From an uncultured Chloroflexia bacterium (GTDB lineage Bacteria > Chloroflexota > Limnocylindria > Limnocylindrales > CSP1-4), in contig CAVTHS010000006.1 of assembly GCA_963734535.1 (NCBI GenBank), positions 64,001 to 128,000 on the forward strand: a DNA stretch of 64,000 bases, in the 5' to 3' direction. This document shows, piece after piece, positions 1 through 64,000 of the stretch. Below the pieces are notes generated by a model. That model searched no databases, had not been told where the DNA came from, and was given only the letters and a program-made list of their open reading frames with translations. Numbering within the stretch: position 1 is the stretch's first letter; each line of letters starts with the position of its first letter. A program made the translations under genes and the position numbers.

Positions 1-916
1 CGTCGAGGAGCCCAACATCATCGTCCGCAAGGACGCGCCCCGACCCGGCAAGGTCGGCGTCATCTCCGGCGGTGGCTCGGGCCACGAGCCGATGCACGGC
101 GGCTTCGTCGGGCTCGGCATGCTGGATGCGGCCTGCCCGGGCGCGGTCTTCACCTCGCCCGTGCCGGAGCAGATGCTCGCCGCAACCAAGGCGGTGAACG
201 GTGGCGCCGGGGTCCTTCACATCGTGAAGAACTACACCGGCGACATCATGAACTTCGAGATCGCCGCGGAGATGGCGCAGGCGGAAGGGATCGAGGTCGC
301 CTCGGTCGTGATCGCCGACGACGTCGCCGTGAAGGACTCGCTCTACACCGCGGGTCGCCGCGGCGTCGGCGGCACCGTGCTCGCCGAGAAGATCGTCGGA
401 GCCGCCGCCGAGGCGGGCGCCGACCTCAAGACCGTCACCGCCCTCTGCCAGAAGGTCCAGGACAACGTCCGGTCGATGGGCATGGCCCTGACCTCCTGCA
501 CCGTGCCGGCTGCCGGCAAGCCCACGTTCGACATCTCCGACTCGGAGATGGAGATCGGGGTCGGGATCCATGGCGAGCCCGGGCGGCGCCGCGAGGCGCT
601 CCGGCCGGCCGACGAGATCGTCGAGATGCTCGTCACCCCGATCCTGGAGGAGGGCATCTTCGGCAGCGGCGACCGCGTCCTCGCGTTCGTCAACGGCATG
701 GGTGGCACGCCGCTCATCGAGCTCTACGTCGCCTACCGGAAGGTGAACGAGATCCTGACCGGCAAGGGCATCACGATCGCGCGCAACCTGGTCGGGAGCT
801 ACATCACGTCGCTCGAGATGGCGGGCTTGTCGATCACGCTCCTCAAGCTCGACGACGAGCTGCTCCGATACTGGGACGCGCCGGTCAAGACACCCGGCCT
901 GCGGTGGGGAGTCTGA
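1..916 (+). CDS. dhaK: Dihydroxyacetone kinase subunit K (5' end outside window)
   Basis: Frame open from base 2: [35 protein letters not shown] and [11 protein letters not shown] motifs. Confidence 0.95.
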
Positions 917-1545
917 ACACCGTGATCTCGACAGGCGACTTCTCGCGGTTCCTCGAGACGTTCGCCGCCCGGATCCACGCCGCAAAGGAGGAGCTGACAC
1001 AGCTCGACTCCGCCATCGGCGACGCGGATCACGGGATCAACATGGACCGCGGGATGACCGCCATCGTGGAGCTCCTCCCCGGGCTCCGGGACGGCGATGC
1101 CGGGACCCTCTTCAAGCAGACCGGCATGAAGCTCATCTCGACGGTCGGCGGGGCCAGCGGCCCCCTGTACGGGACGTTCTTCCTTCGCCTGGGCACCGCG
1201 TTCGGCACGGCCACGGAGATCGGCCCCACCGAGCTTGCCGCAGGGTTCCGAGCCGGGCTGGAGGGCGTCATCGCCCGCGGCAAGGCCGGGCTCGACGACA
1301 AGACGATGGTCGATGCCATGGTTCCGGCCGTCGCCGCCCTCGAGGCGGGCATCGGGGATCTCCCGGCCGCCCTCGACGCCGCCGCCGTGGCGGCCGCCGC
1401 GGGTCGCGACCGGGTGACTCCGCTCGTGGCCCGGAAGGGTCGCGCGAGCTACCTCGGGGAACGATCCGCGGACCACCAGGATCCTGGGGCGACGAGCACC
1501 ACGATCCTCTTCGAATCCCTTCGCGACGCTTTGCGCGCCGGCTAG
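904..1545 (+). CDS. dhaL: Dihydroxyacetone kinase ADP-binding subunit L
   Basis: [26 protein letters not shown] and [10 protein letters not shown]...DPGA motifs; exact start uncertain (about 904-922). Confidence 0.95.
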
Positions 1546-1583
1546 CGCCGGCGCGCGCCATCTAGATCCGTACGGAGAGAGAC

Positions 1584-3081
1584 ATGACAAAGTACGTCGG
1601 CGCGCTCGACCAGGGCACAACGAGCACCCGCTTCATGATCTTCGACCACGCCGGTGCCGTCGTGGCAGTCGATCAGAAAGAGCACGAGCAGATCTTCCCG
1701 AAGCCAGGCTGGGTCGAGCACGACCCGATGGAGATCTGGACCCGGTCGCAGGAGGTCATCAAGGGCGCTCTTGCCAAGGCCGGCATCACCGCCGCAGACC
1801 TCGCCGCGGTCGGCATCACGAACCAGCGCGAGACCGCGGTGGTCTGGGATCGCAAGACCGGCAAGCCGGTCTACAACGCGATCGTCTGGCAGGACACCCG
1901 GACCGACCAGATCTGCGCCGCCCTGGCCAAGGATGGCGGCTCGGATCGCCTTCGGCCGAAGACCGGCCTTCCGCTGGCGACCTACTTCTCCGGCCCCAAG
2001 ATCAAGTGGATCCTCGACAACGTCGAGGGTGCCCGGGCCAAGGCCGAGGCGGGCGACCTCCTCTTCGGCAACATCGACAGCCTGGTGCATCTGGAACCTG
2101 ACCGGCGGCACGTCGGGCGGCGTCCACATCACGGACGTCTCCAACGCGAGCCGGACCCTCCTCTTCAACTACACCACGCTCGACTGGGATCCCGAGATCC
2201 TCGCTCTCATGGGCATCCCGAAGTCGATGCTTCCGGCCGTCAAGGCCTCCTCCGAGGTCTACGGCACGGCCGTCGGCGACCTCGCCGGCGTCCCGGTCGC
2301 AGGCGACCTCGGCGACCAGCAGGCCGCCCTCTTCGGCCAGACGTGCTTCTCCCCAGGCGAGGCGAAGAACACGTACGGCACCGGCTGCTTCATGCTCCTC
2401 AACACGGGCACGAAGGCAGTTCCGTCGAAGAACGGCCTCCTCACGACCCTCGGCTACAAGATCGGCAACCAGCCGGCCGTGTACGCCCTCGAGGGTTCCA
2501 TCGCGATCACCGGCGCCCTCGTGCAGTGGCTCCGCGACAACCTCGGGATGATCGAGAAGTCCCCCGACATCGAGGCCCTGGCGGCCACGGTCGAGGACAA
2601 CGGCGGCGTCTACTTCGTCCCGGCGTTCAGCGGCCTCTTCGCGCCGTACTGGAAGAACTCTGCGCGCGGCGTCATCGCCGGCCTGACCCGGTACGTCAAC
2701 AAGGGCCACATCGCGCGTGCCGTCCTCGAGGCGACCGCGTGGCAGACCCGCGAGGTCCTCGACGCCATGAACGCCGACTCCGGCGTTCCGTTGACGGCCC
2801 TCAAGGTCGACGGCGGCATGGTCTTCAACGACCTGCTCATGCAGTTCCAGTCGGACGTCCTGGGCGTCCCGGTCATCCGCCCGAAGGTTGCCGAGACGAC
2901 GGCCCTCGGCGCGGCCTACGCCGCCGGCCTCGCGGTCGGTTACTGGGCAGAGGTCGAGGACCTTCGCGCCAACTGGGCCAAGGACAAGACCTGGGAGCCC
3001 AAGATGGACGCGGCGCTCCGCGACAAGGAGTACGCGCTCTGGAAGAAGGCCGTCACGCGGACCTTCGACTGGGCGGAGTAG
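1584..3081 (+). CDS. glpK: Glycerol kinase (one frameshift near 2082, likely sequencing error)
   Basis: [18 protein letters not shown] and YFSGPK in one frame; [25 protein letters not shown] and ETTALGAA in the other. Confidence 0.93.
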
Positions 3082-3128
3082 TCTCTCTCGCCTCACCATC
3101 CGGGGCCTCTCGGCGGTGCCGGGGGGCC

Positions 3129-3160
3129 CCGGAACACGTCATCCGGAACACGTCATCCGG
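3129..3160. repeat. Perfect 14-bp direct repeat CCGGAACACGTCAT x2 between glpK and glpA
   Basis: Copies at 3129-3142 and 3143-3156, followed by CCGG. Confidence 0.8.
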
Positions 3161-3260
3161 GCGCACCCGATCCGGGCGCCCGACCACGGAGCGGCCCGCC
3201 AGGGGCCCGGCCGGCAGGATCACGCAGGACACGACAGGGGACCAGAGCGAGGTGAGCAGG

Positions 3261-4892
3261 ATGGGTGAGGCACACGCCTACGACGTCCTCGTCGTCGGCG
3301 GGGGTGCGACCGGGGCCGGGGTGCTCCGGGACCTGGCGCGACGTGGCCTGCGCACCCTTCTCGTGGAGCGCGGCGACTACGGCACCGGCACGACGGGCCG
3401 ATACCACGGCCTCCTGCACTCCGGGGGCCGATACGTCGCCAAGGACGCGCTCGCCGCGCGGGAGTGCATCTCGGAGAACCGGATCCTTCGACGCATCGCC
3501 CCGGCGAGCATCGAGGATACCGGCGGCTACTTCGTCGCCACGCCGAACGACCCGGACGACTACGTCGCCGGCTTCCAGGCGGCCTGCATCGCCGCCGACG
3601 TCGATTGCGAGGAGATCCCGGTCGCCGAGGCGCTCCGCCGCGAGCCGGCGCTCAACCCGCGCATCCGTCGCGTCTTCAAGCTGCCGGACGGCTCGGTCGA
3701 GCCCTGGCAGCTCATCGAGTCCAACATCGCCGACGCGCGCGTCCACGGCAGCGACGCCTGGTCCTACCAGCGCCTGGTGAGCATGGAGCGCGACGGCGCC
3801 CGGATCGTGGCGGCAACGCTCCGCGACGAGCGCTCGGGGAGCCTGACGCGCATCACGCCCCGGTTCGTGGTCTCGTGCGCAGGCGCCTGGTCCGGCCAGA
3901 TCGCGGCGATGGTGAACGTCACGGTGACGATGCACCCGGGCAAGGGCACGATGCTCATCTTCAACCAGCGGATGACCGACACGGTGGTCAACCGCTGCCA
4001 CAAGTCCTCCGATGGCGACATCATGGTGCCCGTCCATACCGTCGCGATCCTCGGGACCACCGAGCAGCGCGTGGAGGACCCCGATCGGTACGAGATCACC
4101 CGCGAGGAGGTTGCCGCGCTGATCGCCCAGGGCGAGGTGCTCTTCCCCGACCTCGCGAAGATGCGGCTGCTGCGCGCCTACGCCGGCGTGCGCCCGCTCT
4201 ACCAGCCGCCCGCCGAGGTGACCGCCGCCGCGCTCAAGGACGGCCGCCAGATCTCCCGTGCGCACACGGTCCTCGACCACGGCGCGATGGACGGCGTCGA
4301 GAACTTCGTCACGATCGTGGGCGGCAAGCTGACCACGTTCCGCAGGATGGCCGAGGACACGGTCGACATGGTGTGCGGCAAGCTCGGCGTCACCGAGCCG
4401 TGCACCACGGCCGACGAGATCCTGCCCGGCCAGGTCCCCGGCAAGACGTACTGGCTGGGCCACCGGCTGGCCGATCACGAGGCGGAGGGCGGCGGGGACG
4501 CCGCGCTCCTCTGCGAGTGCGAGTTCGTCACGCGTCCGCAGCTCGACGCCTTCCTTGACCGCCATCCCGACGCCTCGCTCGACGACGTCCGTCGGGGCAC
4601 CCGGGTCGGGATGGGGCCGTGCCAGGGAGGCTTCTGCACGTTCCGGGCCGCGGGCGTGGTGGGCGAGCGGGCCGGGCATGCCGGGGCGACCGATGTCGCC
4701 GAACAGGCCGACCGTGCGATCCTCGGGTTCCTCCGCGAGCGTTTCAAGGGCACGCGGCCGATCGCGGCGGGCCGCCAGCTGCAGGAGCAATGGATGATCT
4801 CCGGGGTCTACGAGGGTGGGCTGGGGGTCGAATCCCTGATCGAGCACGAGACGCCCGAAGCGTCCCGGGAGGTGGTCGGTGCCCAGCGCTGA
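3261..4892 (+). CDS. glpA: Anaerobic glycerol-3-phosphate dehydrogenase subunit A
   Basis: [26 protein letters not shown] and GGKLTTFR motifs; C-terminal CECE...GPCQGGFC cluster motif; GAGG RBS upstream. Confidence 0.93.
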
Positions 4893-6201
4893 CGTCGTCG
4901 TCATCGGGGCCGGCCTCGCCGGGCTGACGGCAGCCATCGCGGCGGCCGAGTCCGGCGCGCACGTCGTCGTCCTGGCCAGGGGCCACGCCGCCACGCACTG
5001 GGGGCCGGGCGGGATCGACGTCGCCGGGATCCCGGCCGCGTCCACGCCCCGTGACGGGATCCGCCTCCTCGCGAGCCAGCCCGGCCACCCGTACGGCTTC
5101 CTGGGCGACGACGTCGCCGCGGCGCTCGACTGGCTCCGGCCGCACCTGGCGGCCGGCGGGGTCGACTACGTTGGTGACCTCGACACGCCTCTCCAGGCCG
5201 TGCCGACCTCCATCGGCGGGACGCGCCGCGCGGCCATCCTGCCGGCGGGCCAGGCGGCGGCGCTCTCGCCGTGGGCGCCGGGCGAGCGCCTCCTCGTGTG
5301 TGGCATCGCCGGTTTCAAGGATTTCTGGCCAGAGGCGATCGCCGCCAGCCTGTCGCGGGAGCGGATCTGGCAGGGCGGCAGCCGGCCGGCGTCGGTGACG
5401 CCGATCAGCGTGGCGCTCCCCGGGCTCGCCGCCCGGCACAACCTCAACGCCCTCGAGATCGCTCGGCGCTTCGACGACCCCGCGTGGCGCGCGACTGCGA
5501 TCGCCGCGCTGGCGCGGGCCCTCGCGGCCGTACCCGGGTCGGGTGGCCGCGTCGCCCTGCCGGCCGTCCTCGGGATCCGCGACCACGCGGCGGTCCTCGC
5601 GGCGGTTCAGGAGCACCTTCCGGCCGCGCCATTCGAGATGCCGCTCGTCCCTCCCAGCGTGCCGGGGATGCGCCTGTACGCGGCCCTCCGGGCGGCGCTG
5701 ATCCGGGCCGGCGGACGCGTCCAGGTCGGCGAGATCATCGAGCACGTCGAGCACGACGGTCATCGCGTCACGGCCGTCGTGGCCGCGGCCGCGGCCCGCA
5801 CGTACACCGTGCGGACCGGCGCCCTGGTCCTCGCCACCGGCGGGATCGCGGGTGGCGGCCTCGTCGCGGAGCGCGACGGGCGGCTCATGGAGGTCGTCCT
5901 GGGGCTCCCCGTGGAGGCGCCGCCGGTGGACGAGTGGCTCGCCCTCGACGCGTTCGACCCGGCGGGCCATCCGCTGGAGAAGGCGGGGATTCGCACCGAC
6001 ACCGAGCTGCGGCCCGTCGGCGCCGACGGGGTGCCCGTGTTCGACAACGTCCGCGTGGCCGGCAGCCTCCTCGCCGGCCAGCGATCTATCGGGGAACGTT
6101 GCGGCGACGGCGTCGCGCTCACCAGTGGACGACGGGCGGCGCGATCGCTGACCGCCGTCCCGGCCGGGCATGCCGCCAAGCCGGGGAGCAAGCGACCGTG
6201 A
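4879..6201 (+). CDS. glpB: Anaerobic glycerol-3-phosphate dehydrogenase subunit B
   Basis: [23 protein letters not shown] and LATGG motifs; lies between glpA and glpC. Confidence 0.9.
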
Positions 6202-7538
6202 CGATCGCCGAGCTGATCATGGATGCCTCGGAAGAGGCCGTCGGGTACACGTCCGACGAGTGTCTCAAGTGCAACGTCTGCCTCACCGTCTGCCCCGTCG
6301 CCCGTGTCACCGACCTGTTCCCCGGACCGAAATACGTCGGTCCGCAGGCCCAGCGATTCCGGACGGGCCGGGCGCAGCCCGTCCAGGTGCCAGGCACCCC
6401 GATCGCGCTCTCTCCCGACGTGACGGTCGACTACTGCTCGGGCTGTGGCTGGTGCACGACTGCCTGCCCGGCCGGCGTGAAGATCGCCGAGATGAACAGC
6501 CAGTCCCGCGCGCGGATGAAGGCCGGCAAGCGCCCGAAGCTCCGCGACTGGGGCCTGGGCCAGACGGACCTCGTCGGTCGCGTGGGAGTGCTCTTCTCGC
6601 CGATCTCCAACTGGGCGCTCGCGAACCGGCCGATACGGGCCATCATGGAGACGACGGTCGGCATCCATCGCGAGGCACCGTTCCCGAAGTTCGGCCGCCG
6701 GACGCTCCAGGCCACCTGGAAGCGCCGCCAGAAGCGGCGCGGCACGGCCGCCGTGCCCGGTCCCGACAAGGCCGTCGTCTACTTCCACGGATGCTCCGCG
6801 AACTACTACGAGCAGCACGTGGCCGATGCCGCGATCGAGATCCTGAAGCGCAACGGCTTCGAGACGATCATCCCGGAGCAGGTCTGCTGCGGCCTGCCGC
6901 TCATCAGCAACGGGATCTACACCGAGGCCCGCCAGCGGGCGCACAAGAACCTCGACGTGCTGGCTCGCTACGCACGCCAGGGCTACCGGATCGTCGGAAC
7001 GTCCACCTCCTGCACGCACACGATCAAGGCCGAGTACCGGGAGATGCTCGACATCCACGAGGACGACGCGTCGCTCGTGGCCAACGCGACGTGGGACATC
7101 TGCGAGTTCCTCCTCGACCTCCACGAGCAGGGCAGGCTCGACACCCGATTCGGCCGGCTCGACGAGGATCTTCCGTACCACGCCCCGTGCCAGCTGCGCT
7201 CCCACGGGATCGGGCTTCCCGCCATGGACCTCTTCGCGCTCGTGCCCGGGCTCCGGGCCGCCGACATGGACCATGACTGCTGCGGGATCGCGGGCACGTA
7301 CGGAATGAAGAAGGAGAAGTACCCGATCGGGATGGCAGTCGGTGCCCCGCTCTTCGACAAGATCAGGGCCAGCGGCGCCGCCGAGGCCGCGTGCGACTCG
7401 GAGACGTGTCGCTGGCAGATCGAGAAGGCGACCGGGACGCGAACGCGACATCCCATCGAGATTCTCCTGCAGGCCTATCGCGCCGGGGACGCGGAGTCCC
7501 GGAAGCGGAACGGGCAGCCCGCCGCCGGAGACGCGTGA
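6198..7538 (+). CDS. glpC: Anaerobic glycerol-3-phosphate dehydrogenase subunit C (Fe-S)
   Basis: CLKCNVCLTVCP, FPGPK and CSGCGWCTTACP motifs; two CCG domains; GTG overlaps the glpB stop. Confidence 0.92.
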   Translation: MTIAELIMDASEEAVGYTSDECLKCNVCLTVCPVARVTDLFPGPKYVGPQAQRFRTGRAQPVQVPGTPIALSPDVTVDYCSGCGWCTTACPAGVKIAEMNSQSRARMKAGKRPKLRDWGLGQTDLVGRVGVLFSPISNWALANRPIRAIMETTVGIHREAPFPKFGRRTLQATWKRRQKRRGTAAVPGPDKAVVYFHGCSANYYEQHVADAAIEILKRNGFETIIPEQVCCGLPLISNGIYTEARQRAHKNLDVLARYARQGYRIVGTSTSCTHTIKAEYREMLDIHEDDASLVANATWDICEFLLDLHEQGRLDTRFGRLDEDLPYHAPCQLRSHGIGLPAMDLFALVPGLRAADMDHDCCGIAGTYGMKKEKYPIGMAVGAPLFDKIRASGAAEAACDSETCRWQIEKATGTRTRHPIEILLQAYRAGDAESRKRNGQPAAGDA

Positions 7539-7543
7539 CGCCG

Positions 7544-7969
7544 ATGGGGGACGACGGGATCACCGAGCGGCTCGTCGGGCTGGTCATCGTCTCGCACTCG
7601 TCGAAGGTCGCCGACGGCACCGTCGAGCTGGCCGCCCAGATGGCCGGCGACGACGTCCGGATCGTCGCCGCGGGCGGCCTGGCGGACGGCGCGATCGGGA
7701 CCGACGCCACCCGGATCGCGGCCGCCATCCAGGCGGCTGACGCGGGCGCAGGGGTCGTGGTCATGACCGACCTCGGGAGCGCCGTCCTCTCCGCGTCGAC
7801 GGCGCTCGAGATGCTCGACGCGGAGCAGGCGGCCCGCGTCCGCCTGAGCCGCGGCCCCGTGGTCGAGGGTTCGATCGTTGCCGCGATCCAGGCCAGCGTC
7901 GGCGACACCCTCGAGGTCGTCGTCGAGACCGCGGACGCGATGCTGGCGCACGACAAGCTCGCTGGGTGA
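7544..7969 (+). CDS. dhaM: DhaM phosphotransferase, EIIA-only form
   Basis: GLVIVSHS (phospho-His), AAGG...IGTD, DLGSAVLS and PVVEG motifs. Confidence 0.9.
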   Translation: MGDDGITERLVGLVIVSHSSKVADGTVELAAQMAGDDVRIVAAGGLADGAIGTDATRIAAAIQAADAGAGVVVMTDLGSAVLSASTALEMLDAEQAARVRLSRGPVVEGSIVAAIQASVGDTLEVVVETADAMLAHDKLAG

Positions 7970-9027
7970 CCGTTCCCGCACCGGCGGCGCGGGCCACGAG
8001 CGCCGGGGTCGTCGTCATCGGCGGCGGCGCCGTGGGATCGTTCGTCGGGTCGCTCATCGCGGGCGCGGGCGTCCGCGTCACGCTCGTGGACAGGCCCGGG
8101 AGCGATGCCCGGGGTCCGGCGGAGATCGCCGTCCGGACGCCCGATGGCGGGGTTCGGCGCGCCAGCGTCGAGCGCTCGGACGGAACCGCCGGCCTGGAGC
8201 GCCCGGGCTTCATCGTGCTGGCCGTGAAGATGCCCGACCTGCGCGCGGCGGTCGAGGCCTGCGGGGCATGGCCCGACGTCGCCGTGGTCACGCTCCAGAA
8301 CGGGCTGGGCGCCGAGGAGCTCGTCGCGTCGGCGCGCGCGGAGGCGCCCCTCCTGGCGGCATCGCTCACGGCCCCGATCGAACGCGAGGCCGACGGCACG
8401 CTCGCCTGGCGGAAACGCCGCGGGATCGCCTTCGGCCGCGTCCGCGGCGAGACGGCCGCGGTCGAGGCCGCGCTCCGGGGCGCGCTCGACGCCGGCGGCC
8501 TTGCCGTCGCGGCCATTCGCGACTGGCGCGCCATGAAGTGGTCGAAGCTGCTCACGAACATCGTGGCGAACGCCGTCCCGGCCCTGCTCGACCTGGGGGC
8601 GGACGCCGTCTACGCGGACCGGCGTCTCTTCGAGATCGAACGCTCCCAGGTCCTCGAGTCTCTCCGGGTGATGCGGGCGCTGGGGTTGTCGCCCGTGGCG
8701 CTGCCGGGCGCAGACGTGCGGATGCTGGCGCTCGGGTTCCGCCTGCCCGGCGTGATCGCGCGACCCGTCATCGGACGGGTGGTCGCCGGGGCGCGCGGCG
8801 GGAAGTCGCCATCGCTGCTGCAGCACCTGCGCGCGGGCGGCGGGGCCTCGGAATCCCCCTGGCTGAACGGCGGTGTGGCACGTGCCGGCGCTGAGTCCGG
8901 TGTGCCGACGCCGGTGAACGCGGCGCTCGCCGCCCTGATGGAGGCGGCCGCGGCGGACCCCGCGGCATGGGCTCGGACCCGGGGCCGGCCCGACGCGCTC
9001 CTGGCGGCGGTCGCCCACGGGCGATGA
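7966..9027 (+). CDS. Ketopantoate reductase (PanE/ApbA) family NAD(P)-dependent reductase
   Basis: GGGAVG, LAVK, LQNGLG, WSKLLTN, SESPWLNG and PTPVN motifs. Confidence 0.8.
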   Translation: MTVPAPAARATSAGVVVIGGGAVGSFVGSLIAGAGVRVTLVDRPGSDARGPAEIAVRTPDGGVRRASVERSDGTAGLERPGFIVLAVKMPDLRAAVEACGAWPDVAVVTLQNGLGAEELVASARAEAPLLAASLTAPIEREADGTLAWRKRRGIAFGRVRGETAAVEAALRGALDAGGLAVAAIRDWRAMKWSKLLTNIVANAVPALLDLGADAVYADRRLFEIERSQVLESLRVMRALGLSPVALPGADVRMLALGFRLPGVIARPVIGRVVAGARGGKSPSLLQHLRAGGGASESPWLNGGVARAGAESGVPTPVNAALAALMEAAAADPAAWARTRGRPDALLAAVAHGR

Positions 9028-9135
9028 CGCAGCGAGACGCCTGGGGGCACGACGGCCCTGCAAGCGTGCTGCGGCCCGCCCCGGTTCGCGTGGATCGCCG
9101 GTCCACGTCCGCCGTCGCGACCCGATAATGCCGGT

Positions 9136-9756
9136 GTGGAGCCCGGACCTGCCCTCGCCGCCGTCGTCACGGCTGCCGCCGCGTACTTCATCGGCGGGAT
9201 CCCGTTCGGGATCGTGGTTGCGCGCCTGGTGGGTGGACGTGATCCGCGCAGCGTGGGCAGCGGCCGGACGGGCGGCGCCAACACGCTGCGGGCCATCGGG
9301 CCGCGCTGGGCCCTCGTGGCCGGGCTTCTCGATGCCGGGAAGGGGAGCGTCGCCGTTCTCGTCCCGCGGCTGCTCGGGTTCGGGCCGGCGCTCGAGGTGC
9401 TCGGGGCGCTCGTGGCGATCGTCGGCCACAGCCGCTCGCCGTACATCGGCTTCGGCGGCGGACGCGGCGTCTCGGTCGCCTGGGGAACCCTCGTCGTCAT
9501 CCAGCCCGTGGCCGCCGCCGCGATCGTCCCGGTCTTCGTCGCCGTCATCCTCGTCACGCGGATCTCGTCGCTGGGCTCGCTCATCGGATCGCTGTTCGGC
9601 GCAGTCCTCGTGATCGGGCTCGCCTGGCTGCAGGGCCTGCCACCGGTCTATGACGTGTATGCGGCCGGGTCCGTCGCGCTCATCTGGATCTTCCACCACG
9701 ACAACATCGCGCGGCTGCTCGCCGGCACCGAGCGCCGGATCGACCGGGGTTCCTGA
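9136..9756 (+). CDS. plsY: Glycerol-3-phosphate acyltransferase
   Basis: [23 protein letters not shown], GHxxSPY..FGGGRGV and HHDNIARL motifs. Confidence 0.92.
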
Positions 9757-9916
9757 CGCCGATTGTTGCCGCGGGACATCGGGCTTCCGGCCGATGCGCC
9801 TCGCGTGGAGCCCGGGCGGGTGCGGCGCTGCGGTAGACTCTCGGCGGGCCCTCTTCCTCGTTCCATCCGCACCCGCGACCGTGCCCGCGCCGCGCCTTCG
9901 GAGGTTCCCTGCAGCA

Positions 9917-10438
9917 ATGACGCCGGACGAGCTCCGCGCGAAGATTCGCGAGATCCCGGACTTCCCGAAGCCGGGCATCCTCTTCTACGACATCACCACG
10001 CTCCTCAAGGATCCCGTGGCCTACCGGGCGGCGATCGACGCGATGCTCGCGCCGTACAGGGGCATGTCGATCGACATCGTTGTCGGGATGGAGTCGCGCG
10101 GCTTCATCTTCTCCGCTCCGCTCGCATACCAGCTCGGGGCCGGCCTCGTGCCGGTGCGGAAGCTCGGCAAGCTGCCCGCGGAGACCATCAGCGTCGAGTA
10201 CGCGCTCGAGTACGGGTCCAACACGCTCGAGGTCCACCGCGACGCGATCGAGCCCGGCCAGAAGGTCCTGATCGTGGACGACCTGCTTGCCACGGGCGGC
10301 ACGGTCAACGGGACGGTCGAGCTGGTCCAGCGCCTGAAAGGGGAGATCGCCGGGCTCGCGTTCCTCGTGGAGCTCGGCTTCCTCAAGGGCCGCTCCCGGC
10401 TCGCCGGGCACCCGGTCTCCTCCGTCATCACCTACTGA
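9917..10438 (+). CDS. apt: Adenine phosphoribosyltransferase
   Basis: [26 protein letters not shown] and [10 protein letters not shown] motifs. Confidence 0.96.
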
Positions 10439-10463
10439 CGCGGGCCCGGGCAGGGACGGGTCG

Positions 10464-11900
10464 TTGACCGACGAGCGACGCCAGGCGTCCCAGCCCGCCG
10501 CGCCCGAAGCCACCAGTCCGGCGGAGGCCACCGGTCCGGCCGATCTCGACGAGGCGAAGCGGCTCGCTCGCCGGCGCTTCTTCCGATCCTTCGCCGCCGA
10601 CGCGATGAAGACCGCGGCCACCGTCGTGGGAGCGGCCGGCGCACTGCGCGAGAGCTCGGCCGGGATGGCAAGCGTGCTCCTTGGGACTGCCGACGCAGCG
10701 GCCGAGCCGGTCGGCCCGATCGTGACTGCCGCGCCGGGAGGGTCGGCCGGGACGTGGCGGAGCGCGTTCCGGTTGGAGCCGGAGCAGGTCGTGCTCCTGG
10801 ACCAGCGGCGCCTGCCCGACGAGCTGGTCGAGGTCGGCTGTCTGTCGGGGGCGGACGTCGCGCAGGCGATCCGCGAATCCGTCGTCCGCGGCGCTCCGCT
10901 GCTCGGCCAGCTGGCCGCGTGCGGCCTGGCCCTCACGGCGCAACGGTCGCTCCTCGCGTCCCCGTTCGCGCGGCGCGCCATCCTCGTCGGGACCGCGAAT
11001 GCACTGCGGAACGCCGCCCCGAACGCAGCGCCCGTCCGAAACGCGATGGATCGGATGCTGGCCCGGCTCGCGGAGGTCGGCAACCTGGACGCAGACGGTG
11101 CGACCATTGCCGCCGCGCTGCGCGACGAGGCCGATACGATCGTCGGAGAGGCGGTCTCGGCACACGCGCGGCTGGCCGCGCACGGCGCGGCACTCCTCGC
11201 CACCGATGCGCGAACGGCGGCCCCGGGGACGCTCCGCGTCCTGACGATCGGCAGCACCGGCGAGCTTGCCGGGGGGCAGATCGGCACGGCGCTCGCGATC
11301 GTGCGCGCGATCCGCGACGAAGGCCGGGAGGTGCAGGTCCTCGTCGCCGAGACCCGGCCGTGGCTGGCGGGCGCCCGGCTGGTCACCTGGGAGCTGGGGC
11401 AGGCCGGGATTGCCTGCGCGCTCGTCGCCGACGGGGCAGCGAGCGGGATGCTCGCGCGCGGCGAGGCGGACGCCGTCCTTGTCGGCGCGGAGTCGATCGC
11501 CGGCAACGGTGACGTCGCGTGCGACCCGGGCTGCTACGGGTTGGCGGTCGTCGCCGAGCGGCACGCCATCCCGTTCCTCGTCGCGGCGCCGCTCACGACC
11601 TGCGACCGCGAGGCGCTCGACGGGAGGACGCTTCGGGCGGAGCTGCGCCCCGCTTCGGAGCTGCTCTCGTTCGGCGGTCGGCAGATCGCGCCGGAGGGCA
11701 CGGCGGCCGTCAATCCATCCGTCGACATCGTCCCTGCGTCGCTCGTGTCGGCGATCGTGACCGAGGCCGGGGCCTTCCGGGCACCGTATGGCACGGTGCT
11801 GGACGATGCGGCCGCGGCGGCCGGGGTGCGTGCCGCCACGAACACGGACCGCGAGAGCGCCGCTGCCGGACCCGCGGACGCACCCGGGCAAGGGGCCTGA
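10464..11900 (+). CDS. MtnA/eIF2B-fold protein with degenerate active site and N-terminal extension
   Basis: [30 protein letters not shown] and [10 protein letters not shown] motifs; several canonical ligand residues replaced. Confidence 0.8.
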
Positions 11901-12773
11901 ATGGCGGCCCCGGCGGCGCGCCAGGATGCCCCCCACGGCCTCGCCGTGCGCCCGTCAACCGATCGCGCGTTGCTCCGGGCCTTCCTCGAGCGGGATCGCC
12001 TGTACGCCGCCTACGCGCTGTGCGACCTCGACGACCGCGAGTTCGGGCGGACCCGATGGGGCGTCGCGCATGCGGGGTCGGAACCGGCGGCCGTGGTCCT
12101 CGAGTACGCGGGGCTCGCGCCCCAGCCGGTCTTCGTGATGGGCGATGGAGCCGGGATCGCGGCAGTCCTGCGGGAGCTCATCCGTCCCCGCGCCGCGTAC
12201 CTCGCCGCGCGGCCAGAGCACCTGCCGGCCGTCGCCTCGCTCTACCGGATCGAGCCCGGCCCGCCGATGGTCCGGATGTGGGTCGACCGCAGCCTCTTCC
12301 GGCCGTACCCCGCGGACGTCGCTCGGCTCCTTCCCGTCGAGGTCGGCGACCTCAACCGGCTCTACCAGCTGGGCTTCACCGCGTGGCTGCCGCCGACGGC
12401 GGTCGCGGAGGGCATCTACTACGGGATCCGGGTCGGCGGCAGGCTCGTCAGCGCCGCCGGCACGCACGTGATCTCGCCCGAGGCGCGCCTGGGCGTTGTC
12501 GGCAACGTGATGACCCACACGGACTTCCGGGGCCGGGGCTACGCGACGGCGGTCACGGGGGCGGTCACCGCCGACCTCCTGCGCTTCTGCGAGCAGGTCG
12601 TCCTGAACGTCCGCTCCGACAACCCGCCCGCCCTCCAGGCCTACGCGAAGCTGGGTTTCCGCGAGCACGTCCGCTTCGAAGAGCGGCTGATCCACCGGAC
12701 CGGCGGCGGGCTCGGCCCGCTCGGCGCGCTGCCGGGGCCGATCCGGCGGTTGCTCGGACGCGGCGAGAGCTGA
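11901..12773 (+). CDS. GNAT family acetyltransferase (C-terminal FR47-like domain)
   Basis: [15 protein letters not shown] motif A; [19 protein letters not shown]. Confidence 0.85.
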
Positions 12774-12904
12774 CCGGCGCACCGCCCTTCAACGTGGGCC
12801 GTCGTCGCCTCGACGCGCGCGGGAGTCGCGGCAGCGACGTCGGGCATAATCAGGGAAACGTCCCCGACCTCGGCCCATCCCCCGCCCTGGAGATCCTGCC
12901 TGCC

Positions 12905-14182
12905 ATGACCATCCCGACCGCCCTGCCGCCCCACGACGTCACGGACCTCGGTCTCGTGGACGAGGGCGTCCGCCGGATCGAGTGGGCGGAGCGCGAGATG
13001 CCCGTCCTCCGGCTGATCCGCGAACGGTTCACGCGCGAGCTGCCGCTCCGGGGCATGCGCGTCGCAGCCTGTCTCCATGTGACCACCGAGACCGCGAACC
13101 TGATGCGGACGCTGGCCGCGGGCGGAGCCGAGATCGCGCTCGCTGCCAGCAACCCGCTCTCCACGAAGGACGACGTGGCGGCCGCGCTCACCGCGCGCTA
13201 CGGGATTGCCACCTGGGCCCGCCGGGGCGAGGACCGCGACACCTATTACGCGCACCTCAACGCCGTTGCCGACACCCACCCGCAGCTCACGATGGACGAT
13301 GGCTGCGACCTGGTCTCGCTGCTCCACGGCGAGCGGCCCGGCCAGCTGGGCGAGGTCCTGGCCGGGACCGAGGAGACGACGACGGGCGTGATCCGCCTCC
13401 GCGCCATGGCCAGGGACGGCGCGCTGCGCTTCCCGGTCGTCGCCGTCAACGAGGCGGAGACGAAGCACCTGTTCGACAACCGCTACGGGACCGGCCAGAG
13501 CACGATCGACGGGATCCTGCGGGCCACGAACATCCTGCTCGCCGGGCGCCAGGCCGTGGTCGCCGGGTACGGCTGGGTCGGCAAGGGGATCGCGTCGCGC
13601 CTCAAGGGGATGGGGGCCCACGTCGCGGTCGTCGAGGTGAACCCCGTCCGGGCGCTCGAGGCCCTCATGGATGGCTTCGAGGTCATGACGGTCGACCAGG
13701 CCGCCCCGTGGGGCGAGCTGTTCATCACCGCGACCGGCAACGTGAACGTCTTCCGCCGCGAGCATTTCGTGGCGATGCCGGACGGCGCGATCATGGCCAA
13801 CAGCGGTCACTTCGACGCGGAGCTGGATCTCAAGGCCCTCCGGGCCCTCGCGGAGGGTCACGTGCGCGAGGTCCGCGAGAACGTCCAGGAGTTCGACCTC
13901 GGGCCGAAGAAGGTCCACCTGATCGCGGAGGGCCGGCTCGTGAACCTCGGCGCCGCCGAGGGCCACCCCGCCGCGGTCATGGACATGAGCTTCGCGAACC
14001 AGGCGCTCTGCGCCGAGTACGTCGCCCGGCACCATGCCGAGCTGGAGAGCATCGTCTACAACGTTCCCGAGGCGATCGACCAGGAGGTCGCCCGTCTCAA
14101 GCTCGAGGCGCTCGGCCACCACATCGACGGGATGACCGACGAGCAGGTGGCCTACTCGAACTCGTGGACGAGCGGGACGTAA
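12905..14182 (+). CDS. ahcY: Adenosylhomocysteinase
   Basis: [40 protein letters not shown] and GRLVNL...GHP motifs. Confidence 0.97.
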
Positions 14183-14189
14183 GCCACAG

Positions 14190-16268
14190 ATGACAGAGAG
14201 GTCAGCCCAGGCTCCGTTCGCCGCCACCGACGAAGCAGGGCCCGTGGTCGTCGCTCCCTACGGCAGCTGGAGCTCACCGGTCGCCCTCGAGCTGGTTGCA
14301 GCTGGGTTCGTCCGGCTGGCCGAGACGCGCTGGGACGGCGAGGCCATCACGTGGCTGGAGGGTCGCGCCGGGGACGGCGGTCGCCAGACGCTGGTCCGGT
14401 GGACGCGCGCCGGGGGCGCGCGCGACGTCAGCCCGCCCGGGATCAACGTCCGGACCCGCGTCCACGAGTACGGCGGGGCGGCGTACCTGGCCGCCGGCGA
14501 CCTGCTCGTCATCTCGGACTTCGCGACCGGGCGGCTCCTGCGGATCGGCCCGGATCGGACCGCGACGCCACTCACGCCCGACGGCCGCTGGCGTTACGCA
14601 GACCCGTGTCTCGACGCGGCGCGCAACCGGCTGGTCTGCGTCCGGGAGGATCATTCGGTCGAGGGGCGCGAGGCGGTCAACACGCTCGTGACGCTCCCGC
14701 TCGACGGGTCTGCCGCGGACGACCCGGCGCGTGTCGTGGAGCTGGCGGGCGGCTCCGACTTCGTCGCCGCGCCGCGACTCTCGCCGGACGGCGGACGCCT
14801 GGCATGGATCCGCTGGAACCACCCGAACATGCCGTGGGATGGGACCGAGTGCGTCGTGGCGGACCTCGGGTCGGACGGATCACTCGGTGAAGCGACGGTC
14901 GTGGCGGGCGACCCGGACACCTGGGTCACCCAGCCGGCGTGGTCGCCGGACGGCGTTCTCCACGTGTCGGCGGAGCTGGACGGCTGGCTGAACCTCTATC
15001 GCGTCGCGGACGGCGTGCCCCCGGATGCGGGCGTGCATGCCGATTCCGCCGTCCGTCTCGTCCCGCTTGCGCCGATGGCCGCCGAGTTCGGGGGACCGGA
15101 GTGGAACTTCGGCTACGCCGACTACGCCTTCGCGTCCAACGGGACGATCATCGCCGCCGGCCGCTCCGGCGGGCGCGACCGCCTCTACCGCATCGACCCG
15201 ACGGGAGTGGCCGGCCCGGCCGAGATCACGCTTCCGTTCACCGAGCTCGACTACATCGGCGTGCAGGGCGACCGCCTCGTCTGCCTGGCGGCGGCGCCGA
15301 CCGCGTTCCGCTCCGTCGTGATCGTGAGCCTCGTCGACGGGACCTTCGAGGTCCTCCGCCGAGCCTCCGGCGCCGTGCTCGATCCAGCCGATCTCGCGAC
15401 GGCCGAGCCGGTCGAGTTCCCGACGACCGGGGGGCGCACCGCGCATGGGATCCTCTACCGGCCGCACAACCGGCGTGCCCGGGCGCCCGACGGGGAGCTG
15501 CCGCCGCTGGTCGTGACCAGCCACGGCGGCCCGACCTCCGCGGCCTTCACCGGCCTCTCGATCTCGCTGCAGGTCCTCGCCACCCGCGGGATCGCCGTGC
15601 TCGACGTGGACTATGGCGGGAGCACGGGATACGGGCGCGATTACCGCGAGCGCCTGGAGGGGAGCTGGGGGATCGTGGACGTCGACGACTGCGTCGCCGG
15701 CGCCCGCGGGCTGGCCGACCGCGGCATCGTGGACCCGGAGAGGCTCGCGATCGAGGGCGGCTCGGCGTCGGGCTTCACGACGCTCGCGGCGCTCGCCTTC
15801 CGGGACGTCTTCCGGGCCGGCGTGAGCTACTTCGGGATCGGGAACCTGGCCGCGTTCGTGGCCGAGACCCACAAGTTCGAGTCGCGCTACCTCGAGGGCC
15901 TGGTCGGGCCGTATCCGGCCGCCCGGGACGTCTACGAGGCCCGCTCGCCGATCTTCCACGTCGATGGGATCCGCTGCCCGGTGCTGGTGCTGCAGGGCCT
16001 CGACGACCGCGTCGTGCCGCCGTCGGAGGCCGAACGGATCGTGGCAGCTTTGCGGGCGAACGGCATCCTCCACGCCTACATCCCCTTCGAGGGCGAGGAT
16101 CACGGGTTCCGCAAGGCGTCGTCGATGCTCCGCTCGATCCAGGCCGAGCTCGCGTTCTACGGCGCCGTCTTCGGGTTCGTCCCGGCCGATGCCCTGCCAC
16201 CGCTGCCCCTCGTCGGCGGGCCGCCGGAGGCAAGCGGGCCCGCGCGCCTGATCCCCGCGTCCGTGTGA
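14190..16268 (+). CDS. S9 family peptidase (dipeptidyl/acylaminoacyl peptidase)
   Basis: APYGSW, VHEYGG, WNHPNMPW, HGGPT, GGSASG nucleophile, QGLDDRVV and GEDHGF motifs. Confidence 0.92.
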   Translation: MTERSAQAPFAATDEAGPVVVAPYGSWSSPVALELVAAGFVRLAETRWDGEAITWLEGRAGDGGRQTLVRWTRAGGARDVSPPGINVRTRVHEYGGAAYLAAGDLLVISDFATGRLLRIGPDRTATPLTPDGRWRYADPCLDAARNRLVCVREDHSVEGREAVNTLVTLPLDGSAADDPARVVELAGGSDFVAAPRLSPDGGRLAWIRWNHPNMPWDGTECVVADLGSDGSLGEATVVAGDPDTWVTQPAWSPDGVLHVSAELDGWLNLYRVADGVPPDAGVHADSAVRLVPLAPMAAEFGGPEWNFGYADYAFASNGTIIAAGRSGGRDRLYRIDPTGVAGPAEITLPFTELDYIGVQGDRLVCLAAAPTAFRSVVIVSLVDGTFEVLRRASGAVLDPADLATAEPVEFPTTGGRTAHGILYRPHNRRARAPDGELPPLVVTSHGGPTSAAFTGLSISLQVLATRGIAVLDVDYGGSTGYGRDYRERLEGSWGIVDVDDCVAGARGLADRGIVDPERLAIEGGSASGFTTLAALAFRDVFRAGVSYFGIGNLAAFVAETHKFESRYLEGLVGPYPAARDVYEARSPIFHVDGIRCPVLVLQGLDDRVVPPSEAERIVAALRANGILHAYIPFEGEDHGFRKASSMLRSIQAELAFYGAVFGFVPADALPPLPLVGGPPEASGPARLIPASV

Positions 16269-16339
16269 CCGCGGCGCCGACGCCATTCGGCACGGCGTCG
16301 CTGCCCGAGTCGAGCGGCTCGAACGCTCGTTCCCTCGGC

Positions 16340-17161
16340 TCAGCGACGTCGAGTGCCGCCCGGGCGTGGGCGTCTCCGGTTGCGGCGCCGGACGTCGGAC
16401 GCGATCAGCATGCCGAGCAGGGCCAGGGCGATGACGACCGCGAACACCGCGCTCGAGACTCCGCCCTGGTCTCCAGCCGTCCCAACGGGGATCGCGGGGC
16501 CCGTGTGACCGGCCGAGGTCCCGGGACTCACCACGGGGTTCGGGCCGGCGCCCGACGGCGAACCTGCGGATCTTCGAGCGACGAGGGCAAAGTCGCCGAA
16601 CCGGGTGACGACGGCGGTGAACACGGGAGCAAACCCCGCGGCCTGGGTCTCGAGCGGCTCCCATCCGCCAGGGGTCAGCTGCTCGATCGTTACCAGCGGC
16701 TCGTCGCCCGGGCTGCGCATGACGACCGTCACCTGCTGAGCCGCCGGTGCCGTGAGGTCGACCCCGGCCTGGTTCGTGAGCGTGATGCGGTACACGTTGC
16801 CATCAATGCGGCCGTCGGTCGGGAGCGTGCCCGGTGCGACCGGGGTGATCGAGATCCTGATCGACGTGGTTCCCGCCGGCAGGTCGAGTGAGCCTGGCGT
16901 TGCGAAGACCTGGGCCTGGGGCGGAAGCTCCCCGGTGCCGAGGGCGACCAGCGGATTGGCCCCGTTGACGGGCTCCACGACGTTCGCGGCAGACCCTGGG
17001 CCCCCGGGCTGGCCCTGCAGCGGTGTCAGCCATCGGTAGGGCTCCTGCACCGCGACGCCGTCGTAGAGCGGTGGAGTGAGCACGGGTGCGACGTGCTGGG
17101 CGGCAAGGATCGCGATGATGCCGATCGCAAGCGAGGCGATTCCGATGCGGTGCTCGCGCAT
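16340..17161 (-). CDS. Exported hypothetical protein with C-terminal TM helix and Arg-rich tail
   Basis: N-terminal hydrophobic segment, PPLYDG...PYRW, C-terminal AVFAVVIALALLGMLIA-RRRNRRR; ATG overlaps the CPBP stop. Confidence 0.75.
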   Translation of the reverse strand: MREHRIGIASLAIGIIAILAAQHVAPVLTPPLYDGVAVQEPYRWLTPLQGQPGGPGSAANVVEPVNGANPLVALGTGELPPQAQVFATPGSLDLPAGTTSIRISITPVAPGTLPTDGRIDGNVYRITLTNQAGVDLTAPAAQQVTVVMRSPGDEPLVTIEQLTPGGWEPLETQAAGFAPVFTAVVTRFGDFALVARRSAGSPSGAGPNPVVSPGTSAGHTGPAIPVGTAGDQGGVSSAVFAVVIALALLGMLIASDVRRRNRRRPRPGGTRRR

Positions 17162-17769
17162 CACAGCCACCATGTCGCGATGTCGGCGATGGCGTGGGCG
17201 ATCGCCGGGGCCGCAACTCCGCGGCTGACGAGGCGCAGGCCCGCCAGCAGGAACCCGACGGCAATGTCCAGGGGGACGACGTGCCACCCGTAGAGCGGGA
17301 CGTGGAGCAGGGCGAATGCCGCGCTCGTCAGGGCGATCGCGACAGGGAGGCTCGCAGCGCCCGAAAGGGCATCGAACAGGGTGCCCCGGAGCACCGCCTC
17401 CTCGCCGACGGCGACCAGCAGCGTCACTGCCACCCAGAGGGCGAACGGCTCCGGGTGGCTGCCGAGGGGGAGGCCGGGCCCCGGCCGGGCGACGATCGGC
17501 AGGAGCACGAGGACGATTCCGCCGGCAAGCCCACCCGCAACGCCGACACGCCGGGGGCGGCCCAGGGACAGGCCTGTCGCGACCGCGAGCCCGATCAGCA
17601 ACGCGCCGAAGACGATCCCGGCCGTGAACGCGGGGCCGACGCCTGCCCCGTTGAGCGCGACGCGGGCGGCAACGGCGAGCGTCAACCCGCCCGAGATCGC
17701 CGCTGCGCGGGCGGCGCGCCGGAGTGAGCTCAGCGTCGCCGCACCCACCGCCGGCGCGGCCGGCGCCAT
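17161..17769 (-). CDS. CPBP (CAAX/Abi) intramembrane glutamic protease
   Basis: EEAVLRG (EExxxR), FALLH and AHAIAD motifs; multiple TM segments. Confidence 0.88.
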   Translation of the reverse strand: MAPAAPAVGAATLSSLRRAARAAAISGGLTLAVAARVALNGAGVGPAFTAGIVFGALLIGLAVATGLSLGRPRRVGVAGGLAGGIVLVLLPIVARPGPGLPLGSHPEPFALWVAVTLLVAVGEEAVLRGTLFDALSGAASLPVAIALTSAAFALLHVPLYGWHVVPLDIAVGFLLAGLRLVSRGVAAPAIAHAIADIATWWL

Positions 17770-19198
17770 CACCGCGGCAGCGGGACGAACTGGATCGTCC
17801 CCGTTGCATACGTCGGCGGCCAGACGAACGCGTACGTCCGGACTGCCTGCCATTGCCAGATGACCGCCGCAGCCCGATCGTTCTGGCCGAGTGTTGCGGG
17901 ATCGGACGAGAACCGGAGCCCTGCCCCGTTGGGCAGCGCGCCGGTCGGCAGGTCGACGGCGCGGGCGGCTGCGGCGATCGTCACCGCGTCCGGACCGCCC
18001 GCCAGTGCCGCGGCGGGCAGGACGTCGTGGAAGAGGGGCCACGCGGCCGAGAACCCGGAGATGCCCTCCTCGGTCGGGCCGGCCGAGGAGCCGAGGTCGG
18101 GGCCGACGAGGCCGTATTCCGGTGCTGCGCTCGGTTCGGGCGCGCCGCCGTACCCGGTGCCTCCACCGCCGTTGCCGCTGGGCGCCGTGCTCGCGGCGCC
18201 CGGGCGCGCGGCCCAGGCGGCCGCGAAGCGGTCGTAGACGGCGCGCGCGGCAGGATCGAGCGCGCCCGGCTGGAACCCGCCCGTGGGGCGATCCGACGCG
18301 AAGATCCCGATCGCATCCGCTCCGAGGTCGCCAGCGAAGTCCGGGTCGCACTCGGCCATCGTCGACCCGATGAGGGCCTTCACGCGAAGCCCCTGCCGAC
18401 AGCATCGCCCGGCGGAACGCGACGCCGTCGGGGATGTGCGATGCCAGGATGAGGACGTCCGGGCTGGCGGCCTTGAGCTCGTCCATCAGGCGCGACCAGG
18501 CCGGGTTGCCCGAGGTCGTACGAAAGGCGCGCCACGACCCGCCCGTGCGCGACATCGGCGGTCCGCTCGGCGGCGTCGGCCACGGACTGCGCGTAGTCGT
18601 CCTGCGCGTTGACGATGGCGACGCGAAGGTCGGGCGCGGCGAGGCCGAGGCGTGGGGCCAGCTCCGTCGCGGCGAACTGGGCCGAGTTCGTCCCGAGCTG
18701 CGTGCCACTCGCCCCAACTCGGAATACGAGCGGAAGACCGCGCCCCGTGAGGCGATCGGCGACGGCGCCCGCCTCCCAGTACACGAGGCCGGCCGCATCG
18801 GCGGCGGCGCTCGCGGCGATCGACAGGTCGGACGAATAGGCGCCGACGACGACGCTGACGCCGTCGGCCCGCAGATCGGCCATCACGTCCTGCGCATCCG
18901 CGCGACTCTCGAGATCGCGTACCACGAGCTCGATCGGACGCCCGCCGACGCCGCCGTCCGCGTTCACGAGGTTCGCCGCGATCTGGACGCCCGCGAGCTC
19001 CTGGCCGGCCAGTCCTGCGGCATTGCCCGCCAGCGGGAAGACCGCCCCGATCCGGATCGGCGGGGCGCCGGACGATCCGGCGGGCGTGGCAGCGGGCGCC
19101 CGGGCAGCTCCCGCAAGCAGGCTGACCGCGATGGCCGAGCCACTGGCAGCGAGCGCGATGCCGACGATGAGGCCTCGTCGAAGGGCGGATCGGGGCAT
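17769..19198 (-). CDS. LivJ-like ABC substrate-binding protein (at least 2 frameshifts near 18380-18510)
   Basis: PIRIGAVFPLAG, VNADGGVGGRPIELVVRD, VVVGAYSS and PDVLILASH motifs spread over three frames; no permease or ATPase genes nearby. Confidence 0.75.
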
Positions 19199-19199
19199 G

Positions 19200-19681
19200 T
19201 CACTTCACCGTGAAGAGGACTTCGTCGGACCAGACCCGCGGGTTGAACGGGGCGTGATCGGCGGCCACGAACTCGGCTTTGAGCACGTACGTCCCAGGGT
19301 GGACCGGCAGGTCCTGCTCGAGGCCGTAGTTCATCGAGACGAGGACGTTGTCGACGTACAGGTGGACGTGGCCCGCGGTCGGGTCGGATGCTCGTCGAGG
19401 TTGCAGCCACGATCTCGGCGCCCTGGAGCGAGACGATGATGTGCACCGTCGAGCCGTTGACGACCGCGCCCTGGGCCGGCGACGTGATCGCGATGACGGC
19501 CGGGGAGGCCGGCCGCGATCCGCTGGGCGTTGCGGCAACAGGGCTCGCGCCGGACGCGCCCGGCGGCGCAGATACGAGACCCGGATCCACCGATGCCGGT
19601 CCGCCGGCGGAGCAGGCCGCGAGGCTGACCGCGACCGCTACCGATCACCAGGAGGCGTCGAACGCGGCTGGTCGTGGACAT
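19200..19681 (-). CDS. His-motif lipoprotein (DUF4399/DUF6130-like; frameshifted)
   Basis: Lipobox SLAAC; ITSPAQG; GHVHLYVD and EFVAADHAPF motifs across frames. Confidence 0.65.
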
Positions 19682-19689
19682 CGGATACC

Positions 19690-21743
19690 TCATGGTGCGA
19701 TGGAGATGTCGAGCCGGGTCGCGAGCTCGTCGCCTCCCGGCGCCGGCGCCGAGACGGCAAGGCTGTAGCGTGCCTGCGGGCAGCTTCGCGTCGGCGACGA
19801 AGTGGCCGGGCTCGAGCTGGCTAGGCGCCAGGGGACGCAAGCGTGCCGTCCACCGGGCCGAGCGTCATCGTCACGCTCGTGCACGGGAAGCTCGCTCCCT
19901 GACGCGTCGAAGAACGTGGCGTGGATCTCGTTGGGACCCGCCGTCCCGGGATCCGCGTAGATCTCGACCGTCCTGCCGGCGGAGAGGTGGACCGTGTAGA
20001 TGGTCGGCAGACCCGGCACGGCGTTGACCTCGATCGTCGCGCCGGCGACGCCGAGCCGGAAGCTGTTCCCGGGGTGGTCAGCTCGAGCCGGACCTCGACC
20101 GATGCCGTCCCGTTTGCGACCACGGCGGTGATGCCCCACGTCCCGTCGAGGGACAGGTTGGTGCCATTCGCGGAGAAGACCCCGGGGCCGGTCGGCACGA
20201 GGTCGAGCCGGGAGGTCCCGACGTCCGACCGCGGTGGCGTGAAGCGGAGCGAGACGCCGGAGGCGGCGATCGGCGCGCCGCTGTCATAGTCGCTCACGGT
20301 GGCCGTGAACGTGTCCGCGCCGGCCGCTCCCCGCACGACCACCAGTCGCAGCCGGACCGACGTACCGAAGTCGTTTCCAAGCACGACCAGCGGCGCCGGG
20401 GTCGGGCCGGGACTCGGGCTCGCCGCAGCCGCAGGTCCGCCCGTCGAGGCCTCGCCCGCCGCCGCGACGGCCGCCGGTGGGGCAAGGTTGACGAGGCTGG
20501 CGGACAGGAGCACGACCGTGGCACCAACGAGCAATTCGATCGGTGCCGACCGGCGCAGCCCGCGCAGCGTGCGACCGGCGGCGGGCACGTTCCGGAAATG
20601 GTTGACTGCCCCGAGCGTTGCGAGCAGGCCGAGCAGGGCGGTCTTGGCGATGACGAGGCGACCGAAGTCGGTCGTGACAAGGCGATCGAACGTCGCCGAT
20701 CTCCGCGATCGCCCGGATCAGCCCCGTGACGGCGACGGTCGCGATCCCGGCCGTGGCGAGCCGGGCAAAGCGCCGGGCGGCGCGGGCCGTTCGCTCATCG
20801 GCGACGCCGCGAAGCGTCAGCAGCAGGCCGGCAAGCCCGCCGAGCCACATGCCCACGGCGAGCACGTGGAGTCCCTGGATCGCGATCCCGGTCGTGGCAC
20901 TCGCGCCGGCGGCCGCGTGGCTCAGGAGGACGTCGGCAAGCAGCGCGCTCGCGGCGCCGAGCGCCGTCACGGTGAGGGCAGCTCGATTGGCCGGGCGACG
21001 CGCTACGACGATGGCGCCAAGACCGGCCGACGAGCAGCGGCACGCTGCGTTCCGCAGATCGGCCGAGCCCAGCGACGTGCCGAGCACCTCGCCCAGCGCG
21101 GCGCCCGACTCGGCGACCTGGTCGGCGAGCGACGATGGTCGTGCCGATTGCCGCCACGAGCCAGGCCAGCGGCAGGAACCGACGGCTGACGGCGGCGTCA
21201 GGCGCCGCGACGAGGAGCCCGATTGCAGCCCCGCCAAGAAGCCCGATCAGGCCAAGGAACAGGTACCAGCGGCCGGTGATCGTCAGGGCCGACGGCGCGC
21301 TGGCTCCGGGAGTCGTCCCGACGGTCCCCGGCCCGGCATTCGACCCGGGGGCCGGGGGCGGCGGGGTCGTGCCGACCCCGAAGGCGAACGACCCGGTCGC
21401 CGAATGCCCGTCCACTGCAGAGACCGTCCGCCAGGCAACGGTGTAGACACCCGGGCCCACGTGCATCATGGGCGCCGGAGAGCGTCAGCGCGTCCCCGGG
21501 AACGACCGTGGCCGAGCCGCTGCTCACGACATTTCCGGCCCTGTCGAGCACCCGGATCGTCGAGAGCCTTGGGTCTGGCGTCTCCCCGAACGTGATCGTG
21601 ACGGCAGCGGGGGCCGTCGTGAGGGTCGCGCCGGCGCTCGGGTCCGATCTCTGAGGAAGCGAGTGGGCGGCAGCCGAGCCGGCCGCGAGAGCCACCAGGA
21701 ACAGCGCCGCAGCGAGCGCGCGGGTCGCCACGACGCTGCTCAT
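19690..21743 (-). CDS. CopC-CopD fusion with C-terminal YtkA/FixH-like domains (multiple frameshifts)
   Basis: Signal AAA-HS..SDP, YTVAWRTVSAVDGH..GSFAF (CopC); SHA, LHVLAVGMWLGGL and RFARLA (CopD); GTWGIT and GPNEIH in the C-terminal domains. Confidence 0.85.
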
Positions 21744-21828
21744 GGCACGGGCACGAGGACCTCCTACCCTCCGCTGGCCGGGACTGGCAGCGCGCCCCGA
21801 TCGGTCCGGCCGCGGACTGTCTGGTGCC

Positions 21829-22612
21829 TCAGCTCGTCATCGGCGACCGCTCGCCGACCGCCACGGAACGGTGTCGCCCGCGCAGGCTCGAGACCAGGGC
21901 CAGGAGCCCGATCATGATCCCGAGAACACCGGCGCCGAGGCCGACCAGGAGCGCCCGGCTCGCGTCATCCCGAGCCTGGTTTGCTGCCGCCTGCGCGGCC
22001 TGCAGGGATGCCTGGATCGTGCTGTTCGAGGTCTGTGTCTGCTGGACGGCGGCCTGGACCTGGCCGAGACCGGCCTGGGCGCCCTGGAGGCGCGTGTCGA
22101 GCCGATCCACCTTGGTGGCGAGATCGCCGATCGCCGGGACCTTCACCGGGAACTCCAGGGCCGCCGTCGTCTCCGCGGACGAGAACGTCGACGGCGACGA
22201 CGTCATCTGGAGGTCGACGGGGGCGCCGTGGATGGCGCCCGTGATGTGGAACGTGTAGTCGCCGGGGGAGGTGGGAACGAAGACGGCGTCGTACTCGCCG
22301 GGTGTGCCCCAGCCCTCCTCGACGTCGAATGCGGGCTCGAGCGAAAGCTCCTGGCTCAGCTGGTCGCCGAAGCCGACGACGACCGACAGGTCGCCGGCGG
22401 CGATGTCGGTGACGGGCTTCTCCGTGGTGGTCGCTGACGAAGACCTGGACGCCGTTCACCTCGCCGACGAACGTCGGCTCGTGCTGGAAGCCGATGGCGA
22501 ACGTGTAGTGGCCGGCGGACGCCATGCCGTGGGCAGATGCCCCCGCCACGGACGCAAGAGCCAGGAGCGCGGCCGCGAGGGCGGGCGCGAGGAAACGAAG
22601 GACGGAGCGCAT
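21829..22612 (-). CDS. Exported protein with mature N-terminal His, coiled coil and C-terminal TM anchor (frameshift near 22430)
   Basis: Signal peptide ...ASA-HGM; GFQHEPTF, GEYDAVFVPTSPGDYTFHITG; C-terminal LLVGLGAGVLGIMIGLLALV-RGRHR; AAGGAG RBS. Confidence 0.75.
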
Positions 22613-22651
22613 GATCGATCTCCTTGCCCTGCCGATGACGGCAGATCGAGG

Positions 22652-23521
22652 TCACCCTGGTACGGCGAATGCGCCACCGTGCCGGGTCTCCGACCGCGTG
22701 GAGCGGGTCGGAGTGGCGCGGAGGATCGGCGCGTGCGACCGTCGCGGGCGTCGGGTGGGCGCCGGCATCGGGCCGGTACCAGCGCAGACCGCTGCGGCCG
22801 GGTCGGGGCAGCGGTCGGTCAGGCAGCCACGGGCGGAGGGCGGCGCCCGCCCGGCAAGGCGCCGGGCGATCAGCCAGCCGTGGGCGACGGAGGCCGCGAC
22901 ATCGCCCCAGCGACGGGCGGCGCGGGTCGCGCCCGCCCGGACGAAGCGGGTCGCGCCGGCCCGGGCAGCGGCAAGGCGGCGCTCGAGGACGACACCCCGC
23001 CAGCGCAGCCAGGCCGCGGTGATGGCGAGCAGGAGCGAGACGCCGAAGAGGACCGGGAGCGCGAGCGGGTGGTGCGGCCAGACGAGGACGTCGAGGCCGT
23101 GGAACCCGTGGCCCGCGGCGAGGTGCTCGAGGTTCTCCTGGACGACGAACCCGGTCGTGATGACGAGGAACAGGCGGGGGGCGAGGCCGAGGAACTCGTC
23201 GAGGAAGGTCGGGCAGCTCCCCGGCTGCTCGCGCTCGCGCCGCCCCGGGCTCCGGCCGCCCCGCACCAGCGCGATCCGGGACCGCAGGCGGGCGAGGCCG
23301 ACCAGCGTCGCGACGATCGGGATGCCGGCCAGCAGGCTCGCGAGGACCGCGAAGGTGACCCAGTAGCCGTGCCCGGTGGCCGCGAGCGCCTGCCCCGAGA
23401 CGGGCCCGTACTCGGCGATGAAGACCGCGTCGTGGGCCACCACGAGGCCCACCAGGGCGAACGCCCAGAACCGGATCCGCCGGAACCGGACGAGCGTGCG
23501 GGACGGGGCCTCGGGCGCCAT
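22652..23521 (-). CDS. His-rich membrane leader protein with RAPP motif (true stop probably 22819-22821)
   Basis: VAHDAVF, GHGYW, QENLEHLAAGHGFHG, HHP and RRLAGRAPP; about 4 hydrophobic segments; TACAAT 6 nt before the ATG. Confidence 0.7.
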   Translation of the reverse strand: MAPEAPSRTLVRFRRIRFWAFALVGLVVAHDAVFIAEYGPVSGQALAATGHGYWVTFAVLASLLAGIPIVATLVGLARLRSRIALVRGGRSPGRREREQPGSCPTFLDEFLGLAPRLFLVITTGFVVQENLEHLAAGHGFHGLDVLVWPHHPLALPVLFGVSLLLAITAAWLRWRGVVLERRLAAARAGATRFVRAGATRAARRWGDVAASVAHGWLIARRLAGRAPPSARGCLTDRCPDPAAAVCAGTGPMPAPTRRPRRSHAPILRATPTRSTRSETRHGGAFAVPG

Positions 23522-23619
23522 CGGCGGATTGTATGGAGGCACATGGCGCCGGGGGAACCCCGAAGGCACGGGGTGTCGCCGCCCTGTTCGGGGACACAGG
23601 CGACCCGCATACTGGGCCG

Positions 23620-23820
23620 ATGATCGGACGTATCGCGGCCGCCGTGAGGAAGCATCGACCCGGTTACTGGCTGGTCGCGAGCCCGGTCCACGCGACCATT
23701 CCGCGGTTGGACCACTTCGGCCCGCACAACGCCGTCGAGTGGGTCATCTGGGTCGCTGCGATCGTCGTGGTCGGCTTCATCGCCTGGCGGGTCATCGATC
23801 GGCGGCTTCCGCCGGACTGA
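23620..23820 (+). CDS. Small membrane protein
   Basis: One TM segment (WVIWVAAIVVVGFIAW); CATACT 6 nt upstream of the ATG; start could be further downstream. Confidence 0.5.
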   Translation: MIGRIAAAVRKHRPGYWLVASPVHATIPRLDHFGPHNAVEWVIWVAAIVVVGFIAWRVIDRRLPPD

Positions 23821-23904
23821 GCGAACACCCGGCCGTCGCCCGCCGGGGCCCGGTCGCACGGTGCTACGCTGCCCGCGATCACCCAACGGGAGAGCCCTGC
23901 AACC

Positions 23905-25137
23905 ATGACCTCGATCGTCGACGCGTCCGGCTATCTCTTCACCTCGGAATCGGTGACCGAGGGTCACCCCGACAAGATGTGCGACCAGATCTCGGACGCC
24001 ATCCTCGACGCGATCATTCGCGACGACCCGGACGCGCGCGTCGCGTGCGAGACGGCCACCACCACGGGCCTCGTCCTCGTGCTCGGGGAGATCACGACCT
24101 CGACCTACATCGATTTCCAGGGCGTCGTCCGCGACACGGTCAAGGAGATCGGCTACACCCGCGCCGAGTACGGATTCGACTACCTGACGTGCGGGACGCT
24201 GGTCAGCATCAAGGAGCAGTCGCCCGACATCTCCCAGGGCGTCGACGCGTCGCTCGAGGTCCGCGAGGACGGCACCGCGCTCCACGAGCTCGGCGCCGGC
24301 GACCAGGGGATGATGTTCGGCTTCGCATGCCGCGAGACGCCGGAGCTGATGCCGCTGCCGATCGCGCTCGCGCACCGCCTGGCGCGCCGCCTCGCGGAGG
24401 CCCGCAAGTCCGGCCAGCTCCCGTACCTGCGGCCCGATGGCAAGACCCAGGTCACGGTGGAGTACGACCGGGGCGTGCCCGTGCGCGTGCGGACGGTGGT
24501 CGTCGCGTCGCAACACGACCCGGATGTCCGCGCGGAGCGGATCCGGCGCGACATCGTCGAATCCGTGATCCTCCCGACGATCCCGGCGGACCTCCGTCCC
24601 ACGGACCCGGTCATGCACGTCAACCCGACCGGTCGATTCGTGATCGGCGGTCCGATGGGCGACGCCGGCCTCACCGGCCGGAAGATCATCGTCGACACCT
24701 ACGGCGGGATGGCCCGCCACGGGGGCGGCGCGTTTTCCGGCAAGGACCCGACGAAGGTCGACCGCTCTGCGGCCTACGCCGCCCGCTGGGTCGCCAAGAA
24801 CGTGGTCGCCGCCGGGCTTGCCGATCGCTTCGAGATCGAGCTCGCCTACGGGATCGGGATCGCCCGCCCGCTGTCGGTCTCGATCGAGACGTTCGGGACC
24901 GGGCAGGTTGACGACGACGTCCTCCGCGCCGCGATCGACCGGAACTTCGACCTGCGACCCGCCTCGATCATCGAGGCCCTGGACCTTCGACGGCCGATCT
25001 ACCGGCAGACCGCGGCGTACGGCCACTTCGGCCGGCCCGACCTGGACCTCCCCTGGGAGCGCACTGACAAGGCGGCCCTGCTCGCCGCGGACTGCGGGCG
25101 TACCGCGCCCGCCGGCATGGGGTCCGGCCCGGCCTGA
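23905..25137 (+). CDS. metK: S-adenosylmethionine synthetase
   Basis: [27 protein letters not shown] and [16 protein letters not shown] motifs. Confidence 0.98.
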
Positions 25138-25142
25138 CGCCG

Positions 25143-26327
25143 ATGTACGCGGTGATCCTCGCCGGCGGCGGCGGCACGCGCCTCTGGCCACTCTCGCGGC
25201 CGGATCGACCGAAGCCGTTCCTGCCGCTGCTCGGCGAACGGACGCTCCTGCGCGCGACGTTCGACCGACTGGTTCCCGAGCTCCTCGCAGCCGCCGACGT
25301 CGTCGTCGTCACCGACCGCCGGTACGCTGCGCTCGTGCTCGAGGAGCTGCCCGAGCTGGACCGCCCGCAGGTGCTCGGCGAGCCAACCGGGCGGAACACG
25401 GCTGCGGCCATTGCGTACGCGGCGGCCGCGATCGACCGACCGCCGGGTGACGTCATGCTGGTGCTGCCGGCAGACCATCTCGTCCGCGACGAGGGGGCGT
25501 TCCGGGCGTTGCTGCGCGAAGCGGCAGGGCTCGCCGCTGAGGCGGCACCGGGGACCGGCCTGCCGTCGCTCGTGACCCTGGGCATCGCACCCTCCGGCCC
25601 GGAGACCGGGTACGGCTACATCGTCACGGCGGGGCCCCGGGCGGGCGCGCCTGGGGCGGACGCGCCGGGGGGCCGCGCGCCTGGAGCGGGCGTGCAGCGG
25701 CCCGATCTGCCGGCCCGCCGGCCGGCGACGTCGGGTGCGCTCCCGGTGGCGCGGTTCGTGGAGAAGCCATCGGCGGAGGCGGCGGCTGCGCTCCTCGCGG
25801 GCCCGGCGACTGTTGCCTGGAACGCGGGGATCTTCGCCTGGCGCCGCGATTCCATCCGGGCGGCCCTCGCGGCGCACGCGCCGGACATCCTCGCGGAGGT
25901 GGAGGCGGGCGTGCGCGCGACCGCCGGGGATCGGGCCGCGCTGGACGCTGCCTACGCGACCCTCCGGGCCACCTCCATCGACTACGCGGTCATGGAACCG
26001 GCGTCGCAGGTCGGCAACGTCGCGATGATCGGCGCGGACGTCGGCTGGAGCGACCTCGGCAGCTGGGCAGCCCTCCGCGACGCGCTCGTTGCGCAGGCCG
26101 TGGCGGCCGGCGAGCCGGCGGGGGTGGTCGGCTTCGGCGCCCGCCGCGACCGCGGCTCCGAGTCCACGCTGGTGATGAGTGGCGCCAGGCTCGTCGTGAC
26201 CATCGGCCTGCGCGATACCATCGTGGTCGACACGCCCGACGCGCTGCTCGTCTGCGCCGCGGACCGCTCCCAGGAGGTCCGGGCCATCGCGGAGGAGCTG
26301 GCACGGGCGCGGGAGGAGGACACGTGA
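25143..26327 (+). CDS. manC: Mannose-1-phosphate guanylyltransferase
   Basis: ILAGGGGTRLWPLSR, EPTGRNT, PADH, TGYGYI, FVEKP, SIDYAVME and WSDLGSW motifs. Confidence 0.93.
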   Translation: MYAVILAGGGGTRLWPLSRPDRPKPFLPLLGERTLLRATFDRLVPELLAAADVVVVTDRRYAALVLEELPELDRPQVLGEPTGRNTAAAIAYAAAAIDRPPGDVMLVLPADHLVRDEGAFRALLREAAGLAAEAAPGTGLPSLVTLGIAPSGPETGYGYIVTAGPRAGAPGADAPGGRAPGAGVQRPDLPARRPATSGALPVARFVEKPSAEAAAALLAGPATVAWNAGIFAWRRDSIRAALAAHAPDILAEVEAGVRATAGDRAALDAAYATLRATSIDYAVMEPASQVGNVAMIGADVGWSDLGSWAALRDALVAQAVAAGEPAGVVGFGARRDRGSESTLVMSGARLVVTIGLRDTIVVDTPDALLVCAADRSQEVRAIAEELARAREEDT

Positions 26328-27799
26328 CGATCACGGAGGCGCCGCGCCCCTCGACCATCGTCTTCGGCACGGACGGCTGGCGGGCGAAGGTCGCCGACGA
26401 CTTCACGTTCGAGAACGTGCGCCGCTGCGCCGAGGGGGTCGCCCGTTACGTCGTCGACCGCGGCGAGCAGGCAAAGGGCGTCGTCCTCGCCTATGACCGG
26501 CGCTTCGCCTCCGAGCATTTCGCTGCCGCCGCGGCCGAGGTCCTCCTGGCCTACGAGATCCCGGTCGCGTATGCAAGCTCCGCGGTCCCGACCCAGATGT
26601 CCAGCTACGAGGTGGTCCAGCGCGGGGCGGCCGCGGGCATCGTCATCACGGCGAGCCACAACCCCTGGACGGACAACGGCTTCAAGGTCAAGTCGCCGAC
26701 CGGCGCGGCGGCCGGGCCGGAGCTCCTCGAGGTCCTCGAGCGGACGATCGCGGGCAACGGAGGTGCGGCGATCCCGCGGCGGCCGTTCGCGGACGCGGAG
26801 GCGGCCGGCCTCGTCGAGCGCTACGACCCGTATCCGGGCTACGAGCGGTTCGTGCGCCGCACCGTCGACCTCGACGCGCTGCGGGCGGCCGACGCGACGA
26901 TCCTCGTGGAGCCAATGTGGGGCGCCGGGGCGGGCTGGCTCAGTCGCCTGCTCGCGGGTGGCAGGATCCGCGTCACCGAGCTGCACACGGAGCGCAACCC
27001 GTACTTCGGCGGCGTCAACCCCGAGCCCATCCGGCCGAACATCGACGAGGCGCTCGGGGTCGTGGCGGCCGGTGGGTTCGATCTCGGGCTGCTGCTGGAC
27101 GGCGATGCCGACCGCGCCGGCGCGATCGACGAGCGGGGTGTCTTCGTCCACCAGCTCCAGGTGTACGGCCTGCTCATGTACTACCTGGTCGAGCATCGCG
27201 GGATGCATGCCCCGGTGGTCAAGAGCGTCAACGAGACGTCGATGGCCGAACGCCTGGGCGAGCGCTACGGGATTCCCGTCCACGAGACGCCGGTCGGCTT
27301 CAAGTACGTCGGCCCGAAGATGATCGAGACGGGCGCGATGTACGGCGGCGAGGAATCCGGCGGCTACGGGTTCGGCATGCACCTGCCCGAGCGCGACGGC
27401 ATCTACGCCAACCTGCTCCTGCTGGACCTCGCCCTGCGCGAGCGGGTCGCCGGCCGCTGGCCCTTCTCCAGGGCGATCGCGCACCTGCACGAGATCGCCG
27501 GGCCGTCGTTCTACCAGCGCGTGGACATCCACGTGGACCGGGCGGTCTACGCGTCCGTCAAGGAGCGTCTCCTCGTCGAGCTCGTCGACAGGGCGCCGGC
27601 GGAGCTGGCCGGCCAGCCGGTCACGCGGACGGTGGCGCTGACCACCGGGGACGGGTTCAAGTTCTTCATCGCGGATGGCTCGTGGCTCCTGGTCCGCTTC
27701 AGCGGCACCGAGCCGCTCGTCCGCGTCTACACGGAGGCGACCTCGGGGGCTGCAGCCGACGCGTGCGTCGCGGCCGGCGAGGCGCTCGTCCGGGGCTGA
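26324..27799 (+). CDS. manB: Phosphomannomutase/phosphoglucomutase
   Basis: FGTDGWR, TASHNP, DGDADR, GEESGG and RFSGTEP motifs. Confidence 0.9.
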   Translation: MTITEAPRPSTIVFGTDGWRAKVADDFTFENVRRCAEGVARYVVDRGEQAKGVVLAYDRRFASEHFAAAAAEVLLAYEIPVAYASSAVPTQMSSYEVVQRGAAAGIVITASHNPWTDNGFKVKSPTGAAAGPELLEVLERTIAGNGGAAIPRRPFADAEAAGLVERYDPYPGYERFVRRTVDLDALRAADATILVEPMWGAGAGWLSRLLAGGRIRVTELHTERNPYFGGVNPEPIRPNIDEALGVVAAGGFDLGLLLDGDADRAGAIDERGVFVHQLQVYGLLMYYLVEHRGMHAPVVKSVNETSMAERLGERYGIPVHETPVGFKYVGPKMIETGAMYGGEESGGYGFGMHLPERDGIYANLLLLDLALRERVAGRWPFSRAIAHLHEIAGPSFYQRVDIHVDRAVYASVKERLLVELVDRAPAELAGQPVTRTVALTTGDGFKFFIADGSWLLVRFSGTEPLVRVYTEATSGAAADACVAAGEALVRG

Positions 27800-28014
27800 T
27801 CGGGCGCCTCCCGCGCTGTCGACCGGCCGGGTCGCCGGCCGGGTCGACCGGCCCGTGATGTCCGGCCGTCTGGCGCACCGGCGGGACGTCCGGCCCGCGC
27901 CCTTCTTGGCGGGGGGTTGTACTCTTCCTGAAACAACCGCTCGCCGGTCGACCGGACGATTCGACCGGGCGGCGGCCTCTCTTGGCCCAGTGTGACAACG
28001 GAGGGAACGCCGCG

Positions 28015-28296
28015 ATGCACAGCTCTCTCATCGGCAAGGTCGAGAAGGCAAATCGGTACGCACGCGAGCAGGACCGCGTGGAGTTCGATCGCCTCAGCGT
28101 CACGTTCCGTGGGGACAACGACACCCACCATGTGAGCCTCGACGCCGGTGCCTGGCACTGCACGTGCCACTACTTCGAGAGCTGGCAGAGCTGCGTCCAT
28201 CAGCTCACCCTCCAGAAGATCCTCGGGCAGATGCTGCGCGAAGAGGCGCAGATCTCGATCTTCAGCGCTCCCGCGGCCGAGGCGCTGCCCGGCTGA
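28015..28296 (+). CDS. Small SWIM zinc-finger protein
   Basis: CTC-x8-CVH motif; GGAGG RBS upstream. Confidence 0.75.
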   Translation: MHSSLIGKVEKANRYAREQDRVEFDRLSVTFRGDNDTHHVSLDAGAWHCTCHYFESWQSCVHQLTLQKILGQMLREEAQISIFSAPAAEALPG

Positions 28297-28495
28297 CGCC
28301 CCGGGCCCGACCGCCGAGGGCCGGGACCCGACGCCCGCCTCTCCACCGGCCGACCGCCGGGACCCGACGCGTGCGGCATTCGACCGGCCGACGGCCGGGA
28401 CCCCGACACGCCGAGGCCCGCGTGATCGCTGCCGGCTGATCTCCGGACCTTTCCTGTCGCGTCGCCCGTCCGCCACGGTTCTCTTGGCGGCCCAG

Positions 28496-29628
28496 TCACG
28501 GCAGCCACGTCGGCCAGCCCGGGGTGAGGCCGTCGGGTTGTGCGAGCCGGGGACCCGCGCGCCACGCGTCGCTCGCGCGCTCGTAGATGGCGAGCGAGCC
28601 AGGGCCCGCGTCGCCCGGCTGCACGACCATCGCGAGGAAGCGTCCGTCGCGGCTGAGCGCAAACCCGCCCGACACCAGGTCCGCCCCGGGCAACACCGGG
28701 CCGGATCCCGGCAGGCGGCGCGACGTGAGCACCGACGCGGTCGGCCCGACGACGAGGCGGTCGCCCGTCAACGCCACGGACGTGCGGCCGTCACCCGAAG
28801 TCCCGAATGCATACGCACGGACCTGCAGCCGGTCCAGGACACGCCCGTCCGATACGGCGAGGAGGCCGAGGAACAGGCGGTCGAACCGGTCGCGCTGCAC
28901 GATCGCCACGCGCGCCTCGTCGACCCACGCGGGCGGGACCCCCTCGGTCTCGTCCGCGAGCCGGTTGATCTCGCGTCGTCCGCTGGCCGGGTCGATGACG
29001 ACGAGGGCGCTCGGCGATTGGGTGTCCCCGGGCCGCGCGATCGCCGCGACCCGGGTCCCGTCCGGCGACGCGGTCGCCGACCAGATGAACGCGCCCGCGG
29101 GCATCTCTCCGGGTCCGCTGAGCGCAAGGGCGCGCCACGCGGTGCCGGACGCCAGCCCGTCAGGCCCGCGCTGGGCCACGAAGGCCCGACCGTCGCGGAG
29201 GACGGCCACGAGCCGGCCGCCCGCGATGGGAGCCAGCGCGGTCGACGGACGGATCGGGAAGCGGAACCGGGATGACCTCGCCCGAGAGCCGGACGAGGCT
29301 GAGCGAGGCCGTCTCGCCGTCGAAGGCGAGCAGGAGAAGCTCCGACCCGGTGGGCGCCACGGTCGGAGCAACCGGGGATGCCTCCGCGAGTGTCGGGATC
29401 GGCCGTGGCGTTGGTGAGGCGGGCGTCTCCGGGCCGGATGCCAGGGCAGCCGGACTCGTGGTCGTGTCGATCGATGGCGGGCCGGTGGGGACTGCGGGCG
29501 CGCACCCGGCGAGCATGACCGCGACCGATAGAACCACGCTCGGCACGGGAGTCGCGACGCGGCGGCTCCTCGCCCGGCGGCCGGCCGGGCGAGGAGCAGA
29601 CGAGCAGATCCGGCGGGACGCTGCTCAT
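28496..29628 (-). CDS. Lipoprotein with TolB/WD40-like beta-propeller repeats (frameshifted)
   Basis: Lipobox MLAGC; Pro/Thr-rich linker; SPDGTRVA, SGDGRT and LSRDGRFLA blade motifs. Confidence 0.65.
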
Positions 29629-30557
29629 CGCAGGACGTCGCCCCCGATGAGCGCTCCGGTGCCCGCGTCGAGGTAGAGCTTCACGGCGCGAAGCGCGTCG
29701 GCGAGCGGTCCCGACGTGCGGGCCTCGACGACCCACGCCAGGCGTAACGTTGCGCCGGGCGCGTCCGGCCCGGTCGGGTCGAAGACGCTGTTCGGCGCGA
29801 CCCAGCCCAGGCCGAGCGTGGCGATGCTGACCTGGCCCGCGCGGCTGCCGAAGATCGTCCCGAGGGTCGTCGTCGCCCGTGCGCGCGCCGCGGCCTCGTC
29901 GAGCGTTGACGCGGGCCGCGCGGCGAGGGGCCGCTCGGTTCGGACGACCGCGTGCATCCGGCCATCGGGCCAGAGATCCAGGCGGACGCCGTCACCGACG
30001 ACCGGCACGCCGTCAACGACCCGGGGCCAGGTGAGCGTCCAGCCGGTGTCGTCGGGACCCTGCCGGACATCCGGCGCGCCAGCCGTGTCGAGGCCCAGGT
30101 CCGTCGCAAGACGATTCGCCCGGGCACGCGCCGCAGCGGCGCTCGGCATCGGCGGACCGCCGGCCGCCTGCCAGCCGAACGCGACGGCGCCCACGAGGCG
30201 CCCGCGTGCGTCGAACCGGTGGAGCTGGAGGGTCCGGCCCGTGCGATCGCTCTCGGTGACTTCGTCGTACGCGGTGCCGTCGAACCGGTCGACGACCCGT
30301 TCCACGCGCGACGAAGCCGGTTCGGGCAGGCCGAGGCGCGACCGGACCTCGGCCGCGCGCGCCAGGGCGGCAGCGGCCTTGCCCGGGGTCACCGGCGTCC
30401 GCTCGGTGACGGGACCGCCGGCGACGAAGCGATCCGCCGCGGCGCCCGTGGACGTCCCGCCCGGGAAGCCGAGCGCGATGGCCGTGCCGGCGACCGCGAC
30501 CGCGGCAAGGAGGCGTGTGGCGCGACGCCGCGCCGGGAAGCAGAGACGTGTGCGCAT
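29625..30557 (-). CDS. Exported FTP/PepSY propeptide-like protein with no protease domain
   Basis: Signal peptide; RVVDGVPVVGDGVRL (FTP-like); LRLAWVV...LYLDAGTGALI (PepSY-like) at the C-terminus. Confidence 0.7.
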   Translation of the reverse strand: MRTRLCFPARRRATRLLAAVAVAGTAIALGFPGGTSTGAAADRFVAGGPVTERTPVTPGKAAAALARAAEVRSRLGLPEPASSRVERVVDRFDGTAYDEVTESDRTGRTLQLHRFDARGRLVGAVAFGWQAAGGPPMPSAAAARARANRLATDLGLDTAGAPDVRQGPDDTGWTLTWPRVVDGVPVVGDGVRLDLWPDGRMHAVVRTERPLAARPASTLDEAAARARATTTLGTIFGSRAGQVSIATLGLGWVAPNSVFDPTGPDAPGATLRLAWVVEARTSGPLADALRAVKLYLDAGTGALIGGDVLR

Positions 30558-30567
30558 CGTGATCACC

Positions 30568-31323
30568 TCACAGACAGCTTGTGCAGCCGGACGGCAGGGG
30601 TCCTGCCCGCCCCGTCCACACGTAGCTGCCGTACCAGTTGGCGGCGAAGCCAGCGTTGAACGAGCCGAGCCGGGCGACGTCGAAGGCCTGGCCAACGCCG
30701 TAGCCGGGCCCGATCGCGCTCCAGAACCGCGTCTCGAACGCGTACTCGTCGCTGTCCCAGGCTTCGCCGAGATACCCGAGGTAGAAGCTCGGGCCGGCCC
30801 AGGCGCCCCACCCGGCCTTCGTCTTCGCGATGGCGAAGGCGCCGGGCATCGTCGTCGCGGACTCGCCGAGGTGGCAGGTCGACATGATCACGAGGTTCGA
30901 CGCGCGCCCGCGCCGCACGGCCGCGATGTCGCGGGCGAAGACGATCCGGGACCCGCTGCAGATCCCCGCGTCCTCGCGGAAGCCGAAGTCGCGCGTCGAG
31001 CCGGAGTAGGCGTAGTTGTCGCCGTGGCTGTGGACGTAGAACCCCCAATCGTTGAGGGTCCGTGACAGCACCTGCGTCTTGGTGAACGCCGTCCCGCTGT
31101 ACGCGGTCGTGGCGTACCCCAGGTTGCGGTAGCCGGCGACCGCGGCCGAGAGCATCCGCGCTGGGTACGTGTCGTTGAAGCCGATGCAGTTGAACGAGAA
31201 CGAGGTCGTGTTCGAGTCCGCGGACGCCTGGTACGCGGCGCGCGCGGGACCCGCGGCCGCCGCCACGAGCGCGGCCGCACCGACGAGGGCGGCGAAGGAA
31301 CGAAGCCATCGGCCGGGAGACAT
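30568..31323 (-). CDS. Secreted protein with caspase/gingipain (clan CD)-like His-Cys motifs
   Basis: Signal peptide ending PARA; FYVHSHG and LVIMSTC motifs; GGAGG RBS. Confidence 0.65.
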   Translation of the reverse strand: MSPGRWLRSFAALVGAAALVAAAAGPARAAYQASADSNTTSFSFNCIGFNDTYPARMLSAAVAGYRNLGYATTAYSGTAFTKTQVLSRTLNDWGFYVHSHGDNYAYSGSTRDFGFREDAGICSGSRIVFARDIAAVRRGRASNLVIMSTCHLGESATTMPGAFAIAKTKAGWGAWAGPSFYLGYLGEAWDSDEYAFETRFWSAIGPGYGVGQAFDVARLGSFNAGFAANWYGSYVWTGRAGPLPSGCTSCL

Positions 31324-31545
31324 CCATGAACCTCCTCCGGCGGGAACGAGTGGGCGGCGGACCGAGCGGCTGCCGGCGAGGAGGCGAGTGACGGCAGTCT
31401 GCCCGCCCGCCATTCACGGGCCCTTATCGGGCGGTCGGTCCGGCCGGCGAAGGCCCGGCGGCGGCGCCCGCGGCAGCCGCCACGCCGCAGTCGTGGCGCC
31501 CGCCGACGGCCGCACCCGTGCTACGCTGCTGCCCGTCACCACCCC

Positions 31546-31641
31546 GCCGCGTGGTCGCGAAGCCGGTGAGATTCCGGCACAGTCCCGCTACGGTGACCGC
31601 CGTTCCAGCAACGGCGGAAGTCCGGTCGCCGGCCCCGCGGC
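31546..31641 (+). ncRNA. Cobalamin riboswitch
   Basis: GAAGCCGGTGAGATTCCGGCACAGTCCCGCTACGGTGA core, AAGTCCG B12-box-like segment, GCCGCG/CGCGGC closing stem; lies upstream of btuF. Confidence 0.85.
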
Positions 31642-31784
31642 AGAGCCGCACGTACCCTCGCGAGAAAGGGGCAGGCAGGCATGATCCCGACCGGCTGATC
31701 CTCGCCCGTCGTTGGCGTGCGTCCCGTGGTTCCGAGCCAGGAGCCACGCGTTCGCGTCGATCGCAACCCCGTGCGAGAGGTCCG

Positions 31785-32858
31785 ATGATCCTCACCCGTG
31801 CCCGCCGGCGGCCCGCCGGCTTCCTCACCCTTTCGGCGCTCATTGCCGCCATCCTTGCCGGCTGTGGCGCCGCGGCCCCGGTCGTGCCCGCCACGATCGG
31901 CCCGTCGCCGACTGCCGTCATCGCGGCCGCGGCGACCGGGACGCCGCCTCCCGCGTCGCTCGCGCCATCACCGGGGCCCTCCGCGGCGGCGGTGGCCTAC
32001 CCGCTCGGCCTGAAGGACGACGAGGGCACTGCCGTCACGATCCCGGCCCGTCCGACCCGGATCGTCTCGCTCACGCCCGCCACCACGGAGATCCTGTTCG
32101 CCGTTGACGCCGGGCCGCGGGTCAGGGGCGTGACCGACGCGGACGACTACCCGCCCGCGGCGAAGCAGATCACGCAGGTCGTGAAGCTGGGCGCAGTCGA
32201 CGTCGAGAAGATCGTCGGGCTCGGCGCCGATCTGGTGATCGCCGGCGGGAACAGCTTCACCAGCCCCAATTCGATCGCGAAGCTCCGCTCGCTGGGCATC
32301 CCGGTCGTGGTCGTCTACGCCGCGGACGTGGCCGGGGTCCTTCGTGACATCGGGCTGGTTGCCACCGCGGCAGGCGCGGCGGCCGCCGGCGCCTCGCTCG
32401 TGGCGTCGCTGCAATCCCAGGTGGATGCGGTCGTCGCCGCGGTCGCCACGGCCGGCGCACCCCGGCCGCGCGTCTTCTACGAGCTCGACGCGACCAAGCA
32501 GGTCTATACGTTCGCCGACGGCATCGTCCAGGACGACCTGATCCGGATGGCCGGGGGCGACCCGATCACGACCGGCAGCCCCACGGTCTTCAGCATCCCG
32601 CTCGAGAAGCTCGTCGTCGCGGACCCGCAGCTGATCCTGCTCGGCGACGCGGCGTACGGGACGACGCCAGCCCAGGTGGCGGCTCGCCCCGGATGGTCGG
32701 TCATGACCGCCGTGAAGACCGGCGCGATCCGCGCGATCGACGACACCATCGTCTCGCGACCCGGTCCGCGGATCGTGGAGGCGCTGCGGGCGCTCGCGCT
32801 CGCCATCGACCCGACGCTCACGCTCCCGGTGGCGCCGGCCGCGAGCGCGGCGCCATGA
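31785..32858 (+). CDS. btuF: Cobalamin ABC transporter substrate-binding lipoprotein
   Basis: Lipobox LAGC; RIVSLTPATTEILFA, EKIVGLGADLVI and SRPGPRIVE motifs. Confidence 0.85.
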   Translation: MILTRARRRPAGFLTLSALIAAILAGCGAAAPVVPATIGPSPTAVIAAAATGTPPPASLAPSPGPSAAAVAYPLGLKDDEGTAVTIPARPTRIVSLTPATTEILFAVDAGPRVRGVTDADDYPPAAKQITQVVKLGAVDVEKIVGLGADLVIAGGNSFTSPNSIAKLRSLGIPVVVVYAADVAGVLRDIGLVATAAGAAAAGASLVASLQSQVDAVVAAVATAGAPRPRVFYELDATKQVYTFADGIVQDDLIRMAGGDPITTGSPTVFSIPLEKLVVADPQLILLGDAAYGTTPAQVAARPGWSVMTAVKTGAIRAIDDTIVSRPGPRIVEALRALALAIDPTLTLPVAPAASAAP

Positions 32859-32906
32859 GAAGGCCGATCGCGCGATGAACCCGCGGCCTGCCGGACGTCC
32901 GGCACG

Positions 32907-33986
32907 ATGAGCATCGGCGCACGCAGCCTCGCCCTGGCCCGCGCCCACGTCGGGCGACCCGCCCATGCCCCGAGCGCAGCCGCGCTCGCGCTCGTCGGTC
33001 TCGTCGCCCTGGCGAGTGCGGTCGTCGTGGCCGTCGCGGCCGGATCGGTCGCTGTCGCCCCGGGCGACACGGTGGGCATCCTGCTCCGGGCGATCGGCCT
33101 GCCGATCGACCGGTCGTGGACCCCCGCGGCGGAGACGATCGTCCTGGAGCTGCGCCTGCCGCGCGTGCTGACCGCGATCATGGTCGGCGGCGGCCTGGCC
33201 GTGGCCGGTGCGGCGTTCCAGGGACTGCTCCGCAACCCGCTGGCCGACCCATACGTGCTGGGGACCGCCTCCGGCGCGGCCCTTGGCGCGGCCGTCGCCG
33301 TCCTGGTCCCGTTCCGCGCCGTCTTCCTGGACCTGGGCCTGCTCCACCTCCTCTCGTTCGTGGGTGCGTTGGCGTCCGTGGCGGTGGTCTACCGGCTGGG
33401 GCACGGCGGAGGGCCGTTCGCCCCCCTCACCGGGCTCCTGCTGACCGGCTACGCGGTCGGCTCGCTGCTCGCGGCAGGGCTGGCGATGACGATGTTCCTG
33501 GCCGGCTCGAACCTGCGCCAGATCTTCGCCTTCCTGCTCGGCGGGCTCGAGGGCGCGAGCTGGCTCCGGCTCGCGTTCGCCGCGCCCCTGATCGCCGGCG
33601 GCTCGCTCGCGATCGTCGCCCGTGCCCGCGTGCTCAACGGGCTGCTCCTCGGCGAGGAGGCGGCCGCCCACCTCGGAGTCGACGTCCGCCGTGAACGGGC
33701 AGTCCTGCTGGCGCTCGCGAGCCTCGTCACGGCGGCGGCGGTCGCCGTCGCCGGGCTGGTCGGCTTCATCGGCCTCGTGGCGCCGCACCTGGTCCGGCTG
33801 CTCGTGGGGCCGGACGCGCGGCGCGTCCTGCCGCTCGCCGCGATCCTCGGCGCGATCCTTCTCGTGCTCGCCGACCTCGGCGCCCGCCTCCTCGGCGAGA
33901 TCCCCGTGGGCGTCGTGACGGCCGTCGTCGGCGCCCCGTTCTTCCTCGCGCTCCTGCGCGGCACCCGCTCGGCGTACGAGCTGTGA
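32907..33986 (+). CDS. btuC: Cobalamin ABC transporter permease (FecCD family)
   Basis: LRLPRV, RNPLADPYVLG, GEEAAAHLG, GFIGLVAPH and EIPVGVV motifs. Confidence 0.88.
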   Translation: MSIGARSLALARAHVGRPAHAPSAAALALVGLVALASAVVVAVAAGSVAVAPGDTVGILLRAIGLPIDRSWTPAAETIVLELRLPRVLTAIMVGGGLAVAGAAFQGLLRNPLADPYVLGTASGAALGAAVAVLVPFRAVFLDLGLLHLLSFVGALASVAVVYRLGHGGGPFAPLTGLLLTGYAVGSLLAAGLAMTMFLAGSNLRQIFAFLLGGLEGASWLRLAFAAPLIAGGSLAIVARARVLNGLLLGEEAAAHLGVDVRRERAVLLALASLVTAAAVAVAGLVGFIGLVAPHLVRLLVGPDARRVLPLAAILGAILLVLADLGARLLGEIPVGVVTAVVGAPFFLALLRGTRSAYEL

Positions 33987-34801
33987 CGCCGCCGACCGCC
34001 GAGCTCGGCGGGGTCACGGTCGCGTATCGCGACCGGCTCGTCCTGCGCGGCGTGGACCTCGCGGTCGCGACGGGCGAGCGGGTGGCGCTGGTCGGCCCGA
34101 ACGGGGCAGGCAAGTCGACGCTGCTGCGCGTCCTCGCCGGGCTGGTCGTGCCGCGCGAGGGCCGGGTGTCGCTCGGCGGTGACCCGGTCGCGGGCCTCGG
34201 CCGCGCGGCGATCGCCCGCCGCCTCGCCGCGGTTCCGGGCCAGGCCGCGCTGCCCTTCGCGACCCGCGTGGAGGAGGTCGTGGCGCTCGGCCGGCTCCCG
34301 CACGAGGACCCGTTCCGCGGCCCCCGGCCGGCCGATCACGCGGCCGTGGACGCGGCCATCGAGCGGGTCGGGATCGGCCACCTGCGTGGCCGCGACGCAC
34401 GCGAGCTGAGCCTCGGTGAGCGCCAGCTCGTCCTCATCGCCCTCGCCGTGGCCCAGGCCGCCCCGCTCCTGGTCCTCGACGAGCCGACCGTCCACCTGGA
34501 CCTGCGCCACCAGGTCGCCGTGATGGAGCTCCTCGCGGACCTCAACCGCCACGACGGCGTCGCCGTGCTGGCCGTGCTCCACGACCTGGCACTCGCCGCG
34601 CACTTCTTCCCGCGTCTCGTCCTCCTCGACGCCGGGCGCGTCGTCGCGGATGGCCCGCCTGCGCGCGTGCTCGCGCCGGAGCGGATTCGCGCGACGTTCG
34701 GGGTCGACCCCGCGATCTTCACCGGGCCCGCGGCGTTCGCGGGTCCGAGCGCGCTCCACGTGGCGCCGCCCGAGTTGACCGCGGGCACCGGCGGCCGCTA
34801 G
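33983..34801 (+). CDS. btuD: Cobalamin ABC transporter ATPase
   Basis: GPNGAGKST, LSLGERQ, LDEPT and LHDL motifs. Confidence 0.88.
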   Translation: MTPPTAELGGVTVAYRDRLVLRGVDLAVATGERVALVGPNGAGKSTLLRVLAGLVVPREGRVSLGGDPVAGLGRAAIARRLAAVPGQAALPFATRVEEVVALGRLPHEDPFRGPRPADHAAVDAAIERVGIGHLRGRDARELSLGERQLVLIALAVAQAAPLLVLDEPTVHLDLRHQVAVMELLADLNRHDGVAVLAVLHDLALAAHFFPRLVLLDAGRVVADGPPARVLAPERIRATFGVDPAIFTGPAAFAGPSALHVAPPELTAGTGGR

Positions 34802-34816
34802 GCTCCGGGCGTGCCC

Positions 34817-35504
34817 ATGACCCGCCCGCGCCCCGGCCGCGCGACCCGACTCGTCGCGATGCTGGGCATCGCCGTGCTCGTCGCGGCGTGCGGCGCGACC
34901 CAGACGTCGCAACCTCCCGCGAGCGGATCGCCGGCCGCGTCGCAGGCGTCGGCGGAGCCCGCCGCGTCGCCGAGCGGGACCGACCAGGCGTCCGCTGCGC
35001 CGAGTGCCGGGTCCGACGGGTCACCGTCACCCCAGGAAAGCGCCCTCGCCGCTCCCGTCGGCTGGTGCCTCGGCTCGCCCCGGCTCCGCGGACGCGTGCA
35101 GCGGCACGGCCGAGAACCGCGACTTCTACACCGCCCTCGCCGCGAGCGTTGCCTGGGACGTCTACTGTGCGACGCTGCCGCAGGGCTGGTTCGTCGAGAG
35201 CGGCTCGTACCGGCTCTCGAACGGCGGCCAGCTGTCGATCACGTACAAGGGCCCGGGCGGCGCCCGGCTCGTCGTCCGCGAGGGGGGCTACTGCGCCGGG
35301 CATCCGGACTGCATCCCGGCAGGGACCGACGCCGGCGCGGCCCGCTTCGGGGACCGGGATGCGCGGCTCCTCGACATCGGCAACGGCTCGTGGCTGGTTG
35401 TCGTCGTGCCGACGGCTGACGTCGGGTGGCAGGCGGTGGGCACGGGCATGGATGGCACCGTCCTGGGGGCATTCACGGCCGCGTTCGCCCGCGTCGACCA
35501 GTAG
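34817..35504 (+). CDS. Hypothetical lipoprotein (frameshift near 35060)
   Basis: Lipobox VAAC; Ser/Pro-rich linker; Cys-containing domain (CSG..WDVYCATLPQGW..GGYC) in the second frame. Confidence 0.6.
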
Positions 35505-35566
35505 GGTAGGCACCACAAGCCGTCGCGTCGTCCGGTGCCGCCGGTGCAACGGCCGGCCCGGGCGCG

Positions 35567-35601
35567 TCGTGTGCTATCTTTGCACACGACGTTGCACACG
35601 A
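35567..35601. promoter_or_regulatory. Putative vapBC operator/promoter
   Basis: Inverted repeat TCGTGTGC-tatcttt-GCACACGA around a TATCTT -10-like hexamer, plus a second GCACACGA at 35594. Confidence 0.65.
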
Positions 35602-35624
35602 TTCCTCACATGGATGGTCGCGCC

Positions 35625-36002
35625 ATGCCCCTTGTCCGCACGAATGTCACGCTCCCCGCTGAGACGCTCGCGATCATCGACGAGGTAGCCGGCCCGCGCG
35701 GCCGGAGCGCCTACATCGCGGAGGTGCTCCTCAAGCAAGCGAAACGCGACCGGATGATGAAGGTATGGCGCGCGAACCGCGGCGTCCTGAAAGACTCGAC
35801 CACGTGGGGTCGGACACCGGAAGAGGTTCTCGAGACCCTCAAGGAGATCCGGGCGAGCTGGGATCGTCCGTGGGTCGACGCGCTGTGGGAGGAACGATCA
35901 CCGGATGCCGAAGCTTCTCGACACGACCCTCCTGATCGACCACTCGATCGGCCTGCCAGGCGCGGTCGCGATGCTGGAGCGCCTGTTCGCGGAGGCGGAT
36001 GA
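35625..36002 (+). CDS. RHH-type antitoxin (VapB-like)
   Basis: RTNVTLP..IDEVAGPRGRSAYI ribbon-helix-helix pattern upstream of a PIN gene; the about 98-nt overlap makes the 3' end uncertain. Confidence 0.7.
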   Translation: MPLVRTNVTLPAETLAIIDEVAGPRGRSAYIAEVLLKQAKRDRMMKVWRANRGVLKDSTTWGRTPEEVLETLKEIRASWDRPWVDALWEERSPDAEASRHDPPDRPLDRPARRGRDAGAPVRGGG

Positions 36003-36300
36003 CCTGCTCGTCTGCGACGCGGTGGTCGCGGAGGCGCTTTCGAGCGGAACGATGGACGAGCGGCGGACGATTGCGAGCCTGATCGACGCGGTCGAATACG
36101 TTTCCACCGCTCCCGACGCAGCCAGATGGGCCGGCGAGGCGCGCCGGCTGCGAGGAGCGGCCAGCCCGCGGACGCTCGGTGACGCGATCATCGCCGGCGT
36201 CGCGTGGTCCCTGGGGGCCGCGATCGTGACCCGCAACCCGGACGACTTCGTGCGGATGGGCGTGCCCGTCCTTACCTACGAGGCGGACGCACCGGCCTGA
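35905..36300 (+). CDS. vapC: PIN-domain toxin (VapC)
   Basis: LLDTTLLID, VVAE, GDAIIAG and VTRNPDDF acidic motifs. Confidence 0.85.
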   Translation: MPKLLDTTLLIDHSIGLPGAVAMLERLFAEADDLLVCDAVVAEALSSGTMDERRTIASLIDAVEYVSTAPDAARWAGEARRLRGAASPRTLGDAIIAGVAWSLGAAIVTRNPDDFVRMGVPVLTYEADAPA

Positions 36301-36439
36301 CCTCGCGCGGCGGCGCGCCGGTGCAAGCGTCAGCCGGCCCGCGTCGGGCACAATGGCCCGCACATCCCGGACGAAGCCCCGGGCGATCCGGCCCGACGCC
36401 GGCGCCCCGGCATCGGCGCCAAGCGGAGGAGCATCTGAC

Positions 36440-37642
36440 GTGACCGTCGGGACGGCGTTCCACCCGCGCACCGCGCCCCTCAATGCGCATCTCCAGTGGC
36501 GCGAGTGGTCCGGCTTCTTCGCCGCCAGCGCGTACCACGCCTCGCACGTCATCGAGTACAACGCGATCCGCGAGGCGGCCGCGCTCATCGACGTGAGCCC
36601 GCTCTTCAAGTACGAGCTGCGCGGCCCCGACGCGGTCCGCCTGGTGGACCGGCTGATCGTCCGCGACGCCGCGAAGCTCACGCCGGGCCGTGTCTTCTAC
36701 ACGCCGTGGTGCGACGAGCACGGCAAGGTGATCGACGACGGCACGATCCACCGGCTCGACGACGAGGATGGGGCGCAGGTCGTGCGCTGGACCGCCGCCG
36801 ACCCGCAGCTCCGCTGGCTTCGCATGAACGCGCAGGACCTGGACGTGGAGGTCCGGGACGTCAGCGAGTCCGTCGCGGCGGTCGCCCTGCAGGGGCCGCT
36901 CAGCCGGGAGGTCCTGCAGGCGGCGACCGGCACGTCCTTCGTCGACCTGCGCTTCTTCCGGCGCCGCCGGGCGACCCTTGCCGGCATCCCGGTCGACGTC
37001 TCGCGGACCGGCTACACGGGCGACCTGGGCTACGAGCTGTGGATCCCGGCAGATCGCGCGGTCGACGCCTGGGACGCGCTGGTCGCCGCGGGCGAGCCGT
37101 ATCGCATCCGTCCGGCCGGCATGCTCGCGCTCGACGTTGTGCGCCTCGAGGCAGGCCTGATCCTGATCGAGGCCGACTACACCAGCGCCGTCCACTCGCA
37201 CATCCCGAGCCAGAACTACTCGCCCTATGAGGTCGGGCTCGGCCGCCTGGTCGACCTTGACGCGGGAGACTTCATTGGCCGGCGCGCGCTCGTCGCGGAG
37301 ATGGCGGCCGGCGGGCCGCCGCGCCGGCTCGTGGGCCTCGACATCGACTGGCCGGAGATCGAGGCGCTCTACGCCGCACAGGGCCTGGCCCCGTACGCGC
37401 CTCCCTCCGTGAGCCGGGCGCCGGTCCCGGTCTTCGCTGCCGGCCGCCAGGTCGGGCGCGTCACCAGCACGGGCTGGAGCCCGCTCCTCAAGAAGATGCT
37501 GGGCCTCGCCTCCGTCGGGCTGGCCCACGCGCGAACCGGGACACGTCTCGCGGTCGAGTGGACGGTCGAGGCCCGCCGGGGCACCGTCTCCGCGACCGTC
37601 GTGGAGCTTCCGTTCTTCGACCCGCCCCGCAAGCGCGCCTGA
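36440..37642 (+). CDS. GcvT-like THF-dependent aminomethyltransferase/demethylase
   Basis: EYNAIREAAALIDVSPL, GKVIDDG, SRTGYTGDLGYE and RLEAG motifs; no gcvH or gcvP adjacent. Confidence 0.88.
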   Translation: MTVGTAFHPRTAPLNAHLQWREWSGFFAASAYHASHVIEYNAIREAAALIDVSPLFKYELRGPDAVRLVDRLIVRDAAKLTPGRVFYTPWCDEHGKVIDDGTIHRLDDEDGAQVVRWTAADPQLRWLRMNAQDLDVEVRDVSESVAAVALQGPLSREVLQAATGTSFVDLRFFRRRRATLAGIPVDVSRTGYTGDLGYELWIPADRAVDAWDALVAAGEPYRIRPAGMLALDVVRLEAGLILIEADYTSAVHSHIPSQNYSPYEVGLGRLVDLDAGDFIGRRALVAEMAAGGPPRRLVGLDIDWPEIEALYAAQGLAPYAPPSVSRAPVPVFAAGRQVGRVTSTGWSPLLKKMLGLASVGLAHARTGTRLAVEWTVEARRGTVSATVVELPFFDPPRKRA

Positions 37643-37698
37643 CGGCCGTGAACTCGGCGCGCACGGAGATCCGGACATCGAGCCAGGGAGGGACCCGC

Positions 37699-39300
37699 GT
37701 GGCGCAGCGCTACGACGCCGTGATCATCGGCGGCGGTCACAACGGCCTCACGACCGCCGCCTACCTCGCGAAGGCGGGCTGGAAGACGCTGGTCCTCGAG
37801 AAGCGCCGCATCCTGGGGGGCGCGACGACGAGCGACGAGATCGTCCCCGGGTACACCTTCAGCGTGCTCTCCTACGTCGTCAGCCTGCTTCGACCAGAGA
37901 TCATTCGCGACCTGGAGCTGGCGAAGCACGGCCTGGAGATCCTGCCGCTCGACGGCACCTTCACGCCCCTGCATGGCGACTACCTGTGGCGAACGGACGA
38001 CCATGCCCAGACCATCCGCGAGATCCGGCGCTGGTCGGCCACCGACGCCGACGCGTACGAGGAGTACGGCCAGCTGATGGCCGACATGGCGCGCTTCATC
38101 AAGCCGATCCTCGGGATGGTGCCGCCCGACCCGACGAGCATCGACCCGCGCGACTGGCTGGGCGTGCTGGGCCTGGGTCGCGACTTCGCGCGGCTCCCTG
38201 AACGGCAGCAGTCCGCCTTCATCGGGCTCATGACGATGAGCGCGGCGGATTTCCTGGACCAGTGGTTCGAGACCGAGCCGCTCAAGGCCACCATGTCCGC
38301 GTCGGGGATCATCGGGACCTTCCTGGGCGTCCGCTCGCCGGGCACCGCCTACGTGCTGCTCCACCACTACATGGGCGAGATCGACGGCGCGTTCCGCGCC
38401 TGGGGCCTTCACAAGGGTGGCACCGGCGCCATCAGCGCGGCGATCGCGGGCGCGGCCCGGGCGCACGGGGCGGAGATCCGCACCGAGGCGGGGGTCAGCC
38501 GCGTCATGCTCACGCCGTCCGGTGACCGCGCCACGGGCGTCGTCCTCGAGAGCGGCGAGGAGATCGCGGCCAACGTCGTGGTCTCCTCGGCGGATGTGCG
38601 GCGCACGTTCCTCCAGTTCCTCGAGCCCGGGATCCTGCCGGAGGACTTCGAGGCGCAGGTGCGCCGCTTCAAGTTCCGGGGCAGCTCCGGCAAGGTCAAC
38701 CTCGCCCTCGATGCGCTGCCGACCTTCACGACGAACCCGGGTGGCACGGAGTACCTCCGGGGCGCGGTGAGCATCAGCCCCTCGCTCGAGCACATGGAAC
38801 GTGCCTACGACGAGGCGAAGTACGGCCGCTTCAGCCGCCGGCCGTACGTCGACATCGTGTTTCCCAGCCTCGTGGACCCGTCCGTGGCGCCGCCGGGCCG
38901 GCACGTCATGAGCTGCTTCGTCCAGTACGCGCCCTACAACCTGGCCGAGGGGCCGGCGGACTGGGACAACCAGAAAGAGGCCTTCGGGGACGCCGTGATC
39001 GACCTGGTCAGCGAGTTCGCGCCGAACCTCCGGGACGTGATCGTGGAGCGGCACGTGGTCTCGCCGCTCGACATGGAGCGCGACTGGGGCCTCACCGAGG
39101 GCAACATCTTCCACGGTGAGCTCTCGCTGGAGCAGCTCTTCTTCAGCCGGCCCATCCCCGGCTGGGCGCGCTACCGGACGCCGATCCGCGACTACTGGAT
39201 GTGCGGCTCGTCGACGCACCCCGGCGGCGGGATCATGGGCGCGAACGGGCGGCTCGCCGCGCTCGAGCTGATCCGGGCACGCCGGACGAAGGTGGCCTGA
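37699..39300 (+). CDS. Phytoene-dehydrogenase-like FAD oxidoreductase (PYROXD2-like) A
   Basis: IGGGHNGL, EKRRILGG, SLVDPSVAPPGRH, GNIFHG and THPGGGIMG motifs. Confidence 0.88.
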   Translation: MAQRYDAVIIGGGHNGLTTAAYLAKAGWKTLVLEKRRILGGATTSDEIVPGYTFSVLSYVVSLLRPEIIRDLELAKHGLEILPLDGTFTPLHGDYLWRTDDHAQTIREIRRWSATDADAYEEYGQLMADMARFIKPILGMVPPDPTSIDPRDWLGVLGLGRDFARLPERQQSAFIGLMTMSAADFLDQWFETEPLKATMSASGIIGTFLGVRSPGTAYVLLHHYMGEIDGAFRAWGLHKGGTGAISAAIAGAARAHGAEIRTEAGVSRVMLTPSGDRATGVVLESGEEIAANVVVSSADVRRTFLQFLEPGILPEDFEAQVRRFKFRGSSGKVNLALDALPTFTTNPGGTEYLRGAVSISPSLEHMERAYDEAKYGRFSRRPYVDIVFPSLVDPSVAPPGRHVMSCFVQYAPYNLAEGPADWDNQKEAFGDAVIDLVSEFAPNLRDVIVERHVVSPLDMERDWGLTEGNIFHGELSLEQLFFSRPIPGWARYRTPIRDYWMCGSSTHPGGGIMGANGRLAALELIRARRTKVA

Positions 39301-39303
39301 CCG

Positions 39304-40926
39304 ATGTCCAGCCAGCCCTCCGGCCCGTACGAGGCGATCGTCGTCGGCGGCGGCCACAACGGCCTCGTGGCCGGCGCCTACCTCGCGAAGGCCGGCCTCC
39401 GGACGCTCGTGCTCGAGAAGCGCGCCACGCTCGGGGGCACTGTCGAGACGCGTCCGCTCGCCGACGGCAAGCGCGCGCCGGGCCTCTTCCATACGGTGGG
39501 CCGGCTGCGCCCGTCCGTTGCCCGCGAGCTCGGCCTCCGCGGCCACGGGCTGGCCCTGGTCGCACCCGAGGTCCGGGCCTTCGCCCCCCAGCCGGACGGC
39601 CGTGCCGTCACCCTGTGGGCCGACCCCGCGCGCACGGCCGACGAGCTCCGGGCCTGGTCCGTTGCCGACGGGGCGGCCTGGGCCGGGTTCGACCGGCACG
39701 TCCGGTCACTTGCCGCGTTCATCGCCTCTCTCAACGACGCGACGCCGCCCCCGACGAGCGGCGCGGGCCTCGGCGACGCGATCACCGGGCTCCTGCTGGG
39801 CCGCGCGTTCAAGAAGCTCTCGAGGGACGATGCCCGCCAGCTGCTGCGCGTCCTGCCGATGGCGATCGCGGACTTCGTGGCGGAATCGTTCGAGAGCGAG
39901 CCCGTGCGGGCGGCAGTCGCGATGCGCGCTGTCGCGTTCTCCGCGCTGGGCGCCTGGTCGATGGGCACGACCGCTGCGTTGCTCGCGGATTCGGCCGGCA
40001 ACGACGGAGGGGCGGCGGGCCAGACCGTGTTCGCGAAGGGCGGCCCCGGCTCGCTCGCCGACGCGCTTGCCGCGGCCGCACGCTCCTTCGGGGCGGAGAT
40101 CCGGACCGGCGCGGAGGTGGTCGGCGTGGCAACGCTCGACGGCCGCGTCACGGGCGTGGTCCTCGCTTCGGGCGACGAGATCGCGGCGCCGATCGTGGCG
40201 TCCGGCCTCGACCCGAAGCGGACGCTCCTGGGGCTCCTGCCGCCGCTGGAGCTCGGCCCGAACCTTCGCTGGCGCGCCGGCAACATCCGGCAGCCCGGCC
40301 GCGTTGCGCGCGTCAACCTGGGCCTGTCGGGCCTGCCGGAGTTCCCGGCTGCCGGCGCGCGCGAGGAGGCCGCCAGGCGACTCCGGGGCAGGATCCTCGT
40401 CGGGGCAACCGGGATCGACGACATGGAGCGCGCCTTCGACGCCTCGAAATACGGCCGCATCTCCGACGCGCTCCTGCTGGAGGCGACGATCCCGTCGCTG
40501 GTGGACCCGTCGCTGGCGCCCGACGGCGGCCACGTGATGAGCGTCATCGCGCAGTACGTTCCGTACCGCCTCGCCGACGGGACCTGGGACGACGCGGCGC
40601 GCGAGGCGCTCGGGGACCGGGTCGTGGCGCGGCTGGAAACGGTCGCGCCCCGAATCGCGGGGCTCATCACGGCCCGCGAGGTCCTCACGCCGGTCGACCT
40701 CGAGGCCGAGTACGGCCTCACCGGGGGCCATCCCTATCACCAGGAGCCTGCCCTCGACGCGTGGTTCGCCTGGCGCCCGCTGGTGGGCCACGCCCGTTAC
40801 CGGATGCCGGTCGAGGGCCTCTACCTGGTTGGGCCCGGCGCCCACCCGGGCGGGGGCGTGACGGGCGCGCCCGCCCAGAACGCCGTGAAGGAGATCCTGG
40901 CCGACCGGCGGAAGCGGCGCCGCTGA
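39304..40926 (+). CDS. Phytoene-dehydrogenase-like FAD oxidoreductase B (divergent paralogue)
   Basis: VGGGHNGL, SLVDPSLAPDGGH, GGHPYH and AHPGGGVTG motifs. Confidence 0.85.
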   Translation: MSSQPSGPYEAIVVGGGHNGLVAGAYLAKAGLRTLVLEKRATLGGTVETRPLADGKRAPGLFHTVGRLRPSVARELGLRGHGLALVAPEVRAFAPQPDGRAVTLWADPARTADELRAWSVADGAAWAGFDRHVRSLAAFIASLNDATPPPTSGAGLGDAITGLLLGRAFKKLSRDDARQLLRVLPMAIADFVAESFESEPVRAAVAMRAVAFSALGAWSMGTTAALLADSAGNDGGAAGQTVFAKGGPGSLADALAAAARSFGAEIRTGAEVVGVATLDGRVTGVVLASGDEIAAPIVASGLDPKRTLLGLLPPLELGPNLRWRAGNIRQPGRVARVNLGLSGLPEFPAAGAREEAARRLRGRILVGATGIDDMERAFDASKYGRISDALLLEATIPSLVDPSLAPDGGHVMSVIAQYVPYRLADGTWDDAAREALGDRVVARLETVAPRIAGLITAREVLTPVDLEAEYGLTGGHPYHQEPALDAWFAWRPLVGHARYRMPVEGLYLVGPGAHPGGGVTGAPAQNAVKEILADRRKRRR

Positions 40927-40957
40927 CCCACCGTCGGCCCCCTCGCGGCGGCGTCCG

Positions 40958-41755
40958 TCAGTCGGGCAGTCGCAGCTCCCAGCCCCGGAGGCGTTCCAGG
41001 AAACGATCCGCCGTCAGGTCCAGCTGGATCGGCGTGATCGAGACCCGGTCGTGGAGGACCGCGTGGACGTCAGTCCCTGGGATCGCCTGCCCGGTTGGCG
41101 GCGGTCCGCCAACCCAGTAGTAGGGAACACCGCGCGGGTCGGCGCGCCGGATGAGCTCGTCCTGGTAGATCCGCTTGCCGAGTCGCGTGACCTCGATCCC
41201 GGCGCACCGGTCGAGCGGGATCGCCGGGACATTCACGTTGAGGAGCTGGGCCGGCTCGAGGCCGCGCTCCAGGATCGCCCGCGCCACGACGACGGCAGCC
41301 GCGGCGGCCAGCGAGAAGTCGTCGGGCGCGAAGTCGTCGTGGCTGATCGCGAACGCCGGGCATCCCGACAGCACGGCCTCCATCGCGGCGCTCACGGTCC
41401 CCGAGTAGGTGATGTCGTCGCCGAGGTTGGCGCCGTGGTTGATGCCGCTCGCGACCAGGTCGATCGGGCCCGGCAGCAGGCCAAGGAAGACGAGACCGAC
41501 GGCGTCGGACGGGGACCCGTCGATCGACCACGCCGGCGTGCCATCGGCAAGCGTCCGCTCCCGGACGCGAAGCGGTCGCCACATGGTCCGCGAATGGCCC
41601 ACGGCGCTCTGGTTCGTGTCCGGGGCGATCACGACGACCTCCCCCAGCGTCGCCATCGCCTGCGCGAGTGCGAGCAGGCCGCGCGACTCGATCCCGTCGT
41701 CGTTCGTGACGAGGATGCGCGGCCGGCCGCCTCGCGCGGGGATCGCCGGGCTCAC
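40958..41755 (-). CDS. surE: 5'/3'-nucleotidase SurE
   Basis: ILVTNDDG, NQSAVG, GSPSD and SGINHGANLG..YSGTV motifs. Confidence 0.95.
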   Translation of the reverse strand: MSPAIPARGGRPRILVTNDDGIESRGLLALAQAMATLGEVVVIAPDTNQSAVGHSRTMWRPLRVRERTLADGTPAWSIDGSPSDAVGLVFLGLLPGPIDLVASGINHGANLGDDITYSGTVSAAMEAVLSGCPAFAISHDDFAPDDFSLAAAAAVVVARAILERGLEPAQLLNVNVPAIPLDRCAGIEVTRLGKRIYQDELIRRADPRGVPYYWVGGPPPTGQAIPGTDVHAVLHDRVSITPIQLDLTADRFLERLRGWELRLPD

Positions 41756-42945
41756 TCCGGCGACGCGTCGGCGGCGGGATCGGGCTCCCGCGGGACCCGG
41801 ACCGGGCGGCCCTCGCGAGCCTCCAGCCGCCGGGCAGCGCGGACGGCCACGCTGCCCTGGTCCGTCATCGAGCGCTGCAGCCCGAACATGACGACCGCGC
41901 TGATGACCGCCGCGATCGGCAGGCCGAAGATCGCCCCGGCCACGCCCGCCACCTTGGAGCCGATCAGGACGCTGGCGAAGACCAGGATCGGCGGGATCCC
42001 GACCACCTCCGCCATCAACCGCGGCTGGACCAGGTTCATGACCACGAACCAGCCGATCGCCATCCCGATGAGCGTTCCAACGGTCGCGTCCGGGACGCTG
42101 ACGAACGCCACCAGGACAGGGGGCACCCACGCCACGAACGGTCCGAAGAACGGGATCGCCATGAGGACGCCTGCCGTGGCGGTGACGACGGGAACGTACG
42201 GCAGCCCGAATGCCACGCTCACGACGAACGCGACGAGCGCATACAGGAACCCGATGATCGCCTGGCCGCGGAGGAAGCCGCCGAACGAGCGGCCGATGGC
42301 ATCCTCGAGAAGGCGCGCCTCCGTGGCGTATCGGGGCGGCACCAGGCGGAGGATGAAGGACAGGATCGCCTCGCTGTCGATGACCATGAAGACCGACAGG
42401 AAGAACAGGATGAGCACGTTGCCGACGACACCGATGCTGGCGACGGCGGCTGCCTGCAGCGGCCCGACGAGGCCCTGGGCCGCGGAGGCCAGCCCGTCGA
42501 GGAACGCGTTCGCCTGCGTGACCAGGTCCACCTGGCCGAGGCCCAGCGCGGCCAGCCGGGTCGCCCACGGCTGGAGGATCGCCGGCAGCTCCTCGCGGAG
42601 GCTCGGGACGTTCCGGATGAACTCCAGGAGCGAGCTGAAGAGCGCCTGGGCCAGGACCACGATGAGCGCCAGGAGCGCCACCGTGAGCACGGCATACACG
42701 GCCACCACGGCCACCACGCGCGGAAGTCGCGGCACGGCACGCAGCAGGAGCCGGACCGGTGACGAGAGGATGAAAGCGAGCAGCCACGCCAGGAAGAACG
42801 TCAGGATGACGTCCGCGAAGAAGTTCCAGTAGGTCGCCAGGTACGAGAGCACGACCAGCGCGAACGCGGCCGAGCCGAGCACGAGGAACGACGTCAGCCA
42901 GCGCTGCTGGCGTTCGCTCAGGGTCGGCGGCTGCGGCTCGGACAT
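41752..42945 (-). CDS. AI-2E (PerM) family transporter
   Basis: Multiple TM segments; FLRGQ, IPFFG, NLVQPRLM and GAIFGLP motifs. Confidence 0.85.
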   Translation of the reverse strand: MSEPQPPTLSERQQRWLTSFLVLGSAAFALVVLSYLATYWNFFADVILTFFLAWLLAFILSSPVRLLLRAVPRLPRVVAVVAVYAVLTVALLALIVVLAQALFSSLLEFIRNVPSLREELPAILQPWATRLAALGLGQVDLVTQANAFLDGLASAAQGLVGPLQAAAVASIGVVGNVLILFFLSVFMVIDSEAILSFILRLVPPRYATEARLLEDAIGRSFGGFLRGQAIIGFLYALVAFVVSVAFGLPYVPVVTATAGVLMAIPFFGPFVAWVPPVLVAFVSVPDATVGTLIGMAIGWFVVMNLVQPRLMAEVVGIPPILVFASVLIGSKVAGVAGAIFGLPIAAVISAVVMFGLQRSMTDQGSVAVRAARRLEAREGRPVRVPREPDPAADASPE

Positions 42946-43167
42946 CGGGGCGCGGGGGCTCCCAGCGGCCCGTCGGGCCGGCCGTGGGGGCGGGCGGCGA
43001 CGGCGGTCGGGCGGTCCGCCGGCCTGCCTATCGTACGCGCCACGCCGTGCGCGTCGCCGGGCCCCGTGTCGACGTCTCGCGCGCGGCCGGCGGGGGCGCG
43101 TGGGGATGGGCGCGGCGGGTGGCACCCAACGGAAGGCGCGCGGCCGACGATGCCCGGTGAGACCCGG

Positions 43168-44205
43168 TCAGCGCAGGCCCATCTTCTCCCGGACCTCGGC
43201 CATGGTCGCGTCGACGATCGGGCGCAGGCGCGCCGCGCCGGCCTCGAGCACCCCGTCGACGACCGCCGGGCTCGCCATCAGCTCCGCGTACCGCTCGCGA
43301 GCGGGGGCGTAGTGGCGGAGCATCCGTTCCACGAGCAGCTTCTTGGTGTCGACACAGCCGGTCCGGGCGGTTCGCTCGCCGTCCCAGATCTCCTCGTAGT
43401 CGTCGCCGAAGAACCGGTGGAGCTGGCAGACGTTGCAGACCTCCGGACGGCCCGGGTCCGTTCGCTTGATCCGCTGCGTGTCGGTGACCATGCTCATCAC
43501 CTGGCGCCGGATCTCGTCGGCCGGGGCGAAGATCTCGATCGTGTTCCCGATCGACTTCGACATCTTCCGCACGCCGTCTGTCCCCAGGACCACGGGCGCC
43601 TCGGTGTAGACGGCCTGCGGCTCCGGGAACGTCGGCCCGTAGCGATTGTTGAAGGCCCGCACGATCTCCCGCGAGAGCTCGAGGTGAGCCGCCTGGTCGC
43701 GCCCGACCGGGACCACGCTCGCCTTGTAGAGGACGATGTCGGCGGCCTGGAGCACGGGGTACGTGAGGAGGCCGCTGTTGACGTCCCCGGGCTGGTTCTC
43801 CCGCTTCTCCTTGTACGTCGGCGTCCGCTCGAGCCAGCTCACCGGCGTCACGGTCGAGAAGAGCCACATCAGCTCCGCCACCTCGGGCCGGTGGCTCTGG
43901 ACGAAGAGGGTGCAGGTCTCCGGGTCGAGGCCGAGCGCCAGGAGCGCCGTCGCCATCTCGCGCGTCCGGCCGCGGAGCACGTCCGGGTCATGGGTGCTCG
44001 TGAGGGCGTGGAAGTCGACGATGCAATAGATCGACTCGTACCGATGCTGGAGCGCCACGTAGTTGCGAATCGCGCCCAGGTCGTTGCCGATGTGGGGCGC
44101 GCCCGATGGCTGGATGCCGCTGAAGCAGCGGACCCTGGCGGGCATGCCGGCAGCGTCGGAGGCGGGGGACGCGTCGAGGGTGGGGGCGGAGGCAGGTTCG
44201 GACAT
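43168..44205 (-). CDS. trpS: Tryptophanyl-tRNA synthetase
   Basis: FSGIQPSG, HIGN, YPVLQAADI, VPVGRDQ and KMSKS motifs. Confidence 0.97.
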   Translation of the reverse strand: MSEPASAPTLDASPASDAAGMPARVRCFSGIQPSGAPHIGNDLGAIRNYVALQHRYESIYCIVDFHALTSTHDPDVLRGRTREMATALLALGLDPETCTLFVQSHRPEVAELMWLFSTVTPVSWLERTPTYKEKRENQPGDVNSGLLTYPVLQAADIVLYKASVVPVGRDQAAHLELSREIVRAFNNRYGPTFPEPQAVYTEAPVVLGTDGVRKMSKSIGNTIEIFAPADEIRRQVMSMVTDTQRIKRTDPGRPEVCNVCQLHRFFGDDYEEIWDGERTARTGCVDTKKLLVERMLRHYAPARERYAELMASPAVVDGVLEAGAARLRPIVDATMAEVREKMGLR

Positions 44206-44300
44206 TGCCCGCGAGTGTAGCGGAGCATCGAACGCGACCGCGCAACGTTCGGGCCGACGTGTCCGGGCGCGGCACGCCGCCCCGGGTTGCCGTGGTCGCC

Positions 44301-44604
44301 GTTGCGGGCGCTGCAACAAAACACCGGGACGGGCCGATGAGATCGGGCTTCGTCCCGAATTCGGCCGAGCCGTTGCGCGGCGGGCAACAACTGGCCTGTC
44401 CCGGTGCGCAACGCGCCGCCCGGGATCACTGCCAGCCCGGTCTGTTGCGCCGTGGGCAGCAACTGGCCCGTTTCGGTGCCCAACGCGCCGCCCGCGAGCC
44501 GTGCGAGCCCGCTTTGTTGCACGGCGGGCAACAACTGGCCTGTCCCGGTGCCCAACGCGCCGCCCGGGAGCCGTGCGAGCCCGCTTTGTTGCACCGTGGG
44601 CAAC
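44301..44604. repeat. 72-bp imperfect tandem repeat (about 3.3 copies plus a degenerate upstream unit)
   Basis: GTTGC-N7-GCA(A/G)C units start at 44372, 44444, 44516 and 44588; a degenerate unit starts at 44301. Confidence 0.85.
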
Positions 44605-44694
44605 CCTCGCGTTCGACAGTCCACCGCCGCCTGGCCCCGGGCTGCCGCACCCGGGACGCGGCGGCGGGCCCACGCGTCCGCTACGATCGTGCGG

Positions 44695-45969
44695 ATGTCC
44701 AGGACGCCCTCCCTTCGCGTTGCGGTGCTCGGCGCGGGCACCGTCGGGTGGCCCGTCGTCCGCGCCTTCCTGGAGCGACCCGAGAAGCTGGCGCCGTTCG
44801 ACGGCGTCCCGCTGACGCTCGCGGGCGTCGCCGACAAGCTCATGGATCGCGTGATCGCGCGCGGCGTCCCGGCCGCGATCGTCACGGACGCGCCGGCGCA
44901 CCTCGTGGCGGACCCCGAGGTGGACGTCGTCGTGGAGCTGATGGGCGGCGACGAGCCGGCCCGGACGCTGATCGCGGCGGCGCTGGGGGCAGGGAAGCGC
45001 GTCGTCACCGCCAACAAGCACGTGGTTGCGCACCACGGCGCGGCGCTGGAGGCGACGGCCCGCGAGCACGGTGGCGCCTTCCGGTTCGAGGCGGCGGTCG
45101 GCGGCGGCATCCCGATCCTGGGTCCGCTCGCGTCCGACCTCGCGGCCAACGAGGTCCACCAGGTCCGTGGCATCGTGAACGGGACGACGAACTTCATCCT
45201 GACGTCGATGCGCGAGCAGGGGCGCGCGTACGCCGACGCCCTGGCCGAGGCGCAGGCGCGTGGCTATGCGGAAGCCAACCCGCGCGGCGACGTCGAGGGC
45301 GACGACGCGGTCAACAAGGTCGTGATCCTCGCCCGCCTCGCGTTCGGTGCGTGGCTTGCTCCCGCCGACGTGCGCATTGCGCCACCGACCCTGCGGGGTA
45401 TGGGACGCCCCGGGATCACGGGCGTCACCGTCGACGAGGTCGCCGCCGCCGGAGCGCTCGGCCTGGCGCTCAGGCTGATCGCCCTCGCCGAGATCGGCGC
45501 GGACGGCCGCCCGGCCGCGTCCGTTCTCCCGAGCGCGGTCGATCGGGACAGCCCGCTGGGTCGCACCGACTGGGTCCTCAATCGCATCGAGGTCGTGGCG
45601 GACCCCGTCGGGACCGTGGCATTCACCGGCCCAGGAGCAGGCGGCGACGCGACGAGCAGCGCGGTCCTCGGGGACCTGCTGGCATTCGCCCGCGGCGGCG
45701 GCAGCACGTGGGCGGGGCTCGCACCGGCGTCCGAGGCATCGCCCGGCGGGGATGGAGCCGATCCGCTCGCCGCCCCCCGTTCGTGGTTCGCGTTACTGCC
45801 CGGGGCCGTGGCCGACCAGGTGACCCTCGGCCCGGGGGCCGCGATCGCCGCTGTCCGGGGCGGCACCGCCGTCCGCACCGGCAGGCTGTCGCTCGAGCAG
45901 GTCCGTGCGGCGCTGCTGACGGTCGTCGCGGACGGCATGGACGTCACGCTCTACCCGGTCGTCGAGTGA
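44695..45969 (+). CDS. hom: Homoserine dehydrogenase
   Basis: LGAGTVG, VVTANK, FEAAVGGGIP, GIVNGTTNFIL and GPGAGG motifs. Confidence 0.95.
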   Translation: MSRTPSLRVAVLGAGTVGWPVVRAFLERPEKLAPFDGVPLTLAGVADKLMDRVIARGVPAAIVTDAPAHLVADPEVDVVVELMGGDEPARTLIAAALGAGKRVVTANKHVVAHHGAALEATAREHGGAFRFEAAVGGGIPILGPLASDLAANEVHQVRGIVNGTTNFILTSMREQGRAYADALAEAQARGYAEANPRGDVEGDDAVNKVVILARLAFGAWLAPADVRIAPPTLRGMGRPGITGVTVDEVAAAGALGLALRLIALAEIGADGRPAASVLPSAVDRDSPLGRTDWVLNRIEVVADPVGTVAFTGPGAGGDATSSAVLGDLLAFARGGGSTWAGLAPASEASPGGDGADPLAAPRSWFALLPGAVADQVTLGPGAAIAAVRGGTAVRTGRLSLEQVRAALLTVVADGMDVTLYPVVE

Positions 45970-47093
45970 CCGGCCTCGAACGGGGCCAACCGGGCGCGGA
46001 GCGGGGACCCGGGAGCCTGCCGTCGAACACCCCGCGTCCGCGGCTGCTCGAACGCTACCGCGCGTTCCTGCCGCTGACCGACGCGACGCCCATCGTCAGC
46101 CTGGGCGAAGGGGCGACGCCGCTCGTCCACGCGGAGCGACTGGGCGCGGCGTGGGGGATCCCGAACCTCCACCTCAAGTTCGAGGGGATGAACCCGACGG
46201 GCTCGTTCAAGGACCGGGGCATGGTGCTGGCGGTCGCGAAGGCGCTCGAGGAGGGCGCCCGCTCGATCGTGTGCGCCAGCACCGGCAACACGTCGGCGTC
46301 GGCGGCGGCCTACGGAGCGGCGGCCGGTCTCGAGGTCGTGGTCGTGCTGCCGGCGGGCAAGATCGCGGCCGGGAAGCTGCTCCAGGCCCAGGCGGCCGGC
46401 GCCCGGGTCCTCGCGGTCGAGGGGAACTTCGACGCGGCCCTGCGCATCGTGCGCGAGCTTGCGGAGCAGGACGAGCACCCGATCACCCTCGTCAACTCCG
46501 TCAACCCGTTCCGCCTGGAGGGTCAGAAGACCGCGGCGTTCGAGGTCTGCGAGGACCTGGGGCAGGCCCCCGACATCCTCGCGATCCCCGTCGGCAATGC
46601 CGGGAACATCAGCGCGTACTGGATGGGGTTCCGCGCCTGGCACGCGGCCGGGCGGATCGAGACGCTGCCCCGGATGTGGGGCTTCCAGGCGGAGGGCGCC
46701 GCCCCGCTCGTCCTCGGCCACCCGGTCGAGCACCCGGAGACGTTCGCGACCGCCATCCGGATCGGGAACCCGGCCTCGTGGCAGAAAGCCATCGCGGCCC
46801 GCGACGAATCGGGCGGCCTCATCGAGTCGGTCGGCGAGGACGAGATCTTCGATGCGTATCGCGACGTCGTCCGCCTGGCCGGCATCTTCTGCGAGCCCGC
46901 GTCCGCGGCCAGCCTCGCCGGGGTTCGAAAGCTTCGCCTCGCCGGTCGACTCGACGCGGACGCGCTCGTCGTCTGCGTCCTCACCGGGCACGGGCTCAAG
47001 GACCCGGACACGGCTGGCCGCCTGGCCGACCCGCTCGTGACGGCTGCGCCCACCCTGCCCGCGGTGATGGAGGCCCTCGGATGGCACTTCTGA
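45966..47093 (+). CDS. thrC: Threonine synthase
   Basis: NPTGSFKDRG, CASTGNTS, VNSVNPFR and PVGNAGN motifs. Confidence 0.96.
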   Translation: MTGLERGQPGAERGPGSLPSNTPRPRLLERYRAFLPLTDATPIVSLGEGATPLVHAERLGAAWGIPNLHLKFEGMNPTGSFKDRGMVLAVAKALEEGARSIVCASTGNTSASAAAYGAAAGLEVVVVLPAGKIAAGKLLQAQAAGARVLAVEGNFDAALRIVRELAEQDEHPITLVNSVNPFRLEGQKTAAFEVCEDLGQAPDILAIPVGNAGNISAYWMGFRAWHAAGRIETLPRMWGFQAEGAAPLVLGHPVEHPETFATAIRIGNPASWQKAIAARDESGGLIESVGEDEIFDAYRDVVRLAGIFCEPASAASLAGVRKLRLAGRLDADALVVCVLTGHGLKDPDTAGRLADPLVTAAPTLPAVMEALGWHF

Positions 47094-48043
47094 GCAACCT
47101 GGCCGACCTCGATGGCCGCCGTATTGCCGTGGAGGTCCCGGCGACCAGCGCGAACCTCGGGGCCGGCTACGACACGCTGGCGGTGGCGCTCGAGATCGTC
47201 GACCGGATCGAGGTGGAGGCGATCGCCCGGCCCGGCGTCGGAGTCGAGCTCAGCGTGGACGGCGAGGGCGCCGGCGAGCTGCCGGCCGACCGGTCGAACG
47301 GATTCGTGGTCGCGCTCGAGCGCGGGCTCGTCGAGGCGCGCGGGAGCGCACCAGATGGGTTGAGCTGGCGCATCGAGATGGTGAACCGGATCCCGCTCAG
47401 CCGCGGCCTGGGCTCGTCCGCCGCGGCGACCGTGGCGGGGCTCCTGGCCGGTGCCGCGCTCGGCGGGCTGACGCTGACGACGGATCGGGCGCTTGCGCTG
47501 GCCACCGAGCTGGAGGGCCACCCCGACAACGCGGCGGCCGCGCTGCTCGGTGGCTTCACGATCGCGGCCCACGGGGATTCGCCCACCGCGATCCGGTTCG
47601 ACGCTCCTCGCGACCTTCGGGCGGTGCTCTTCATCCCGGAGCTGCGCCTCTCGACCCGCGCGATGCGCGCGGCCCTGCCGGCAACCGTTCCGCTCGCCGA
47701 CGCGGTGGCGAATCTTCAGCGGGTGGCGCTCGGCGTCGCCGGGCTCGCGACGGGCAGCCCGGACTTCCTGCGCCACCTCACGGTCGACCGGCTTCACGAG
47801 CCGTACCGCGCGGCCGTCTACCCGCAGCTGCCCGATCTCGTGGCCGCGGCCCGGGCGGCGGGCGCCCTGGGTGCGTGTCTCTCCGGCGCCGGCAGCACCG
47901 TGATCGCGTTCGTGGACTCGATGCGCTCGATCACCCGGCTCCAGGGCGCCTTCCGGGCAGCCTCGGCGGACCTCGACCTGCCGGGCCGGGTCGAGGTCGT
48001 CGCGCCGAGGAATGCTGGCGCGCGGATCCTGCCGGAGGGGTAG
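47081..48043 (+). CDS. thrB: Homoserine kinase
   Basis: PATSANLG, IPLSRGLGSS, EGHPDN and LSGAG motifs. Confidence 0.95.
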   Translation: MALLSNLADLDGRRIAVEVPATSANLGAGYDTLAVALEIVDRIEVEAIARPGVGVELSVDGEGAGELPADRSNGFVVALERGLVEARGSAPDGLSWRIEMVNRIPLSRGLGSSAAATVAGLLAGAALGGLTLTTDRALALATELEGHPDNAAAALLGGFTIAAHGDSPTAIRFDAPRDLRAVLFIPELRLSTRAMRAALPATVPLADAVANLQRVALGVAGLATGSPDFLRHLTVDRLHEPYRAAVYPQLPDLVAAARAAGALGACLSGAGSTVIAFVDSMRSITRLQGAFRAASADLDLPGRVEVVAPRNAGARILPEG

Positions 48044-48077
48044 TCGCCAGGTCGCGCCGCGCCAAGGCGCGCCTCCT

Positions 48078-48190
48078 CGGTTCGCGGCCGGTCGCGCCGG
48101 TTCGCGGCCGGTCGCGTCGGTTCGCGGCCGGTCGCGTGGGGGCCGGCGCGTCGCGTGGGGTCGCGGCGCGGTCGCGTGGGGCCGGCGCCG
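48078..48190. repeat. About 20-bp imperfect tandem repeats between converging thrB and the dienelactone hydrolase
   Basis: GGTTCGCGGCCGGTCGCG x3, then GTCGCGTGGGG variants. Confidence 0.7.
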
Positions 48191-48231
48191 GTGGTCTCGC
48201 CCCTGTCGGGCCGCTTGCTCGGCCAACCTCC

Positions 48232-49011
48232 CTACGCGGCGGGCGTGTTCGCCCGGATGAACTCGAGGACGCGCTCCCAGGCATCCGCCGAGGCGTCCGC
48301 ATAGTCCTCCTGCTTGCGATCGAAGAACGAGTGCGGCGCTCCCGGGTAGGTCACGACCTCGTTCGGCACGCCCGCCGCCGAGAGGGCCGCCTCGAACGTC
48401 TCGACCGCGTCGCTCGTGATCCCCTGGTCGGCGCCGCCGAAGATGCCCAGCACGGCGCCGCGCATCAGCCCCGTCGAATTGGCCGGGGCAGGGACGTCGC
48501 TCCGGGCGCTTCCCACCGGCCAGCCGTAGAAGCCGATCACGCCTGCAAGGCCGAGACCCATCGTCGCCGTCATGTATGCGAGCCGCCCGCCGAAGCAGAA
48601 GCCGATCGTGAAGATCGCCCGGCCCCGCCCCTCGCCGAGGTCGCGCAGGCGCTCCGCTGCCGCCTGGACGTCCCACGACAGGCTCGAGAACCGCGTCTCG
48701 CCGACGTGCGTCATGAAGTCGAAGTCGCCGGACCGCTCGCGGACGCCGATCCCGGCGGTACGGCCGAAATAGTCGACCGCCAGCGCGTCGATCCCGGCCT
48801 CCGCGAACCGCAGGGCGAGCTCCTCGTAGTAGGGATGCAGGCCGCGAACGTCGGGAAGGATGACGATCGCGGCCCCGATCGGCTTCTCTGCGCGCGCCAG
48901 GAGACCCGCGAACCGCCCCCCGTCGCCGGCCCGCAGGACCAGCTCCTCGGTGTCGATCGCGCCGCCCGCGATCGGGGCGATCGGCGGCTGGCTGTCGAGG
49001 TCGAAGCACAT
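48232..49011 (-). CDS. Dienelactone hydrolase family protein
   Basis: GFCFGG nucleophile, GADQGI and YPGAPHSF motifs. Confidence 0.9.
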   Translation of the reverse strand: MCFDLDSQPPIAPIAGGAIDTEELVLRAGDGGRFAGLLARAEKPIGAAIVILPDVRGLHPYYEELALRFAEAGIDALAVDYFGRTAGIGVRERSGDFDFMTHVGETRFSSLSWDVQAAAERLRDLGEGRGRAIFTIGFCFGGRLAYMTATMGLGLAGVIGFYGWPVGSARSDVPAPANSTGLMRGAVLGIFGGADQGITSDAVETFEAALSAAGVPNEVVTYPGAPHSFFDRKQEDYADASADAWERVLEFIRANTPAA

Positions 49012-49578
49012 GGCGGGCGGATCCTCCGGAGCTTGACTGGATGCGCTCTTTGGGGAACGGTTGGCTTCGGCGGCCGGTACGGCGGGTCGTGCCGGTCCCG
49101 GGGCAGGGCCGGCGAGACAGCCGTTCGTGGCCGCGGTTGCGCGCATCCTGCCACGTTCGCGGGTTTCGACGGAAGTCCGGGGCCGCGTTCTGCCCCGACC
49201 GCGGTCACCGGGCCCGGTCGGGCCGGGCGGATCGGGTCGGCACGGACCGGGAACACGGCCCCGGGCAGCCGCTCTCGTGCGTGCCGGGCGGGTCGGCTCG
49301 GGCCGGGCAGCCGCGCTCAGGTCGGGCCCGGCGGGCTCGGTCGGCCGGGCAGCCGCGCTCGTGCGGGCCGGGCGATGGCCCGCCCGGAGAGATCGAAGCA
49401 CCCCGGGGTGGAACGCGGGGGTCGAACTCATCCCGCTCCCGAATCACCGAGACAGCAACCAGGCGACTGGTAAGCATCTCGTGCGCGGTTCTCGACCGGT
49501 CCGCACCCGGGCCTTCGGACCGATTGAGCACGGGTTGCAGGGTCGCCGGGCCGCCGTCGCCCGGCACGGGCAGGACGA

Positions 49579-49738
49579 CGCCACGTACCAGCACCGGGGC
49601 GCATATCCCGGAGCAACGGCGGCCCGTGCGCCACGTACCAGCACCGGGGCGCATATCCCGGAGCGATGGCGGCCCGTGCGCCACGTACCAGCACCGGGGC
49701 GCATATCCCGGAGCAAGAGCGGCCCGCGCGCCACGTAC
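49579..49738. repeat. 50-bp tandem repeat, 3 copies plus a partial, upstream of lysC
   Basis: CCACGTACCAGCACCGGGGCGCATATCCCGGAGC at 49581, 49631 and 49681; partial at 49731. Confidence 0.9.
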
Positions 49739-49877
49739 GACTGGCGTCCGGTCTCCTATCCGAAGACGCGCGCATGCGGCACGGCCGATCCCGGCCGTCG
49801 GTGCCCTGCCGGCTCCCCACGTGGCCCTCGCTCCCGTCCGCCGCCTCGAACCCGGCGCGCCGGTACAATCCGGGCCG

Positions 49878-51155
49878 ATGTCGCATCCCCTCGTCGTCAT
49901 GAAGTTCGGCGGCTCGTCCGTGGCGAACGCCGATCGGATTCGCCGCGTCGCGCGCCGGATCGCCCGTGCTCGCGCGCACGGTGCCGACCTGTGCATCGTC
50001 GTATCGGCGATGGGCGACACCACGGACGAGCTGCTCGCCCTCGCGGCCGCGATCACGGAGGAGCCCGACGCGCGCGAGCTCGACATGCTCCTCGCCACGG
50101 GCGAGCACCAGAGCGCGACCCTCGTCTCCATGGCGCTCCACGCGCTGGGAGTGGCCGCGATCAGCCTGACCGGCGCGCAGGCCGGGATCACCACGGACGG
50201 TACGTACGGCCGCGCGCGGATCGCCGGGATCGATCCGGCCCGCATCCGCGCCGAGATGGCCGCCGGCCGGGTCGTCATCGTGGCGGGCTTCCAGGGCACG
50301 AGCGCGGCCGCGATGGAGCTCGCCGAGACCACGACGCTCGGGCGGGGAGGCTCGGACACGACCGCGGTCGCGCTCGCCGCGGCGTTGCGCGCCGACCGCT
50401 GCCAGATCTACACGGACGTCAAGGGGATCTACACGGCGGACCCGCGGATCGTGGACGACGCCCGGCAGCTCCCGGTGATCGGCTACGAGGAGATGCTGGA
50501 GCTGGCCCACCAGGGTGCCCAGGTCATGCAGGTCCGGGCCGTCGAGCTCGGATGGGTCAACAACGTCGTCATCGAGGTCCTCAGCTCCTTCGAGGAGGCG
50601 CCCGGGACGTTGATCAGGGAGGACCCGCTCGTGGAGCAACGCAACAAGGTCCGCGGGATCGCCCACGACCGGAACGTCGCGAAGGTCACGCTTGTCGCGG
50701 TGCCCGACCGGCCGGGCGTGGCACGTGCCGTCTTCGCGCCGCTTGCCGAGCAGGGCATCAGCGTCGACATGATCGTCCAGAACGTCGGCCACGGCGGCGC
50801 AACCGACATGAGCTTCACCGTGCCGCGCGGCGAGCTGGCGAAGGCGAAGCGCGTCCTCGAACCGATCGTGCGTGAGCTCGGCTTCCGCGAGATGACCACC
50901 GATGCGTCGATCGCGAAGGTCTCGATCATCGGGGCGGGCCTCCACAACGCCCCGGGGTACGCGGCGCGGATGTTCGGGACGCTTGCCGACGCCGGCGTGA
51001 ACATCGAGATGATCTCCACGTCCGAGGTGCGGATCACGTGCACGATCGCGGAGGACCAGCTCGAAGCCGCCGCGACCGCGCTCCACGCCGCGTTCTCGCT
51101 GGCGGTGCCGGACCCGCTCGATGCCGCCGTCGCCACGCCGGAACCGGCCGGCTGA
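49878..51155 (+). CDS. lysC: Aspartate kinase (two ACT domains)
   Basis: VMKFGGSSV, VVSAMG, TTLGRGGSD, DMIVQN and MISTSEV motifs. Confidence 0.96.
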   Translation: MSHPLVVMKFGGSSVANADRIRRVARRIARARAHGADLCIVVSAMGDTTDELLALAAAITEEPDARELDMLLATGEHQSATLVSMALHALGVAAISLTGAQAGITTDGTYGRARIAGIDPARIRAEMAAGRVVIVAGFQGTSAAAMELAETTTLGRGGSDTTAVALAAALRADRCQIYTDVKGIYTADPRIVDDARQLPVIGYEEMLELAHQGAQVMQVRAVELGWVNNVVIEVLSSFEEAPGTLIREDPLVEQRNKVRGIAHDRNVAKVTLVAVPDRPGVARAVFAPLAEQGISVDMIVQNVGHGGATDMSFTVPRGELAKAKRVLEPIVRELGFREMTTDASIAKVSIIGAGLHNAPGYAARMFGTLADAGVNIEMISTSEVRITCTIAEDQLEAAATALHAAFSLAVPDPLDAAVATPEPAG

Positions 51156-51165
51156 TCGGCAGCCG

Positions 51166-52107
51166 GTGACGCCCTTCATCGCCCGCCAGGAGCGTTTCGC
51201 GCAGGTCGGCTCCACCCAGGACGTGGTCCGCGCGTGGCTCGCCGCTGGCACCCCGGAGGTCTGCCTCGCCGTCGCCGACGAGCAGGCCGCGGGCCGCGGC
51301 CGTTCGGGCCGGACGTGGGTCGCGCCGCCGGGGCGTGCGTTGCTCCTCTCACTCGGGTTTCGCCCGACGTGGCTCGTGCCAGAGCATGCATGGCGGCTGG
51401 CCGCGACGGTGAGCCTGGCGATGGCCGACGCGGCCGAGGATGCCGCCGGGCTCCGCGATCGGGCGATCCGCCTCAAGTGGCCGAACGACCTCGTCGTCGA
51501 GGAGGATGCGCCCGGGGAGGCGGGGACCGGGTTCGGAGGGGGCGCCGTGCGCAAGCTCGGCGGCGTCCTCGGCGAGACCGATGGACTCGGGACGGCCGCG
51601 CCACAGGTCGTGGTCGGGATCGGGATCAACGCCGACTGGGCTGCCGGCGAATTCCCACCCGCCCTCGCGGAGATCATGACGAGCCTGCGCGAGGCGTCGG
51701 GCGGCCGGCCGATCAGCCTCGCCATCCTGCTCGACGGCTTCCTCTCTCGCCTCGAGGCGCGCGTCGAGGCGCTCCGGGCGGGCCGCTTCGACGTCGGCGA
51801 CTGGGTGGCCAGGCAGCTCACCACGGGCCGTCTCGTGCGGCTGGAGGGGCACGGGCCGGTCGCGGAGGAGCGGCTGGCAGTCGGCGTGGACCCGGCGACG
51901 GGAGCCCTCCTCGTCGCGGACGACGCGGCGCCGGGCGGGGAGCGCGCGGTCCACGCCGGCGAGGTCACCCGTATCCGGCTGGCAGGCCCGGCGAGTCCGG
52001 GGACCGGGGCACCGCCGCCGGGTGTCGAGCGGCCATCCGCGGCCGGCGCGACGCGATCGACCCCCGCGGCCGGCGCGACGCGATCGACCCCCGCGGCCGG
52101 CGCGTAA
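51166..52107 (+). CDS. birA: Biotin-[acetyl-CoA carboxylase] ligase (no HTH)
   Basis: STQD, QAAGRGRSGRTW, KWPND, KLGGVL and GIGIN motifs; 27-bp repeat at the 3' end. Confidence 0.92.
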   Translation: MTPFIARQERFAQVGSTQDVVRAWLAAGTPEVCLAVADEQAAGRGRSGRTWVAPPGRALLLSLGFRPTWLVPEHAWRLAATVSLAMADAAEDAAGLRDRAIRLKWPNDLVVEEDAPGEAGTGFGGGAVRKLGGVLGETDGLGTAAPQVVVGIGINADWAAGEFPPALAEIMTSLREASGGRPISLAILLDGFLSRLEARVEALRAGRFDVGDWVARQLTTGRLVRLEGHGPVAEERLAVGVDPATGALLVADDAAPGGERAVHAGEVTRIRLAGPASPGTGAPPPGVERPSAAGATRSTPAAGATRSTPAAGA

Positions 52108-52128
52108 CGGACGGGTGGGCGCGGTGTT
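52104..52128 (+). promoter_or_regulatory. Putative ECF-type autoregulatory promoter GTAAC-N17-GTT
   Basis: GTAAC at 52104-52108 and GTT at 52126-52128, 7 nt before an in-frame GTG of the ECF gene. Confidence 0.45.
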
Positions 52129-52135
52129 GGGACGG

Positions 52136-52801
52136 GTGAGGGAACGCGGAACGCTCCGCAGCTCCGGGCGGGTGGTGCCGCTCGACCAGGACCGGGCGCT
52201 CGTGCGAGCCGCCCAGGCCGACCCGCTGCAGTTCGACCCGCTCTACCGGAAGTACCTCGCCCAGGTCTACAACCTTGCCTATCACGAGCTCGGTGATCAT
52301 CACGAGGCGGAGGACGTGACGGAACGCACGTTCATGCTCGCCCTCGGCGGGCTGCCGCGATTCCGGGAGACCGCGCCCGACGACGCGGGCCCGGAGGCAT
52401 CGACGTTCCGCATCTGGCTCTTCCGAATCGCCCGGAACGTCGTCGCGAACCATCGCCGCACCGTGCGACGTCGGCCGACGGCGCCGCTCGAGGCCGCCGC
52501 TGGCGTGGCCGCACCGGACGACGTGGAGGGCGGCGCCATCGCCCGGTCCGAGGCATCGGCCGCGTGGGCGGCGGTGCGCCGGCTGCCGGGTGACCGGCGG
52601 CGTGCCGTGGTGCTCCGCTTCGTCGATGACCTGAGCACCGCCGAGATCGCCGGGATCCTCGAGCGTTCCGAGGGCGCGGTCCGGGTGCTGCTCCACCGCG
52701 CGCTGCGAAGCGTGGCACGCGAGCTCTCGCGCGACGACGATCGCGGACGCTCGGGCCACGGCCGGGGCCGCGACCGGGGCAGCCAGCGAGGCTCCCAGTG
52801 A
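52136..52801 (+). CDS. ECF RNA polymerase sigma factor (start uncertain)
   Basis: FDPLYRKY, AEDVT..F, WLFRIARN and LSTAEIAGILERSEGAVRVLLHRA motifs. Confidence 0.92.
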   Translation: MRERGTLRSSGRVVPLDQDRALVRAAQADPLQFDPLYRKYLAQVYNLAYHELGDHHEAEDVTERTFMLALGGLPRFRETAPDDAGPEASTFRIWLFRIARNVVANHRRTVRRRPTAPLEAAAGVAAPDDVEGGAIARSEASAAWAAVRRLPGDRRRAVVLRFVDDLSTAEIAGILERSEGAVRVLLHRALRSVARELSRDDDRGRSGHGRGRDRGSQRGSQ

Positions 52802-53553
52802 TCCTCCAGCCGGCGAACCTCGACGCGATGGAGGTCGAGGCGCTCCAGACGGACCGCTACCTCGACGCGCTCCTGGCCGCCGTCGAGCGGCGAGCCCTCG
52901 ACGCGCCGGCCGACGCCGCCGTCGACCCGACCCTGCGCCGGGCGGCGCGGCGCCTGCGCGACGAGCTGGTCCGCACCCACCCGTCGTTTCGCTTCGAGGA
53001 GCGGCTCGCGCGCCGGCTCGCGGACGCTGCGGTGCGGATGCGCCTGGCGACCGCCGCCGGCGGGGAGGCCGAGGCGGCACTGATCCCGTTCCCGACCCCG
53101 CTGCTGGCCGACCCGACGCTCGCCGCCGAGCTGGCGAACCCCGAGCTGGCTGCGCTCCTGGGTTTGGGTGACGCTGCTGCCGAGTCGAGCACGGAGGCCC
53201 CGGTGGACTCCCGGGTCGCAGTGCCCGGTCGCCCGTCCGCCACTGCGCCGGCGGAGGGGCCTGCCGGGCTCGCCGCGCCGCTCCGCCCCGTCGTGACGCG
53301 GCCGCTGCTCGTCGGCGGTGCGCTGACCTCCGCCGCGCTCTCCCTTGCCGGCGCCGCCTTCGTGGCGTGGCGGCTGACGCGCGGCGCGCCGGCGGACCCG
53401 ATGGCACGCGCAGTGCGCGCGACGCGCGCAGCCCGCGAGGCCGCGGCGGTGACAACGAGCCGCTTGACGGCGGTCGCCACCTCGGCCACGACGCGCCCCG
53501 TGACGGCCCGGCGCGCCGGGAACGCCGGCCCCCGGCGCCGGGGGCCTGGCTGA
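52798..53553 (+). CDS. Hypothetical single-TM protein, probable anti-sigma factor
   Basis: Translationally coupled to the sigma; PSFRFEERL segment; TM helix LLVGGALTSAALSLAGAAFVAW. Confidence 0.5.
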   Translation: MILQPANLDAMEVEALQTDRYLDALLAAVERRALDAPADAAVDPTLRRAARRLRDELVRTHPSFRFEERLARRLADAAVRMRLATAAGGEAEAALIPFPTPLLADPTLAAELANPELAALLGLGDAAAESSTEAPVDSRVAVPGRPSATAPAEGPAGLAAPLRPVVTRPLLVGGALTSAALSLAGAAFVAWRLTRGAPADPMARAVRATRAAREAAAVTTSRLTAVATSATTRPVTARRAGNAGPRRRGPG

Positions 53554-54419
53554 TGCCGCTCACGCTTCCGTTCCGCCCGCGCCGCGAGACCTACCCGCCG
53601 GACATGTGGACCAAGTGCCCCAGCTGCTCGGAGATGCTCTTCAACAAGCACCTCGAGAAGAACCTGCGCGTCTGCGGCACGTGTGGCCATCATTTCCGGA
53701 TCTCCGCGAAGGCGCGCCTCGACCAGCTGCTGGACCCGGGGACGTTCCGCGAGCGCGACGAGGGGCTCGCCTCGCGCGATCCGCTCGGCTTCGTCGATTC
53801 GAAGCCCTACGCGGACCGCCTCGTCGCGGCCCAGCTGGCGACCGGGCGCCGCGACGCCGCGAGCTGGGGATTCGGCGCGATCGGCGGCAGGCGTGTCGCG
53901 ATCTGCGCGCTCGACTTCGGCTTCATGGGCGGCTCGATGGGCTCGGTCGTCGGCGAGAAGGTGACGCGCGCGGCGGAGGGCGCGTTCGTCGAGCGGGTGG
54001 CGCTCATCGTGGTCAGCGCCTCCGGCGGCGCCCGGATGCAGGAAGGGACGCTGGCCCTCATGCAGCTGGTCAAGACGATCGGCGCGCTGGAGCGGCTCCG
54101 CGCCGCCGGGCTGCCCTACATCTCCGTGCTCGCCGACCCCACCACCGGCGGCGTCTTCGCCTCGTTCGCCGCGCTCGGCGATGTCAACGTGGCCGAGCCG
54201 AAGGCCCTCATCGGCTTCGCCGGCGCCCGGGTCTCGGCCGGCACGATCGCGGAGGAGCTGCCGCCCGGCTTCCAGCGTTCCGAGTTCCTGTTCAGCCACG
54301 GGTTCGTGGACCGGATCGTCACCCGCGCGGACCTCCGCGACGAGCTCGCCCTGCTCCTGGCCCTGCTCGGACCCGCCGGCGCGACCGACGCCACGTCCGG
54401 GGGTGTGCGGCGTGGTTGA
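53553..54419 (+). CDS. accD: Acetyl-CoA carboxylase carboxyltransferase beta
   Basis: WTKCPSC...CGTC zinc ribbon; FMGGSMG, SGGARMQEG and PTTGGV motifs. Confidence 0.96.
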   Translation: MPLTLPFRPRRETYPPDMWTKCPSCSEMLFNKHLEKNLRVCGTCGHHFRISAKARLDQLLDPGTFRERDEGLASRDPLGFVDSKPYADRLVAAQLATGRRDAASWGFGAIGGRRVAICALDFGFMGGSMGSVVGEKVTRAAEGAFVERVALIVVSASGGARMQEGTLALMQLVKTIGALERLRAAGLPYISVLADPTTGGVFASFAALGDVNVAEPKALIGFAGARVSAGTIAEELPPGFQRSEFLFSHGFVDRIVTRADLRDELALLLALLGPAGATDATSGGVRRG

Positions 54420-55524
54420 CCGGCTGCTCGGGCGCCCGCGAGACCGCGAGACGGTGCCCGCTTCCCCGCCGCCCGGGATCGATCCCCGCGACGCCGTGTG
54501 GGCCCGTGTCCAGCTGGCCCGGAACCCGCGCCGGCCGCACACCCTGGAGCTGGTCGGCCACATCACCGATGCCTTCGTGGAGCTCCACGGCGACCGGCTC
54601 TACGGCGACGACGGGGCGATGGTGGGGGGCCCGGCCCGGATCGACGGCCGCCGGGTCATGATCGTCGGTCACCAGAAGGGCGCCGACACCGATGAGAACA
54701 TCCGGCGCAACTTCGGGATGAGCAAGCCCGAGGGCTTCCGCAAGGCGATCCGCCTGTTCGAGCTGGCGGAGCGGCTGGGCCTGCCCGTCGTCACGTTCGT
54801 CGACACCCCGGGCGCCTACCCGGGAGCCGAGGCGGAGGAGCGCGGGGTCGCCGATGCGATCGCCCGCTCGATCGGCGCGATGACGCGGCTCCGAGTCCCG
54901 ATCGTCACCCTCATCACGGGCGAGGGCGGGTCGGGCGGCGCGCTCGCGATCGCCGCCGGGGACGTGGTGGTGGCCCTCGAGAACGCCGTCTACGCGGTGA
55001 TCAGCCCGGAAGGGTGTGCCTCGATCCTCTGGCGAACGGCCGAGAAGGCGCCGGACGCCGCCCTCGCCATGCGGATGTCGGCCCAGGACCAGGCGGAGCT
55101 GGGCGTCGTCGACCGCGTCGTGCCCGAGCCCGGCGAGGGTGCGCACGTCGACGCGGCCGAGACCGGGAGGCGGCTGCGCGCGGTCATCCTCGAGGAGCTC
55201 GACAAGCTGGCGGTGCTCACGCCCGACGAGCTCGTCGCGAAGCGTGGCGGTCGCTATCGCGCATTCGGCGCGTTCGACGACCTCGGCATCAGCGAGCCGG
55301 GCGGCGGCGGGGCAGAGCGCCCGGGCCTCGCCGACCGCCTGCGCAGGGCGCTGGAGCCGGTGGGCAAGTCGGTGGGCGATGCCCTGGGCGGCCGGACCGG
55401 CCGCGAGGCCCGGGACGCGCGGAACACCCTCGACGGGCGTGAGCCTCGCGAGAGCCGCGACGCACGCGAGACCCGCGAGGGTCGCGATGGGCGTGACGAG
55501 CCGCCCGCGCGCGAGGAGGTGTGA
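54412..55524 (+). CDS. accA: Acetyl-CoA carboxylase carboxyltransferase alpha
   Basis: ELHGDR, NFGM..PEGFRKA, DTPGAYPG, GEGGSGGA and ISPEG motifs; charged C-terminal extension. Confidence 0.96.
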   Translation: MVDRLLGRPRDRETVPASPPPGIDPRDAVWARVQLARNPRRPHTLELVGHITDAFVELHGDRLYGDDGAMVGGPARIDGRRVMIVGHQKGADTDENIRRNFGMSKPEGFRKAIRLFELAERLGLPVVTFVDTPGAYPGAEAEERGVADAIARSIGAMTRLRVPIVTLITGEGGSGGALAIAAGDVVVALENAVYAVISPEGCASILWRTAEKAPDAALAMRMSAQDQAELGVVDRVVPEPGEGAHVDAAETGRRLRAVILEELDKLAVLTPDELVAKRGGRYRAFGAFDDLGISEPGGGGAERPGLADRLRRALEPVGKSVGDALGGRTGREARDARNTLDGREPRESRDARETREGRDGRDEPPAREEV

Positions 55525-56311
55525 GCGTGCCCAACGACCGCCGCAGCCCGGCCCCGCGCCGCGTGCAGGACCGGCTGGACGATCACGCCGCGATCGACCA
55601 GCTCTCGGACGAGCTGCTCCCCGCTCTCGTCGCCAAGCTTGGGGCGAGCGGCCTCGGGGAGATCGAGATCCGCGAGGGCACGTGGCGGGTCCGGCTCCGG
55701 ATGCCGGCCGACGGGCTCGCCGTGGCCGGCCGCCGTCCAGGTCCCGGTCGCGGGGGATCGCGTGCAGGCGACGGCTCGCACGTGGAACACGTCCGCGCCG
55801 ATGCCTCCGGGCCCGCCGGGACGGTGACCGTGGCGGGTTCGCAGGGACCCGCGACCGAGCCCGCGTCCGAGGTCGGTCCGTCGCGGGTCGTGGCCACGTC
55901 GCCGGCCGTGGGCTATTTCCGGCCCCGGAACGACCTCCGCGCCGGAACGAAGGTCCGGGCGGGCGACCGCATCGGGAGCGTTGACGTGCTCGGCATCGGC
56001 CAGGACCTCGTGGCGCCCGGCGACGGGCTGATCGGCGCGACGCTCGTGGCGCCCGGCGAGCCCGTCGAGTATGGCCAGGCGATCATCGTCCTCGAGCAGC
56101 TCGGGGAGCCGCGGTCACAGCCCGGGCACGCGGCGGACGCCGGCGGCGCGATCGACGCACCGGCACGGCGGACGCCGGCGGCGCGTTCGACGACACCGGC
56201 GCGGCCGCCCGGAGGGTCGCGCCCGACCCGCTCCCCGCCGATCCGGACGTCCCGCCGCCGGCCGCGCCAGACGGGGCCCCCGACGCGGCCCCGCCCAGCG
56301 GTGGTGCCTGA
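55521..56311 (+). CDS. BCCP-like protein lacking the biotinylated lysine (frameshift near 56160 in the low-complexity tail)
   Basis: LGEIEI N-domain, SPAVGYF, VRAGDRIG and VEYGQ motifs; EAMK replaced by DVLG; TGA overlaps the accC ATG. Confidence 0.75.
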
Positions 56312-57675
56312 TGTTCGACCGCGTCCTCATCGCCAACCGCGGCGAGATCGCCGTCCGGATCCTGCGCGCCTGCCGGACCATGGGCATCGGGGCGGTCGTC
56401 GCGTACAGCGAGGCCGATCGCGACTCGCTGGCCGCCCAGCTTGCCGACGAGGCCATCTGCATCGGTCCCGCCGACGCGAAGCGGAGCTACCTCTCGCCAT
56501 CGGCGATCATCTCGGCCGCGATCGTGACGGGTTGCGACGCGATCCATCCCGGCTACGGCTTCCTGTCCGAGGATGGCGGGTTCGCCGAGGCGGTCGCCGC
56601 GCATGGGCTCACCTTCATCGGCCCGTCCGCCGAGGTCCTCGAGCGGTTCGCCTCGAAGGAGGCCTCGCGCAGCCTCATGGCCCGCCACGGGCTCCCCACG
56701 ATCCCCGGATCGGAGGGGATGCTCCGCGACGACGAGCACGCCCTGTCCGAGGCGGCGCGCGTCGGGTACCCGGTCCTCATCAAGCCGTCCGCCGGCGGCG
56801 GCGGCAAGGGGATGCGCATGGTGCGCACGCCGCGCGAGCTGGAGGCGTCGCTCCGCGTGTGCCGCTCCGAGGCCCGCGCCGCGTTCGGCGACGACTCGCT
56901 GTACCTGGAGAAGTGGCTGGAGGACAACCGCCACGTCGAGGTCCAGGTGGTCGTGGACCGCTACGGCCGCGGCGTCCACCTGGGCGAGCGCGACTGCTCG
57001 GTCCAGCGGCGCCACCAGAAGATCGTGGAGGAGGCGCCAACCCCCGCCCTGCCGCCGGCATCTCGCGCCGAGCTCTGCGACCGGGCGATCGCCGCCGTCG
57101 TGGCGGCCGGCTACGAGAACATCGGGACGCTCGAGTTCCTGGTCGACCGGGACGAGCGCTTCTACTTCATCGAGATCAACTGCCGGATCCAGGTGGAGCA
57201 CCCCGTCACCGAGATGCTCACCGGGATCGACATGGTCGCGACGCAGATCCGGATCGCGGCCGGCGAGCCGCTCGGCTTCGGCCAGGAGGACGTGGAGATC
57301 CGCGGCCACGCCTTCGAGTTCCGGATCAACGCCGAGGACCCGGTCCACGACTTCCGCCCCCAGGCCGGGCTCGTGGAGCGCTTCTACGCGCCGGGCGGCC
57401 CGGGCGTTCGCCTCGACTCGCACCTCTACGCGGGCTACGAGGTTCCCCCGTTCTACGACTCGCTCCTCGGCAAGCTCGTCGTCTGGGGGCCCGACCGGCC
57501 GGCCGCGATCGCCCGCTCCAAGGCCGCCCTGGACGAGCTGGTCGTGGACGGCATCGTGACCAACCGCTCGTTCCACCGCGCGCTCCTGGAGAACGCCGCG
57601 TTCGTCGAGGGCCGGGTCACCACGAACCTCATCGACCGCGTCGGGACGGCGGCGTTCCTCGCCCCGCGGAGCTGA
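56311..57675 (+). CDS. accC: Biotin carboxylase
   Basis: IANRGEIA, HPGYGFLSE, GGGGKGM, ERDCSVQRRHQK and RIQVEHPVTE motifs. Confidence 0.97.
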   Translation: MFDRVLIANRGEIAVRILRACRTMGIGAVVAYSEADRDSLAAQLADEAICIGPADAKRSYLSPSAIISAAIVTGCDAIHPGYGFLSEDGGFAEAVAAHGLTFIGPSAEVLERFASKEASRSLMARHGLPTIPGSEGMLRDDEHALSEAARVGYPVLIKPSAGGGGKGMRMVRTPRELEASLRVCRSEARAAFGDDSLYLEKWLEDNRHVEVQVVVDRYGRGVHLGERDCSVQRRHQKIVEEAPTPALPPASRAELCDRAIAAVVAAGYENIGTLEFLVDRDERFYFIEINCRIQVEHPVTEMLTGIDMVATQIRIAAGEPLGFGQEDVEIRGHAFEFRINAEDPVHDFRPQAGLVERFYAPGGPGVRLDSHLYAGYEVPPFYDSLLGKLVVWGPDRPAAIARSKAALDELVVDGIVTNRSFHRALLENAAFVEGRVTTNLIDRVGTAAFLAPRS

Positions 57676-57759
57676 GGCGACCCGTGCATGCCTGCATCCA
57701 TCCACCCGCTCGGCGCGCGATCGCCGGGCGACACTGAGCCCGACGAAGCGGAGTCCCAC

Positions 57760-58215
57760 GTGACCGAAGCCATCCACACCACGCGCGAGATCGAGGCGCT
57801 GATCCCGCATCGCTGGCCGTTCCTGCTGGTCGACCGGATCGACGAGTACGACGCGGACGCCCACCAGATCGTCGGCCGCAAGGCCGTGACCGCCACCGAG
57901 TGGTTCTTCCAGGGCCACTTCCCGGGGATGCCGGTCATGCCCGGCGTGCTCCAGGTGGAGGCGCTCGCGCAGACGATGGCCGTCTACGTGGCGAAGCAGG
58001 AGGGCTTCGGGGACAAGATCGGGCTGTTCGCGGGCGTCGACGAGTGCCGCTTCAAGCGGGTCGTCAAGCCGGGCGACGTCCTGCGCCTCGAGGTCACGAT
58101 GGACAAGCTCGGCCGGCGCTTCGGGCGCGGACGCGCCGTCGCGAGCGTGGACGGCGAGGTCTGCTGCGAGGCCACCCTGAGCTTCGTCATCCCCGACGCG
58201 TCCGTGCTCCGCTGA
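57760..58215 (+). CDS. fabZ: 3-hydroxyacyl-ACP dehydratase
   Basis: IPHRWPFLLVDR and FQGHFPG.PVMPGVLQVEALAQ motifs. Confidence 0.95.
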   Translation: MTEAIHTTREIEALIPHRWPFLLVDRIDEYDADAHQIVGRKAVTATEWFFQGHFPGMPVMPGVLQVEALAQTMAVYVAKQEGFGDKIGLFAGVDECRFKRVVKPGDVLRLEVTMDKLGRRFGRGRAVASVDGEVCCEATLSFVIPDASVLR

Positions 58216-58961
58216 TGACGCGGCTCGCGCTCTTCTCGGACCTCCACGGCGTCGCGCAGGCGCTCGACGCGGTGCGTGCGGCAATCGCCGCCGCGGCGCC
58301 CGACGTCATCGCGGTCGCCGGCGACTACGCGGTCAACGGCGCGGACCCCGCGGCCGTCATCGACGGCATCCGCGAGCTCGAGTCGCGCGGTGCGCTCGTC
58401 GTGGCCGGTAACACGGACATCGCGGTGGCCGACTTCGACTACGGCGCCGCCTACCCGTGGCTCGGCGACGGAATCCCGGAGTCGACCCGCTCCGCCGTGG
58501 AATGGGCCCACGAGGCGATCGGCCCGCAGCGCGTCGACTGGCTGCGCCGCCTTCCCGCGGAGCGGCGCTTCCGCGCCGACGACGGGACGCTGGTCCTCGT
58601 GACGCACGCGTCGCCGGGCAGCCAGACCGCGGGCTTCGACCGCGGCCTCGACGAGAGCGTCTTCATGGAGCGCCTTGGCCGGACCGACGCGCGGGTGATC
58701 TGCTGCGGCCACACCCACGTCCCGGAGGTCCGCGACTTCGGCTGGAAGGTGGTCGTCAACGGGGGGAGCGCGGGTTACGTCTTCGACGGCGACCCGACCG
58801 CCTCCTGGGCGCTCGTCGACATCGTGGACGGCGAGATCACGGCCGAGATCAAGCGCGTCCCGTTCGACGTGCTCGCGGCGGCCGACGCGGTCGCCGCGCG
58901 CGGCCTCCCCGGGGACGTCTACCGCGCGGCCACGATCCGGAACGGGAAGCTGGTGCGGTGA
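58215..58961 (+). CDS. Calcineurin-like metallophosphoesterase (YfcE/MJ0936-like)
   Basis: SDLHG, GD, GNTD, HASP and GHTH motifs. Confidence 0.88.
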   Translation: MTRLALFSDLHGVAQALDAVRAAIAAAAPDVIAVAGDYAVNGADPAAVIDGIRELESRGALVVAGNTDIAVADFDYGAAYPWLGDGIPESTRSAVEWAHEAIGPQRVDWLRRLPAERRFRADDGTLVLVTHASPGSQTAGFDRGLDESVFMERLGRTDARVICCGHTHVPEVRDFGWKVVVNGGSAGYVFDGDPTASWALVDIVDGEITAEIKRVPFDVLAAADAVAARGLPGDVYRAATIRNGKLVR

Positions 58962-60251
58962 GCGTCGCGAGGCCGGGCGGGCAGCTCACCACGGCGGACG
59001 GCGCGCCACGGGTCGTCGTGACCGGCACCGGCATGCTGACCGCGCTCGGGGCGGACGTCGCGAGCACCTGGGCCGGCCTCGTCGCCGGCCGGTCCGGGAT
59101 CGCCACGATCACGGCGTTCGACCCGGCCCGGGTCTCGTCGCGGATCGCCGGCGAGGTGCCCGGCTTCGACCCGTCCGGGGTGCTCGACCGCAAGGAGCAG
59201 CGCCGAAACGACCGCTACACGCAGCTCGCGCTCGTGGCGGCACGCGAGGCGCTCGACGAGGCCGGCCTTCCCGGCCGCCTGGAGGGCGACGCTTGCGGAG
59301 CGGACCGGGATCCTGATCGGCACCGGCCTTGGTGGCGGGATCACGTTCGGCGAGCAGGTCGCGGTCAGCATCGAGAAGGGCGCGGACCGGGTCAGCCCGT
59401 TCTTCGTCCCGATGGCGATCCCGAACCTGGCAGCGGGCCAGGCGGCCATCTTCTTCGGTGCGCTGGGGCCCAACTACGCGATCGCGTCGGCCTGCGCGAG
59501 CGGCGGCCACGCGGTCGGCGAGGCCTGGGAGATCATCCGGCGCGGCGACGCGGACATGATGCTGGCAGGGTCCGCGGAGGCGGTGATCTCGGAGCCGCTC
59601 GTGGCGGGCTTCGCGGCGATGCGCGCGCTCTCCACGCGCAACGACGACCCGGCCGCGGCCTCGCGCCCGTTCGATCGCGGCCGTGACGGCTTCGTGATCG
59701 GGGAGGGGGCCGGGGTGCTGGTCCTCGAGACGCTCGCCCACGCGCGCGGCCGCGGGGCGCAGCCGCTCGGCGAGGTGGTCGGCTATGGCGCCACGGCGGA
59801 CGCGAGCCACGTCACGCTCCCCGCGCCGGGCGGCGTCGGCGCCATTCGCGCGGTCCGGCGGGCACTGGAGAAGGCGCGCCTCACGGTCGACGATGTCGAG
59901 CACGTCAACGCGCACGCGACCTCGACGCCCGAGGGCGACCGGACCGAGCTGGAGATGCTCCGCGGCCTGTTCGGCCCCAGGGCCGGCGAGGTCAACGTGA
60001 CCGCGATCAAGTCGATGATCGGCCACACGCTCGGGGCGGCCGGCTCGATCGAGGCGATCGTCACGCTCCGCACGCTGCGCGAGGGCGTGGTTCCGCCCAC
60101 GATCAACCTCCACGATCCCGACGAGGCGGCCGCGGGCCTCGACCTGACGCCGAACGTCGCCCGCGAACGGCGGATGAAGATCGCGGTCAGCAACTCGTTC
60201 GGCTTCGGCGGGCAGAACAGCGCGCTCGTGCTGCGGCGGTGGGACGAATGA
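58958..60251 (+). CDS. fabF: 3-oxoacyl-ACP synthase II (frameshift near 59292)
   Basis: RVVVTG, SACASG, SRPFD..RDGFV.GEG, NAHATST, KSMIGH and SNSFGFGG motifs. Confidence 0.93.
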
Positions 60252-60948
60252 CGGATCCACCGGCCGAGGGCACCGGCGGCGTGCCCGGCCCGGCGATCGA
60301 ACCCGCGACCCCGACGGTCGACGCATCCGTCCTCGGCGCCGATTCCGCGGCCGGCGCCATGCCGGGGGGCGCCGTCGTTCCCGCCGCCGGCGAATCGCTC
60401 TCCGGCGACGCCGTCGGCGACGCGTCCCTCCTCGCGCTCCTTGACCGACTCGCCGGGCTGCTCGAGCGGAGCGACCTCACCGAGCTCGAGGTCGAGGCGG
60501 GTGGCACGGGCCTGACCCTTCGCAAGTCCGCCGCCCTCGCGCCGTTGGCGACGGTCGCCACGGCCGGGCAGCCGGCCGGTTCGGGGCAGCGATCGGACGC
60601 TGCCGCCGGGACGGCCCGGGCCGCCGTCGGTTCATCGGGCAGCTCCAATGCCGCGTCCGGTTCGTCGGAACCCGGCGTCGCCTCGTGCCGCCCGCTGCAG
60701 CCACATCCGTGCTCGCCGTCCGCGCGCCGCTCACCGGGATCTTCTACGCGTCGCCCGGGCCGGGGTCGCCGCCGTTCGTCGCGGTCGGTCGCGAGGTCGT
60801 GGTCGGCCAGGTGATCGGGCTCATCGAGGCGATGAAGCTCTTCAACGAGATCAAGTCGGACCAGGCCGGCCAGGTGGTGCGGGTCATCGCGGAGGATGGT
60901 GCGCTGGTGAAGGCGAAGCAGCCGCTCATCGAGGTCGTGCCGCTGTGA
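60248..60948 (+). CDS. accB: Biotin carboxyl carrier protein (frameshift near 60690)
   Basis: SDLTELEVE N-domain; APLTGIFY.SP and IEAMKLFNEI (intact biotinyl Lys). Confidence 0.88.
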
Positions 60949-62453
60949 ACGCCGGTGTCGCCGGCGGGCCTGCGTCCGCTGCTCTCCCGGGAGCCACCGG
61001 CCCAGCGTCTGCAGCCGGCATGCCCCGCCATGCCCGGATCACCGGCTGGGGCTCCTACGCGCCGACGGCCGTGCTCACGAACGCCGACCTCGAGCGGATC
61101 GTCGAGACCTCCGACGAGTGGATCGTCAGCCGGACCGGCATCCGCGAGCGGCGCGTCGCGGCCGCGCACGAGACCACCGCCAGCATGGCCGCCGTCGCCG
61201 GCGCCCGCGCGATCGCCGTCGCGGGCCTCGACCCCGACGAGATCGACCTGATCCTCGTCGCCACGTTGACGCCGGACTACTGGATGCCATCCACCGCCGC
61301 GCTCGTCAAGGAGGCGATCGGGAACTCCAGGGCGGCCGCGATGGACGTGTCCGCGGCCTGCTCCGGCTTCGTCTACGCGTACGCCACGGCGAGCGCATAC
61401 GTGACGTCGGGGATGGCGCGCCACGTGCTGGTCATCGGCGCGGAGCTTCTCACCCGCTTCCTCGACTACACCGACCGCAGCACCTGCATCCTCTTCGGCG
61501 ACGGCGCGGGCGCGGTGGTGGTCTCGGCCTCCGAGGAAGCGGCCGTCCCGCACGGGATCGAGATGACGACCGACCCGTCCGGCGCCTACATGATCTGGCT
61601 CCCGGCCGGCGGCTCGAAGAGCCCGCCCTCGGCGGCGACGATCGGCCGCGGTGAGCACTTCATCCGGATGGAGGGGAAGGAGACCTACCGCTTCGCGACG
61701 AAGACGCTCGCCTCGACTGCGCTCGCCGCGATCGCGAAGGCGGGGCTGCGCCCGGACCAGATCGACCTGTTCATCCCGCACCAGGCGAACATCCGGATCA
61801 TCGAGGCCGTGGCCAAGGGCCTCGGGCTCCCGATGGAGAAGATGTTCGTCAACCTCGACCGCTACGGGAACACCTCTGCGGCGTCCGTCCCGCTCGCACT
61901 CGCCGAGGCGGTCGACGCGGGGCGGATCCGGAAGGGCGACAACGTCGTGATCGTCGCGTTCGGTGCCGGCTTCACGTCAGGCGCGGTTGCGTTCGAATGG
62001 ACCGCCGACCCCGCGGCCGGCGCACGCGCCGCATCCGTCCGGCCCGAATCGATCCACGTGCGGCTTCCCGTCGACTGGGATTCGGTGGATCCCATCCCGG
62101 CCCAGCTCGCTGCCGTCCTCGCCGCACCCGGCCCGGTGGCCGTCCCGCTCGACGACGTCGTCCCGGGCGATCCGCCGGCGCGGCCGGCCGCCACCCGGGC
62201 GTCCACGGTCGTGCCCGCCACCGCGCCCTCGGCCCCGACTGCGTCCGAGCCCTCGGCCCCGACGCCGTCCGCGCCCTCGGCCCCTGAGCCGCCCGCGCCC
62301 TCGGCCCCTGAGCCGCCCGCGCCCTCGGCCCCTGAGCCGCCCGCGCCCTCGGCCCCTGAGCCGCCCGCGCCAGCACCCGTTCCCGCCACGGCGCCCGAGC
62401 CAGCACCCGTTCCCGCCACGGCGCCTGCGTCCGCCTCGGAGGTTCCCTCATGA
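60945..62453 (+). CDS. fabH: 3-oxoacyl-ACP synthase III with Pro-rich C-terminal extension
   Basis: AACSGF, LFGDGAGA, PHQAN, YGNTSAAS and FGAG motifs; PSAPEPPA repeats in the tail. Confidence 0.94.
   Translation: MNAGVAGGPASAALPGATGPASAAGMPRHARITGWGSYAPTAVLTNADLERIVETSDEWIVSRTGIRERRVAAAHETTASMAAVAGARAIAVAGLDPDEIDLILVATLTPDYWMPSTAALVKEAIGNSRAAAMDVSAACSGFVYAYATASAYVTSGMARHVLVIGAELLTRFLDYTDRSTCILFGDGAGAVVVSASEEAAVPHGIEMTTDPSGAYMIWLPAGGSKSPPSAATIGRGEHFIRMEGKETYRFATKTLASTALAAIAKAGLRPDQIDLFIPHQANIRIIEAVAKGLGLPMEKMFVNLDRYGNTSAASVPLALAEAVDAGRIRKGDNVVIVAFGAGFTSGAVAFEWTADPAAGARAASVRPESIHVRLPVDWDSVDPIPAQLAAVLAAPGPVAVPLDDVVPGDPPARPAATRASTVVPATAPSAPTASEPSAPTPSAPSAPEPPAPSAPEPPAPSAPEPPAPSAPEPPAPAPVPATAPEPAPVPATAPASASEVPS
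62225..62425. repeat. 24-bp coding tandem repeats in the fabH tail
   Basis: GCCCTCGGCCCCTGAGCCGCCCGC x4 plus variants; CCAGCACCCGTTCCCGCCACGGCG x2. Confidence 0.85.
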
Positions 62454-63199
62454 TCGATCTCACCGGCAAGGTCGCCATCGTCACCGGTGGCTCGCGCGGC
62501 ATCGGCCGGGCGGTGGCGCTCATGCTCGGCCGGCAGGGCGCCGACGTCGCGTTCCTCGACCGGCTGGCCTGCACCGTCGAGGACCACACGCGCGAGGACG
62601 TCGAGGCGCTCGGCCGGCGCTCGGTCTGCATCGGCGGCGACGTGACGGACCCGGCGGCGTGCACCGAGCTCGTCAGCGAGGCGCTCAAGGAGCTCGGCCG
62701 GGTCGACATCCTGGTCAACAACGCCGGCATCACCCGCGACGACCTGATCATGCGGATGACCGACGAGGCGTGGCATGACGTCCTGAACGTCAACCTCACC
62801 GGCGCGTTCAACATGACCCGGGCGGTCCTGCGACCGATGATCAAGGCCCGCTCCGGGCGGATCATCAACATGTCGAGCGTCTCGGGGCAGATGGGCAACG
62901 CCGGCCAGGCCAACTACTCCGCGTCGAAGGCCGGCCTGATCGGCCTCACGAAGGCGACCGCCCGCGAGGTCGCCTCACGCGGCATCACCGTCAACGCGGT
63001 TGCGCCCGGTTTCGTCATCACCGAGCTCACGGACGGCCTGCCCGACACCGTCAAGGACGCCATCAAGGCCGCCACGCCGCTGGGGCGCTTCGCCTCGGTG
63101 GACGAGATCGCCGCGGCCGTCGCGTTCCTCGCCTCCGACGAGGCCGGCTACATCACCGGCCAGGTCCTCGGCGTCGACGGCGGCCTCGCGATGATGTAG
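62450..63199 (+). CDS. fabG: 3-oxoacyl-ACP reductase
   Basis: TGGSRGIG, VNNAGITRD, GQANYSASK and NAVAPG motifs. Confidence 0.96.
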   Translation: MIDLTGKVAIVTGGSRGIGRAVALMLGRQGADVAFLDRLACTVEDHTREDVEALGRRSVCIGGDVTDPAACTELVSEALKELGRVDILVNNAGITRDDLIMRMTDEAWHDVLNVNLTGAFNMTRAVLRPMIKARSGRIINMSSVSGQMGNAGQANYSASKAGLIGLTKATAREVASRGITVNAVAPGFVITELTDGLPDTVKDAIKAATPLGRFASVDEIAAAVAFLASDEAGYITGQVLGVDGGLAMM

Positions 63200-63216
63200 C
63201 GAGGGGCGGGCGAGGC

Positions 63217-63485
63217 GGCCGCCACGCCGTTCGGTCGCCACGTCGCCGCGTCTCTCGGTCGCCTCTCCGCCGCGCCGCCACGTCTCTCGGCCGCCACTCC
63301 GCTGTGTCTTTCGGCCGCCACGTCGTTCGGCCGCCACTCCGCTGTGTCTTTCGGCCGCCACGTCGTTCGGCCGCCACTCCGCTGTGTCTTTCGGCCGCCA
63401 CGTCGTTCGGCCGCCACTCCGCTGTGTCTTTCGGCCGCCACGTTGTTCGGCCGCCACTCCGCTGTGTCTTTCGGTCGCCACTCCG
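63217..63485. repeat. 40-bp tandem repeat (about 5 copies) built from TCGGCCGCCAC subunits
   Basis: TTCGGCCGCCACGTCGTTCGGCCGCCACTCCGCTGTGTCT repeated with a 40-nt period. Confidence 0.9.
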
Positions 63486-63552
63486 CCGCGCCGGATGGCC
63501 TTCCTCGACTGCCCTGACATTGGTTTCCTCGGCAATGTCGATCACCTGATCA

Positions 63553-64000
63553 CTAACCCGGACCCTCCGCGCGCCGCGACGTCGGAACCGCCCCGGACGG
63601 GCCGTGGGACGCCCAATTTCCTCGCTGTTGCCTTCCCTGGGCCGCATTCGCGAGGATCCGTCGCGCCCGCACCCGTTTCGTCGGCCCGAGACGCGGGTTA
63701 GTGATTCCTGGGCCCGCATTGGCGAGGAAAGCCAGCCCGCGGACCGCCCGGCTGACCGCCGCGCCCTCCGCCCGGCTGACCGCCGCGCCCTCCGCCCGGC
63801 TGACCGCCGCGCCCTCCGCCCGGCTGACCGCCGCGCCCTCCGCCCGGCTGACCGCCCCGGCGCCCGCCACCGCCGCCGCGCCCGCCGCCGACCCGACCTC
63901 AGCAGTCCCCGCACCTCCCGGGTCGCGAAGCCACCGCCGCAGCGTGCGGCCGTCGAGCGGGAACGCGTTGCGGAGCATGGTCCGGTGTCGCGCCAGCTGT
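63553..64000 (-). CDS. C-terminal fragment of a hypothetical protein entering from the right edge
   Basis: Frame open at the edge: QLARHRTMLRNAFPLDGRTLRRWLRDP..., with an AAVSRAEG repeat insert; 3' end uncertain. Confidence 0.45.
   Translation of the reverse strand, partial: QLARHRTMLRNAFPLDGRTLRRWLRDPGGAGTAEVGSAAGAAAVAGAGAVSRAEGAAVSRAEGAAVSRAEGAAVSRAEGAAVSRAVRGLAFLANAGPGITNPRLGPTKRVRARRILANAAQGRQQRGNWASHGPSGAVPTSRRAEGPG
63744..63856. repeat. 24-bp tandem repeat (about 4.5 copies)
   Basis: CCGCCCGGCTGACCGCCGCGCCCT repeated. Confidence 0.9.

Follow-up and report, generated by a model that had tools for sequence, protein, structure and literature searches.

The window analyzed here, a stretch of 64,000 nucleotides from an uncultured Chloroflexia bacterium (GTDB order Limnocylindrales), carries on its minus strand a 6.4-kb operon that is headed by a gene for a polytopic protein of about 233 residues, referred to here as the leader. 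It is followed by a gene for a secreted protein, a CopC-CopD-YtkA fusion gene and a further conserved block (Table 1).

Table 1. Features of the leader gene, the spacer and the downstream genes (positions in the window)
Feature	Position	Strand	Basis or remark
Leader gene, intact part (228 codons, ATG to RAPP)	22838..23521	-	ORF reading and homologue alignment
R-A-P-P codons CGG GCG CCG CCC, proposed arrest site	22838..22849	-	read directly; codons run 22849-22838
Homopolymer run, one extra base in the window copy	22830..22833	.	relatives' contigs lack the base at 22830
Leader TGA stop in the relatives' frame	22819..22821	-	frame reading and relatives' contigs
Structured spacer, 206 nt, leader TGA to ATG 22612	22613..22818	-	hairpin, RBS-pairing stretch, C>G middle
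GC-rich hairpin, 9-bp stem GACCGCTGC/GCAGCGGTC, starting 2 nt past the stop	22787..22816	-	predicted fold
AAGGAG Shine-Dalgarno (SD) site of the next gene	22620-22625	-	read directly
ATG of the next gene (part of the 22610..22625 element)	22610-22612	-	read directly
Second gene: secreted, membrane-anchored, predicted N-terminal His after signal cleavage	21874..22612	-	no Pfam or NCBIfam family
CopC-CopD-YtkA fusion gene, four frame changes in the assembly	19699..21743	-	domain matches
Rest of the conserved block	17161..19538	-	DUF4399, Peripla_BP_6, Rce1-like protease
DUF4399	19200-19538	-	domain match
Peripla_BP_6, two frame changes	17778-19198	-	domain match
Rce1-like protease	17161-17697	-	domain match

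The leader ORF starts at an ATG at 23521, the earliest possible start being a GTG at 23569. Direct reading of its translation finds VAHD, GHGYW, QENLEHLAAGHGFHG, HHP and RRLAG-RAPP, and confirms the multi-TM, His-rich ORF with a RAPP motif described in a preliminary description of this DNA. The homologue P0003 aligns in a single frame with residues 1-229 of the window leader (87% identity, tblastn). On the 3' side of the RAPP codons follow TCC GCC and then a run of C at 22833-22831; if this run is made one C shorter, the frame continues as S-A-V-A-A and closes at the tabulated TGA. The preliminary description had proposed just this removal, giving RAPPSAVAA-stop, and all covering contigs of relatives (one in run X2 and one in X4) indeed lack one base at 22830; being about 93% identical to the window, these contigs represent other strains. 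The extra base shifts the frame after RAPP-S-A, so that the window ORF reads on to a TGA at 22652-22654 and gains a 61-residue C-terminal extension past RAPP. As 20 homologues end 5-11 residues after RAPP (e.g., RAPPAALAA) and the extra base is absent from the relatives, it is the window copy that deviates. Its extension reflects either an artefactual indel of the assembly or a real lesion. The indels previously suspected elsewhere in the contig are also found, as eight frame changes within the operon and split ORFs in other parts of the window.

The leader family consists of 655 clusters at 50% identity and is found in 91 of the 301 genomes of the order; its named members are Chloroflexota. 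Pfam and NCBIfam contain no model for it: the window ORF has no Pfam family at E up to 0.1 and P0003 has none at E up to 10. No Rfam family was found in 22400-23700 at E up to 1, and a search of the plasmid collection gave no match. The PDB matches of the family profile, designed helical bundles and Vpu only, are due to composition. R225, P227 and P228 are invariant in all 141 aligned members, where the mean column identity is 26%, and position 226 is occupied by A (137), P (2), G (1) or S (1). Among the 150 best representatives of the 655 clusters, 144 have RxPP within the last 25 residues (RAPP in 140), at 1-20 residues from the end with a mode of 5, and the six lacking it end before the end of the profile. 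The motif lies 1-13 residues before the stop in each of 71 genomic ORFs (23/23, 8/8 and 40/40). The first genomic set contains RAPP in 15, RSPP in 3 and RPPP in 5 ORFs; excluding the two ORFs that belong to unpublished genomes (G145 and G173) gives 21/21. The counts exclude L023 and L045 (G224, second place), which hmmsearch did not recover at E 1e-3. The profile that was used for collecting members includes RAPP, but as just 4 of its 232 positions. The conservation pattern of RAPP is far beyond chance, in line with the earlier expectation that homologues would keep the motif a few codons before the stop. The tail that follows is short and variable and tends to end in Ala (the last residue in 99 of 164 members). 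A rare Pro codon (CCT or CCA) occupies the P site in 10 of 20 loci against a background of 24%, a weak signal from related loci. In the ORFs of G000, a noisy set owing to a GC3 filter that admits wrong frames, observed/expected is about 0.54 for RAPP vs. 0.85 for AAPP. Counting C-terminal RAPP ORFs across the whole of G000 with the same filter yielded no credible second leader, and no RxPP ORF ends just upstream of the two other CopC loci of this genome.

Four predicted TM helices, called from hydrophobic segments and charge, are placed at about residues 19-38, 54-77, 116-136 and 153-174. K+R counts for the segments delimited by these helices are 3.7, 0.6, 7.7, 0.2 and 11.2, a positive-inside pattern that indicates an N-in/C-in topology with H30, H51 and QENxE on the outer side. 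The conserved outer-side residues are H30, H51, W54 and Q128-E129-N130-x-E132, and H133 and M46 are present in 56% and 57% of members, respectively; near-invariant polar residues are also situated inside the membrane. The conserved residues cluster at one membrane depth and are candidates for a metal site. Cys is not conserved in the family (highest column frequency 0.13; CxxC or CxxxC in 2 of 141 members), and the leader is polytopic and without CxxC, as had been noted. The distance from W174, at the end of TM4, to R225 is 43-52 residues in all 133 members having both residues, although the sequence of this stretch is poorly conserved; E129 and R225 are 86-97 residues apart.

Same-strand copper-trafficking genes, defined by Pfam domains in the first same-strand downstream ORFs (CopC, CopD, CtaG, SCO1, PCuAC, YcnI and cupredoxin), follow the leader in 56 of 68 loci (the window, then 16/19, 8/8 and 31/40). 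The anticipated link to copC/ycnI-type genes is therefore borne out, with copC, copD, ycnI, SCO1 and PCuAC genes among the partners. In the remaining 12 loci no copper domain is seen downstream, and contig ends truncate two of these. No sec or yidC gene occurs downstream in the 68 loci. The first downstream gene varies by locus and encodes CopC, an N-terminal-His protein, SCO1, YcnI, a cupredoxin or a thioredoxin-like protein, while the genes upstream of the leader are unrelated between loci; genome G124 has four leader copies, each heading a different module. These features fit a regulatory cassette. In the window, the second gene contains one frame change near 22419, and relatives' contigs show indels at 22420-22428. 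When its N-terminal-His family was compared by hhalign with one YcnI and one CopC protein, the signal peptide alone was aligned. The order Peripla_BP_6 then Rce1-like gene is also seen in L038. When related loci were searched for, one was recovered from a genome (L046) and one, partial and unused, from a metagenome (L047).

The spacer behind the leader is predicted to be structured. A hairpin just past the stop recurs in the family: the 60 nt from the stop have a mean z of -1.16 over 20 loci (19 of 20 negative), and a z of -2.5 in the window. The minimum-energy fold for the window copy (z -2.03; 6 of 200 shuffles equally good) contains both hairpins of the preliminary description, at 22688-22713 and CTGCCG-TCAT-CGGCAG. 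The pairing of TCGATCT with AGATCGA suggested there is possible but is not part of the predicted fold, in which the AAGGAG region pairs instead with the CCTCC-containing CGATCCTCC at 22720-22728. Nucleotides 60-140 of the spacer form a C>G stretch (C/G 1.8-2.75), and neither a sigma-70-like promoter nor a U-tract terminator consensus is present in 22400-23900. For five loci of the CopC type, RNAalifold predicts that the RAPP codons and the SD region form a helix of 10 pairs; six loci of the N-terminal-His type have no common long-range helix. The fold of L028, whose spacer is 54 nt long, has a z of -3.05, equaled by 0 of 200 shuffles. At 20 of the 55 loci, the footprint region beats 90% of control blocks in SD pairing, and its median rank is 0.154; this tendency is partly compositional, as Pro-Pro codons are C-rich and SD sites G-rich. 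Cognate RAPP-SD pairs average -17.9 kcal/mol vs. -15.6 kcal/mol for non-cognate pairs, with a permutation p of 0.0002, a value that overstates the significance because related loci are not independent. Across the family, the RAPP-coding stretch thus tends, in these predictions, to pair with the SD site of the next gene. The predicted effect of a stalled ribosome differs among loci. In L046, where the pairing spans 169 nt, the unpaired probability of the SD site rises from 0.22 to 0.42. In the window, where RAPP-SD complementarity is unremarkable (rank 0.12), it goes from 0.26 to 0.24 with a ribosome at RAPP, so that the RBS is not freed in the prediction. The mean over 19 loci changes little (0.30 free, 0.38 stalled, 0.33 with the ribosome at the stop). 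Automatic start picks were wrong for L027, L037 and the window in this accessibility set and for L048, L049 and L052, and L040 has no usable start; automatic picking also assigned a spacer length of 48-60 nt to 11 of 20 loci, with at least two picks wrong.

The combination of a C-terminal RAPP and downstream copper genes has precedents. A survey of RAPP/RGPP arrest peptides describes C-terminal RAPP membrane proteins upstream of YcnI, PCuAC and copper genes (Fujiwara 2025; PMC12992588), and the sequence features of this group, namely the motif, its position near the C-terminus of a protein of <300 residues, TM segments and a recurrent downstream class, are found in the leader family. By mutagenesis, the Arg is irreplaceable, whereas at the second position Gly is fully permissive and Ser, Asp and Pro are partially so (PMC12992588); the natural variants at position 226 (A, P, G and S) match this set. 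SLIV_18480 of Streptomyces lividans, a 4-TM RAPP protein upstream of a metal-related gene, arrests in vitro and in vivo (PMC12992588) and shares with the leader family a size of <300 residues, four predicted TM segments, a near-C-terminal RAPP and a same-strand metal-related gene downstream. In L051, the leader is directly upstream of a DUF1775/YcnI gene, as in the SLIV_18480 class. As compared by description, the predicted copper site of SLIV_18480 consists of three His and one Met (PMC12992588), and H30, H51, H133 and M46 are present in the leader family. On the other hand, Cys40 and Cys127 are noted for SLIV_18480 (PMC12992588), whereas the leader family has no conserved Cys and QENxE is its hallmark; the two, from different phyla, are likewise set side by side by description. 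The main text of PMC12992588 contains neither "stem-loop" nor "Shine-Dalgarno", and its sections 7, 8, 10, 13 and 14 describe no RNA read-out or length ruler for these proteins.

CruR of Bordetella pertussis (Bp2923, DUF2946) is also the first gene of copper operons and has RAPP three residues before the stop (PMC9426467). Its CXXC and RAPP are 45 residues apart and insertion of five residues impairs regulation (PMC9426467), a fixed distance as in the leader family. Its operons contain the same kinds of downstream genes (Sco, PCuAC, YcnI, CopC and AhpC_TSA), sometimes behind long structured spacers (PMC9426467), and nonpolar, degradation-prone tails have been noted for CruR, comparable to the Ala-ended tails here. 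However, CruR carries either a signal peptide or one TM, detects cytoplasmic copper with a CXXC sensor and acts through Rho (PMC9426467), while the leader has four TM helices, no CXXC, no DUF2946 match and outward-facing His/Glu. CutF of Rhodobacter capsulatus (10.1101/2025.02.05.636593) resembles the leader family in another respect: a C-terminal proline stall melts the mRNA structure shielding the RBS of the next copper gene, and its sensing part lies outside the cytoplasm, as does the conserved cluster of the leader family. CutF is secreted, belongs to DUF2946, has CxxxC and a PPP motif and is EF-P-sensitive, and copper induces its stall to switch on a detoxifying oxidase; the leader family, in contrast, has RAPP and precedes genes for acquisition and assembly factors. 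Membership of the leader in DUF2946 was rejected, as it has no Pfam match and no conserved CXXC or CxxxC and shares the fixed-distance RAPP alone. ApdA, ApdP and ApcA, SecM and MifM have in common with the leader family a near-C-terminal RAP/P arrest module, an upstream localization signal and, as proposed for the leader, control of the next gene, but they precede secDF, secA or yidC, are released by the machinery that they control, and have neither homology to the leader nor a copper link. The ApdA/ApdP type, with a cleavable signal peptide and secDF downstream, was also rejected, the leader having four TM segments and no Sec genes downstream. With the four TM segments, C-terminal RAPP and metal-related downstream gene of SLIV_18480, the leader family is most likely, judged from sequence, a further member of the published RAPP arrest kind (Fujiwara 2025, CruR and CutF) and not a new principle.

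All of the in-silico checks proposed in the preliminary description favor its overall reading, in which the leader would couple stalling to copper operon expression: the four-helix leader probably serves as a cis-acting translation-arrest switch for the downstream copper-trafficking genes. We infer stalling at RAPP, copper or metal sensing by the leader and the direction of its response, and the positions of the P and A sites on RAPP are taken from other RAPP peptides (PMC10951233, PMC12992588). Given the fixed linker of 43-52 residues, TM4 would be just out of the ribosome at the stall, and the outer-face His/Glu cluster, joined by Met in 57% of members, would already be in place at that moment. 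In many members, the mRNA around the RAPP codons is the predicted partner strand of the next gene's SD region, so that a ribosome parked on these codons would expose the SD site and the copper genes could then be translated, as in read-outs of the SecM, MifM and CutF type; in long-spacer members such as the window, CruR-type protection from Rho or a relay through alternative hairpins would be equally possible. The stall would end when the four-helix bundle folds or packs, a step that metal at the putative outer-face site would tune. As the genes behind the leader are for acquiring copper and delivering it to cuproenzymes, we would expect copper to release the stall and lower operon expression, as in CruR; this direction is our guess. 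More specifically, and more tentatively, the family may be a TM sensor of extracytoplasmic metal in which metal-dependent bundle packing about 49 residues from the peptidyl-transferase center pulls the RAPP stall off, with the RAPP codons doubling as the anti-Shine-Dalgarno strand.

The leader might instead be mainly a working membrane component of copper trafficking, a partner, reductase or chaperone for CopD, the YcnI-like protein or SCO1, with the RAPP stall setting the timing of folding or the stoichiometry and not reporting metal. A protein of 233 residues with four helices and near-invariant intramembrane polar residues is indeed more than a minimal leader needs, and it stands beside copper genes in an order where 91 of 301 genomes have it. 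We nevertheless regard this as unlikely, since a dedicated subunit would hardly be expected to change its first partner or, as in G124, to come in four differently partnered copies. The sequence behind RAPP is also short and variable and mostly ends in Ala, and neither the strict ruler between TM4 and RAPP nor the RAPP-SD complementarity would have a role. In a CruR-like read-out, Rho would be kept off the transcript by the stalled ribosome, and release of the stall would lead to termination in the spacer. This would concern mainly members with long spacers, such as the window copy with 206 nt and L046 with 169 nt. The proposal draws on the C>G stretch of the window spacer, on the long structured spacers typical of cruR operons (PMC9426467) and on the predicted SD accessibility of the window, which a stalled ribosome leaves unchanged. 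Its probability is lower still, as the spacer of L046 is not C-rich (69 C, 65 G), a spacer of 48-60 nt, the length that automatic start picking (wrong at least twice) gave for 11 of 20 loci, is short for a Rho loading site, and the window lacks a consensus terminator in the scanned 22400-23900.

Two further explanations appear very improbable. A monitor of membrane-insertion capacity (Sec/YidC) like MifM, ApcA and CliM, for which metal would be irrelevant, would account for a polytopic protein whose arrest site lies some 50 residues past the last helix, and insertion force releases such arrests in known systems (PMC12992588). However, sec or yidC lies downstream in none of the 68 loci and copper genes in 56, and the conserved His/Glu face outward. 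It is just as hard to see RAPP as a C-terminal docking or degradation signal with no ribosome stall: the residues allowed at the motif equal the arrest-permissive set and RAPP is generally avoided in proteomes (PMC12992588), as in G000 (observed/expected about 0.54). The strength of RAPP arrest does vary with the upstream sequence and the ribosome species, and most S. lividans candidates gave no arrest in the E. coli PURE system (PMC12992588), but all seven of the S. lividans C-terminal RAPP/RGPP proteins tested with Gram-positive ribosomes were arrested (PMC12992588).

Copper-responsive nascent-chain arrest is a young field: CruR dates from 2022, CutF from 2025 and the broad RAPP survey from December 2025. 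The discussion in PMC12992588 leaves open the release force in systems other than Sec/YidC. If true, release by bundle packing would name such a force, and the same short stretch of mRNA would be both brake and switch. The family offers a large, delimited natural data set of 655 clusters, and its invariant arrest module, fixed-length linker after the last helix and few outward His/Glu are handles for experiment, while the pairing of the RAPP codons with the RBS of the next gene provides a testable RNA read-out. A widespread "hypothetical protein" of Chloroflexota thereby gets a probable role and can now be labeled as a probable arrest leader of copper-acquisition operons.

The ORF heading the minus-strand copper operon contains the His-rich strings noted in the preliminary description, and its protein is not recognised by any Pfam or NCBIfam family. 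Twenty homologues of 216-240 residues (31-87% identity) were retrieved by protein search, and in all of them RAPP lies 5-11 residues from the end; the window ORF extends 61 residues further. It had been proposed that one C fewer gives the ending RAPP-S-A-V-A-A-TGA (22821-22819), and relatives' contigs indeed lack that base, all covering public contigs (one each from sequencing runs X2 and X4) having one base fewer at 22830. These contigs are ~93% identical and therefore derive from other strains; by this comparison they show the window copy to be the deviant one at 22830. Relatives' contigs also differ by indels at 22420-22428, at the frame change of the second gene. By tblastn with intact relatives, eight frame changes were located across the 6.4 kb of the operon (17161-23521). 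Split or overlapping same-strand ORFs elsewhere in the window (e.g., 9028-11897, 36230-39297, and 53172-55521) suggest that the assembly is indel-prone in general, and assembly indels are the simplest reading of the eight changes; decay of the operon is a conceivable alternative.

Features of the leader operon and intact relatives of its second gene
Feature	Position	Strand	Remark
Leader ORF	ATG 23521 (earlier GTG at 23569)	minus	first gene of block down to ~17161
RRLAG-RAPP	RAPP codons 22849-22838	minus	in leader ORF
Predicted post-stop hairpin	22787-22816	minus	fold prediction
Second gene	21874-22612 (start 22612)	minus	behind leader; secreted protein, unannotated family
CopC-CopD-YtkA fusion, then DUF4399, Peripla_BP_6, Rce1-like protease		minus	rest of block
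metK	from 23905		divergent to leader
Frame change	after RAPP	minus	leader
Frame change	near 22419	minus	second gene
Four frame changes	near 21470, 21190, 20691, 20090	minus	CopCD
Two frame changes	near 18504, 18392	minus	Peripla_BP_6
Intact second-gene relatives	L046:3848-4672, L034:7219-7803, L038:2999-3667, L044:2982-3707, L053:3650-4276		other loci

A profile of 21 sequences, searched against 1.84 billion representatives, retrieved 655 family clusters at E<=0.001, 430 at 1e-10, and 143 at 1e-30. The expectation that RAPP is kept a few codons before the stop was borne out: among the best 150 representatives of the 655 clusters, 144 carry RxPP within the last 25 residues (RAPP 140, RPPP 2, RGPP 1, RSPP 1), at a distance of 1-20 residues from the terminus (mode 5), and the six sequences without it stop short of the profile's end. 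At genome loci, the motif lies 1-13 residues from the stop in 23/23 ORFs (RAPP 15, RSPP 3, RPPP 5; two rows, of G145 and G173, are from unpublished genomes and are included, and locus L023, which the hmmsearch did not retrieve, is not counted), and likewise in 8/8 and 40/40 ORFs of two further sets. In the alignment A3 (141 sequences: the window, P0002-P0021, and P0022-P0149 minus the eight truncated or over-long rows P0026, 31, 87, 100, 125, 128, 138, and 140), mean column identity is 26% and only E129, R225, P227, and P228 are invariant, with position 226 occupied by Ala (137 sequences), Pro (2), Gly (1), or Ser (1). Systematic mutagenesis of ApdA/ApdP revealed that the Arg is irreplaceable and that the second position tolerates Gly fully and Ser, Asp, or Pro partly (PMC12992588). 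Natural variation in the family stays within this arrest-permissive set, as expected if selection targets arrest and not, e.g., a docking motif. The last residue is Ala in 99/164 members (among P0002-P0171), and the window's close relatives end in LAA. This ending is similar to the tail of the SsrA degradation tag, and the completed leader may thereby be targeted for proteolysis.

The family was found in 19/401 genomes of a phylum-wide sample, across four families, and in 91/301 genomes of an order sample; 90/258 genomes of the window's taxonomic family and 13/20 of its genus (its own genome, G000, included) were positive, with up to four copies per genome. Named members are "hypothetical protein [Chloroflexota bacterium]" and one "uncultured Chloroflexia" MAG, which makes Chloroflexota the phylum, and not Actinomycetota, at which the G+C content hinted. 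At locus L043 (G224:C7:1354000-1365000), 8 kb hold three members, of which two are adjacent and divergent; the motif there is RPPP, and a DUF5134 gene lies downstream. G000 encodes two more CopC-domain genes (C7:83548-83835 and C8:381266-381556), one inside a 646-residue open frame, and no RxPP ORF ends just upstream of either.

The proposed linkage to copper genes was examined by Pfam annotation of the first same-strand downstream ORFs in three locus sets and the window, and copper-trafficking domains follow the leader in 56/68 loci. In the 19-locus set, 16 have CopC, CopD, Caa3_CtaG, SCO1, PCuAC, or cupredoxin, and the other three have BNR and AhpC/TSA, redoxin and MauE/DoxX, or the N-terminal-His protein described below and DUF5134. 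All of the 8-locus set have such a domain (SCO1 and/or PCuAC in five, DUF1775/YcnI then CopC in one, the N-terminal-His protein then CopCD in two), as do 31/40 in the largest set, where contig ends truncate two of the remaining nine and a third carries a DsbA-like gene and VKOR. Homologues of cruR are reported with the same set behind them, namely Sco, PCuAC, YcnI, CopC, and AhpC_TSA (PMC9426467). Such genes act in the acquisition of copper and the assembly of cuproenzymes, not in copper efflux. The Peripla_BP_6 and Rce1-like gene order of the window recurs in locus L038. Upstream genes are mutually unrelated (ROK, hemerythrin, inositol monophosphatase, MerR-SBP), so that conservation begins with the leader. 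A subunit of a single machine is an alternative role for it, but the gene directly downstream differs between loci, and genome G124 has four copies, heading CopC-CtaG (twice), SCO1-PCuAC, and BNR-AhpC/TSA, which fits better with a portable regulatory cassette. A cytochrome c gene (Cytochrome_CBB3 domain) often lies behind the copper importer (separate in L059, L066, L073, L077, and L085), a cytochrome c domain is fused C-terminally to CopC-CopD in L065 and L081, and cytochrome c also occurs at L029 and L058. Its presence in these operons suggests a connection to the assembly of respiratory oxidases.

In the second-gene family, the signal peptide ends in an invariant Ala-His, so that the mature protein would begin with His. 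E47-P48, Y109, P-T..G.Y-T-F, and D135 are invariant, H124 is near-invariant, and a C-terminal membrane anchor is present. The second gene has no sequence match in Pfam, NCBIfam, or PDB, and in hhalign comparisons of its family with a YcnI and a CopC only the signal peptide aligns. It looks like a new N-terminal-His ("histidine brace"-like), putatively copper-binding protein preceding CopC-CopD.

Hydropathy and charge predict four helices in the leader (about 19-38, 54-77, 116-136, and 153-174). K+R counts per segment are 3.7, 0.6, 7.7, 0.2, and 11.2, and both ends are therefore placed in the cytoplasm. The near-invariant polar residues are H30 (140/141), H51 (138), W54 (134), Q128 (129), E129 (141), N130 (134), and E132 (138), and H133 and M46 occur in 56% and 57% of members; all of these are situated in the outer half of TM1, loop 1, or the outer end of TM3. 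No Cys is conserved among the 141. This cluster looks like a putative metal site facing outside the cytoplasm. From the end of TM4 (W174) to R225 there are 43-52 residues in 133/133 members, despite poor sequence conservation. The ribosome tunnel holds some 30-40 residues, so that TM4 would have just entered the membrane at the stall. The fixed TM4-to-RAPP distance is a ruler of the same kind as that of CruR, in which CXXC and RAPP are 45 residues apart and five additional residues impair regulation (PMC9426467).

In most loci, a GC-rich hairpin starts within ~10 nt of the leader stop; the 60 nt from the stop fold better than shuffles in 19/20 loci (mean z -1.16; 9/20 below -1.5). In the five CopC-first loci, the R-A-P-P codons are predicted by RNAalifold to form a 10-pair helix with the copC Shine-Dalgarno (SD) region, enclosing the post-stop hairpin; for one locus, L028, the fold has z -3.05 and 0/200 shuffles are as good. 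Pairing between the stalled-ribosome footprint and the SD region was tested in the 55/67 loci with a recognisable SD-led start, and it beats 90% of same-gene control blocks in 20/55 (5.5 expected; median rank 0.154), a result weakened by the inherent C-richness of Pro-Pro codons. Cognate pairs reach -17.9 kcal/mol versus -15.6 for locus-swapped pairs, a value reached by 0/5000 permutations (p 0.0002), although relatedness among the loci weakens this test. At L046 the RAPP-SD pairing bridges 169 nt, and with a stalled ribosome in the model the probability that the SD is unpaired goes up to 0.42, from 0.22; the mean change over 19 loci is small (0.30 free, 0.38 stalled, 0.33 with the ribosome at the stop). 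Two further observations weaken the RNA case: six loci of the N-terminal-His type have no common predicted long-range helix, and in the window the predicted partner of the RBS is CGATCCTCC (22720-22728) both with and without a ribosome on RAPP. The 206-nt window spacer contains a C>G stretch, so that a Rho-type read-out like that of CruR is conceivable there; the L046 spacer has no such stretch.

The preliminary observation is thus confirmed, and its arrest-leader reading has such support as sequence comparison can give: the family probably consists of RAPP arrest leaders controlling the downstream copper genes. What is established about the mechanism derives from other RAPP peptides, whose arrest resists EF-P (PMC12992588). 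The stall would keep the RAPP-coding mRNA within the ribosome, freeing the next gene's ribosome-binding site in short-spacer members and protecting the transcript in long-spacer ones, and would end on packing of the newly inserted four-helix bundle. This packing would be promoted or hindered by metal at the putative outer-face site; sensing by these residues is a more tentative proposal. Since the genes under control are for copper acquisition and delivery, copper would be expected to release the stall and thereby reduce expression, as it does with CruR. By analogy with CutF the opposite sign is possible, and the two directions are almost evenly balanced.

A survey of 52,895 genomes by Fujiwara et al. 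(2025; PMC12992588) showed an enrichment of small RAPP/RGPP proteins in front of YcnI-family, PCu(A)C, TonB-receptor, PepSY, and DsbA/thioredoxin genes, most of those before YcnI genes having TM segments. Motif-dependent arrest, not copper dependence, was tested and shown there for seven S. lividans proteins; one of them is the 4-TM SLIV_18480, for which a site of three His and one Met is predicted. The source of any pulling force was posed as an open question. The main text of that paper does not use the terms "stem-loop" or "Shine-Dalgarno", and no RNA read-out is described in the sections examined. Family members from GTDB representative genomes are very probably already within its lists. 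Tested copper-responsive leaders are CruR (PMC9426467) and CutF (bioRxiv 10.1101/2025.02.05.636593); unlike these, the leader is not a DUF2946 member. Since this kind of arrest is already known, the leaders would constitute a new, large, and so far unannotated family of it, whose fixed TM4-to-RAPP ruler and proposed use of the RAPP codons as an anti-Shine-Dalgarno strand are the features worth testing.
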